DNA of 64,000 nt, from the NCBI RefSeq assembly GCF_018977255.1, contig NW_024704742.1, positions 133,178,001-133,242,000 on the forward strand, in the 5' to 3' direction. Positions 1 to 64,000 of the stretch are shown one piece after another. The notes beneath the pieces were generated by a model that was not told the origin of the DNA, searched no databases, and worked only from the letters and a program-made list of their open reading frames with translations. This stretch comes from Callorhinchus milii. Lineage: Eukaryota. The position numbers and the translations under genes were made by a program. Positions within the stretch are counted from its first letter, which is position 1. The number at the start of each line of letters is the position of its first letter.

Positions 1-682
1 GACTGTCCAGCACCTTGGTATGTCCCCCAGACTGTGGAACTCTATCCCACAATCCCTCCGCCTCACGCCCTCTCTTGCCTCCTTCAAGTCCCATCTAAAG
101 ACCTTCCTCTTCGACCATGGCTTCAGCCATCCTCCCACCCCCAACTACCCTTGCTCTCCACCCCTCCTGACCCAACTCCCAGCTCGGGTCCAAAAACCCC
201 TGACTCTCCAGTACCTTGGACCATCCATTCACTTCATGGCTGTTTGTGGAACATTGCTGTGCATAAATTGGCTGCCATGGTCATCTATAAAATACAGTTA
301 AAATAAATTACATGTCATAGTGAAGCGCTTTCAGACATCTCAACGATGCAAAAAGGGATTACATTAGATGCAAAACTCAAGGATTGTTGTTTTACAGTCC
401 AATACATCAGTCCTGCCACCAATTTCTGTATTATTACTGAAACATTCGTCAGGCAGAGCTGCAGATGTGATGTCTTTGCTTATAAACATAAATCTCACTT
501 ATAAACACCGAACATTCCCACAGTCCAAAGCTCAGCTCGGTATTTATAAACATCCAGCAAGCTGACTGTCCATCAGTCCAAGCTCCGAGTATAAACATGT
601 ACTCGTTCAGATTGAGTTTATAAATTGGGGAGCAACTACCTTAGACTGCCCTTGTGTGCAGTGCCAAGGAGGGATTGAGATA

Positions 683-1000
683 TAAGAACATAATAACATA
701 AGAAATTGCTAGGCTAAAGAAGATCATGGTCCATCTAGTTCGTCTTCACCACCATATTGTACCCCAAGATATTATTTTCTAACAGAAATCTGTCTAAGTT
801 GTTCTTGAAAGAATCAACGCTTTCTGCTTCCATCGTTTCACTAGGGAGCCTGTTTCATATGTCTATTTCTCGCTCACTGAAGTAGTGTTTCCGCAAATTT
901 GTTCTGAATTTATCCCACTTCAATCGCAGGCCGTGTCCTCTGGTTCTACTGTTCAGTACAAGATAAAACAGGACTTATCGTGGTCTACATTTTCCAGTCC
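683..1000 (-). mobile_element. CR1 3' fragment
   Basis: aagaacata/acataagaa tail and decayed CR1 ORF2 C-terminus. Confidence 0.7.
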
Positions 1001-1703
1001 CATTATCATCATCATTAATTCACAGAACCGTGTCAATTACAGACCAAGGCTGCCACCCCCAAGGCTACTCACAGTTGCTGTGATAATTATCACAATCGAT
1101 CAAAGCAACAACGACGACTAATCTTACATTTGATACAGTGCCTTTCACATCGGAGGACAAGTCAAAGCGCTTCACAGGATTTACTGTAAAGTGCAGTGAC
1201 TGTATTATGTAGGTGAATGGGGCAGCCAATTTTCACAAAGCAATATCCCATAAAATAGCCATGAAATGAATGGTCGATTTTATCCAGCGGTATTGTTGGT
1301 GAAGACACCGGGAGAAATTCCCTCCTCTTATCGACTATTGCCGTGAGGTCTTTCACATCCATCTGAACAGGCAGCTAGGGTGTTGTTTTCATGTCCCATC
1401 CAAGGGTTATGATCAAAAGTAATCAATAATTATCAGATGGGTGGCAGGGAATTAATTCCAAGATCAGCATGTTTTGTTCAATCTGATCGGGGGTGAAATA
1501 ATTCTCACGTGGTATTAATGAGGGCAAATTAATGACTGAAGCGGGGTTATCAGGAAGAATCATGGAGGCCAGGTCCTGCTGGATTTATTTCATAAATAGC
1601 TTGCCAGTCTTGAAAGGAGACAACATACAGAGGTCTATAACATTATAAATGTGTTTGGAAAAGTAAACACAGAACAATACTCTCAGATGCACTGAGACAG
1701 TAG

Positions 1704-3345
1704 AACAACAACAGCAAGATTACATTTGTATAGCGCCTTTCACGTCAGGAGGACGTTGCAAGATACTGGACAGTGTACAGCATTTCGGACCTGAGCTGGG
1801 GTCAGGGAGGGAGAAGGGAGGGGAGGGGAAGGGGAGAGGCTGATGGCATGGTTGAAGAGGAAGGTTTTGAGGTGGGACTTGAAAGAGGTTAAGGAGGGGG
1901 CGAGGCGGAGTGATTGTGAGATGGAATTCCAGAGGTTGGAGGCAGAGTGGCTGAAGGCTCTCCCGCCAATGGTGGGGTGGGTGGGTCGGGGAACATGGAG
2001 CAGGCCGGAGCCGGCTGAGCGGAGAAAATGGGTGGGTTGATACAAAAACAACAACAACAACAAGATTCCATTTATAGAGCGCCTTTCACGTCGGGAGGAC
2101 GTCCCAAGATGCTGGACAGTTGGGTCAGGACCCGAGCAGGGGGGAAATGGTCAGGATGAAGGGAGGGAAGGGAGGGAGCGAGGAGGGGGTAGAGAGTCGA
2201 GAGGGGAGCTGAAGGCACGGTCAAAGAAGAAGGTCTTAAGACCGGCCTTGAAGGAGGAAAGGGAGGAGGCAAGGCGAAGGCACTGGGGGATGGAGTTCCA
2301 GAGCCTTGGGGCTGAGAGGCTGTAGGCCCGGCCATCGATGGTAGGGCGGTTGGGGCGGGGGATGTGGAGCAGACCGGAGCCAGAGGAACGGAGGGTACGG
2401 GCAGGTAAGTAGGGGGATAGTAGGTCGGAGAGATAGGAGGGAGCAAGGCCGTGAATGGCCTTGTAGGTAAGGATGAGGATCTTGAATTCGACCCTCTGGG
2501 GGATGGGAAGCCAGTGGAGGCGAGCGAGGGTGGGAGTGATGTGGTCCCGAAGCCTGGTGCGGGACAGTACACGAGCTGCAGAGTTCTGAATGACCTGCAG
2601 CTTGTGGAGGGAGGTGCCGGGAAGGAGAGGAGAGAGTTCCCATAGTCCAGCCTTGAGGTGATAAAGGCGTGGACCAGAGTTTCAGCAGCGTGAGGGGTGA
2701 GGTAGTGCCATAGTCTGGCGATGTTCCGGAGGTGATGGAAGACGGTGCCAGTTGTGGCGCGGATATGAGGGAGAAAGGACAGCTCAGGGTCGAACAGAAC
2801 CCCGAGGTTCCTGACGGCTTTGAGAGGTGGAGAGTGCAGCCTTGGATGCTGTCAGCGCCAGAGGTGCGGAGGCGCTGATGCGAACCAATCAGGAGGGCCT
2901 CAGTTTTACGCACGTTGAGCTGGAGAAAGTTATCTCTCGTCCAGGACTCGATGTCGGACAGGCAGGCTGTCAGGACATCGGTGGTCGTGGAGTTGAGGGT
3001 AGAGGAGGAAAGGTAGAGTTGGGTGTCATCCGCATACAAGTTAACCCCATGTCTGCGGATGATGTCACTATCATGATAGGGGGTTAGGAGGTCGCAGAGG
3101 TAGAGTGGGGCGAGGCCATGGAGGGTTTTGTATGTGAGGACCAGGATCTTGAACTGAATCCTCTGAAGGATAGGGAGTCAGTGGAGTCGGGTGAGAGTAG
3201 GGAAGATGGGGTCATGGAGTTTGGTGAGAGGACACGGGCTGCAGAGTTCTGGATTATCTGCAGCCTGTGGAGGGAGCAGTTGGGAAGGCCGACAAGCAGG
3301 GCGTTTGCACAGTCGAGCCTGGAGGTGATGAAGGCATGAACAAGA
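1704..3345 (-). mobile_element. Older L2 3' fragment split by the young L2 (1704-2042 and 3074-3345)
   Basis: Decayed L2 C-terminal peptide ([22 protein letters not shown]) and CAA-type tail. Confidence 0.8.
2043..3068 (-). mobile_element. Young L2 3' fragment (YADD to tail) inserted in an older L2
   Basis: Near-identical to 17686-18812. TSD TGATA at 2038-2042 and 3074-3078. Confidence 0.9.
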
Positions 3346-4976
3346 TCTTACGATCACATCAAATGGTTAATAAACCCCATATATTTCCCCCTGTATCACC
3401 AGTGATTACATCACATGCTGGATTTTGACCCCTTGGGCCTACACTCCAAATCCCTCCTCTTTCACCCTTTGACATTGTTCCTCGTCAAATACCTGTCCAG
3501 TCCCCTTTAAAACAACGTCACGCTCCCAACTCTAAAAGCTGCACGTGACAAACCTTTCGCAGATTAAATTTCCACGGAGCATTACACGCATTGCCTTTGG
3601 CAAGTGCGATTGTAATGGGAAATCCCATTAGTGGCCAACATCATCAAAGGTGATGTGTGTAACAGAGACTCCCCCCCCGTCCATGTTCTGATAATCCTCT
3701 GCGTGAAAAAGAAATCCTGTAGCCTTCCTGCCTCTTAACTCTTCCAGGGACAATCTTGGGTTGGTGCCCCGTTTTATTCATTCACCAACCAGTGTGAATA
3801 ATTGCAATATTCTTCCTCCTTGTTCATACCCCACGTCATACAGTCTAGGCTGACACTCCAATGCAGTCTTGCACTCGCTAGTTGAAAGGGGACGGCTGTC
3901 CTTCGGATTAAACTGAAGTCCCGTCTTGCCTGTTCAGGTGATCTTGATAGATCCTGCGACACTACTCAAAATGAATAAGGAGCTTCTCATGATGACCTGA
4001 TTGACAACTGAGAGGTTTTTTACTATGCAGTGCAGTGACTGTATGTTTTCTGTTGTGGGTAAATGCTGCAGCCAAGTTGCACGCAGCAATGTTCCACAAA
4101 CCACTCTGAAATGAACATTGGATTTTATTTGGGGAACTGCTGGCCAAGACATTGGAAGAAACACCCTTCTCGTTCTGAATAGCGCCAGCAACAACAACGA
4201 CTTACATTTATATAGCACCCCCTCACGCAGGATAGTGTCCCAGAATACCATTGGATCTTTAGCATCCATCTAAACACCGAGATGGGACCTCCATTTAACT
4301 TCTCATCGAGAGGGCTGCACCTCTGACAATGCAGTGTTCCCACAGCACTGTATTGGAGAATCGATCGAGGTTACAAGCTCAAAGTTCTCAATATGGGGCT
4401 TAAACCCACAATTTACTGGCCCAGAATTCTGGTGTGCTGCCAATGGACCTTTTAGCCCGCAAAAATGCATAGACATTGCCAGCATATTGCGTTAATGTAT
4501 TTATGGATAAGTTGGATATGTTCTGATTTTCCAAGATGGTAAAAAGGAAGCAAAACAGATTCAGAAAGGGAGTCTGGAATCTATTCTTGCACCAAAGCCC
4601 CCTGAGGCCTTGCTATACCACTGAGATCCCAAGTTGCCTGAAGACTCCTGTAGCAACCAATAATAATAATAATCGTTGCATTTGATATAGCACCTCATCA
4701 CATCTTCGAGACCTCTCAAAGTGCTTCACAGAATATACTGTAAAGTGAATTGACTGTATATTTTGTGGGCGAAACGTGGAAGCCAATTGCTCACAGCAGA
4801 GTCCCACAAACAGTCGTGGATTGAGTGAACAGATTATTTTTGTTTTAAATTTTTTGGAATTTCTTTCAATTTTTCAATCCCTAGTGCAAGTGAGTCAAAA
4901 CCTCCAGGGCACAGCAAACTGAGAGGAGAAAATGAAATAGGGTCAAGTTACATCCATCGTCTTAGTAACTTGAATG

Positions 4977-5392
4977 AGGAGTGCAGTAGCGTAGTGGTCA
5001 GCACGCTTGCCTCACAAGCGAGAGGATCTGAGTTTGATTCCCAGCGGGGAGAAACCTTAGACAAGTTTCCTTTCTCCCACACACCTTTTAATCTCGCGGT
5101 AAGTTGCAAATTAGTCGATTGTCGGATCACTTTCCGGGAGTAATAATCCCTCCAAAAAATGAATTTAAAAAATTGTTCACTCAATCCACGACTGTTTGTG
5201 GGACACTGCTGTGTGCAATTGGCTGTTGCGTTTCACCCACAAAATATACAGTCAATTCACACTACAGTATATTTCACTCACAAAGTATACAGTCAATTCA
5301 CGTTACAGTATATTCTGTGAAGCTTTGAGACGTCTCGAAAACGTGATAAGGAGCAATATCAAATTTAAATGCAAGGATTATGATTATTATGC
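4977..5392 (+). mobile_element. tRNA/CORE/partial-Deu SINE (family A, long form)
   Basis: A/B boxes, CORE-like segment, tgtgggacactgctgtgtgcaattggctg, stem-loop and (ATT)n tail. Confidence 0.8.
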
Positions 5393-7159
5393 TGTGTGAA
5401 GCAATTTGAGACATCTCAACAACGTGCTAAGGCACTATATCAAATTCAAGGATTATTATTGAAGGCTGACGTATACACCTTGGCAGTACATTCAGGTGCT
5501 CACTGAAATCAAGAACAGCGGTTAAAAAGAAGAGACTGACATTTTATTAAGATGTTTATGCCAGGTTGCTGCTCTCTGGTAGTCTTGTTCTGACATATTT
5601 ATAAGGCAAATTGGTCTTGGCACAGAGAGTGTACTTGTCAGTTTGCAGAATTTGGCATAAGGTTTCGATAATGAGTCCCCAACATCAGGCCTCTACATGA
5701 ATAGCAGAAACAGAACGTGAAGTCCTGTAGCGTAGTGGTTAGCTTATATGTATATTTATATATATGTATATTTATTTTTTAAATCATTCATTTCCAGGAT
5801 TGAAAGTTCTGTATAATCTATAAGCTATTTTTCTTCCGAGAGAGGGGCAGTGTCACACTTTTATCGTGTTTATCTTATTCTTCCCACCCAAAAAAAATGC
5901 ACAAGGATATTGTGCCAAAAGCTATAATAGCCAAAGTGATATTCTAGCTGGAAATGTTGCAATGTTAAATTGTTGGTTGTTGCATTGAGAACAAATTGAA
6001 CAACACATCTGTTCTACGTTAGCATTATTCACACATTGTAAGAAAGGCACAGACCAAATCTTTAAAGGGTTAAATAGCCGTTCCTTTATATGGCTGTTTA
6101 CAAGATGTTGCTGTGCGCAAATTGGCTGCACAATGCCACAGAATAGAAAGTCACTCCACTTTACAGTAACTTTTTATTTGGGGGCTTGTTGACTGGGACA
6201 TGGGGATAAACTCTCTCCTCTTTTCAAATAGTGCTATGGGATCTGAACAGACAGACGGGACCTCAGTTTAACCTCTCATCTAAAGGAGACCAACTCTGAC
6301 AATAGCAAACCCCCAGAAATGCAACGGAGTGTCAGAATAGATTATATGGGTTCACACAACAACAAGAATAACAAATTAGATTTGTATAGCGCTTTTCATG
6401 TCAGGAGGACATCCCAAGGCGCTGGATAGTCAGGGATCCGCACCCAAGCTGGTGGTTGGGATCAGGAGGGGTGGAGGGCTGGGGTAGGAGGGTGACCGAA
6501 GGCATGGTCGAAGTGGAGGGTCTTGAGATGGGTCTTGAAAGAGGCAATGGAGGGGGCAAGGTTGAGTGACTGTGAGATGGAGTTCCAGTGGGTGGGGGCA
6601 GAGAGGTTGAATGGTGGGGCAGGCAAGGCGGAGGACATGAAACAGACTGGAGCCCGCTGAGCGCAGGGAGCGGACAGGTTGTTAGAGGTTAGAAGGTCAC
6701 AGAGGGAGGGAGGAGCAAGGCCCTGAAGGGCTTTGAAGGTGACAATCAGGATCTTGAACTGTATCTTCTGATTGATGGGGAGCCATTGGAACTGGGCGAA
6801 GGTGGAGGTGATGGAGTCATGATTTGGAACTTGAACTCACAACCTTCTGACTCATCGGGACTTGGAATCACGTTGTCTAAGCTCACACTCCAATGCAGTG
6901 ATGAGGGTGTGCTGCATTGTTGGAAGAGTTGTCCTTCAGATGAGACGTTATACCGAGATCCCATCTGCTTGCTCAGGTGGACGATAAAGATCCCATGGCA
7001 CTATTCGAAAAGAGAAGGGAGTTTCTCCCGGTGTCCTGGTCAACAATCCCCCAATTAAAAAAAATTGGTCACTCACTCAACGACTATTTGTGGGACGTCG
7101 CTGTGCGCAACTGGCTGCCGAATTTCGGGGACAAAACACAGTCAATCCACTTTACAGTA

Positions 7160-7456
7160 ATAATAATAATTCTTGCATTTGATATAGCGCTTTTTCACGT
7201 ATTCTAGACGTCTCAAAGAGCTTCACAGAATAGACTGTAAAGTGAAGTGACTGTATGTTTGTGGGTGAAATGCGGCAGCCAATTGCAGTGTCCCACAAAC
7301 AGTCGTGGATTGAAATGACCAATTTATTATTTTTTGAGGGATTGTTATTAGGCGTGTGGAGTAAGGAAACTTGCCCAAGATTTCACCCTGCCAGGAATCG
7401 AACCCAGGTCTCTCGCTTGCAAAGCGAGTGCTCTAACCACTGACCTACAGGACTCC
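7160..7456 (-). mobile_element. SINE family A (short form)
   Basis: Full head to tail on the minus strand. Confidence 0.85.
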
Positions 7457-7997
7457 ACTGAGCTACAGTTCTGACTCCATACTGAGCTACAGTATACTCG
7501 GTGAAGAGTTTTGTGATGTTTCAATGACGTGATAAGGCGCTACATTAAACGTAAGGATTATTATTATTATTATTATCATTCTAGATTTGTTGGCACAAAT
7601 GTTGCACAGTGCGTGTTCCTGTTGCCTTCTGTCTTGTAGATTTGAATCTGCGTTTAAGCGGTTGTCAGCCCGAGAAACGGGAAGGATTTTGTAGACTTGA
7701 CATCAAGATATTTCCGTTCATTCTAGCTTTGCGTGTGAGTGGGACACACAGGCAAATGGGGGAGCCAAAGAGAAGGCTGGGGAAGTGTTAGAATCTAACA
7801 GTAAAAGCTATAAAACGCACAGAGATTGTACATGCTATCCCTGTATACTCTCTGTGCGCTGTGTATGTGAATTCTGCCTCCACCCTTAATTCTATGTGGC
7901 TGTCTCTTCCGACAGTCGACCTACCAGATGTCAAGTCCTGCCAGTCACTAAGTGCTGTCTCCCTCCCCACTCAGGCTCCCACTCACTTTATAAAGTG

Positions 7998-8308
7998 TAG
8001 TCCTGTAGCTCAGTGGTTAGAGCACTCGCCACGCAAGCGAGAGACCTGGGTTCGATTCCCAGCAGGGCAAAACCTTGGAGAAGTTTCCTTACTCCGCACG
8101 CCTGATAATAATCCCTCAAGAAAAGAAACAGAAATAATTTAGTTACTCAATCCACCACTGTTTGTGGGACACTGCTGTGCGCATTTGGTTTCCACGTTTT
8201 GCCCACAAAAGATACAGTCGATTCACTTCACAGTATATTCTGTGAAGCGCTTTGAAACGTCTCGAAGACTTGAAAAGTGCTATATCAAACGCAAGGATTA
8301 TTATTATT
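7998..8308 (+). mobile_element. SINE family A (short form)
   Basis: TAGCTCAGTGG A box, GGTTCGATTCC B box, (ATT)n tail. Confidence 0.85.
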
Positions 8309-9255
8309 CATTACATGGCTGTATGTGGGACATTTCTGCTCACAAGTTGCCTGCCGTGTTTGCTGACACTGAACTTGAAAGAAAACCTTGAGATGTTTTG
8401 ATGTTACGGGCACTGAATCAAATGGAAGGATTATCATCATTACATGTTTCGCTCACCAAGAAACACGGCGACACAGAGGTGGCAATCTGTCTGGCTGCAT
8501 TTTGATCCACCGCTTAATAATTAGTTTAATTGGTGTTTTAGTGGTTGTACACTCAGACACACCCAAGCACGCCTGTGATTAAAAGCCCAAAACATGACTT
8601 AACTGGACCAAAGCCAGAAGTTAGTTTGATGGTAAAGTAACAGGCTAATTGCTAAAGAGGTGCTGACACTACCACAAACAGACTGATTTCCACCCATGGC
8701 TATTGGGATGCAACCGCCTAGAAACTCCAACTGTAATCCTTGCTAACAGGATTTTCAGGATAATGGTCCCAATCTTCCGGCAGCAGATGAAAACCACTTC
8801 ACACACAGACTTGAAAGGCAGTGAAGTGGCCTCTGTATCTCGGAAAGTCTCGACTGAAATAGAATTCATAAAAACAATACAACAGGAAGGACCTGTTAGT
8901 CCAAAGTTTCGATTCCCAGCAGGGTGAAATCTTGGGCAAGTTTCCTTACTTCACATGCCTGATAATGATCCCTCAAGAAAAAAAACAATAATAAATTGGT
9001 CACTTCAACTTCAATCCACGACTGTTTGGGGGACACTGCTGTGCGCAATTGGCTGCCGCGATTCACCCTCAAATATACAGTCAATTCATTTTACAGTATA
9101 TTCTGTGAAGCGTTTTGAGACGTCTAGAAGATGTGAAAAGCACTATATCAAATACAAGGATTATTATTTCTTATTATGACTACTGGAAAAATCTCAATAA
9201 TTCTCAGGTCTCTTTGCTTCCCCCCCTGTTGTGCCGTTTGCACTTACCCAATTTT

Positions 9256-9266
9256 TATTATTATTG

Positions 9267-9340
<74 letters not shown>

Positions 9341-9344
9341 AATA

Positions 9345-9379
<35 letters not shown>

Positions 9380-9392
9380 CATTATTATTATT
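9256..9392. repeat. (TAT)n / (CAT) / (TAA) trinucleotide microsatellite
   Basis: Read directly. Confidence 0.95.
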
Positions 9393-10179
9393 CAGCTTTG
9401 CTTCCTTTAAAAGATTCAATGCTGGAACCTAGTCATGAAGTATATTGGTTAGCGTACTTGCCTCGCAAGCGAGAGGACCCGGGTTTGATTACCGGGCAGG
9501 GCGAAACTCAAGATTCCTTATTCCACACACCCCTGTTTACCTAGCAGTAAGTAGGAACCCGGTTGTTAGTGGATTGGCGGATCGCTTTCCGGGGGTAATA
9601 ATCCCTCAAAAACAATTTTCTCACTCAATCCCAATGTTTGTGGGCTACAGCTCAGCTTTCAACCCAGGCTTTGTGAAGGGTGCAGTATAAATGCAAGTTG
9701 TTGTTATTAAGCAAGGTCTTAACTTTTCGTTAAAGATTCTGCGACGCTATTTGAAAAGAAAAGAGAGTTTTTCCAAGTGTTCGGGCCAACAACCCTCCAG
9801 TTAACTTCATCATTTACTCCATGGCTGTCTCATGACCTCGCCATGTGCAAAAGGGCTACTGCGTTTATCTACACTTACAGCAATTACTTCCAATGCTTTG
9901 AGACATTTTGACACTGTGGGCACTGGATAAGATGCAATGACTGCTATTACCAAAGTGTTTAAGGACCTCATTCCAGGACCTATGCTGTAGCCTCTGGAAG
10001 AAAGAGGGGGGTTGCAGGAGTTTGCTCTCTCGTAAAGCATTGGTGAGTTACATAGGGCTGGGTGATATTTCAGCACAGTTTGCGCACAAAATCTTGTTTA
10101 GGAGGCAGGGAGAAAGTGAGGGTAGCGGGGAGAGAGGGTGGAAAGAGAGAGGTGAGAGGAGAGAAAAACAGGAAATGAA

Positions 10180-10610
10180 TAATACTAATAATCCTTGAAT
10201 TTGATATTGTGCCTTCTCACATTGTTGAGATTTCTCAAAGCGCTTCACAGAATATACTGTAAAGTGTTTTTTGACTGTGTATTTTAGTGAGTGAAACGCG
10301 GCAGCAAATTGCGCACGGCAGTGTCCCACAAACAGTCATTGAGTGAATTTTTATTTGGGGGATTGCTAGCCAGGACACCAGAAGAAACTCCCTTCTCTTT
10401 TCGAATCGTGCCACAGGATCTTTACGTCCATCTGAACAGGTAGATGAGACCTTGGTTTAACATCTCATCTGAAGGATGGCACCTCTGACAATGCAACCCC
10501 CCACCCCCCCAGCACTGCATTGGAGGGTCAGTTTAGACAATGTGATTCCAAGTCCCGACCAAAAACCTTCTAACTCAGAGGTGAGAGAGCTACCATTGAG
10601 CCAAGCTGAG
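10180..10610 (-). mobile_element. SacSINE1-like DeuSINE (family B)
   Basis: Head cagcttggctcaatggtagc..ctctgagt.agaagg; Deu domain gatgagatgttaaacc..gg..c.tct.cctgttcagatgga..taaagatcc. Confidence 0.8.
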
Positions 10611-11055
10611 AAAGTGGAGAGATGAGGGAAGAGAGAGGTAGGAGAGGGAAGAAATAGAAGGGAGAGAGGTTGGAAAGAAAGGGAAGAGAATAGAGAAAGA
10701 GGAGAAAGAGAGGGCAGAGGAGGAAATGACAGAGCAAGAGGGGGAAAAAGAGGAGAGAAGGGGGGAAGTGGAGTAAGCGAGAATTAAGGTTCACCTTTTA
10801 GGGGAGGGTAATTGACCCTATCTAGTTGATTGGATCTGCGTTTGATGTGTCTTAAAAGAACAAGATATTTGCAGGTTTTTGAGCTTGTGCCAAGTGGCGG
10901 AGCAAGTCTACAGACAACCCCTCCCTTGACTTGGGTTGACATGTCCAGGATCACTTCTGGAATGGAAGGAAGGAAGGGATGTGGGAGGGAACTGTCACCA
11001 TGTCCCGAATATTTTTTTGATGTTTGGCTTTGTGAAACAAGATAGTTGCTCCCCT

Positions 11056-11089
<34 letters not shown>

Positions 11090-11450
11090 CACCTCCCACT
11101 CTTTACCAGCTAATATTTTCTGTAGGATTAAATCACTCAGGGCCGACCGACCCCCTGCTTCCAAAGCTTTAAAAGAAAACTGAGCTTCAAAGGATTTAGA
11201 TTTAATGCGCAGAACACTAATATTCTCTAATGCCATTAAATCTTTTTTTATTATTTTGCACAAAGCAAAAACATTGCACGTGGCTTTTAACATTCTTTGG
11301 CAACATATTTGTACCCTTTGCCTCTTCCCCTGTCCCCCCTGCTCTGCACACAAAGCATTCCAATGAACGATTGTAGCATATTGACCCTCAAAGCGAACGT
11401 TATACATTTTGTGGTCATAAAATGTGGGTTCGATCAAAGTAAGGATGCTG

Positions 11451-11832
11451 GTGTCAGCCTGGCTCAGTTGGTAGGAGTCTCGCACTCTCAGTCAGAAAGC
11501 TGTGAGTTCTTAAAGGCTTTGATCTCATACATTCTATGCTGATGCTCCAATGCAATGCTGTGGAAGGGACCCTGCGTTGTCAGAGTTGCTGTCCTTCGGA
11601 TGAGATGTTAAACCAAGGTTCCGTCTGCCTGTTCGGATGTTAAAGAACCCGTGGTGCTATTTGAAAAGAAAAGGGAGTTTCTCCCGTTTCCCTGGCCAAC
11701 AATCCCCCAAATAAAATTGGTCATTCATCTCAAGACTGTTTGTAGGATATTTGCTGTGCACTCTTTGGCTGCTGCGTTGGTCTACAAAATACATACTGTG
11801 ACTTTACAATTAATTTTGTGAAGTGCTTTGGG
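11451..11832 (+). mobile_element. SacSINE1-like DeuSINE (family B)
   Basis: gtgtcagcctggctcagttggtag head, full Deu domain, shared 3' part. Confidence 0.85.
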
Positions 11833-12459
11833 ATAATAATAATAATAATAGTAATAATAATAATAAATAAATAATGATCCTTGCATTTGATATAACGCTT
11901 TACCATGTCTTCGAGACTTCCCAAAGCGCTTCACAGCATACACTGTAAAGTGTAGTGATGTCTTGACAACATGATAAGGCGCTATAATGAATGCGAAAGA
12001 TTATTTTCTTCTTCTCAGACTTAATTTAAAAACTATTTTGTCTGTGGTCTTTGAAAAGAACCGGCTCCCAAAACAGCTGGATTGAAGGATTTTTCACAAT
12101 TATAAACCACTGTAGATTTTGAGAGCAAATCTCCGCACAGCCTTAGACTTGTTGACAATGTGTTTGGATTTGTTATGGACACTGGCGTCCTCTGGTGGAT
12201 CAGTATAAAGTGGCAGAATTTCCCAATTTGCTGAATGTAGATTTTTGCTGTATTGGCCTTTCCAGATTTAAATATCAGACGTTAATCCGATGTCCAGTCT
12301 CCTATTCAGATGGACATTAAAGATCCCAAGGCACTGTTCGAAAAGAGAAGGGAGTTTCGCCAGGTGCGCTGGCCAACAAATCCCGCAACGAAAATTGCTC
12401 ATTCACTTTATGCAAAAATTGGGTACCACAAAATACCCAGTGATCCACTTTACAATATC

Positions 12460-12772
12460 ATAATAATAATAATCTTTGCTTTTTATTTGCATTTTTCACT
12501 TCTTCTGGACGTCTCAAAGCTTTTCACAGAATAGACTGAAAAGTGAATTGACTGTATATTTGTGGGTGAAATGCGGCAGCCAATTGCGCACAGCAGTGTC
12601 CCATAAACAGTCGTGGATTGAAGTGACCAATTTATTATTTATTTTTTTTCTTGAGGGATTATTATCAAGCGTGTGAAGTAAGGAAACTTGCCCAAGATTT
12701 CACCCTGCAGGGAATCGAACCCTGGTCTCTCGCTTGCAAAGCGAGTGCTCTAACCACTGAGCTACAGGACTT
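12460..12772 (-). mobile_element. SINE family A (short form)
   Basis: Full-length minus-strand copy. Confidence 0.85.
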
Positions 12773-13974
12773 CACATATATCCTGTGAAGCTCTTTGAGA
12801 CGTCTCAATGATGTGAAAAGGTGTTATAACAAATGCAAGGATTATTTTGTTATGATAAGATTTGCCCAAGAGTCATACATAACGAGAATTCAGATGGGAA
12901 CAAAGCCAAACCTCCGCGTGAAGGAAATAAGTTATGAGTAACGATAAGGCATAATCTAGGGCTCTTCAGCCTTGAAAAAAGATGTCCCAGACAAATTCCT
13001 GATAAGAAAAGTAAAATCAGATAAGATTTTAAATGGTATTGAGAAAGTAAACGTAGATCAATACTTTCGGAAGTGCCGAAATGGCAGAACAAGAGGACAC
13101 AGGTTAAGATAACCCGTTCTGAATACATCTCCAACCCCTGCGATGGGATACGATTTTCACCAGTTAATGGGTTCAAAAAGGCTTGTTAACATTAGCTTGT
13201 CGCCAGTGAACAATGTTATAATAATAATAATCCTTACATTTGTTATAGAGCCTTTCACATCAGGAGGATATCCCGAAATGTTTCTCAGCATATACTGTAC
13301 TGTTAAGTGGCGTGACTGTGTTTTGTGGGAGAAATTATTTTTCATTGTTATAAACAACTTTGCATGTGATACTTTGGTTGGAAATCCAATTGGGGTGGGT
13401 GGCGGGAACAGAATCATTGTCATTCACGCTAGTGGGGGGGGGTGAGAGAACGGTTTGGAGCATTATTCATTGTATTCGGTCAAAAGTGAAGCGCTCTTGT
13501 TTGAAAGGCTCTTGGCATTGTGGTGCCGGTTTGCAGCCTACCCTGAAACTGGCCTCAGACTAGGACAATCCTTTAGTGTTTGCTCAGATCAGAGAGGAGC
13601 ATGTTGACGATAGCTATGTAGCTTTTGGACTGACGTTGATTAAAGTATTTGAGCTGAGCTAGTTGTGGAGGCTCTATCTTCTTCTCCAGCAAAAGGACTG
13701 GGTGTCCTGATTTGGCAGGAACTCCGTGTTCCCGTTTGGCAAGACTTTATTCCTTGCTCCTGCGTTCAAAACCACTCACACTAATGGACTTGCTGAGGTC
13801 AGGTGGCTTCTTTCCAGAGTCTGTCCTCAAATCAGAAAATACGTTGAGCTCTGTAGAGTCACAGAAATAAAGTTAGACAGAGTGCCATGATGGAATATGG
13901 CATGAAAACAACGCATTTGAGCCAACTAATCTATTCCCCACTCCTAAACCCATCTAAGTCCCTTATCCCTCACC

Positions 13975-14260
13975 TGTGTGTTCATGTTTTCCCCTTAAAT
14001 CAGTTCCTTGGGACGTCCTCCTGCCGTGAAAGGCGCTATACAAATGTAATTTTGTTGTTGTTGTTAAATGCATTGATGCTATTTACTCCAACCAAAGCTT
14101 CCAGCAGTGAGTTGCACATTCTTATCACCCTCTGTCTGAAGACTTTCCTCCTAAATTCCCTATTAGATCTACCACTGGCTATTTTGTATTCAGTTTTGGA
14201 CTCATCAACAAGTGGAAACAGCCTGTCAACATCCACCTTATCGCATCCTTTCAGAACAAA
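13975..14260 (-). mobile_element. CR1 ORF2 C-terminal fragment
   Basis: KGCDKVDVDRLFPLV...FRRKVFRQRVIRMCNSL peptide in ORF 14036..14284. Confidence 0.75.
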
Positions 14261-14556
14261 CATCTCTGTTGTGTTTCCTATCAATCTTTTTTGACAGTCA
14301 TATGGGAATTATAATAATAATCATCCCTGTATTTGATAGCATTTCATAAGTAAATACCATTAAGTGTAGAGACTCTGTATTTGCACACAAAACGTAGCTG
14401 CCAATTTGCACACAGCAATGTTCCATGAACAAGCTGGAGATGAATGATCAATATTTGTGAAGGAATGTTGGCCAGAACTCCGTGAGAAACTTCCTTCTCT
14501 CTCTGAATAGTGCCAGGGGATCTTTAACGTCATAGTTTCCTGCCTCTTGGTCTCTT

Positions 14557-14855
14557 TAATAATAATAATCCTTGCATTTGATATAGTGCTTTTCACGTCG
14601 GGAGGACGTCCCAAAGCGCTTCACAGATTATGCTGTAAAGTGTATTCACTGTATATTTGTGGGCGAACGCGGCAGCCAATTGCGCACAGTAATGTCCCAC
14701 AAACAGTCGTAGATTGAAAATGACCAATTTACTATTTTTTAAGAGATTCTTATTAGGCGTGTGGAGTAAGGAAACTTGCCCAAGGTTTCGCCCTCTGCCT
14801 GGAATTGAACCCAGGTGTCTCGCTTGCAAGGTGAGTGCTCTGAGCTACAGGACTC
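14557..14855 (-). mobile_element. SINE family A (short form, L2-type CTCCC loop)
   Basis: Tail stem-loop ggacgtc-ctccc-gacgtg identical to the young L2 loop. Confidence 0.85.
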
Positions 14856-15319
14856 CTCAGTCAGTCTCCTGTCTCTGGGCCCCTAGCTATTGGGGGCAGG
14901 GATTCTTCACACTCAGCTCCTGTTAACCCTACTATTGGGTAGAAGCAGTGGGAGGTGCTTCCAGGGCCAGGGCTTCCAATGGCAAACTGTGCATTTTTTG
15001 TTGGTTAAACTCCAGCAGTTGCTCCAATGCACATTTGTGCTAGGGTGCCCAATACTCTCTGAAATTAGATAAGCAGAGTGCATCCCTCCAGAGAGAGAGA
15101 GAGTGCATATTCCATTCCAAACTAGGGGAAATTTCCAGCCCAGGTATACACATGGAATTCTGGATAATCTTATGCCTGATGATGGGTTTTTACATGTTTC
15201 AGACATGATCAGATATGATCAATTTGGGAAGAGACTATTTTGGCACCTTTATCTAATTCCTGGGAATGTGTTCAATCCAATTACAAAGAGTAAACCCTCT
15301 GCCAATTTGTAAATAATAA

Positions 15320-15725
15320 TAGTAATAATAATAATCCTTGCATTTTATATCGTGCCTTATCACATCATCAAGATGTCTCAAAGTGCTTCACAGCATATAC
15401 TGAAAAGTAATGTGATCTTGTGTTTGTGCTCAGCAATGTCCCACAAAGAGCCACGGAGTGAGTGAGCAATTTTATTTGCGGGGATTGTTGGCCAGGACAT
15501 TGGGAGAAACTCCCTTTAATTTTCGAATAGTGCTTTGGGATCTTTAATGTCCACCTGGTCAGGCAGACAAGTTCTTGGTTTATCTTATCAGCCAAAGGAT
15601 GGCACCTCCACCACTGCATTGGAGTGTCACCTTAGCACATATGGGTTCCAAATCCAGACATGGGGTTTGACCCACAACTTCTAACTCAGAGGCGAGCGTG
15701 CTATCAATTGAGCCAGGCTGACACC
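15320..15725 (-). mobile_element. SacSINE1-like DeuSINE (family B)
   Basis: Head-to-tail minus-strand copy. Confidence 0.8.
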
Positions 15726-16711
15726 AATTTACCCTCTTTTCAACTTGTGTAGTCTTTCTCTTTGCTTCTTAGTAAAAAAAATTGAAGGAGAGACTGTATG
15801 TTCTAATAAGAACACTTTGTTTTGTAGCTGTCCAGTGCCTCGGGAGATCTTCCCAATATGAAAGTCACTATACACTATTTTGTATTTTGTAATTATGCAT
15901 TTCAGACATTATATTCATTCACTTGCTTGTACTGCATTTGTACATATGCGGGTAGTACTCCATCAATACAGCAGATGGAGCTGCTATAGGAATCAAATTA
16001 TCCTTTAAAATGTATCGTAAAGTTTTAAGAACAATGGAAACATTCTTGAAGTCAGACCCACTTTGTATGTATTCCTTAAGAAATTTGGAAAAATTTCTTA
16101 ATACGATCAAATTAAAATGTTAAAATAAGATCCTATCTGCCGGTTCAGGTGTTAAAGATGCTGTGGTGCGACTATTCATGAGATCCCTTCTCTTTTCAAG
16201 TAATGCCGTGGGATCTTTAACATCTACCTGCACATGCAGTGAGGACCTCAGTTCAAAGTCTCATTTGAAGGTCGGCATCTCCAACAATGCAGCACACCCC
16301 GAGCACTGCAATGGAGTGTCAACCTAGACGGTGAGTTCAAAGTACCATTGTGGGATTTGAATGTTTGAATGTCCACACTTTCAAAGCCCTCCACAGCTTT
16401 ACTCCTCCCTGCTCCATGTCCCCCGCCCTGCCCACCCCACCATCGCTTTCAACCTTTCTGCCTCCACCCCTTAGAACTCCATCCCACAGTCTTCACCTCG
16501 CCCCCTCCCTAATCCACTTGAAGGTCTGTCCCAAGAGATTCCTCTTCAACCGTGCTTTCGGTCTCCTTCCTACGCCTACCCTTCCTGCCCTCCACACCAC
16601 CTCATCCCCAAACCCCAGCTCGAATCCAAATTCCTGACTGTCCAGCGACTTGGGACATCCTCCCGACGTGAAAGTCGCCATACGCATTTAATTTGCTGTT
16701 GTTGTAGTTCA

Positions 16712-17410
16712 CACTGCGGCTGAAACCCTGGTTCACGCCTTTGTCACCTCAAGGCTGGACTATGGGAACTTTCTCCTCGTCGGCCTTCCCGCCACCTCCC
16801 TCCACAAGCTGCAGGTCATTCAGAACTCTGCAGCTCGTGTACTGTCCCGCACCAGGCTTCGGGACCACATCACTCCCACCCTCACTCGCCTCCACTGGCT
16901 CCCCATCCCCCAGAGGATTGATTTCAAGATCCTCATCCTCACCTACAAGGCCATTCACGGCCTTGCTCCCTCCTATCTTTCCGACCTACTATCCCCCTAC
17001 TTACCTGCCCGTACCCTCCGTTCCTCTGGCTCCGGTCTGCTCCACATCCCCCGCCCCAACCGCCCTACCATCGATGACTGGGCCTACAGCCTCTCAGCCC
17101 CAAGGCTCTGGAACTCCATCCCCCAGTGCCTTCGCCTTGCCTCCTCCCTTTCCTCCTTCAAGGCCGGTCTCAAAACCTTTCTCTTTGACCGAGCCTTCAG
17201 CTCCCCTCTCGACTCTCTACCCCCTCCTCGCTCCCTCCCTTCCCTCCCCTCACCCTGACCATTTCCCCCTCCTCGCTCCCTCCCTTCCCTCCCCTCACCC
17301 TGACCATTTCCCCCCTGCTCGGGTCCTGACCCAACTGTACAGCGCCTTGGGACGTCCTCCCGACGTAAAAGGCGCTCTATAAATGGAATCTTGTTGTTGT
17401 TGTTGTTGTT
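16712..17410 (+). mobile_element. Young L2 3' fragment, two copies of the 45-nt 3' unit
   Basis: Reverse complement of 17686-18420; ends in (TTG)n. Confidence 0.9.
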
Positions 17411-17685
17411 GAGTGAACAGGGTGGTAGGGGGTTAGGAGGTCAGAGAGGTAGTGGGGAGCAAGACTGTGGAGGGCTTTGAAGGTGAGGATCAGGATCTTG
17501 AATTGTATCTTCTGTGTGATGGGAAGCCAGTGGAGTTGGGCAAGGATGGGGGTGATAGGGTCGTGGAGCCTAGTGCGGGAAAAGACACAGGCTGCAGAGT
17601 TCTGGATGATCTGCAGCTTGAGGAGGGAGGAATTGGGGAGGCCGACTAGCAGTGAGTTTGCATAGTCGAGCCTCGATGTAATGAA

Positions 17686-20537
17686 CAACAACAACAAGAT
17701 TCCATTTATAGAGCGCCTTTCACGTCAGGAGGACGTCCCAAGGCGCTGCACAGTTGGGTCATGACCCGAGCATTGGGGGGAAATGGTCAGGGTGAGGGGA
17801 GGGAAGGGAGGGAGCGAGGAGGGGGGAAATGGTCAGGGTGAGGGGAGGGAAGGGAGGGAGAGAGGAGGGGGGAAATGGTCAGGGTGAGGGGAGGGAAGGG
17901 AGGGAGCGAGGAGGAGGAAGAGAGTCGAGAGGGGAGCTGAAGGCACGGTCAAAGAGAAAGGTTTTGAGACCGGCCTTGAAGGAGGAAAGGGAGGAAGCAA
18001 GGCGAAGGCACTGGGGGATGGAGTTCCAGAGCCTCGGGGCTGAGAGGCTGAAGGCCCGACCACCGATAGTAGGGCGGTTGGGGCGGGGGACGTGGAGCAG
18101 ACCGGAGCCAGAGGAACGGAGGGTACGGGCAGGTAGGTAGGGGGATAGTAGGTTGGAGAGGTAGGAGGGAGCAAGGCCGTGAATGGCCTTGTAGGTGAGG
18201 ATGAGGATCTTGAAATCAATCCTCTGGGGGATGGGGAGCCAGTGGAGGCGAGCGAGGGTAGGAGTGATGTGGTCCCGAAGCCTGGTGCGGGACAGTACAC
18301 GAGCTGCAGAGTTCTGAATGACCTGCAGCTTGTGGAGGGAGGTGGCGGGAAGGCCGGCGAGGAGAGAGTTCCCATAGTCCAGCCTTGAGGTGACAAAGGC
18401 GTGAACCAGGGTTTCAGCAGCGTGAGGGGTGAGGTAGTGCCGTAATCTGGCGATATTCCGGAGGTGATGGAAGGCGGTGCCAGTTGTGGTGCGGATGTGA
18501 GGGAGAAAGGACAGCTCAGGGTCGAACAAAACGCCGAGGTTCCTGACTGGCTTTGAGAGGTGGAGAGTGCAGCCTTGGATGCTGATGGTGTCAGCGCCTG
18601 AGGTGCGGAGGCGCTGACGTGAGCCAATCAGGAGGGCCTCGGTTTTTCGCACGTTGAGCTGAAGAAAGTTGTCTCTCGTCCAGGACTCGATGTCGGACAG
18701 GCAGGCTGTCAGGACATCGGTGGTCGTGGAGTTGAGAGTAGAGGAGGAAAGGTAGAGTTGGGTGTCATCCGCATACATGTGGAAGTTAACCCCATGTTTG
18801 CGGATGATGTCACCGAGGGGGAGCATATAGAGGGTGAAGAGGAGGGGACCGAGGACAGAGCCCTGAGGGACACCACATGAGACAGTACGGGGGGTGGAGG
18901 AGAAGCCATTCGTTGAGACGAAGTGAAGACGGTGGGAAAGGTAAGAGCTAAACCATTCAAGGACAGTGCCTTGAAGGTTGAGGTGGGAGGACAAGCGGTG
19001 GAGTAGGATAGCGTGGTCGACCGTATCGAATGCTGCCGATAGGTCGAGGAGGACGAGGAGACAGAGGGAGCCCTGGTCACAGATGGTCAGGATATCATTG
19101 GTGACCTTGACCAGGGCAGTTTCTGTGCTATGAGCAGCACGGAAACCTGACTGAAGGGGTTCAAAAGAGAATGGGTGGAGAGGAAAGAGCGCAGTTGGGA
19201 GGCGACAACTCTTTCCAAGACCTTGGAGAGAAAGGGGAGGTTGGAGATGGGCCGGTAGCTTGATAGCTGCGACGCATCAAGGGAGGGTTTTTTCAGGGTG
19301 GGCGTGATGATGGCAGTTTTTAATGGAATGGGGACAGAGCCAGAGGAGAGGGACAGGTTTATGATGTCAGTGATGTGTGGGGCAAGAAAATGGAGCTGGG
19401 AGATAAGGAGTGGAGTGGGGATGGGGTCAAGGGAGCAGGTGGTTGGTTTTAGGGATAGGATGAGTTCAGTGACAGAGGGTGGGGAAACGGGTACGAAGGT
19501 GTGTAGGGGAGGATGGGTAGGAGTCGGAGTGTGGGAGGGAAGGGGTGGGTGGTGGGTGGAAGTTGGAGGGGAAGTGACCGCGGAGCGGATTCCCTTGATC
19601 TTGGATTCAAGGAAATCCAGCATCTCCTCGCAGTGAAGGTTGGAGGAGATGACCTGCGCGGGGTGGCGGGGGGGACGGAGGAGTCGGGATGTGGTGGAAA
19701 ACAGTAGCCTGGGGTTGTTCTTCGCCTCCAGGATTATCCTGGAGTAGAAGGACGACTTGGCCGAGGCTAGAGTGGAGCGGTAAATTTTGAGGAGGTCCAG
19801 CCAGATTTGTCGGTGGACCGTTAAGCCGGATTTGACAAAGGTGCGCTCAGCAGCCCGCACCTGGCATTTCAGTGAGCGGAGGTGGGTGGTGTACCAGGGG
19901 GAGGAGCGGGAGTAGGAGACAGTGCGGGAAGTGATGGGGGCAAGAGTATCGAGTGTGGAGGAGAGGATATTGTGGAGGAGGGAGAGAGGAGAAGAGGGGT
20001 CGGTGAGGGTTGAAGGCCAGAGGGAGAGGAGTTCAGAGGACTCCAAGGCATCGGTTAGGGATTGTGGGGGTAACTTCTTCCAAGGGCGGTAGAAGATGGT
20101 GGTGGGTCTGGTGGAGGTGGGGAGGGGGGTGGAGGTGGTGAAGGAGATGAAGTAGTGGTCGGAGATGGCCTTGTCGGTAATAGTGACATCCGAGACACTG
20201 AGGCCCCGGGTGATCACCAAATCGAGTGGGTGGCCGTGACTGTGAGTGGGGGAGTTTATGTGTAGGGAAAGGTTGAGTGAGGAGAGCAGGGAAGAGAAGT
20301 CTGTGGAGATGGAGCAGGAGGGGGTGAAGTGTAGGTTAAAGTCGCCCAGGATGATGAGGCGATCAGAGGAGAGGCAAAGAGATGTGAGGAGTGTTGAAAT
20401 GTCAGAGATGAAGGTGGGAGAGGTTTTAGGGGGCCGGTAGAGGAGGAGGATTTTAAGGGAGAGGAATGAGGGGTGGGAGAGGGTGAGGTGCTCGAAGGAG
20501 GGGAAAGAGCCAGAGGAGTAGGGGGATAGGGCAAGTG
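17686..20537 (-). mobile_element. Young L2 LINE, 5'-truncated within the endonuclease domain, with 3' UTR and (TTG)n tail
   Basis: APE motifs (YRPP, GDFN, LD, SDH) and RT motifs ([49 protein letters not shown]). L2-type C-terminus (LHWLPI..RIDFKI) and 3' stem-loop. Confidence 0.95.
17879..20535 (-). pseudogene. L2 ORF2 (partial APE endonuclease + reverse transcriptase) with one frameshift near 19163-19166
   Basis: ORFs 19087..20220 and 17879..18994 join if one T is restored in the T-run ([12 protein letters not shown]). I found no in-frame stops otherwise. Confidence 0.9.
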
Positions 20538-22819
20538 GTGTCCTTGAGACACCAAAGTACGTATAAGGGTTTCGGCGGCCTGCAGTGTGAGACAGTGTCG
20601 GAGCCGGGCGATGTTGTGGAGGTGGAGGAAGGCAGAGCGGGTCACGGCGCAGATGTGGAGTAGAAAGAATAGATGAGGGTCAAACAAGACCCCAAGGTTC
20701 CAGACTGGCTTAGCAAGGTGGAGGGTGCAAACATGGATGGTGATGCTGTCATCGCCTGAGGTGAGGAGGTGCTGACGGGAGCCAATCAGGAGGGCCTTGG
20801 TCTTGTTGATGTTCAACGGAAGAAAGTTAGTTCTCATCCAGTACAATTCAGTAAAGCACTTCACAGGAAAGTCTAGCGACTACATTTTGTAGGCAAATGT
20901 GGCAGCTAATTTACTCACAGCTAAGTCCCAGTCCCACAAGTGGTCGATGAAGTGAAAGCTCAATTTGTATCTAGGGGACTGCTGGCCAGGACACCAGGTG
21001 AAACTCCCTTTGATTCTCGGATAGTGTTGAGCCAATTATTTCATCTTTCGGTTCAGGTTTTCAACCAAGTCTCGTTAGCTTGCTCACGTGGAGCTATTCC
21101 ACATAACGTCAAGGGAGTTCCCTTACAAGCGTCATTAGCCAATATTGTTCCCTCATCAATTAGATTAATCCTTCATTGTAGTTTGTGGAACGTTTCTGGC
21201 ACACATTAGCTGCTGCTTGTTTTTCATATACACAAAATACAAGTCGTTACAATTCAAAGTAACTCCTGTGAAGCACTTTGAGACCTGAATAACATGATAA
21301 GAAGCTATATAAAATATAAGGATTATTATCATTATTGAGCTCATAGAAGTGAGCTGACTGTAGTGAAAGAGTAAAATGACAAATGACTGTGGTTGTAAGA
21401 TCATAAGACTGGTGTAGATGAGAAAGGCCCTTTGGCGTGATCTGATCTCAATTCTCCAGAAAACTTACTCTACTATACCCTCGTCTGCCATCACTGCATC
21501 AAGCTGCTTTTTAAATGAATCCAGTCTTCTGGCCTCCATCACTTACCCTGGCAGCCTGTTCCAGTTGTTGATTACCATCTGCATAAAGAAAAGCTTTATT
21601 GGTATCTGTCCTGAAGTTGCTTTTACTCTAAAATAATCCACCGGCTCTTCTTTGCTGTAAGGTCACGTGTTTCAATCCTTGGCCAGACATCACCCAGCCA
21701 TTGATGTAATTGTGGAGGCCAGAGCTGTGATTGACAAATGGGCAGAGCTCTATATCTCACTGAGAGGCCAGTAACAGCATCAACCAAAAGGACCATTTGA
21801 CTTAATGTCTGGGTTTCTTTCATTTAAAAAAAACTACTTAAAGGAATTCAATGGGCAAAATAATTTTTAAAAAAAAAACAAGGTACTGGAAAAGGCAAGA
21901 GAATGAGACTAAATGCATAGCGCTTTAGAAACGTCAGGTTGGGCTCCCATTAACCATGCAAGCCAAAGCCCAAAAGTGTAAGGTGGTCCTAGTTGGACAA
22001 GCAGCAGGGCTCTCAATGGAAAGCCATGTGATCGTCTTGCTTAAACTCCAGGGCACACTTTGTGGTTCCCAAGCGTCCCTTAGTGGTTTGCACCTTGGAC
22101 TGTCCAGTTGGTGGGGGGAGTGGGGGTTTGGGGGATGGTGGGCGAGGAGGATGAGGAGGATGGCCGACATTGAGGGCAAAGAGGAAGGTCTTCAGGTAGA
22201 CTTGAAGGAGGTGAGGGAATGGGTGAGACGAAGGGACTCCAGGATGGACCTTGGTTTACCATTTCATCTAAAGCATTGCATCTCATCCCTGAGTCAGAAA
22301 CTTAATTCAAGCCCCATGTTACGAATTTTAGAGCATAGTCTAGGTGAACATCAGTGCAGTGCATTGGAGTGACAGTGTAGACTGTGTGAGTTTAAAGTCC
22401 CGACGGGAAAGGCAGCAAATATAGTGTATCATTTCGTCTGGTACAGATATATTTATAATCTGAGTAATGGCAATGATTCAAAGTAGACCTAGAATGGTTG
22501 ACAGAAAATTTATGCCCCAGAGAAATTTGGCAACCAAGTCACATGCACAAAAGGAATCCCTTGCTTGTGATAGTCCTGATTGGTGAGCACAGGCTAGATA
22601 TTAAAATACTTGGGCAGTTTGCCACTAGAGAGAAGAGCAGCTGAGACTGAATCCAAATGTGATCTAAAATTGACCTCTTGCAGTAACCTATAATCATAAT
22701 AATAATCCTGGTGTTTGATATGCCAATTTGCGCACAGCAATGTCTCACAAACAGCCAACAAGCGAAACGTCAATTTTATCTGGAGTAATGTGTTACATGC
22801 AGGCCTGGCTCAGATGGTT

Positions 22820-23010
22820 GTACAGTTGGTGGAAACAGATTCAATAACAGCTTTCAAAAGGGAATTAGATAGATATTTGAGAAAGAAAAATTTGCAAGAT
22901 TATGGGAAAAGAGCAGGGGAGTGGGAGTGATTGGGCAGCTCTTCCAAAGAGCCGGCCCAGGCACGATGGGCCGAATGGCCTCTTTCAGTGTTCTAATATT
23001 CTATGATTCT
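22820..23010 (+). mobile_element. CR1 3' end
   Basis: VETDSITAFKRELDRYLRKKNLQDYGKRAGEWE* followed by gggccgaatggcc and attctatgattcta tail. Confidence 0.8.
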
Positions 23011-23984
23011 ACGCTTGCCTCTAAGTCAGAAGGTTCTGGGTTCGAGCCCGGCATTTGGGACTTTGACCGCATGATTATAGAATAATATTAATAATCCTTG
23101 CTTCACAGAATATGTTGTAGAGTGAATTGACTGTATATTTTGTGGACAAAATGCACAATTGGTTGCCGCATTTTGCCCACGGTAGTGTCGCACAAACAGT
23201 TGTGGATTGAGTGACCAAATTATTTATTATTTTTTTGGAAGGCAAAAGCAAAAAAATGATCTGCCAATCGACTAACAACCAGGTTCCTACTTACTGCTAG
23301 GTAAACAGAGGCATGTGGAGTAAGGAAACTTGCCTAACTTTTCGTCCTGCCTGGGAATCAAAATCAGGTCCCCTCGCTTGTGAGGCGAGTGCTCTCATCA
23401 ATTCGCTACAGGACTCCATAGAGTGAATCTTGCATTGTGAAATCCTAATGCTGTGGTAGCAGTTTCTACAACTTAATGTGCTCCATTATAATCGTGAAAT
23501 AACATAATCTTTCCTGCGGTGTTGAAGCCATGTTTTTCTAATATTGCCGCGGTGAAGACAAGACGGTTGGGAGAAAAACCGCAGACAAAGTGATAAAGAG
23601 CATTTGTACCTTGTTTCTCTGTGTGGCACGTTGCCTGATAAATCTTCGTGTCTGACTCAGTTCCTGCTCCAGCTGGCTACCGCATAGCCACGTGGAGCAC
23701 AAGAGCCTGATGTATTCCAGGCCATACTGAGAGTCACAATGTGCTGGCTTCCAACCAAATACTTTGGATTTACCAATCCTTGAAATTGATACGGCTCCTG
23801 ATAACGCCTTGATCCACTTTATGGGAAATGGCTGGCAACTGTAGTCACTGTGCACTTTTTAGGCAAAAGAGAGAGCTATCTCATGCACAGCGAGGTCCTG
23901 TTGGAGAGAATGATCTGTTTACCTGGAGTATTTTTGGCAGGACACTGGGATAAACTCCCTTCTGTTTTCATGGGATCCAGACAT

Positions 23985-24765
23985 CAAGTCCTGGATGAGA
24001 GCTTTCTTCAGTTGAATGTCAACAAGACCAAGGTCCTCCTGATTATCACCTCAAGTGCTGACAGCATCACCATCCAAGGATGCACACTCCACCTTGCTAA
24101 GCCATTCCAGAACCTTGGCGTTTTGTTTAACCCTTAACTATCTACCCCACATCTGCGCCATGACCCGCTCTGTCTTCCCCCACCTCGGCAACATCGCCCA
24201 GCTCTGCCTCCCCAACTCCTCCCTCCATAGGCTTCAGATCATCCAGAACCCTGCAGCCCTTGTCCTCTCCTGCACAAAGCTCCATGACCCTATCATCCCC
24301 ACCCTCGCCCAACTCTACTGACTTCCTATCACACAGAGGATACAGTTCAAGATTCTGGTCCTCACCTTCAAATCCCTCCATGGTCTTGCTCCCCCTACCT
24401 CTGCAACTTCCTAACCCACTACCATCCTGCTCACTCCCTCCGCTCAGCAGGCTCCAGCCTGCTTCACATCCCCCGCCTCACCCATCCCACCATTGGGGGG
24501 CAGGCCTCCAGCCCCTCTGCCCCCACCCTCTGGAACTCCACTGCGCACTTTCTCCACCTTGCTCCCTCCTTTGCCTCCTTCAAGATCCATTTCAAGACTC
24601 TCCTCTTCAACCGTGCCTTCGATCACTTTCTTTCCGCCCCTGCCCTCCATTCTCCCCGATCCTGACTCGCAGCTCGGATCGATAACACTGATTGTCCAGC
24701 GCCTTGGGACATCCTCGTGACGTGAAAGATGCTATACAAGTGTAGTTTTGTTGTTGTTTTTGTTG
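23985..24765 (+). mobile_element. Decayed L2 3' fragment
   Basis: [24 protein letters not shown] remnants, 3' stem-loop and TTG tail. Confidence 0.8.
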
Positions 24766-26136
24766 TTCAATCTGAACAGGCAACCAAGATCTCAGTATGT
24801 AGGTAATAATCCCTCAAAAAAAATATTTGGTCATTCAGTCCATGACTATTTATGGGACACTGCTGCATTTCACCCGCAGAATACAGTCTTTACAATACAT
24901 TCTGTGAAGCGCATTGAAATATATCAACAACGTGAAAAGACGCTATATCGAATTCAAGGATTTATTATTATGATTTATAGAATAATTCCTACAACAATTT
25001 GGAGCTCCCCAAACGCTGGAATAGAGTTTCAACCTGGGCCCAACATGAGGTTTGAATGCATCACAAGCAGGAGTGCAACCAACTGAATCAAACTGACGTA
25101 ATAAATAATAATAATAATAGTCCTTGCAGTTCATATAGCACCTTATCACGTTGTTGAAACCTCATAAAGGGTTTCACATGGTTCATTGTAAATTGTATTG
25201 ACTAAGTATTTATGTGGCAACTAATTGCACACAGCAGTGATTCCACAAAGAGCCATGAAGTGAACGATCAATTTTATCTGTGGAATTCTAGGCTATGACG
25301 CCAGGAGAAACTCCAGTCTCTTTCTGAAAAGTACCATTTAACAAGAACAACAAATTGCACTTTATATAGCACTTTTCACATCAAGTAAGATGTCCCAAGG
25401 TGCTGGACAGTTGAAGCACAAATTAATAAGAAATGGAGGAGATGTGGCAGGAGAGCGAGGTGAGAAAGAAAAAAGGGAAAGCAAATAAAAAAGAGGGGTG
25501 GGGGAGAAGCTTATAGAATAAAAAGGAAACTTAGAGAGAAAGTCAAGAATGACAGCACGGAACAAGACTAAAAGTAACAACTGAGAAACAACAACAACTT
25601 GCATTTATGTAGCGCACTTAACAAGGGATAGCGTCTCAGAGCACTTATAAGAATAATAATAGTAATCCTTGCATTTGATATAGCGCCTTATCACATCATT
25701 GGGACGTCTCAAAAGGCTCAATTGACTGTGTATTTTGTGGGTGAAACGTGGCAACCAGTTGCATACAGCTGTATCCCACAAACATTGATTGAGTGACCAA
25801 TTTTTTGAGGGCTTATTACCCCAGTAAAGCGATTTGCCAATTGGGCCAGGTTCCTGATTACTGCAAGATCAACAGAGTCGTGTGGAGTAAGGAAACTTGT
25901 CTATGGTTTTGTCCACATGGGAATCGAACCCGGGTCCTCTCACTTGTGGGTCCTACACTATGGAACTCCAGAAAGCTTAAAAACAAAAAAAGGCAACAAA
26001 GCAAGTAAGAACTATATGTTTAGCATAGAACCTTGGAATGCTCCAATAGAAAGTTTTGGGGTGTATATAGCCAATGTGCCCCAGAACAATTTCTAGCAAA
26101 AATAGTGGGTACACATTATGTACAGGAAGAGATGAA

Positions 26137-26324
26137 ACAACAACAAGATTTCATTTATAGAGCGCCTTTCACGTCGGGAGGACGTCCCAAGGCGCTGGAC
26201 AGTTGGGTCAGGACTCGAGCAGGGGGAAAATGGTCAGGGTGAGGGGAGGGAAGGGAGGGAGCGAGGAGGGGGTAGAGAGTCGAGAGGGGAGCTGAAGGCA
26301 TGGTCGAAGAGAAAGGTTTTGAGA
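26137..26324 (-). mobile_element. Young L2 3'-end insertion (absent from the paralogous site near 28430)
   Basis: Tail plus 3' UTR. Short ACAA duplication at the ends. Empty site is visible in the duplicate copy. Confidence 0.85.
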
Positions 26325-26655
26325 CAAATAAGTAAAGGTCGTGAGCCCAATAAATTCCATTTGTCAAAATCACTTCAACAAGTCAAACAGGTCAAAACAC
26401 TTGAGAAGAAGACACAGGAGGTTGGCAGCAATCCCATCTGATAGTTCGAGATAGGATTGAAATTTGAGCAGATTATTAGTTACTGAACTCTGAAATTGGA
26501 TTACTGGCTCTCATGCTGTGCCAAACATCAGAATATTTTTTGGGGAAAAAAAACTTTGCTTCTTGGATGTAAGTCAGCCTGGTAGCACACACTAAGTCAG
26601 AAAGTTTTGGGTTCAAAGCACACATTGGGACTTTGAACTCATAGTCTCGGCTGAC

Positions 26656-27237
26656 AACAACAACAAATTTACATTTGTAAAGCACCTTTCACGTCGGAAG
26701 GACGTCCCAAGGCACTGGACAGACAGAGCTACGGACCTGAGCTGGGGGTCGCTGGGGGGGGAGCAAGACCGTGGAGGGCTTTGAAGATGAGGACCAGGAT
26801 CTTGAACTGTATCCTCTGCGTGATGGGAAGCCAGTGGAGTTGGGCAATGATGGGGGTGATAGGGTCATGGAGCCTGTGTTGGAGAGGACATGGGCTGCAG
26901 AGTTCTGGATGATCTGCAGCCTGTGGAGGGAGGAGTTGGGGAGGCCGACGAGCAGTGAGTTTGCATAGCCGAGCATTGATGTAATGAAGGCGTGTATGAG
27001 GGTTTGGAGGACTGCGGTGTGAGACAGTGTCGGAGCTGGGTGACATTGCGGAGGTGAGGGAAGGCAGAGCAAGTTATGGCACAGATGTGGGTAGAAAAGA
27101 TAGTTGAGGGTCAAACAAGACCCCAAGGTTCCAGACTGACTTAGCAAGGAGGAGTGTGCAACCATGGATGGTGATGCTGTCAGCGCCTGAGGTGAGGAGG
27201 CGCTGACAGGAGCTAATCAGGAGAGCCTCGGTCTTGT
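26656..27237 (-). mobile_element. L2 3' fragment inserted in a SacSINE1-like element, TSD CTGAC
   Basis: CTGAC at 26651-26655 and 27238-27242. Empty site near 28765-28780. Confidence 0.85.
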
Positions 27238-29028
27238 CTGACGCTCCAGCACAATGTTGGGGGAGCGCTGCATTGTCGGAGGTGTCGAAATGCTACTTTT
27301 TCAGGTGAATATTAAACTCTCAAGGCACTATCCAAAAAGAGAAGAGAGTTTCTCCCAGGCCAATAATACCCCAAATAAAATTGGTCACTCGCTTTACTGT
27401 CTGTTTGTGGGACATTGCTGAGTGCAAATTACCTGCGGTGTTTGCCTACAAAATCCAAAGTCCCTACACTTTGTAGTAAACCCTGTGTCGTGCTACAAGA
27501 GATTATGGCTGCATGAAAAGGAACTGTATCAAATGCAGAGATTTTTTATCTACCATTGATATGAAAGTTGACAGCGAACTGCAAAATCTGCTGTAACCAC
27601 AAAATGTAAACTGTTCACAAAGTAACCAGTTAAACAATGCTTATCTTATCCAAAGCGTCATAAATTATGGACGGCTACACTTTCAGCATTTCATTGGCTG
27701 GTTACCAGCTATTAGTTTCGCATTTGCTAGTTGTCAAGTGAGGTACATTGTGTAAAGTTGGTTACAGAAGAGCAGGTGAGGACACACACATCCAAATGAT
27801 GAAGCAGACAGGTCCTTGGTTTAATGTCTCATCCAAAGGACGACACCGCCAACAATGCAGCGTTCCCCAGCAATGCACTGGTGTGTTTGCATGTGACATA
27901 AAGAATAATTATGTCATTATAATTATAATTAACATGGGGCTTAACATCTCAAAGCGCTTCTTCAAGACATCTCAAAGCGCTTCACAGAATGTACTGCAAA
28001 GTGAATTTATACCGTAAAGTGGATTGACCGTATTTTGTGGGCTAAACGCGGCAGTATCCCACAAACAGTCGTGGATTGAGTGATCAATTCTTTTTGAGGG
28101 ATTATTACTACAGGAAAACAATCTGCCAATCAACCTGGGTTCCTACTTACTGCTAGGTAAACAGAGGCATGTGGAGTAAGGACACTTGCCTTTGGTTTCA
28201 CCCTGCACAGGAATCAAACTCGGGTCCTCTTGCTTGTGAGGTGACCGTGCTAAACACTATGCTACGGGACTCCAGAAAGTTTAAAAGCAAGAAAGGCAAC
28301 AAAGCAAGTAAGAGCTAAGTATTTACCATAGCACCTTAGAATGTTCCAATAGAAAGATTTGCGATGTTTATATTCAGTTTGCGCCAGGACAAAAAAATAA
28401 TGTGTACGCATTGTGTACAGGAAGAGACCAAACAAATAAATAGAGGCCATGAGCCCCAATGAATTCTATTTGCCAAAATCACTTCAGCAAGTCAAACAAG
28501 TCAAAACACTAGAGAACAAGACGCAGGACGGTTGGCAGCAGTCCCATCTGATGGTTCAAGATAGCATTGAAATTTGAGCAGATTATTAGTTACCTGAACT
28601 CTGAGTTTGGTTTACTGACTCTCATCCTCTGCCACCCATTGGGATTATATTTTAAAAAAAGATCATCTTTGTGTTTTTGGATACATGCCAGCCTGGTAGC
28701 ATTCTCATCTCTGAGTCAGAAAGCTCTGGGTTCAAACCACACGTCGGGCATTTGGTCTCATAGTCTAGGCTGATGCTCCAACGAGGTGTTGGGGGAACCC
28801 TGCATTGTCGGTGTTGCCAAGTCGCTGCCTGTTCAGAGTTTCTCCCGATGTGCATGCCAACAATCCCCCAAATAAAATTGGTCACTTTTATTTGCTGTTC
28901 GTGGGACATTGCTTAGTGCAAATTGCCTGCCACCTTTTTCCTACAAAATACACCGTCACTAGAGTAAACCCTGAGAAGAGCTATGAGAGATTATGGCTGC
29001 ATGAAGAGGGGCTGTTTCATGTGCAAAG

Positions 29029-29322
<294 letters not shown>

Positions 29323-31264
29323 ATTGATGTGAACGTTTGCAGCAAGCTGGAAAATCTGGTGTAACCACAAAATGTAAACTGGTCACAAAGTAACCAGTGA
29401 AACTAAACAATGCTTATTTTATCGAAAGCAGTCATAAATTATGGACGGCTACACTGTCAGCATTTCTTTGGCTGGTTACCAGCAACATTGTCAGTAAGCA
29501 TTTGCGAGTTGTCAAGTGAGGTACATTGTATAACAACAACAACTTGCATTTACATAGCGCCTTTCATGCTTGGTAGCATCCCGTAGCACCTGGTATAATA
29601 ATAATAATCCTTGCATTTGATATACCTTCGAGACATCCCAAAGCGCTTCGCAGAATATACTGTAAAGTGGATTGACTGCCTATTTTGTGGGCGGAAGCTG
29701 TATTTTGGGGGTGGGTGGGTGTCAGCGAGGACACCGGGAGAAACTCCTTTCTCTTCTTGAATAGCGCCGTGGGATCCTTAATGTCCTGAACGAGTAGACG
29801 GGAAGCACGATGACGGGCACGTGTCAGCTACACGACTCACCAGAGAGTGAGAGAGAGAGAATTTGCGGGTTGTGGAGTGAAGCGCAGGATGTCCACAAAG
29901 CCCTCTTAAACCTCCCCCCCCCCGTTAAAAAGCAGCAATATGGAGGCAACGGAAGAGCTGAAACCATCTGTCAGAGATGCATTTCGTCTCATCATTCCAT
30001 CCATGTGACGGAAGATGTCACACCGAGCATTGCGACTGATCATTATCATGAAGACAATGTGGACTCCCATAGCAGAGTGGTAGAACACTCGCCTCGCAAG
30101 CGAACGAACCCGAGTTCGATACCGGGCAGGGAAAACCTCAGTCAAGTTTCCTTATCCCACAGGCCTCTGTTTACCCAGCAATAAGTCGGAACCTGGTTGT
30201 TAGTTGATTGGCGATTTCTTTCGGGAGTAATAATCCCTCTAATAATAATTGCTGTGTGCTGTTCGAATTCCACCTATAGAAAAATATAGGGTGAAACCTT
30301 GGGCAAGTTTCCTTACTCCACACTCCTGATAATAATCCATCAAAAAAATAATAAATTGATCATTTCAATCCACGGCTGTTTGTGGGACACTGCTGTGCGC
30401 AATTGGCTGCTGCATTTCGCCCACAAATATACAGTCGATTCACATTACGGTCTATTCTGTGAAGCGCTTTGAGACGTCGAGAAGACGTGAAAAGCGCTAT
30501 ATCAAATGCAAGGATTATTATTATACAGTCAATTCGCTTTACAGTATCATCTGTGAATGGCTTTGAGACGTCTCGAAGATGTGATCAAGTGCAAATGCAA
30601 GGATTACTATCATTATGTATCAATTGTTGACCAATTCAATGTGGGGGTGCGGCTGGGGGGGGGGGGGGGGGTGCGAGGGGACATGAGAGGGGGTGTGGGG
30701 AAGGGGGTAACCAGACTTTGTGGACACCCTGGACATTGTGTTGCCTCTCGGTAACTCAGAACCTTGTCTGAAAGGAGTCGCGTGTGTGTGCGTGCGTGTG
30801 TTTGCTGAAGGGGAATTAACGATGGACAGCACGACTGACCAATGGTAGTATTAAGTAGAGTGGTTGGTGGTGGAGAGGGGGGGGGGGGAGGGCGGTGCAT
30901 CCGGCTTCTCCCCCACTTTCCACCCCCCCCCACTCCCCATTCTTACACACACTGCTGTGCACAAGGAGCCTGGTGGAAGCAGCGTTGTGTGCGTACGAGA
31001 CAGACTGAGATACTGAAGGCTCAGACAAGCTCCCACCCCCCACCCCACCGAAGAGAACATGGACGTGGACATACCCGCTGCTGGCTAACCCCCATCCTCC
31101 CTCACCCCCCCCCTCCCTCCCTCCCTGTGGAAGGTAATCATCAGAGCCTTGTCTCGATCAAAAAAAAAGAGTTCGTCTCTTAACACGAGAAAAGTTTTGT
31201 TTGGAGGAGAAAAAAATCTCAGCTTTTCACTCTCTTTCTCTCTCTGGTTTAGCTATTAGCCACT

Positions 31265-34200
31265 GGGTGTCTGTGTATGTGTGGGGGGTGGGGGGGTGTC
31301 TGTGTATGTGTGTGGGGGGTGGGGGGTGTCTGTGTATGTGTGGGGGGGGTGTTGGGGGTGTCTGTGTATGTGTGGGGGGGTGGTTGGGGGGTGTCTGTGT
31401 ATGTGTGGGGGGGGTGGGTGTGTCTGTGTATGTGTGGGGGGGGTGTTGGGGGTGTCTGTGTATGTGTGGGGGGTGGTTGGGGGTGTCTGTATGTGTCGGG
31501 GGTGTCTGTGTTTGTGTGGGGGGTGGGGTTGTCTGTGTATGTGTGGGGGGGGTGGGGGGTGTCTGTGTTTGTGTGGGGGTGGGGTTGTCTGTGTGTGTGG
31601 GGGGGGGGGTGTCTGTGTATGTGTGGGGGGTGTTGGGGGGGTGTCTGTGTATGTGTGGGGGGTGGTTGGGGTGTCTGTATGTGTCGGGGGTGTCTGTGTT
31701 TGTGTGGGGGTGGGTTGTCTGTGTGTGTGTGGGGGGGTGGGGGGTGTCTGTGTTTGTGTGGGGGGTGGGGTTGTCTGTGTGTGGGGGTGGGGGTGTCTGT
31801 GTATGTGTCTGTGTGTGGGGGGTGTCTGTGTATGAGGGGTGTGTCTGTGTATGAGGGGGGTGTCTGTGTATGGAGGGTGTCTGTGTATGTGTGGGGGTGG
31901 GGGGTCTATGTATGTGTGGGGGTGTCTGTGTATATGTGGGGGGTGTCTGTGTATGTGTGGGGGTGTCTGTGTATGTGTGGGGTGGGGGTGTCTGTGTATG
32001 TGTGGGGGTGTCTGTGTATGTGTGGGGGGTGTCTGTGTATGTGTGGGGGGTGTCTGTGTATGTGTGGGGGGGGGGGGGGTGTCTGTGTATGTGTGTGGGG
32101 GGGGGGTGGGGTGTCTGTGTATGTGTGGTGGGTGTCTGTGTATGTGTGGGGGGGGTGGGGGTGTCTGTGTATGTGTGTGGGGGGTGGGGCGTGTCTGTGT
32201 ATGTGTGGGGGGGGGTGGGGGTATCTGTGTATGTGTGTGGGGGGGTGGGGGTGTCTGTGTATGTGTGTGGGGGGGTGGGGGTGTCTGTGTATGTGTGTGG
32301 GGGGGGGGGGTGTCTGTGTATGTGTGTGGGGGGTGGGGGCTGTCTGTGTATGTGTGGGGGGGTGGGGGGTGTCTGTGTATGTGTGGGGGGTGGGGGTGTC
32401 TGTGTATGTGTGTGTGTTGAGGGTTAGTCTATGTATTTGTATGGGAGGGGGTGGTCTGTGTATGTGTGTGGGGGTGGAGTGTGTGTGTGTGGGGGGGAGT
32501 GTGTGTGTGTGGGGTGTGTGGTGGGGAGTGTGTGTGGGGGGTGGGGAGAGAGAGAGTGTGGGGGTGAGGGGGTGGGGAGAGTGTGTGTGGGGGGGAGAGT
32601 GTGTGGGGGGACAGTGTGTGGGGTGGGGGCGGGAGAGTGTGTGTGTGGGGAGAGAGTGTGGGGGCGGGGAGGAGTGTGTGTGGGGTGGGGGGGGAGAGTG
32701 TGTGTGGTGTGGGGGGAGAGTGTGTGTGGGGGGGAGAGTGTGTGTGGTGGGGGGAGAGTGTGTGTGGGTGGGTGGGGGGTGTCTGTGTATGTGTGGGGTG
32801 GTGGGGGTGTCTGTGTATGTGTGTGGGGGGGGTGGGGGGTGTCTGTGTATGTGTGTGGGGGGTGTCTGTGTGTGTGTGTGGGGGGTGGGGGGTGTCTGTG
32901 TATGTGTGTGGGGGGTGGGGGCTGTCTGTGTATGTGTGTGGGGGGTGGGGGTGTCTGTGTATGTGTGGGGGGGGGTGGGGTGGGGGTGTATGTGTGGGGG
33001 GGTGGGGGTGTCTGTGTATGTGTGTGTGGGGGGTGGGGGGTCTGTGTATGTGTGTGGGGGGTGGGGGGTGTCTGTATGTGTGTGGGGGGTGGGGGGTATC
33101 TGTGTATGTGTGGGGGTGTCTGTGTATGTGTGGGGGGGGGTGGGGGTGTCTGTGTATGTGTGTGGGGGGGGGGTGTCTGTGTATGTGTGGGGGGTGGGGT
33201 GTCTGTGTATGTGTGGGGGGGGGTGGGGGGTATCTGTGTATGTGTGTGGGGGGGTGGGGGGTGTCTGTGTATGTGTGTGGGGGGTGGGGGGTGTCTGTGT
33301 ATGTGTGTGGGGGGTGGGGGTGTCTGTGTGTGTGTGTGGGGGGAGTGTCTGTGTATGTGTGTGGGGGTTGGGGGGTATCTGTGTATGTGTGGGGGGGAGT
33401 GTGTGTGTGTGGGGGGGAGAGTGTGTGTGTGTGGGGGGGGAGTGTGTGGGGGGGGGGGAGAGTGTGTGTGTGTGGGGGGGAGTGTGTGTGTGTGGGGGGG
33501 GGAGTGTGTGTGTTGGGGGGGGAGTGTGTGTGGGGGGGAGAGAGTGTGGGTGGGGTGAGAGAGAGTGTGGGGGGAGGGGGTGGGAGAGTGTGTGTGTGGG
33601 GGGGAGTGTGTGGGGGGTGTGGAGTGTGTGTGTGTGTGGGGGAGAGTGTGTGTGTGTGGGGGGGGGGGTTTCTTAGTGTGTGTGTGGGGGGGGGAGTGTG
33701 TGTGGGGGGAGAGTGTGTGTGTGTGGGGGGGGGGGGAGTGTGTGTGTGGGGGGGGAGTGTGTGTGTGGGGGGGGAGTGTGTGTGGGGGGGGGGAGTGTGT
33801 GTGTGTGGGGGGGGCAGTGTGTGTGTGGGGGGGGGAGTGTGTGTGTGGGGGGGGGAGTGTGTGTGTGTGGGGGGGGAGTGTGTGTGTGGGGGGAGTGTGT
33901 GTGGGGGGGAGAGAGTGTGTGTGGGGGGGAGAGAGTGTGTGTGGGGGGAGAGTGTGTGTGTGTGGGGGGAGAGTGTGTGTGTGGGGGGGGAGAGTGTGTG
34001 TGTGTGGGGGGGAGAGTGTGTGTGGGGGGAGAGTGTGTGGGGGGGAGAGTGTGTGTGTGTGTGCGGGGGAGAGTGTGTGTGTGGGGGGGAGAGTGTGTGT
34101 GGGGGGGGGGAGAGTGTGTGTGGGGGGAGAGTGTGTGTGTGTGTGTGAGGGGGAGAGTGTGTGTGGGGGGGGGAGAGTGTGTGTGTGGGGGGAGAGTGTG

Positions 34201-34902
34201 TGTGGAGGGGGGGAGAGTGTGTGTGGGGGGGAGAGTGTGTGTGTGTGTGTGGGGGAGAGTGTGTGTGTGTGGGAGGGGGAGAGTGTGTGTGGAGGGTGGG
34301 GGTGGGCGCGTGTGTGGGGCGGTGTGGGGGGGGGAGAGTGTGGGGGGGAGAGTGTGTGTGTGGGGGGAGAGTGTGTGGGGGAGTGTGTGTGTGGGGGGGA
34401 GAGTGTGTGTGTGGTGTGGGGGGGGGAGTGTGTGTGTGTGTGGGGGGGAGGTGTGTGTGTGGGGGGGAGAGTGTGTGTGGGGGGGAGAGTGTGTGTGTGG
34501 GGGGAGAGTGTGTGTGGTGGGGGGTGAGGAGAGTGTGTGTGGTGGGGGGAGAGTGTGTGTGGGGGGAGAGTGTGTGGGTGAGGGGGAGAGTGTGTGTGGG
34601 TGGGGGGGGGAGAGTGTGGGGGTGGGGGGGGTAGAGAGTGTGGTGGTGGGGAGAGGTGTGTGTGTGGGGGGGGAGAATGTGTGTGTGGGGGGGTGAGAGT
34701 GTGTGTGGGGGGGGGAAGGAGTGTGTGGGGGGGAAGGAGAGTGTGGGGGGGGGGGAGAGTGTGGGGTGGGGAGAGTGTGGGGGTGGGGAGAGTGTGTGTG
34801 TGGGGGGAGTGTGTGTGTGGGGGGAGTGTGTGTGTGGGGGGGAGAGTGTGTGTGGAGGGGTGGGGGTGGGCGCGTGTGTGGGGGCGGTGTGTGTGGGGGG
34901 AG
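31265..34902. repeat. Complex G/T-rich minisatellite with two unit types: GTGTCTGTGTATGTGT(G)n and GAGAGTGTGTGT(G)n
   Basis: Read directly; + strand almost lacks C and has dense G-runs. Confidence 0.95.
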
Positions 34903-34949
34903 AGGAAATATCTGTGTTTATTCAAATCAAATTCAACATTGTACAGATG

Positions 34950-35900
34950 TGGGCTCTCCCCCTCTCCCCCACCCCCACCCTCGGCATTTCCAGAGCCAAA
35001 ATAATGGTCTCTAAACTGTTTAATTATTTGCTTTTCAATCCCATTGCTTATCTAACTCGGCCTTACTTAGTTCTCCTCATTATTCCGGTTCTGATTTATT
35101 CCACGGAATCGCTGGATATATTTCTTCCCTCTCCCCTGTCCTGCTCCGCACCTAGTTTTTTTTTTGCCGTGGGAGTTTTGCTTTTCGGTGGAGGCGGAGG
35201 GAGGGAAGGGGGAGGGAGGGAGGCAGATGTAAGATGTGCTTCAAACACTTAATTACAAGCAATCATTTTTTTATAGCGGCTCAGATTCCTTAGTTCACTC
35301 CGTTTCTACTGGGCTCTGCACCGTTTGGCATTCGCCAGACGAACAAGCGTTTAAGATAATTATACGTTGCCGTGAACAGTGCACTTCTTCTTTCCCAAGC
35401 TCAGAACACTGTACGGCTTGAGTTTAGTTCAACAATAATAGCTTTATATCAATTAAGCAGAGCTGAAAGTCTCTTCCTCCTCCCTCCCTCCCTCCCTCTC
35501 ACTAACCATATTTGCTTTCAAGTCGCTTTGCGGTAAAAAAGGATTTCACTCTCAGCTCGAGGTTCAGATTTTTGGTTTCGGACTCGTACAAAGTCACGAC
35601 GCTGTTTGTTATTATATCTTCAATTTCTACGCTGTTGAACTTCATTTTCGATGCGCGCAGAGGATTGCGTGTCAGGGTATAATTTGACAGCCAGGTGTGT
35701 TTTTTTTTAAACAATTAAAAAAAAACATAAAACAGAATCTTTTGTCTCTTTGCCCACACCGTGGCTTTGACCATTTTTGCAGGGGAGGTCTAATTTACTG
35801 TTGCATTGCTTTCCTGGTGTGTTTGTTGGGCTGCCTTTTAAGTTGTGGGTTCCGGAGTACTGTATTTTAATTTTTGGAGCATCGTGGGTGTGCGTAAGAC
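34950..35900 (+). promoter_or_regulatory. Candidate CpG-rich promoter / non-coding first exon of the cytokine receptor gene
   Basis: Repeat-free segment with visibly more CpG than its flanks, a GGAGGCGGAG GC-box-like motif near 35190 and a possible donor CCAG|gtgtgt at 35694/35695. The ATG exon has an acceptor, so an upstream UTR exon must exist. Its location here is inferred. Confidence 0.35.
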
Positions 35901-36080
35901 TGTGCTTTCCTGAAATTAACATCACCATCATTTTGGTGAATAATCTTTCTGTAGCAGATGGTGCCAGGAAGGGTGTTTTTTTTNCTCTAAATTGGAAGTG
36001 GCTCTCTCAGCTTTTGTTTATTTTATGTTGCTCTTCATTGTGGAGCAATATTAAAAATGATAACAATCCTTGCGTCTTTC

Positions 36081-36135
36081 ACGTCAGCGAGACGTCAGCG
36101 AGACACAGCGAGACGTCAGCGAGACACAGCGAGAC
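36081..36135. repeat. Short tandem repeat of (acgtc/acac)agcgag units
   Basis: Five 10-11 nt units read directly. Confidence 0.85.
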
Positions 36136-36137
36136 TG

Positions 36138-36484
36138 TGGAGTCCTGTAGCTCAGTGGTTAGAGCACTCGCTTTGCAAGTGAGAGACCTGAGTTCAATTC
36201 CAGGCAGAGGGCGAAACCTTGGGCAAGTTTCCTTACTCCACACAGAGCCTAATAATAATCCCTCCAAAAAAACAAAAAACAATAATAAAAAATTGGTCAT
36301 TTTCAATCTACGACTGTTTGTGGGACATTGCTGTGCGCAATTGGCTGCCGCGTTCACCCACAAATATACAGTCAATTCACTTTACAGTAAAAAAAAAAGC
36401 TGTGAAGCGCTTTGGGACGTCCTCCTGACGTGAAAAGCGCTATATCAAATGCAAGGATTATTATTATTATTATTATTATTATTA
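36138..36484 (+). mobile_element. SINE family A (short form)
   Basis: tRNA-Ala(TGC)-like head, CORE start, Deu 3' part, stem-loop, (ATT)n. Confidence 0.88.
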
Positions 36485-36649
36485 AAGCGGGTCGCGAGAT
36501 GTACTGTAACGTGCAGTGGCAGTGTTTGTCGGAGAACGCAGCAGGCCATTTGCACACCGCGATATCCTACAAACGGCCATTTTATTTTATTTTATTTATT
36601 TCGGGGATTGTTGGCCAGGACGTTGGGAGAAACTCCCTTCTCTTTTCGA

Positions 36650-36790
36650 ATAGTAGAATCATAGAATTATACAGCGCAGAAGGAGGCCATTCGGCCCATA
36701 GCGTCTGTGCCGACTCTTTGAAAAGAGCTGTCCAATTCAATCCCACTCCTCCGCGCTCTCCCCATAGCCCTGCAAACTAGTCCTCCCCAA
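36650..36790 (-). mobile_element. CR1 3' tail inserted in a SINE
   Basis: tagaatcatagaat...gaaggaggccattcggccc motif. Confidence 0.75.
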
Positions 36791-39700
36791 ATGGCATGGG
36801 ATCTTTAATGTCTACTGACAGACTTAGTTTAATGTCTCATTTGAAGGGGTGCTGTGGAGTGAGCGTTAAAGTACCTTTAAACTTGTAGGAATGTGCATCT
36901 CTGGGAAAACCTTGAGCTCATCTGACTCAAGCACTCTGGGACACTAACCTGCGTGAGGGGCAAGTTGTTGGTGTGTGTGTGAGGTGTATTTTGATCCAGT
37001 TTTATTGCCAGGGCATTCACATGCGGTTCTGTCAAATTCTTTGACTCCGCATTCAGTTCTCTTTACCCTCACCACCCTGTTCAGCTCCTACCTCCAGCTC
37101 TGGTGCCCAGCCACTACTGTTGAGCACTTTGGGATGTTCTCCTGACGTCAAAGGTTCTACGTGAATGTACATTTGGACTGTATCCTACATCATTTTAGTT
37201 TTCCTTTCCGTATTATTTTCTTTTCTGATGTGAAATAGAACAAATAATTGGATTTATACAGCGCCTTTCACGTCAGGACGACGTCCCAAGGCGCTGGTCA
37301 GTGAAGGGTTTGTACCTAAGCTGGGAGTGGCATCAAGAGGGGTGGAAGGTGGGGGGGAAGAGATAACTGAAAGCACAGTCGATGAGGAAGGTCTTGAGAT
37401 GGGCCTTGAAGGCGGATGGGCTCTGGGATGGAGTTCCTTTTGATCCCTTTAATCTTGATTCATTGCCACTGTTAGTGCCACTGTTAGATTGTTAGTGCTA
37501 TCTGTCTCGGAAGTTAGACTCTTTAATTAAACTGCCTTTGGCTAGTTTCTTGCACCATCATGTATTTCTTCCTTCCTTTCTGTCATAAAAATCTTTGCTT
37601 ATTTTTGCTTGCAATGTGTAGAACTGTTTTCTTTATTGACTGCCAACTCTTAACTTGGATCATTTGTTTAGCATAGTACCAGCCAACATAGGATTGGTTG
37701 TACACATGGAATATTATACTGTAGGATCAGTAACCGTCCTGGCACATCAGTAACTATTAACAATAATCCTTACGTTTGCTCTGGCGCCTTATTGTTGAAA
37801 TGTCTCAAAGTGCCTCAACAGAATTTTTACTGCAAAATACAGTACAGTGACTGTGTATTTGCACATGGCAATGTCTCGCAAACAGTGATGGAAAAAAATG
37901 TACATTTATATTGCAGTACTAAGATCAATTTTATCCGTGGGTTGTTGGCCAGGACACAGGGAGAAACTACATGGGATCTTTAACAACAACAACTTGCACT
38001 TATATAGCGCCCTTCAGGCAGGATAGTGTCTCAGAGCGCTTAACAGTGGCGGAGACTGACTCCGAGCTGGGGGGCGTGGGGGGAATGTGGCACACGTTCG
38101 AAGAGGAAGGTTTTCAGGCGGGACTTGAAAAAGGCGAGAGAAGGGGCAAGTTGGACGGATTGAGGGAGAGTGTTGCAGAGTTTCGGGGCATGATCTCCGA
38201 TGGTGGGGCGGAGGGTGTGAGGGACGAGCAGGAGGCCAGTACCAGTAAAGAGGAGGCACCGGGTGTGGATTGGGGAGTGAGGAGGTCGGAGAGCTAGGGA
38301 GGTGCCAGAGAGTGAAGGGATTCAGGTGATCTTTAACGTCCACCTGAACAGGCAGATGGGGACTCAGTTTAACATCTCGTCTGAAGGACGGCACCTCCAA
38401 CATTGCAGTTCTGCCCACCCCCTTGCTCCCTCCCTATAGCATTGCACTGGAGCATCAGGTACATTATGAGTGCAATGCCCGATATGTGATTTGAACCCAC
38501 AATCTTAGAGGCAGGATTGTTACCAAATCAACTAGGCTGATACCCATTAAGGAGTCGATGGGTGTGAATGTATCCCTGATGCTGCGTAGTACACGTTTGA
38601 TTCACCGACCTTTCACTCCCACTGACAGTGCCATTTACGTGACAGTTGTCGGCTAGTGTATATAAAGAGCATGTCCTTCAGCCCCCGACCTCCGGAACTC
38701 CCTATCTCAATCCCTCTGCCTTGCTCCCTCTTGAAGAAAGCCTCTTTGACCGTGCCTATGATCACCTTACGCAACCCTGACACTGCACAGTGCTCAGTCG
38801 CTGCATGAAGGGAGCTGTATAAATGCAAGCAGTTGTTGTTTGAACAGCAACCAAAATATTTGATTGGAAGAACTGTACTTTTTTTGCATAAAGAGTGCTG
38901 TAGCTCAGTCGCAAGCGAAAGACTTGGGTTTGATTTCCGGCAGGACGAAATGTTGAGCAAATTTCCTTACTCTGTTTACTAGCAGTATGTAGGAACTCAG
39001 CTGTTAGACAATTGGTGGATCACTTTTCTGCAGGTAATAATTCCTTTAAAATAATAATACATTTGTCACTGAAATCCAACAGTTTGAGGTACACTGCTGT
39101 GTGCAATTGGCTGCTGTATTTGGCCTTCAAAATATACAGTCAATTAATTTCCTCCCTTTCCTCCTTCAAGGCCGGTCTCAAGACCTTTCTCTTCAACCGT
39201 GCCTTCAGCTCCCCCCTCAACTCTCTACCCCCTCCTCGCTCCCTCCCTTCCTTCCCTCCGCTCACCCTGACCATTTCCCCCCTGCTCGGGTCCCGACCCA
39301 ACTGTCCAGCGCCTCGGGACATCCCCCNGGCGTTGTATAAATGAAATCTTGTTGTTGTTCACAGTATATTCTGTAAAGCGCTTTGAGACGTCTCGAAGAT
39401 GTGATTAGGCGCTAAATCAAATGCAAGAATTATTATTATTTGGAAAGGCGACAACAATAATTTATAAAGTCTGTTTTGAAATTGTGCCAGGGTATTATAG
39501 ATCACGTTATTCTGGCTAATGCATTAAAATGCTTTGACATTAACTTAGTTAACATTAATATTGCATTAAGTTCCAGTTTGGGCTGGACAGTTGTGTTGCT
39601 GGATTGAAAATGTTAAGTCCGTGGAAGCCAGCAATGTGACCTCGACATTTCCCTTCCTCCTTCCACTTTGCTCAACCTTGGGAAAAACACTTTTCATATT

Positions 39701-40414
39701 GATGATTTTAACGTGTTCCTCTTATTTTTTAGAAATTTCCTCAATTAAAATAAATGTTTTTCTACCTCCTCGCCATTTAAATATTTGCATTATGATTAAC
39801 AGTGGCGTGTCAGAGTCGCTGTATTGCTTTTTTGTGAGGTTTAATGTGAGCTTTCTTGCAGTTCTGACATTTCATTGAACATCTGCTGTTGCTAAAGAAA
39901 TGTTAACGTTGATGCGGAATGATAGCCAAGTAGACTGAAATCTCCAGTTGCTCGTAAGCATTTGCTCTTTCGGTTGTTTGTTTCAGGCCTGCAGATCAGA
40001 ACACGCTATCTCAAATAGAAAGTCAAACAGATGAGGTCAAATAGTTCTCTTATTTGTTGTTCCCATCACCTGGCAAAGCATCTGTACTATTTTGTGGTGT
40101 CAGCAGGAATTTTGAACAAAATGTGATTTGTCTTTGTATCAGTGGTGGGGTTTTGCTTTATAAAGAGTCAGTGTGGATTGCATTAAAGAGATACACTATG
40201 CCACGATACAAAATCCATCATTTTTATCTTTTTTTCTAATGTGGAGCACATTGTTCAAATTCCTATTTGCACTGCCAGTCTTTAGGGTGGTGAATGTTTT
40301 TCTTTTTCCTGCCAGCCTGGCTTAGTTGGTGGAACTCTTGCTTCTGAGTGTGGAGGCCTCTGCAAAAAACATTTCCTTTCTCAATCCTCTCCAAAGCCTG
40401 GGATTGAGTTGTTA

Positions 40415-41765
40415 CGTCCCAGCCTCGCTCTTTCCTCTCCTGCTATTCCCTCTATGAACTCCTCCGATCTGGTCAAAGTCACTAATGACTTCTGTCCACT
40501 CTGCCTCCTTGTCCTCCTTGACCTCTGTGCTGCTTTCGACACTGTCGACCATTCTATCCTCCTTCACCACCTCTCCTCTTAGCTCAACCATCATGGACTT
40601 GCCCTTACCTGGTTCCAATCCTACCTCTCCCACTGTCACCACTTTGTCTACACTAACGGCTTCTCCCCCAACCCCTGCACCGTCACGTGTGGCTTCCCTC
40701 AGGGCTCTGTCCTTGGCCCTCTCCTTTTCAATATTTATATGCTCCCTCTTGGTGACATTAACCGTAGATATGGGGTCAATGTCCACTTGTACGCAGATGA
40801 CACCCAACTCTATCTCTCCGCCTCAACCTTGATTCAAGGACCATTGCTGACCTCACAGACTGTTTGTCAGACATCAAGTCCTGGATGAGAGCTAATTTTC
40901 TCCATTTGAATCTTTCTTCTGATCCCTGACTGTTCAGTGCCTTGGGACGCCCTCCCAACGTGAAAGACGCTTTACAAATGTAAGTTTGTCGTTGTTGAAT
41001 GTCAACAAGACCAAGGACCTCCTCTTTGGCTCCCGCCAGTGCCTCAGAACTTTGGGCGCTGATAGCATCACCCTTCATGGATGCACTCTACACCTAATGA
41101 AGTCAATACAGAACCTCAGCATCCTGTTCGACTGTCCTTCATCCTCCACGTCCGTGCTATGACTCCTCCTCCTTTCTCCACCTCCGCAACATTGCCCGTC
41201 TCCGCCACTGTTTCACACGACGGGCCACCAAGACATAAATTCATAACATCTAGGCTCGAATACGCAAGCTCCCTGCTTGTTGGCCTCCCCAACTCCTCAC
41301 TCCACAGGCTGCAGATCATCCAGAACTCTGCAACGTGTCCCGTGTCCTCTCCCGCACCAGGCTCCACGACCCTATCACTCCCATCCTCGCCTGGCTCCAT
41401 TGACTCCCCATCACTCAAAGGATACAGTTCAAGATCCTGATCCACACCTCCACGGAGTTGCTCCCTCCACTTAGCAGGCTCCAGCGGCTTCATGTTCCCC
41501 ACCTTGCTGACCTTACCATTGGTGGGCGGGCCTTCAGCCTCTCTTCCCCCACTCTCTGGAACTCCATCCCACCGTCCTTCTGCCTCGCCACTCCCTTGCC
41601 TTCTTCAAGACTCATCTCTTCGACCGTGCCTTCAGTCACCCTCCTACCCCTACCCTCCCTGCCCTCTACCCCTCCTGACCCAAGCCCTCAGCTCAGGTGT
41701 GGATCCCTGACTGTCCAGCACCTTGCGTGAAAGCGCTAAATAAAATGTAATTTGTTGTTGTTGTA
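40415..41765 (+). mobile_element. Old, fragmented L2 (RT to 3' end)
   Basis: [21 protein letters not shown] and YADDTQLY remnants with frameshifts. Contains a small inserted L2 tail at about 40915-40995. Confidence 0.8.
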
Positions 41766-44700
41766 GCTAGCATATTGGTTAGAGCACTCGCCTCGCAAGT
41801 GAGAGGATCTGGGCAAGTTTTCTTACTCCACACGCTCATGTAGCAGTAAGTAGGACCCAGATTGTTTGACAATAATCCCTTCAATCCATGACCGTGCGCA
41901 ATTGGCTGCCGTCTTCTGCCCACAAAATATACATTCAATTCATTTTGCAGTATATTCTATGAAGCGCTTTGAGATGTCTCAGCTGCATTATTATCCTTTG
42001 GATGAAACATTAAACCGAGGTCTGACACTAACGGTTTGGGTTGAATGCTATCTCTGTGCCATGTAATCCTGTTGTTTACTTCTGTTCAAAAAGAGAAATG
42101 TGTTTCAAACAGTGTCATGGCCATCAATCCCCTTGATAAAATTGGTCATCCACTTCCTTGTCACCAGACTTTGAGAGGAAGTCCAGTCACTGGAGCCAGA
42201 GTTTCTTCTTACTCAGCTCATCTGTGAGGTACACAACTTCCCATTCATGTGTGTAGCTCTGCATTAATGAGGTTGTCCTGGATTTGCTCAGCGATGCCTG
42301 TGACGTCCGTGAACAAAGATTAATGGCCTCCTTGCATCTCTTGACGTTAACGAAATGCAAATGAACAACCTTGCAAGTGGCAAAACAAATTTTCCAGGCA
42401 CAAGATCAAGGTTGAACGGTCGTGTTGTAATACTATCTATGGAGAAAATAAATTCCATCTGGCTCCAGACTTACTTGATTGACGTAACAATTGAGAGAGT
42501 CCAGAATCTGGCAAATTGTTGCATTCACTTTTGACTTTTAAGTCGTTTTTCTTCAGAGAAACCTGCTAAAAAACGACTTCAAAGTATTTAAGAATTTGCC
42601 AAATTCTGGGTGTACTAAATTGGTGCAGAAATAGATTAAATCTAGACACAGGTGCAATTTTAACCCTCGCTTCTCCCCCACCCCTTCCCCACGTTTTACT
42701 GGTTTTCACTCTTTGGCAGGGATTTTTCATGTTGCCATTGAAAACCGACTGAACAAGTTGAATATTTCAAAGAGCACAATATCAACAGAGGGCGAAAGAC
42801 ATGCACAAAAACCTTTTTTGCATTTGAATGCAGTGTCTCTTTCACAGTGGGTGGGCTTCTATTAACACTTTGCAGGATTTCTTGTAAACTGAAATACAGT
42901 GACTGTGTCATTTTCCTTAGTTTGTCGTTGGGCCGTGGTTTAAGGTTAAAATGCAGATCAAATCGAACGGTACCTTATGTGCACAAGCACAGTTTGTGAA
43001 TCGCTGCACAAAAGGTTCTTTTGTGAAAAATAAAAACCCCTGCAGAGCAACTTGATGCTGGAATATAGCAAATATAGTCGTGAAAGTTGCTGGCCATTTC
43101 TAAAAGGCATTAAAACAAAATGTGAAATACTCGGCTGATTACAGATGGTAATGATAAAGTAATCATCCTTGCCATTTGATCTAATGCCATATCAGATTGG
43201 CAGGATCCATGAGTTTTTCTCTCTCCTCCTTGCTTGGTTCCCATCCCCTCTAAGCCAATGCTCCAGTGCAGTGCTGGGATCTGTGCTGCATGCTCAGGGT
43301 TACCATTCTTCGAATGAGACATTAAGCCAGTGACTTGTCTGCCTGTTCAGGTGGAAGGCAATGTCCTGTGGCATTATTCGAAAGAGAGAGCCTATCACCC
43401 CCATCCTCCCCCGGCTCCACTGGCTCCCCATCACTCAGAGGATACAGTTCAAAATCCTGATCCTCACCTTCAAAGCCTCCACGGCCTCACTCCTCCATAC
43501 CTCTGCGGCCTCCTAACCCCCTACCAACCTGTTTGCTTCCTCCGCTCAGCGGGCTCTGACCTACTTCACCATTGGTGGGTGGGCCTTCAGTCTCTCTGCT
43601 CCCACCCTCTAGAACTCCATCACACAGCCCCTCTGCCTCCACCCCCATCCCTCGCCTCCTTCAAGACCTGTTTCAAGACCCTCTTTGTGCTTTGGTCACC
43701 CTCCTGTCCCTATGCTCCACCCCTCCTGATCCCAACCATCAGTTTAGGTGTGGATCCCTGATTGTCCAGCGCCTTGGAACGTCCTCATGATGTAAAGGGC
43801 ATTGTACAAATGTATGTTGTTGAGTTTCTCCTGGTGTCCTGGCCAACAATCCTCAACATGAGTTAAAGTAAAGCTCTGGAAAATACTGAAGGCAAAGGCC
43901 TAACCAGTGCAGATTGTTAACATGACTGGTGATAAATACCTATCTGTGTTTAGCACACGACTAAAGTCAGCCAAGAAAAAAAATGCCTTTTGTGTCGATT
44001 TTCAGTCTGGTGTGAAATACAAACATTGTCGGTAAATCAATGCAAACATTGACTGTGTGCACTTTTCTGCTTATCATGTATGAAAAGAATTCTGCTGGTG
44101 ATGTATTTTGAACACATTTTTGGGGAATATCCTGACTTTTTTAAAAAAAAAGAAAGCTTCTCACTGTGTCCGGGCTAACTATCCCAGCTAAAATTGGTCA
44201 TTCACATCACGGCTGTCTGTGGGACATTGCTGTGCACAAATTGGCTGCCTCGTTTTGTTACAAATTCACAGTTTGGGACTTTGCTCCAAGTGAAAGGCGC
44301 TATTTCAAATGTTTAAATGTTTTTATTTTGCATCTGTTGGCAGTCTCAAAGTACTTCAAGACTTTACTGTAAAGTGCAGTGTGTGTATTTTGTAGATGTA
44401 CAGTTTGTTGCAATAAATTAGAAAGATTTAATTCTTAGCAAAAGGAGAGGAAGGAGATTTTCTGGCAACACCAGTCCTGACATTAACCTGTTTCTATTTA
44501 TCTCTTTATGTCTGCATTCCTTACTTGTGCTGTTTATAGTCACAACTCTCCTGTTCTGGTCTTGTGACCTCAGAAAACTGCATTGTGCGTTTTTAAATTC
44601 TCCTTCAACAAAATTGATTGCTTTTTTTAAAACAAAAAAACATTGCTGTATCCCTCAACTGGTTGTGTGTTGTGGAGCCTGGATTTTGTTTTCGAACTGC

Positions 44701-46830
44701 CTGGTACCTTGATGGATTTGGGATGGCTTTGTAACCAGAATAGCAAAGGCAGATAGCTTTGTAGTACTTTCTGGGCTTGTGGATTATACAATATAATACA
44801 GTTTATATTCACGCAGTGTCTTTTTCGTCAGGAAACACCTCAACAGGCTTAATTAACACTGGCATCTGGGAACCTGATCCAGGGGTGGGTGGGGACGGTA
44901 AAGATGGCTGAAACCGCAGTCAAAGAGTAAGGTTTTGAGATGGACCTTGATGAGGTGGGGCGAGGCGGAGGGACTCCAGGATGGAATTCCAGAGAGTGGA
45001 AAACCCACCTGCTGATGGTGGGACAGATAGAGCACGAAGCAGACTCACTGAGTGAAAGGAGTAAATAATCCTTTTTTTTGACATAGTGCCTTTCACATCA
45101 GGAGGACGTCTTGAAAAGCCTCACGGGATTTATAAACGGGACCTTGTTTAATATCTCATCTGAAGAGCAGGACCTCAGATAAAACAGTGCATCTCCTCCA
45201 ACACTATATTGGACTGTCAGCCTAGACGATGTGAATTCAATGTCCCCGCAGTGAGGCTTGAACCCACAACTTCCTGTTTGAAACCAGCATTGCTCGATTT
45301 TATAATTTGCGCACAGATGGCTTTGTGGTCAGTTTCATTCACTTTATTTTGCTTACTTCCTTCTCTGCATCTTAGATGTACAGTCAATGATTGACTATCT
45401 CTGCGGTTGCAGTTTAAATTGGGTTTAAGCTGCACTGATAAACCTGACTCAATTTCACTGCATTTTACAGGAGGGAATATAAGTGTGTGTGTGTGTATAT
45501 AAAAAGGAACATTATATTTTCTCCCCTAACACAAATATTATTTATTGTCTCTTTCATTGTTATAATGTGCTTCCTTGCTTATAAGTAGAAAAACTATGAT
45601 GGATAAGACTGTTATCAGATGTAAAGCTTGGTATATTTACAGGATTTTTTTTCTCATTTATGTGCCATATTAATAATAATTCTTGCATTTGCTTTAGCTC
45701 CTCGCACCTTGTCAAAATGTCTCAATATGCTTCACAGGATATATGTCTATTTGTATCGTGACTATATTTGCAGGCGTACATGGCAGATGAGTTTTGGATT
45801 TCAATGGCTTGCAATTGGTCAGGAAATGAATGATGCATGAATCACCACCAGGTATTTACCTGGTGGATGATGTTGGCCAGGATATCCCTTCTCTTTTCAA
45901 ACAGTGGTAGGGGATCTTTAATGTTCTCCTCAACAGGCAAATGGGGCCTCGTTTTAATGTCTCCTCCCAAGGATGACACCTTCATTAATGCAGCCCTCCC
46001 CCCAGCACTACACAGTGGGTTCAAAACCCAAAGTGGGGTTTGAACCCAATATTGTATTGTAAGGTTGCCCAAGTGATTCTTGATCAAAGCACCTTCTCCA
46101 CACTGTTCAGCTAACAAGATGCGGTGCATGCTAATCTAGCATCTGGATATGATTTAGTAGTAATTGTTCCCACCCACTTGTTCTCAAATGAGATTGATGC
46201 AATACAGATTGACGGTCAATGGAGAAACTAGATGTTGAAGCTCATTCAATCTGAGGCTTAACAGTCAAGTGCTAATGACCATTCTTCATCAATTGCTGGA
46301 AATTTACAGCAATCAAGAGAAAAGGTCAGTCACTCCCTAGGTGTTCAAGCGACTAGCTGTGAATTGTGATACGCTTGACATTTCCCGCCATTTTAAGAGA
46401 AGTCAAAGAAATGTGCTCCAGGTTCCTCTAAATGCAAATGCCACTAACCACATGACCTCGCAAATCAAGTAAATAAAGAATGCTTTGTGTTTTTCCCTCC
46501 TCCCCATTAGCGTGGACCAAGCTTTCAACTCCTTTGGCCTTGTATTCTGGAACCTACATCTAAAATGCCTCCACCTCACGCATTCCACTTTTTTAAAAAA
46601 AAACTTCAACTTTGCTTTTAATCAGCTTTTATTTATTCTTCTTCCATCATCTTCTTTGCTGTCCCCTCCCCTTCCATCTCCCCCCCGATTCCCCCTTTGT
46701 TTCCCACTGTGCTCAGGCTCCCATTCTGTCTTTGCAAAACAATTTGGGACATTCTCGCTCTGTATAAGTGCACATTATTGTTATAATTTTATTGCCCTTT
46801 AATTTTCTATCCTTCATTTTTCTCTTCCAG

Positions 46831-46912
46831 ATGATGGGTTCCATCTTGCACCTTTGCTCTTTAGCCATTTCCATCTTGAATCCAGTTATGGGGGAATTAT
46901 TGAGAGAGAAAG
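46831..46912 (+). CDS. il11ra-like: IL-11 receptor alpha-like cytokine receptor, first coding exon (signal peptide: MMGSILHLCSLAISILNPVMGELLREK-G)
   Basis: Strong polypyrimidine acceptor (ttcatttttctcttccag) directly before the ATG. Hydrophobic leader. Donor G|gtgagt in phase 1, matching the next exon. A first coding exon starting at the ATG is the layout I recall for IL11RA. Confidence 0.85.
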
Positions 46913-47567
46913 GTGAGTTTGTCTGGGTGGGACTGGAGGACTGGTGGGGTGGCTGTAGGGGGAAAAGCGCTTAGCACCAACATTCACCGTTGAAGTGGAC
47001 TTCACCCATCGCTACATTGGCATTGCACCATTGACAGCAATGTTGTGGAGTTAAGGGGAAGTGTGTAAATTGTGTTGTACCTTCCAGCGGCAGTTAATGA
47101 AAAGCTCTGACAAACGAGAGTAGAACTTTTGTGAAGCACATTTTCACAGACTGCCTTTGAAGCTAGTCTAGGTTCAATGTAAATTGTTCAATATTAACAG
47201 TAAATTGATCTGGTTAAATTATTTACAACAATATAACAACAAGTTACATTTATATAGCGCCCTTATGAAGGCTTAGGTACCAACTCAGAAATAGCATCTG
47301 TTCCAAGTTTCCTATTACATCAACTTGTGTTTTGCTGGGGGGGGGGGGGAGTGTTTATGCTTGCAGGTTTAAGTAATTTTTTTCCAAGATCGGGTATGCC
47401 TGACCCGTCCTTGCATTGCATCTACTGAGTTTCCATATATGGTTACAATGCCTCACTTTGCTAATTGGATTTCATGGTTCTGTGCCATGGGAAAGTTACT
47501 AAATAAACTGGGCTGGTTGGAGTACTTGTATCATGACTGTAACCACTTTTACTGTGTCCTATTCCAG

Positions 47568-47628
47568 GTATTCTGTATGGCCAAATAGGGACTGATGTCA
47601 CCTTGTTCTGCAGGGCTGATAACCACAG
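47568..47628 (+). CDS. il11ra-like: IL11RA-like exon: N-terminal part of Ig domain (G-ILYGQIGTDVTLFCRADNH-R)
   Basis: cctattccag| acceptor and AG|gtaatg donor, 61 nt, phase 1 to 2. Resembles IL11RA GVQYGQPGRSVKLCC and carries the first Ig Cys. Confidence 0.9.
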
Positions 47629-48174
47629 GTAATGTGACATGACGGAGACGAATGGTTTTGTGTGCTTGTGTAATATCTCAATCCTTTCCGGTGTGCATGC
47701 TTTGCCTTCTGGTCTCAGATATACGTGTGTTGGGGGGTGGAGAGAGAAAGATCTTCAACAAATTAGTGGCTATCCTCTCTTTTGGCAGAGTGGGGGAGAG
47801 GCAAGCAGACTTGATTTTGCATTGAGTTGTCCAAGTCTGGGATAAAAATTAAAAATAATAATAATTTGGACATTCAATCCACAACTGTTTGCTGTGCACG
47901 ATTGGCTGCCGCGTTTCACCCACAAAATATACAGCCAATTCACTTTACAGTATCAACAAAGCTCAAAATACTACAGATACTGGGATGATGGGTTAAAGAG
48001 GTGTTAGTGATGCAAAACAAAGGGAGGGATTGCAACAAAATGGGAATAGAGGCGTTAGTACTGCAAAACAAAGGGGATGAAAATTGCAACAAAACAGGGA
48101 GAGAAAAGGTGTGTCTGGGACCCAGTTGATGTGGTAATGGTCACAAAAGAGCAGGAGGGGGAAGGTGAGCTGTT

Positions 48175-48690
48175 ATAATAATAATCCTTGCATTTGATAT
48201 AGCACTTTTCACATCTTCTAGACGTCTGGAACTCTATCCCCCAGTGCCTTCGCCTTGCCTCCTCCCTGTCCTCCTTCAAGGTCGGTCTCAAGACCTTTCT
48301 CTTTGATCGTGCCTTCAGCTCCCCTCTCAACTCTCTACCCCCTCCTCGCTCCCTCCCTTCCCTCCCCCTGACCATTTCCCACCTGCTCGGGTCCTGACCC
48401 AACTGTCCAGCGCTTTAGGACGTCCTCCCAACATGAAAGGCGCTCTATAAATGGAATCTTGTTGTTGTTGTTGTCTCAAAGCGCTTCACAGAATAGACTG
48501 TAAAATAAATTAACGTATATTTGTGGGCGAAATGCAGCAGCCAATTGTGCACAGCAGTGTCCCACAAACATCGTGGCTTGAAATGACCAATTTTTTTGAG
48601 GGATTATTATCAGGCATGTAGAGTAAGGAAACTTGGCCAAGGTTTCACCCTGTTGGGAATTGAACCCAGGTTGTTTGCTTGCAAAGCAAG
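48175..48690 (-). mobile_element. SINE family A nested in the Penelope arm, itself carrying an L2 3' end (48228-48473, +)
   Basis: GTTAT duplicated at the SINE ends; GTCT duplicated at 48224-48227 and 48473-48476. Confidence 0.85.
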
Positions 48691-49344
48691 TTATGGTCTG
48701 AAATTGTTGAAACTTTGAGGCTAGTGGGCTGTAAGGTCCCTAGTAGATAAATCAGGTGCTGTTCCGAGCTTGCGCTTTGGCTCATTGGAACAGTGTAGGA
48801 GACCATGGATTTAGAGGTCAGAGTGGGAGGGAGAGTTAAGTGGCAAGTGGCAAGAAACCGGAAGCTCAAGGTTGTTCTTGCGGGCAGAATGGAGGTGTTC
48901 GGCAAATCGATCACCCAATCTGCAATTCATCTAAAGGAGACTACATCGTGAGCAACGAATGCAGTAACTACGTTGGTGGTAGTACATGTAAATCGCTGTC
49001 TCACTTGAAAACTGTATTTGGAGCCCTGGACAGTGGAGTGGGAGGAGGTGAAAGGGCAGGTATTGCATCTCCTGCGCTGCGTGGGAAGGTGCCGGAGAGA
49101 GGAGAGCAACTGTTGGTGGCGATGGAGGAATGAACCAGGGAATGACGGACGGAACGGTCCCTTCGGAATGCTGAGAGGGGAGGGGAAGGTACGTTTAGTG
49201 GTTGGATCATGCTGGAAGTGCCAGAAATGGTGGAGAATTATTGGTTGGATGTTAAGGCTGGTGGGGTGGAAGGTGAGGCCTAGGGGGACCCTATCATGGT
49301 TCTGGGAAGGGGTGAGGGCAGAGGTGCGGGAAATAAGGTGGACT

Positions 49345-49542
49345 CTCTCCTCCAAAAGCGTGGATGCCTTCAAGAAAGAGATTGACAGATTTTTGATAGG
49401 TTGGGGTATTAAGGGATATGGGGAGAAAGCGGGAAATTGGATTTGAAATTCTAGTAAAGATATAGATCAGCCATGATCTAATTAAATGGTGGAACATGCT
49501 CGACGGGCTGAATGGCTTACTCCTGTTCCTATGTTTCTGTGA
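49345..49542 (+). mobile_element. CR1-type LINE 3' end nested in the Penelope element
   Basis: AFKKEIDRFL...GIKGYGEKAG.W C-terminus, then gatcagccatgatc...gggctgaatggc..actcctgttcctatg tail. Confidence 0.8.
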
Positions 49543-50119
49543 CATAGTCAAGGGCCATGCCTACAACAGTGGATGGGAATCCTCGGTCGAGGAAAAAGGA
49601 AGACATTTCAGCTGCTCTGGTGTGAAAGGTAGTATCATCAGAGCAGATGTGGTGGAGGTGGAGGAACTGGGAAAAGAGAATGGACTCCATTCTGACCTCT
49701 CCACCCATGGTCTTCTACGATGTTCCAGTGAGCCACAGCACAAGCTCGAGGAACAGCACCTCATCTATCTGCTAGGGACCTTACAGCCCTCTGGCCTCAA
49801 TATTGATTTCAACAATTTCAGACCATAACAGCTCACCCTCCCCCCTCTTCTGTGACCATTACCACATCATCTGGATCCCAGACACACCTTTTCACTCTCT
49901 GGTCTGCCTATTTTGTTGCAATTTCCCCCTCACCCCCTTTGTTTTGCATTATTAACACCTCTATTGCCCTATTTTGTTGCAATCCCCCCTTTGTTTTACA
50001 TCATTAATGACTCTTTAACCCATCATCCCCTGTCCTCTACCCCATTTTCTCCTTTGTCTTCCTTGCTCTGTTTCCCCCCTCTCTGTTAGCCCTTAAAAGT
50101 CTCTCTCCCAACATGCCTC

Positions 50120-50151
50120 AGTTCTGACGAAGTGAACCCGAATCGTTGACT
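50120..50151 (+). ncRNA. Degenerate minimal type I hammerhead ribozyme in the Penelope terminal repeat
   Basis: AGTT-CTGACGA-agtgaaccc-GAAT(for GAAA)-CGTT-GACT. Core boxes and stem I are recognisable; GAAA and stem II are mutated. Confidence 0.55.
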
Positions 50152-51477
50152 CGCTTTCCTTTCTCCATTGACGCTGTTTGACTTGCTGAGTGTTCCCAGT
50201 GACTTCTGTTTTCGTTTCACTTTACAGTATAATGTGTGAAGCGCTTCGAAATGTCTCAACAATGTGATAAGGCACTATATCAACTGCATTTATTATTATA
50301 AACTAATGAACTATCCATCCTACTTATCAGTGGGTGAGCTTTCAGCCAATCTGCCAGCCCTTCACCTTCACTGTTATAGCTTGTTAAGACCCACCTTTTC
50401 AACCATGTTTTTGGTCATCTTTACCCCACCCTCCTCAGTTTCCCCCACACCCAACTTGGGCTCCCAGTCAATTGCATGAAGGACTTTGAGACATTCTCTG
50501 TGAAAGGCGCCAACATAAATATGCATTGTTATTGTGAATGGAGGTCATGAAAATCTGCCTCGTGGATAACATTGTTAACTGGAGGTTTCTCAGCATGTTT
50601 CTCTTAGTGCAACAGAACTAAATGAAGCTTTAAAAGCACAGTTTGGTGGGGGGTTGCATATTGGTCTTGTTATAAACAGGATAGGGCTCTTGAGTGCCTT
50701 GAGAGAGAGACAAAAATGTTTGATTTGCAAAGAATCGTCCTTTGTTTAGGAGTGGTAAAAGGTTTCTGAAATGTTTCTGAAAGTTTGTCTTGGTCCCAGT
50801 CCAGCAGATGTGGTCTCTTGAATTTGTTCAAAGATGGGTTGAGATACAGAATCAAAGTTGAGTGGAGGAAAGGAGCACGTGCAGGGAAGAAAGCAAAGAA
50901 TTCTCTTTCAAAGAATTCTCTACCCCACCCCACCTCCATGAGGCTGTTCAAAAAAGAGTGGGGGTTACTCTTTTTACTCTTGGCTCTTACCAAAGTAGAG
51001 AGACCTTTGTGACTGGAAAGCGAGGAAATTGTGTAATAACACAAGTACGGATAGTGACTGAGACAATTGGAACGTTTGTAGAAATATTAATCACATTCAG
51101 GAAATTAATCTAAAATAAATTAACAGCTTCTACCATTTAGGGCTTTGGCTTCCAGGCTTAATGAGAGCTGAGTAGCAAGAACTACTACTTTCAGTATTTG
51201 TCTAAAGTAAAAAGAAAGCATTTTGATAGTTTCTCTGTAAATGAGCAGATGTGAGATACCATGGAAGGCTATCAGTGCTTCTTAGAATTTAGTTCTCAGA
51301 AAAGTTGCTTTTCTGAGGTGATGGTATAGCACCTTGCATATCAGGAGGATATCCCGAAATGCTTCACAGGATTTACTGTAAAGGGAGTGACTGTTTTGTG
51401 GGTGAACTTTGCAGCCAATTTTACACACAGCAATGTCCCAAAAATAGCCATAGAGTGAGTGACTCATTTTATTTGGG

Positions 51478-51972
51478 GGATTCAAGATCGAATTCAACAT
51501 CCTCATCCTCGCCTACAAGGCCATTCACAGCCTTGCTCTCTCCTACCTCTCCAACCTACTATCCCCCTACCTACCTGCCCGTACCCTCCATTCCTCTGGC
51601 TCCGGTCTGCTCCACATCCTCCGCGCCAACTGCGCCATCGGTGGCCGGGCCTTCAGCCTCTCAGCCCCCAGGCTCTGGAACTCTATCCCCCAGTGGCTTC
51701 GCCTTGCTTCCTCCCTTTCCTCCTTCAAGGCCGGTCTCAAGACCTTTCTCTTTGACCGTGCCTTCAGCTCCCCTCTCAACTCTCTACCCCCTCCTCGCCC
51801 CTCCCTTCCCTCCCCTCACCCTGACCATTTCCCCCCTCCTCGCTCCCTCCCTTCCCTCCTCTCACCCTGACCATTTCCCCCCTGCTCGGGTCCTGACCCA
51901 ACTGTCCAGCGCTTTGGGACATCCTCCCGACGTGAAAGGCGCTCTATAAATGGAATCTTGTTGTTGTTGTGT
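51478..51972 (+). mobile_element. Young L2 3' fragment inserted in a minus-strand SacSINE1-like element
   Basis: Matches 16915-17410 and has two 3' units. Confidence 0.85.
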
Positions 51973-52749
51973 TGATTGTTGGCCACAACACTGGGAAGAA
52001 ACTCCCTTCTCTCTGCGATTAGTGCCAAAGGGTCTTTGATTCCACCTGAACAGGCAGACGAGTCCTCGGTTTAACATCTCAACTGTCCACTCCCTCCGTT
52101 CAGCGGGCTCTGGTCTGCTCCATGTCACCCGCCCTACGATCGGTGGCCGGCCTTTCAGCCTCTCTGCCCCCACACTCTGGAACTCCCACAGTCCCTTTGC
52201 CTCACTTCTTCCCTTGCTTCCTTCAAAGCCAGTCTCAAGACCATTCTCTTCGATCATGCCTTTGGTCTCCCACTCTCTGCCTTCCCTCACACGTACACCA
52301 CCCCTCCGCCATACTCGGGCCCCGACACCTGACTGTTCAGTGCTTTGGGATGTTGTCCCGACATGAAAGGTGCTCTATAAATGTAATGTTGTTGTTGGGG
52401 CTTGAACTCACAAATTTCTGACTCTGAGAAGAGAGTGCTACCAACTGAGCTAAGCTGACACACATGGAGAATCTTTCTCTCCTTCCCCCTTCCCGACCCT
52501 TCTCCAAGATGCAACTGACTTTTTCTACATTAGGTTGAAGAGATTTTTGCAGCTGACGAACAAGTCAGGAAATGTCTCAAGAGGCAGGAGAATATTTGTT
52601 GGTTGATTGCAAGCAAGCTTTCTGGCTTCATGTGAATGCTTTGATACTCAGTGAAGTTTGAAAGTGATTGTTTTTCTGTATTAGTTGTTGAGGTGTCAGC
52701 CTGGCTCAGTTGATGGGGGCTCTCTTTGACCTCTGGGTCAACAGGTTCA

Positions 52750-53118
52750 ATAATAAAATTAATCCTTGCATTTGATACAGCGCCTTATCACATTGTTGAG
52801 ATATCTCAAAGCGCTTCACAGAATATTCTATGAAACAAATTGACAGTATTTTGTGGGTGAAATGTGGCAGCCAATTGTGCACAGCAGTGTGCCACAAACA
52901 ATCGTGGATTGAGTGACCAAATAATTTATTTATTTGAAGGGATTGTTACTCCCGGAAAGTGATCCAACGATCGACTAACAACCGGATCCTGCTTATTGCC
53001 AGGTAAACAGAGGCATGTGGAGTAAGGAAACTTTCTTAAGGGTTCACCCTGCCCGGGATTCAAACCCGGGTCCTCTCACTTGCAAGGCAAGTGCTCTTAC
53101 CCAATAATTTACAGGACA
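52750..53118 (-). mobile_element. SINE family A (long form) inserted in the head of a SacSINE1-like element (52694-52749 / 53120-53430)
   Basis: Complete CORE-like segment; the host SINE continues on both sides. Confidence 0.8.
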
Positions 53119-53563
53119 CCACAGGCCTCTCGTCAGCACTTAGAACTCATACAGTGTAGGCTGACCCTCCAGTCCAGTGCTGCTGGGGGTGTGCATTGTA
53201 TTGTTGGAGGTGCCGTCCTTCAGATGAAACCCAGGTTCTGTCTGTGCCGGTTCAGGTGGTCGTTAAAGATCCCTTGCCACTGTTTGAAAAGAGGAAGGGA
53301 GTTTCTCCTGGTTTCCTGGCCAACAATCCCCCAAATAAAATTGGTTATTTACTTCATGGCTGGTTGTAGGACATTGACATGTGTAAATTGACTGTCGCAT
53401 TCGCAAAATGGACAGTCACTACACTTGACAGCATTTCCTGTTGACCTGCAAACCTTAGAGGAGAATTTCCCTCTCCCTTCTCTCCAACTCTTAAAAGAGT
53501 GAATTATTATGAGATTTCACTGCATGCTCAAAAGAACATTCATTATGCACGTTGTACCAACAG

Positions 53564-53730
53564 GTTTATTCAGTGGAGGGTTAATGGGACCCGTGTGGCC
53601 TTATCTAACAACACAAAGGTGCAGAATGGAAACCTCAAGTTTTTGTTGACAGAGCTGGCTTCAGGAGGAAATTACAGTTGCCATGACGAGACCGGGGAAC
53701 TTTTGCACTGGACTCGACTGGAACTTGGAC
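53564..53730 (+). CDS. il11ra-like: IL11RA-like exon: remainder of Ig domain (FIQWRVNG...GNYSCHDETGELLHWTRLELG)
   Basis: caacag| acceptor and C|gtaagt donor, 167 nt, phase 2 to 1. Has the Ig core Trp, the G-x-Y-x-C motif and the LxLG end. Lies within ORF 53499..53747. Confidence 0.92.
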
Positions 53731-54099
53731 GTAAGTCAAGTCTTTAATCCTGCAGAGGCGCCTGCTGTCTCCAATAACACTGGTGTGAGAGCAGTGCTAG
53801 AGTTGTGTTAGAATTGGTTCTAGAGATGTTTTGCTGCCTTGAGCTGTTCTTTAATACAGATAACGTTGTTTTGTTTTAACGGGCTGTATCTCTGAGGGAA
53901 ATATCAAAAGGTCAGCGAAGATTCCCTGTAGCCAATGCCGCTGTATTCCTCTTGCTCTTTCAGTTGAACATCGTGTTGCATTTTGCAGATGGGTTTCTGC
54001 CCTGTAGTTACTGGAAGGATTTAGAATGAAGTAGTTAGAGTGCAGCCCTGTTATAATATAATGTGCTTTTGTTTTTTGGTTAGTCTAATACATGAGAAA

Positions 54100-54545
54100 A
54101 CTCAGTGCCATGCTTAAGAGTATCCAAACCAAACAACAGTCCATGCATCCCACCTACACATGGAACTTCTTGAGATATTTATTGGAATGGAATGCACTCC
54201 CTCTCCCTGGAGGGACACATCTTGCTCACCTAATTCCGGAAAGTATTAGGCGCAGGTTGGCAAGAATCAAGGCTTGGGGACCCCAGAGTGTGTGTTGGGG
54301 GCACTACTAACCAGCTAAAACCGCGTAGTTTGCCATTGAGAGCACTGTTAGGCAAGCTTTGCCATTGCTTGTCCAGCAAGGGCAACCCTAGGGCTTTGGC
54401 TTGTAGGGTAAATGGGAGCTGAGTGTGAAGAGTCCTTGCTCCTAGTGACTGGGCTTCCCTTTCAAGTCCTGCCGAAAAGCCAGGCAGAGTGTATCATCAT
54501 AAACAGTGCCCTGGAGTGCGGACCCGCCTGGCTCAGGAACCGAGA
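54100..54545 (+). repeat. Unclassified old interspersed repeat (other copies about 14870-15160 on -, 62720-63025 on +, fragments about 51135-51190 and 55050-55200)
   Basis: Shared blocks: atccaaaccaaaca, tggaatggaatgcactccctctccctggaggg, ggcttggggacccca.agtgtg, gggctttggctt..agg..aatg.gagctgagt. Confidence 0.7.
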
Positions 54546-54714
54546 CCGCATTTTTAACCCCCAATCTATGAGACTTTACTCCTGGGATTGAACTTGCATT
54601 CTTGAGTTTCACCACAATCTATTGCTTTGGATTTGTAGAATATGGTTGTATTTGAGCTATTTTCCCCATATTATTGCCAACAATCTGAGCTGTAATTATT
54701 TATTTCGTGAACAG

Positions 54715-54829
54715 ATGCTCCGAGTAAACCACGGGTGCACTGCAGGGCATTTAATGTGTTTAGAATCTCCTGCGAATGGGAAAATCACCAAGACACAACC
54801 TTCCCTACTCGTTACATTGCAAGCTACAG
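54715..54829 (+). CDS. il11ra-like: IL11RA-like exon: first half of FN3 D2 (HAPSKPRVHCRAFNVFRISCEWENHQDTTFPTRYIASY-R)
   Basis: gaacag| acceptor and AG|gtatag donor, 115 nt, phase 1 to 2. Has the C-x9-C-x-W class I cytokine receptor motif. PTRYIASYR resembles IL11RA PTRYLTSYR. Confidence 0.92.
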
Positions 54830-57800
54830 GTATAGTATGGTGTCTTCAAAACACACTCACAGTGTGAATGTGCAGTGTTTGAATCCTAAGTGCTGTATAC
54901 ACTTATGGGCATGAAATGTATATGTGTACACACGTGCGTATATTTGTTTTACATGTATTGCAAAATCTCAGGCCATAGTTTGTGTGGAATATGATGTCTG
55001 CTGCACTTGACAGTGCATTAAGAACACTATCTGTCGATCACCTTACCCATTAAGGGCTTTGGCTTGCAGGATTAGCAGTTGCTGAGCGGGAAGAATCCTA
55101 ACTGTCAGTCTGTTTCTCCCATGTCCTGTTGAGCCAGATCAGTTGGTTTGTTGTCAGCAGTGCTCTGGAGTACCTCTCCTCTCAGGAGCCAGAATCCCAA
55201 GACCGCAATAGAGGGGTTGACTTGATTCTGATATGCTGTTGCCAAGCATGTCATCTTGAAGCTAGCTCAGCTACAAGGTGACCCTGCTTGCCTTCTCCCA
55301 CCGGAGGACAGCACTAGTTGGTCATAATTGCTCTACACGATGTTCCTATAGTATTAAGATATAGTAACCGTTTCCCTGTACACCACGGTCAAGCGCTCTG
55401 GGTCGCTACCCTACATGAGGGGCGCTATATAAATGCAAGTTGTTGTTGTTGAAGTGCTTTGCGATGTCCTCCATGATTATATTATTAACCTATATGCAAG
55501 TAAGCTCATCTGTGGCTGGTCTTTACGGTTCTGATGTGCGTCAAGCAATGCTGCTCCACAGCTGTGTGTTTTGGAGAGTTTAAACCTTTGCATCTGACTA
55601 ATGCACTATATCTGGCAATTCACATGACTGTAACACAATCCAGAGCCTCATTTGCCATCACAGACTTCCACAGTTGAACTAGTTTGTTGTACAGTGTATA
55701 AGAGTTTTTTTGGTTCAATGCAGCCTAACAGTCTTTGACCAAGTTTGGAAAAAAGAGAAAGATTCTTTGCAGACTGATGTCTCAGGTACTAAGGATGGAT
55801 ATAGGTTAATAATATAATCATGGAGGACATCGCAAAGCACTTTAACAACAACAACTTGCCTTTATATAGTGCTCCTCATGCAGGATAGCGTCCCAGAGCG
55901 CTTGATAGTGGTGGAGCACAGCGCTGAGCCGGGAGGAGGTGACCGTAGGCATAGTCGAAGAGGAAGGTCTTCAGGCGCAACTTGAAAGTGGGGAAGAAGG
56001 GTGCAAGGCGGAAGGATAGAGGAAGTGTATTTCAGAGTTTCGGGGTGTAGTGGCTTGTAAGACCGGTCACTGATTGAGGAATGGAGGGCACGAGGAACAG
56101 GCAGGAGGCCGAATCCAATCATATGCTGGATATGCTGCTTCATAGCTGCTGTAAAGTGTGGTGACTGTGTATTTTGTAGGCAATTGGAGTAACAAACCAA
56201 ATTGACTCAAGTGATTCAAGATGCTATCCCGTATGAAGGGTGCTATATAGTTGTTGTTCTAAATGGAAAGAAGCAGGTGGTGGTCTTCAGGGAAACTGGG
56301 TTGAAATGGGGGTGATATCGTATGGGGAAGGACACCATGGACTAAGAGCTTAAAGTCTAGGTTGACACTCCAGTGAAGTGCTGGGAGGTTGGCATAGGAG
56401 GCTGCATTGCTGGAGGTACCGTCCTTCGAATGAGATGCTGAAACTGAGAGCCCCCTATCGACCTATAATTTGTTGTGGTTCAGTTTGTTTTGTACTGTAG
56501 CCTCTTGGGCAGGTAGGTGTTCTATCCTGAGAATGGCTGAAATGGTGAACTTCATTCTAGTATAACACTGGCCAACTCCTTCCCTCTGGTCTCATGTTGT
56601 CCAGGGTTTCCGCTGTACAGCTCGCCGACCTGTAAGATCTCCAGTCACAATTTTCTCTCCTGTTTTCCTCACAAATGCTTTTTTTTCGACCCAAACAACG
56701 GGCTTTTCACCTGTTCTGCGAGCCTGTCACCTTTCATTTCCACTTGCCCCGCTTCCCCCCTCCCCACCATACACACACACACACCTGATCAAATTCAACA
56801 TCCTAAACCTCGCATTCAAATCCCTCCAGCGTCTCTTCCCCCATCCTCTCTGTGCAATCTCTTGCAACTACTGACCCGGCCTCTCTCTGGATGCTTCATA
56901 CCCCGGCCCAATCCGCCCCACCATCAGTAATCGACCTCTCAGCTCTTCTGCCCCAGCTCTTGGGAAATGAAGCCAGAGTCCCTTCATCTCCTTCCCCATT
57001 TTTAGAGCCCGCCTTATGACTTGCCTGTTTAATTCAGCTTTCATTCATCTTTCCCTGCCACCCCATCCCCCACAACTTAGATGCTAGCCATGTAAAATGC
57101 TTTAAGATGTCCCCTCACCATGGGTATAATTGTATTTTTTGTAATTTGCGTGATTTGGGCTTTGACCCTTGGGAGGAGGAAACTCATCCAAAATGTGACT
57201 CAGAATCACAACAGGTGTATATTTCATCAAATAAGTGAAACCGAGTGAATCACTGGCCGATTATTTTATTTGTACGAACCAGACATTATTCCCTCTCATA
57301 ATCATATCAACCTTTGAATGGAGTTAATATCTACTGACTCATTTCCTTTGTGATTACTCCCCAGGATTATCTGTGTCTAATTAAGATTGGAGGTTTCTAT
57401 GCCTTATTTATGTGCTGCTGGAAGCAATTGTAACACTCAATTGGGAATGCAAAACCAGTATTTTAAGATTTCCCTAAATCGTATTGGCAATTAGGTGCTC
57501 ATCTCCACTATCCGGTACTGGACTAGCTCTGGTTTACAATGGTTCATTAAGAACATTAAAAATAGTCTGTTCAAACATCTTGGGTCAAAGATGTTTAATT
57601 CACCGTTTATTAATTAAGACTAAATCCATTTGTACCACCAATACTGCAGTGTTGTGAATACTATAGCGAGCCCAATATCCACCCTATTGTGGATGTGAAA
57701 ACAGTGCATGTATCTTGTGAGTGTGGGTTTCCCCCCACTCTCTTTTTTTTTCTCTCACTCACTCTCTCTCTCATTGATCAGATCTCTCGCTTGGATGATC

Positions 57801-60532
57801 CAGTAAAATTACAAACTTGGTTGCATCGCACACAATAATAATCGTTGCATTCGATATAGCACCTTTCATGTCAGGTGGATGTCTCATAAAGCACTTCAAA
57901 GGATTTGCTTTGAATTCTGGTTTGAATTCTAGTGACTGTAATTAGTATGTAGTAAGATGACCTGCATGTTAGCTTGGTTCAGTGTGTAGGTTTAAAGCAA
58001 AGTTTCCAAAAGGGTGAAGCTTTGCAAATCTGAAAACTTGGGATAACAGAGAAGTGATCCTAAATAATCGAATTCCTTTGATTTTGAATTCCTAGTTAAG
58101 AAAAGTTCACTGCAACAATTTGCATTTGAACAGCATCCTTTACCCGGATAAGAGTCTTGCAGTGCTTAACAGTGGCAGAACCTAACACTGAGCCGGGGAG
58201 AGAAGGGATGTGACTGTAGGCACGGTCAAACAAGAAGCTCTTCAGATATAATCTGAAGATTTGCAAGGAGGAAGCATTGAGGCAGAGAGTTTCAGAGTTT
58301 CAGGGCCATAGTGTCTCAAAGCACAGCCGCTGATGGTGGAGGGGATGAGGGATGTACAGAAAGGCCAGAGCCAGCTGAGCCAAGGGGTGGATAGTGGAGT
58401 AGGGGAGAGGTACCGGAGCAAGTTGGAGAGAAGGAGGTGCGAGGGCGTGATTTTTTTGTAATGCATAACTATCTTTGTTTCTGCTTTCCTGTTGAGAGTG
58501 TTTGGGTTGTTTCCTGTTAATTCTGGATATTTACTTTGGCTTTTCTTTTTTTCCACACTTTTTTTCTTTTGTTTCGTGTATTGCTGCTCTGCTTCGATAA
58601 AGTTTCTGACTGCCTGTGGTCTATGCACCCCAATCAGTGAGGTAAAGCCTTCAAGCTGGTGGTGTGTGACAACACAATACAGTTCCACGTACTGATTTAT
58701 TATGAAATCTGTATTGGTGCTCATTCTATAAACTGGGATGACTTCCATAGCCTCAGTATTAAGGGCATGACTCACCATGTAGACTGCATTCGATGACTGT
58801 ATAAAAATTGCATTTTGTGGTTTGGTATGTTTTATTTAGAACGTAAACTTAGAATAACCTTGACGTGATGACTGGATCTCCGTTACACAAAAATAACATT
58901 TACCATTAACCAGCCCCTTCCTTTTAGTAAATAACCTGCTTTGACTTGCTTTGCTCTGGAATACTAACCATCGCACAGTTTCTTCCCCTCCCTCCACTTG
59001 TCATATAAAAGCCTGTTTGACTCTTCAGGTAAGATCCAGTGGTACTAGTTGAAAAGCGAAGGGCTTTTCTCTCCTACTATCCTGGCCAATAATCCTCCCC
59101 TTCACTCCCAGATGAAATTGGTCATTCACTTCATCACTTCATGGCTGTTTGTGGGACATTGCTCTGTGCAAATTTGCTGCTGTCTTTGCATACAAATAGT
59201 CACTGCACTTTACAATACAGTACAATCCTGCAAAATGCTTTGAGACGTTTAAACAACGTGACAAGGCATTATACCCAAGGCAAGGATTATTATTATCAAT
59301 ATTATAAATGTTTGGCAAGTTTCCTTACTGCACACACCTCTATTAACCTAGAGGTAAGTAGGAACCCGGTTGTTAGTCAATTGACGGATCACTTTTCCAG
59401 GGATAAAATCCCTCAAAAAAAACAATAATTTGGTCACTCAATCCACGACTGTTTGTGTGAAGCTGCTGTGCGCAATTGGCCGCTGCGTTTCGCCCACAAA
59501 TATACAGCCAATTCACTTTACAGTATATTCTATGAAGCGCTTTGACGTGAAAACCGCTAAATAAAAGTATTATTATAATTTGCAAAGTGCTCCTTAGCTC
59601 ACTAGTGAAACAGGTACTATTTAGTCCAATCTTCTGGTCTCTTTCTTCTTTTAATCACACCACTTGCCACTCAACAAATTCAACATCACCTCCTCACTTT
59701 TATATTGTATCCATCTGGATACAAAGTCTAAAAACCCATTGGTCTTGGATCTGAATCCCTGGATATCTTTGATCTTAAGTTCCTTGTTGTTGGTTGTGGT
59801 GGGGATGGTGGTTGTGGTTAGAGATGATGAATTTGAAGCTCTTATAATTACACAATACAATTTACATTCATAAAATACTTTTCTCATCAGGAAGACATCT
59901 TAAAGTAATGGTTAGAGCACTTGCCTCACAAGAAAGAGGACATGGGTTTGATTGCCGGTTGGGAGTGGCAAGTTTTAGGCAAGTTTCCTTACTTCACAGG
60001 CCACTGTTTACCTAGCAATAAGTAGGAACCCGGTTGTTAGTCGATTAGTGGAATGCCTTCTGGGAATAATAATCCCTTTTTTTAAAAAAATAAAAAATTT
60101 GATGACTTTCAATCCATGACTGCTGTGTGCAATTGGCTGCCGGGTTTTGCCCGCAAAATATACAGTCAATTCACTTTACAGTATTCTGAAATGCTTTGAA
60201 ACGTCTCGACAACGAGATAAGGTACTACGTCAAATTCAAGGATTATTATCACTAAATGCTTTACACAGCTGGCTCGGCACTTGAGCCAGTGTGGGAAGCA
60301 GGTAGGTAGGGGAAATATGAGTGAACATGCAGTCAAAAAGGTATGATTTGAAGCGAGCTTTACATGTCGGGAGGGAGTGGGCTCTGGATGTCGGAAGGAT
60401 TCTGGATGTAATTCCAGAGAGTGGGCAGAGAACAGCTGAAAGCGTGCTGTGCAGATTTTTGATTGCAACCTCTGGGAATAATTTATTTTAAAGTTTCTTT
60501 TTGTTTTTGTTTTTCTCCTTTCTTGGTTTCAG

Positions 60533-60702
60533 GGATCCACAAAACCAAATCCAGAACTGTTCTGCAGACCCGCTGTATAAAAACATTTGCCACATTGACA
60601 ACCCTCAGATTTTTACTTCCCTGCCTTACGTTGTAAACGTGACAGCAGTAAATACTCTCGGGTCGAGGGCTACGCTGTCAGAATTTCTGGCAATGGACAT
60701 TG
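60533..60702 (+). CDS. il11ra-like: IL11RA-like exon: second half of FN3 D2 (DPQNQIQNCSADPLYKNICHIDNPQIFTSLPYVVNVTAVNTLGSRATLSEFLAMDI)
   Basis: Long polypyrimidine tract then ttcag|, donor G|gtaagt, 170 nt, phase 2 to 1. Contains the second Cys pair and the Y-x-x-NVTAVNxLG motif. Confidence 0.93.
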
Positions 60703-60865
60703 GTAAGTAGCTTTGAGCGTGTATAGGAAACATTGATCTATTTATAAGACCAGCTTGGCAGAAACGCCAATTGCTTGTTCAACTTCAAATGCTTTTCACC
60801 TTGTGACAGTCTGGCACAGTTGGTAGCTCTCTCTCCTCTGAGTCAGAAGGTTGTGGGTTCAGGGA

Positions 60866-61245
60866 TTAACTCAGTGGTTAGAACATTCACCTTGCAAGTG
60901 AGAGGACATGGATTTGATTCCTGGGCAGGGCAAAATGTTGGGCAAGTTCCTTACTGCACATGCCTCTGTTTACCTAACAGTAAATAGGAGCTGGTTGTCA
61001 GTTGATTGGCAGATCGCTTTTCGGGGTGTAATAATTCCTCAAAAATAAATTTTAAAAATAAATGATTTGGTCACTCAATCCATGACTGTTTGTGGGACTC
61101 CGCTTTGAGCAATTGGCTGCCGTGTTTCACCCACAAAATATACAGTTAATTCACTTTACAGTATATTCTGTGAAGCGCTTTGAGACATCTTGAAGACGTA
61201 ATATGTCTCTATATCAAATGCAAGGTTTATTATTTATTATTATTG
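60866..61245 (+). mobile_element. SINE family A (long form) inside a SacSINE1-like element (60805-60865 / 61245-61445)
   Basis: gggcaagttccttactgcacatgcctctgtttacctaacagtaaatagg CORE-like segment. Confidence 0.8.
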
Positions 61246-63447
61246 TTAGAGGTGTCATCCTTCAGATAAGAAGTTAAACTCAGGTCCCGTCTGCCTGTTC
61301 AGGTGGATGTTAAAGATCCCATGGCATTATTCTAAAAGAGAAGGGAGTTCCTTCTGGTGTCCTGGCCAACAATCCCCTGGATAAGATGGGACATTGCTCT
61401 GCGCAAATTGGCTACTGTGTTGATCTGCAAAATACACAACTGCAGTATTTTTCTTCTTTTCTATCCCTTCCTGCACTGACCTGTCCTGATTACATTCAGA
61501 ATGAAAGCAAAAGCTTGTAATCATGCAACGCCTTTCACATAAAACGACAACAACTTGCACTTGCACTCTCTATGCAGGGTAGCGTCTCAGAGTGCTTAGC
61601 AATGGTGAAGTCTGACTCTGAGCCAGGGGTGAGGGGGGTGGGAGGTGACTGTAAACACGGTCGAAAACAAAGATTTTTCGGGTGGGACTTGAAAAAACAG
61701 AGAGAGGGGGCAAGGTGGAGGGATTCAGGGAGCGTGTTCCAGAGTTTTGGGGTGTAGTGGTTGTGATGGAGCGGAGGGTGCAAGGGACAAGCAGGGCTGG
61801 TGCCAGTCAAGCAGAGGTGGTGGATTGGGGAGTGAGGAGGTTGGAGAGGTAGGAAGGTGCCAGGGAGTTAAGAGATTTGAAAACAAACAACTACTTGCAT
61901 TTATTTAGTGCCCTTCCCACAGCACAGCTGCTTGGAGTGCACATGGAACATTTTGAAGAGCTTGACAAGGTGCAGGGTAACAAGCGGGCAAATAAGAGAC
62001 GTTGACCAAATGCTCAGTTGAATAGTGTATTTCTGAAGGTGAGGAGAGAATGTTGCGAGGCAGGGTTCCAGAGGACAGAGGCATGGAGCTAAAGGTTTGG
62101 ATGCCAATGAGTTTGAGGAATAAGCAATTGACCAAGTGATTCCCTCCTCATCTGTTAGCAGATTGATCAGCTCTAGAAGAAGGGGATCTTAGAGATGTTT
62201 TTCACTGGAGGAATTTCAGCCAGTTTGTCCTTGTGTTTTGTGTTTATTTCAAATATGCCCTTGACTCACATATGTTATTACTCAGAATCCCAGACCTCGT
62301 TTTTTTTTGGGTCTTGGATAATAATCTATAACATATGTTTTGATACTTTTCCAATTTCTGTGCTCTGTTCGATCACCAGATTTTTTTGGGCCAGCCGGGT
62401 GTATGTATGACACATGTGGGAACCCATCACCATATTTAAGCATTGCCTATTACTCTCCAGAATTAATAATAATAATTCTTGCATTTAATATAATGCCTTA
62501 TCATGTCTTTGAAATGTCTCAAAGCGCTTCACAGAATATGCTGTAAAGTGAATTAACTATATTTTGTGGGCAAAAGTTGGCAGCCAATTGCACACAGCAG
62601 TGTCCCATAAACCGTCGTGGATTGAAGTGACCAAATAATTATTTTTTTAAAGGAATTATTACCCCCCGGAAAAGCGATCCATCAATTGACTAACAACTGG
62701 GTTCCTATTTAGTAAGCAGATGCGTCTCTCCAGGGAGGGAGTGTTCATTCCATTCAAAAAATACATCTCTGGAACTTCTATACATCAGTGGACATCATCC
62801 AAACCAAACAGAATTCTGTGCATCCCATACAAATTCCAGAGATTTGTATTGGCATGGAACACATACTCTTTCCCTGGAGGGGTGCATCCTGCTTACTTTA
62901 CTCCAGAGAATAATCGGTGCAAATTGGCAAGAGCCAAGACTTGGGGACCCCAAAGTGTGCATTGGGGTACTACTGGAATCTAACCAGTTAACCCGCACAA
63001 CTGGCCATCAATAGCACTGTCTGGATCCCGTCCCTTTATCAGCCCCTTTGCTCAGCTTGTTCGGGCCTTCTGTACTTCCTCAATCCTTCCTCTTCTCTCC
63101 TATGGCTCAAACCTCTGGAACTCCCTGCCTCAATCGCTCTGTCTTGTCCATTCTTTGCTCGTCTCAGATCGCACCTGAAGACTTTCCTCTTTGATCGTGC
63201 TTACGGCCACCTCCCCTTTCTCCAGGCTCTGTGACAAACTATGTCATTGTTAAGCGTTCCAAGATGCTACCCACGTGAAGGGTGTTATATAACTGGAAGT
63301 TGTTGTGTTGAATATGGTATTGTTAGCATGCGGTCTGTTTTCGGCAGGGAGTGGGGTTGGTTGGGTTGAGGTCTTGTAGGTCTGTCTCGACAGACAAGAT
63401 GCAAAGAAATATTTCACTCTTCCCCGTTTTCTTGTTTTTAATTTCAG

Positions 63448-63605
63448 TTCAGCCCAACACACCTAAGAATGTGAGAGTCAAGCCTGTCTTTGGATCTCCC
63501 AGAAGAATCAAAGTGCGCTGGGATTATCCGTCTTTGTGGGACACGCGTTTTGAATTAAAATTTGTCTTGGAATATAGACCGACAATTATCTCGTTCTGGT
63601 CACGG
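63448..63605 (+). CDS. il11ra-like: IL11RA-like exon: first half of FN3 D3 (VQPNTPKNVRVKPVFGSPRRIKVRWDYPSLWDTRFELKFVLEYRPTIISFWSR); gene continues beyond window
   Basis: ttttaatttcag| acceptor and CGG|gtgagt donor, 158 nt, phase 1 to 0. PRR..V.W.YP..W...F.LKF.L.YRP pattern as in IL11RA/CNTFR. The WSxWS exon is expected downstream of 64000. Confidence 0.92.
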
Positions 63606-63816
63606 GTGAGTTTGATGATTGGGATTTCCGTTTCGGCTGGTGTTGGTTTCCCAGTAATCCTTGCGTTTGTGTTATGGGGAAGTCTTGAAATGCTTCATGG
63701 GATTTGCTGTGAAGTATAGTGACTGTGTTTACTGAAGCAAGTTTTAGTGACTGACTGAAGGCTGACAAATCTCTAAAGTTCTGAAATTCTGCCCAATCTT
63801 AGCCTGTGAATCCAAG

Positions 63817-64000
63817 GTATCAGTTTGGCTCAGTTGGTAGCACTCTCGCCTGTGAAAAGGTTGTGGGTTGAAACCCCACGTTGGGACTTTGAACTCACAG
63901 TCGTGACTAACACTCCAATGCTGTGTTGGAATATGCTGCATTCTCAGAGGTGCTGACTTTCGCATGAGACATTAAAACAAGGTCCTGTCTGTACCTGTTT
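63817..64000 (+). mobile_element. SacSINE1-like DeuSINE (family B), cut by window end
   Basis: Head and start of Deu domain. Confidence 0.8.

What the first reader, a model, noticed from the sequence alone, without database searches (positions are those of the whole stretch)
46831..63605. Cytokine receptor alpha chain with mixed IL11RA/CNTFR/EBI3 features: possibly a paralogue lost in mammals
Seen: six exons splice into 251 open codons (SP-Ig-FN3-FN3). Recalled comparisons: the split Ig exons, ILYGQ, QWRVNG, PTRYIASYR and GSPRR..WDYP are IL11RA-like. DPLYKNICHI and N.LG..AT...F...IV.P..P.NV...PV are CNTFR-like. PRVHCRA and PYVVNVTAV are EBI3-like. The short WDTRF loop is IL6R-like. Established: IL11RA/CNTFR (9p13, near SHB), EBI3 (19p13, near SHD) and IL6R (1q21, near SHE) lie in one paralogon, whose fourth segment (15q, SHF) has no such gene in human. 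Inference: this may be a divergent chondrichthyan IL11RA, or a distinct retained ohnologue with an unknown IL-6/IL-12-family ligand.
Basis: partly seen in the sequence, partly recalled or inferred. Interest (0 to 1): 0.75.

Follow-up and report, generated by a model that had tools for sequence, protein, structure and literature searches.

The report
Elephant shark IL-11 receptor alpha gene
These six exons are the spliced front part of a gene already catalogued as the elephant shark's interleukin-11 receptor alpha chain, most likely the ordinary counterpart of the human gene rather than a sister gene lost in mammals.

Summary
Six exons give 251 open codons, and all five joints appear in spliced public contigs from three studies. 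The product equals residues 1-251 of a 388-aa RefSeq protein named IL-11 receptor alpha of Callorhinchus milii, with a transmembrane helix and a short tail. Shark and ray relatives are 49-58% identical. The mixed look is real: human IL11RA and CNTFR score almost alike (166 v 158 bits), and the first FN3 domain fits EBI3 best. Still, bony-vertebrate IL11RA are the best hits. Three one-residue deletions and the tail are shared with them. A 68-row tree joins the shark clade to bony IL11RA (99/95 and 100/97). The species has a separate EBI3. Against: a 45-row tree was unresolved, one test that leaves the shark clade outside was not rejected (p 0.22), flanking genes lie beyond the window, and no shark CNTFR was retrieved. 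Verdict: very probably the chondrichthyan IL11RA orthologue that kept ancestral residues; already annotated, and a cartilaginous-fish IL-11Ra orthologue was published in 2018. The scan holds no earlier look-alike.

The parts
46831..46912 (+). First coding exon: ATG directly behind a splice acceptor; predicted signal peptide; residues 1-28
   Evidence: joint to exon 2 in 4 of 4 runs laid
47568..47628 (+). 61-nt exon, first half of the Ig domain (first Ig cysteine, C42); residues 28-48
   Evidence: joints on both sides in 4 of 4 runs
53564..53730 (+). 167-nt exon, second half of the Ig domain; residues 48-104
54715..54829 (+). 115-nt exon, first half of FN3 domain D2 (C113, C123); residues 104-142
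   Evidence: (best solved-structure hit IL11RA)
60533..60702 (+). 170-nt exon, second half of D2 (C151, C161); residues 142-199; the part that looks CNTFR/EBI3-like
63448..63605 (+). 158-nt exon, first half of FN3 domain D3; residues 199-251. Residues 252-388 (WSDWS motif, stalk, transmembrane helix, tail) lie beyond the window
   Evidence: tblastn finds no later exon in the window

Best explanation
The six exons encode the signal peptide, Ig domain and most of two FN3 domains of a single-pass receptor that is most likely the elephant shark orthologue of IL11RA and would act as the non-signalling alpha chain for IL-11. Shown: the exon structure, the splicing, identity to the RefSeq protein, the WSDWS motif, a hydrophobic helix at about 345-366 with a tail of about 20 residues, and conservation across sharks and rays. 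Inferred from the human complex: IL-11 binds the D2-D3 elbow, the pair recruits gp130, and gp130 signals through JAK/STAT3; the short tail would not signal itself. The mixed appearance likely arises because the chondrichthyan D2 kept states ancestral to IL11RA, CNTFR and EBI3 that bony-vertebrate IL11RA later changed.
For: (1) P0001 is named IL-11 receptor alpha by NCBI and UniRef. (2) Against 1.84 billion representatives, the best non-self hits are frog IL11RA 229 bits, an unnamed eel protein 219, cobra IL11RA 198 and galliform IL11RA 192; the best CNTFR scores 166 and the species' own EBI3 151. (3) Family profiles built without the query clade: IL11RA is best for 10 of 10 chondrichthyan proteins over the whole length, the ectodomain, D3 and the TM plus tail, and for 9 of 10 in the Ig domain. 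(4) Three one-residue deletions are shared with both tetrapod and ray-finned IL11RA. C113-C123 is 10 in 18 of 18 chondrichthyan and 17 of 18 scored IL11RA rows, against 11 in 113 of 114 CNTFR, 14 of 15 EBI3 and 24 of 24 IL6R. C87-G103 is 16 in 18 of 18 and 18 of 20, against 17 in 112 of 113 CNTFR and 9 of 13 EBI3. Y241-D263 is 22 in 18 of 18 and 26 of 27, against 23 in 113 of 113 CNTFR and 8 of 12 EBI3. (5) 68-row tree: chondrichthyan clade plus bony IL11RA at 100/97 (LG+G4) and 99/95 (mixture model); AU tests reject grouping with CNTFR (p 0.025), with EBI3 (p 0.012), and bony IL11RA+CNTFR without it (p 0.002). (6) The IL-11 R169 pocket of the human receptor (F165, F230, L277, D275; PMC10662374) maps to I168, F233, L280 and E278, with D at the last place in 7 of 8 chondrichthyan rows; CNTFR has a gap at the L277 column in 10 of 10. 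(7) PMC6238376 reports cartilaginous-fish orthologues of IL-11Ra, CNTFRa, IL-6Ra and IL-11.
Against: The 45-row ectodomain tree gave only 78/30 for the same grouping (780 of 1000 bootstrap trees) and 85/61 with TM and tail added. On that set AU tests rejected neither CNTFR (p 0.44), EBI3 (p 0.22) nor IL11RA+CNTFR without the shark clade (p 0.30). On the 68-row set, a tree with the shark clade outside IL11RA+CNTFR+EBI3 was not rejected (p 0.22), and those AU tests used the simpler model. D2 scores best on the EBI3 profile in 10 of 10 (that profile includes the elephant shark EBI3). The C113-C123 deletion also occurs in 4 of 10 jawless-fish rows. The pocket residues do not separate IL11RA from EBI3. 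Eight species carry only '-like' names, one isoform 'CNTFR-like'. No flanking gene lies in the window, and ligand binding is untested.
Confidence: 0.9

Rival explanations
1. It is a separate paralogue (a whole-genome-duplication ohnologue or an old tandem copy) kept in cartilaginous fishes and lost in all bony vertebrates, serving an unknown IL-6/IL-12-family ligand; the true IL11RA is elsewhere or lost.
For: Placement outside IL11RA+CNTFR+EBI3 is not rejected (p 0.22). The smaller trees are unresolved. D2 is EBI3/CNTFR-like. A TM plus short tail could be ancestral, not IL11RA-specific (inference). Local synteny and a genome-wide paralogue count could not be run.
Against: The best trees join it to bony IL11RA at 99/95 and 100/97, and three deletions are shared. 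No second chondrichthyan IL11RA-like protein was seen among the 150 best representatives: 32 rows fell in the bony IL11RA clade of the 139-row tree, all in tetrapod or teleost subclades apart from a named sturgeon and bichir. A shark copy hidden inside a 50% cluster is not excluded. The gene lies on a 139-Mb scaffold that, by unchecked scan notes, also bears MELK, SUSD1, WDR36 and ERBIN/SREK1. From recall these are human 9p13/9q/5q and chicken Z genes, which fits the IL11RA block and not 15q.
Confidence: 0.07
2. It is the chondrichthyan CNTFR or EBI3, misnamed.
For: Exons 5 and 6 hit human CNTFR first; D2 fits EBI3 best; no named shark CNTFR appeared in the best 120 of 217 hits.
Against: The species has a separate EBI3 on a 10.7-Mb scaffold, 308 aa, without a TM helix. 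Bony CNTFRs are 53-80% identical to the frog protein and end in a short hydrophobic stretch with no cytoplasmic tail, unlike this protein. The CNTFR-specific deletion before WSxWS (112 of 112) is absent in 18 of 18. Both groupings are rejected on the 68-row set. PMC6238376 reports a distinct cartilaginous-fish CNTFR.
Confidence: 0.02

Closest known systems
Callorhinchus milii interleukin-11 receptor subunit alpha (XP_042191770.1, UniRef V9KET7; P0001)
   Same: Identical over all 251 residues encoded in the window.
   Different: Nothing; the record adds residues 252-388 from exons beyond the window.
IL11RA of bony vertebrates (human, PDB 8QY4, 6O4P, 8DPS; frog, chicken, teleost)
   Same: SP-Ig-FN3-FN3-stalk-TM-short tail; three shared one-residue deletions; similar tail ending in a K(A/S)LP-type motif; sister clade in the 68-row trees.
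   Different: 33-41% identity; keeps the longer, ancestral C161-N177 segment and F instead of W at the human W166 column; has its own two-residue deletion in the D3 BC loop; lacks the insert after D2's third strand seen in birds and mammals, as do frog and teleosts.
CNTFR alpha (human, PDB 8D74, 1UC6)
   Same: Same three-domain ectodomain; near-equal score (158 v 166 bits); shared D2 segment length.
   Different: CNTFR has no cytoplasmic tail (GPI anchor, recalled), has the extra residues at three indel sites, and has a deletion before WSxWS that this protein lacks.
EBI3 / IL-27 beta of non-mammalian vertebrates, which keeps an Ig domain (C. milii XP_007899334)
   Same: Ig-FN3-FN3 layout; D2 profile best match.
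   Different: About 300-320 aa, no TM; a separate gene in the same species on another scaffold.

Membership tests
Group 3 class I cytokine receptor alpha chains | Ig domain plus cytokine-binding module with four conserved cysteines and WSxWS | tested here: met
   C113, C123, C151, C161 invariant in 13 of 13 rows; WSDWS at 285-289; Pfam FN3_IL27B_N above cut-off
IL11RA | Single TM helix and short cytoplasmic tail (not GPI, not secreted) | tested here: met
   P0001 residues about 345-366 hydrophobic, then about 20 residues; TM+tail scores best on the IL11RA profile in 10 of 10, weakly (8-14 bits)
IL11RA | Groups with bony-vertebrate IL11RA to the exclusion of CNTFR, EBI3 and IL6R | tested here: met
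   99/95 and 100/97 on 68 rows; weak on 45 rows (78/30, 85/61); one outside placement not rejected
IL11RA | IL11RA-type indels | tested here: met
   Three shared one-residue deletions; a fourth site keeps the ancestral length
IL11RA | Ig domain split over a 61-nt exon and a 115-nt first D2 exon | tested here: inconclusive
   The window has 61 and 115 nt. The human lengths are recalled; only the c.479 donor was seen in print; search found no paper on the gene structure
IL11RA | Local synteny with CNTFR, GALT, DCTN3, ARID3C | not testable with these tools
   No genome held; no other coding gene recognised in window 1-46.8 kb (31.3-35 kb seen only as ORFs); chromosome-level hints rest on unchecked scan notes
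IL11RA | Only such gene in the genome | tested here: inconclusive
   None seen among 150 best representatives or, but neither search is genome-wide
IL11RA | Binds IL-11 and signals through gp130 | not testable with these tools
   Pocket residues are conserved or conservatively changed but are not specific against EBI3
CNTFR | No cytoplasmic tail; deletion before WSxWS; high conservation | tested here: not met
EBI3 | Secreted, no TM; groups with EBI3 | tested here: not met

The most novel reading that the evidence does not exclude
The gene is a hidden paralogue of IL11RA, a fifth alpha-chain lineage kept by all chimaeras, sharks and rays and lost in bony vertebrates. It would be misnamed IL11RA in every database and pair with an unrecognised IL-6-family cytokine through one of the three shark gp130 copies. 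A milder version: it is IL11RA, but its ancestral D2 lets it bind CNTF/CLC- or p28-type ligands as well.
Probability: 0.07. Interest if true: 0.55.

Novelty: already known. Interest (0 to 1): 0.12.

Why it matters
As IL11RA it adds little: the gene is annotated, and a cartilaginous-fish orthologue was reported in 2018. It has modest value as a slowly changed reference for what the common ancestor of IL11RA, CNTFR and EBI3 looked like, and it shows that comparison with human motifs alone can make an orthologue look like a mosaic. A hidden paralogue would instead point to a lost cytokine pathway of early jawed vertebrates.

Tried and rejected
A missed micro-exon between exons 4 and 5, as amniote IL11RA has: one weak 12-nt candidate in the scan, but 3 of 4 laid runs join the two exons directly; rejected. 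Flanking genes in the window: 54 candidate exon frames outside self-repeats, none recognised beyond this gene (judged by eye, not scanned against Pfam). Shark CNTFR by a search with frog CNTFR: none named among the best 120 of 217 hits, the other 97 not shown. Neighbours by adjacent accession numbers in papers: 0 papers. Chromosome-level synteny in PMC8302630 and PMC10620051: the passages read do not say which chicken chromosomes match this scaffold. Supplements of PMC6238376 were not available and its figures are not held, so I could not see which sequences it called IL-11Ra. AlphaFold model of low confidence (mean pLDDT 52): not used, no fold search run. No listed run is on record as RNA; the spliced GT-AG joints are the evidence of transcription. 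Scan notes near the window or naming IL11RA/CNTFR: none. ESM Atlas ranks IL11RA clusters first by features (0.98) and by structure, with IL6R close behind at 0.97; a lead only.
Full report
Observation. All introns are GT-AG, the phases match, and the joined frame has 251 codons without a stop. I laid 4 of the 14 listed runs, from three studies; the tool only guesses that they are RNA. Introns 1 and 2 are joined in 4 of 4 runs and introns 3 and 5 in 3 of 4. Intron 4 is joined in 3 of 4 by contiguous contig coordinates, and one 1203-letter contig carries exons 3 to 6 in order. The gene is real and spliced as read.

Identity. Exon 6 alone, searched against longer proteins, returned 1 hit of 1 candidate: a 388-aa protein named interleukin-11 receptor subunit alpha of Callorhinchus milii, on a 139-Mb contig. 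The 251-aa model equals its residues 1-251. The rest holds WSDWS, a stalk, a hydrophobic helix and a tail of about 20 residues. A search with the full protein gave 13 hits among 8000 scored candidates: itself, 10 named sharks and rays and 2 unnamed, at 49-58% identity. Among the cluster members, ten species carry the plain name IL11RA and eight only '-like' names, one isoform 'CNTFR-like'. The four D2 cysteines are invariant in 13 of 13 aligned rows.

The mixed look. Against solved structures, human IL11RA scores 166 bits, CNTFR 158, IL6R 96, EBI3 77-80 and CRLF1 64. Exon 4 prefers IL11RA, exon 5 CNTFR then EBI3, exon 6 CNTFR narrowly over IL11RA. It weakens once non-human proteins are used. 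In the search of 1.84 billion representatives (461 hits at E up to 0.001, best 150 listed) the leading non-self hits are frog IL11RA (229 bits), an eel hypothetical protein (219), cobra IL11RA (198) and galliform IL11RA (192). The best CNTFR scores 166 and the elephant shark's own EBI3 151 (20 of the 149 were named by look-up, the other family labels are mine from trees and profiles). Profiles built without the query clade put IL11RA first for 10 of 10 chondrichthyan proteins over the whole length, the ectodomain, D3 and TM plus tail, and for 9 of 10 in the Ig domain. EBI3 comes first for 10 of 10 in D2.

Shared and ancestral characters (rows that lacked an anchor were not scored). Three one-residue deletions unite the chondrichthyan proteins (18 of 18 each) with tetrapod and ray-finned IL11RA. 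C87-G103 is 16 in 18 of 20 scored IL11RA rows (9 of 29 not scored), 17 in 112 of 113 CNTFR, 9 of 13 EBI3 and 8 of 10 jawless-fish rows. C113-C123 is 10 in 17 of 18 (11 not scored), 11 in 113 of 114 CNTFR, 14 of 15 EBI3 and 24 of 24 IL6R; 4 of 10 jawless rows also have 10. Y241-D263 is 22 in 26 of 27, 23 in 113 of 113 CNTFR and 8 of 12 EBI3; IL6R is variable. The D2 segment C161-N177 has 16 residues, as in CNTFR (112 of 112), EBI3 (13 of 16) and jawless fishes (6 of 9), whereas bony IL11RA has 14 or 15. That CNTFR/EBI3-like stretch is therefore best read as ancestral. The short WDTRF loop is a chondrichthyan peculiarity (12, against 13 in IL6R and mostly 14 elsewhere). The CNTFR-like DPLYKNICHI is not kept in sharks and rays. 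Frog and teleost IL11RA lack the bird and mammal insert after D2's third strand, as this gene does.

Trees. A fast tree of 139 of 162 rows (those of 230-700 aa) joined the 13 chondrichthyan rows to 32 bony IL11RA rows at 98. A careful mixture-model tree of 45 ectodomains (3 of 48 fragmentary rows left out) gave the same grouping at only 78/30, and 85/61 with TM and tail. On that set AU tests did not reject grouping with CNTFR (p 0.44), with EBI3 (0.22), or IL11RA+CNTFR without the sharks (0.30). I then built a 68-row set with eight jawless-fish rows, sturgeon and bichir fragments, and low-confidence cells masked. It gave 100/97 under LG+G4 and 99/95 under the mixture model. AU tests under LG+G4 rejected CNTFR (0.025), EBI3 (0.012) and IL11RA+CNTFR without the sharks (0.002). 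They did not reject the shark clade standing outside IL11RA+CNTFR+EBI3 (0.22). The second set changed both sampling and alignment and was built after the first proved unresolved. No shark CNTFR or named shark IL6R was in any tree, because none was among the best 120 of 217 hits of a frog CNTFR search.

Synteny. No genome is held. I read window 1-31.3 kb and 35-46.9 kb and scanned for exons; about half is self-repeat, and I recognised no other coding gene. PMC12162339 (passages) states that CNTFR and IL11RA are adjacent in teleosts and birds and separated by GALT, SIGMAR1, ARID3C, DCTN3 and RPP25L in mammals. Unchecked notes of this scan place ERBIN/SREK1 13 Mb, WDR36 29 Mb, SUSD1 48 Mb and MELK 129 Mb before the window on the same piece. 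From recall these are human 5q, 9q and 9p13 genes on chicken Z, where chicken IL11RA lies. This fits the IL11RA block rather than 15q, but it is a lead and not a test.

Mechanism. By analogy with the human complex, the protein would bind IL-11 at the D2-D3 elbow and then recruit gp130, which carries the signal. PMC10662374 (passages) names F165, F230, L277 and D275 as the pocket for IL-11 R169, and E164 as a further contact. These align to I168, F233, L280, E278 and Q167. The D275 column is D in 7 of 8 chondrichthyan rows, and CNTFR has a gap at L277 in 10 of 10, but EBI3 looks similar at these columns. PMC6238376 (passages; figures and supplements not seen) reports cartilaginous-fish orthologues of IL-11Ra (BPP 1.00, UB 92), CNTFRa, IL-6Ra and IL-11, and three gp130 copies. 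I could not see whether its IL-11Ra sequences are this gene. Ligand binding is inferred, not shown.

Literature. Nine searches were run; none listed a paper devoted to a shark IL11RA or to a fifth alpha chain, and most subscription papers are outside the library. Also read as passages: PMC1963337 (single zebrafish IL-11Ra, CNTFR, IL-6Ra and IL-27Rb), PMC3865590 (human donor site at c.479), and PMC8302630, PMC10620051 and PMC12284397 (nothing usable here). Human exon lengths, the GPI anchor of CNTFR and the chicken Z assignments are recalled.

Verdict. A real, expressed, already annotated gene; IL11RA orthologue about 0.9, hidden paralogue about 0.07, misnamed CNTFR or EBI3 about 0.02. Interest is low.

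Noticed in passing
window about 35000-35694, + strand: Likely non-coding first exon and promoter: a unique stretch with raised CpG ratio (0.7-0.8) ending in the best-scoring donor site between 29.5 and 46.8 kb (after 35694). The ATG sits right behind an acceptor, and one contig has about 400 letters upstream of it without running over the end of the laid stretch.
   Followed up: partly
window 60644: All four laid runs read G where the window has A, at full depth; third codon position, Thr stays Thr. An allele, an assembly error or editing; not resolved.
   Followed up: partly
P0055, P0056, P0057, P0071 (EBI3 of elephant shark, lungfish, a worm lizard, milkfish): Non-mammalian EBI3 keeps an N-terminal Ig domain (about 300-320 aa) that the mammal-like row P0175 lacks, which explains why it resembles a soluble IL11RA.
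   Followed up: partly
P0039, P0040, P0105 (two named lampreys, one unnamed), P0070: Proteins with repeated receptor modules: lamprey proteins with two cytokine-binding modules, and an 815-aa protein with four matched EBI3-like stretches. Real or gene-model fusions, not examined.
   Followed up: no
P0092: A GALT-like enzyme sequence fused to a mammal-type IL11RA in one predicted protein, in line with the two genes being neighbours.
   Followed up: no
window 17879-20679, - strand: Two long open frames (465 and 530 aa) of an L2/CR1-type LINE, endonuclease and reverse transcriptase by recalled motifs; many shorter copies lie through the window.
   Followed up: no
window about 31200-35000 and 29020-29325: A 3.8-kb G/T-rich simple repeat that gives spurious long ORFs, and a 300-bp TATC microsatellite.
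   Followed up: no
window about 25900-26540 and 28250-28640: An imperfect local duplication of a few hundred bases, one copy interrupted by a LINE tail (read by eye).
   Followed up: no
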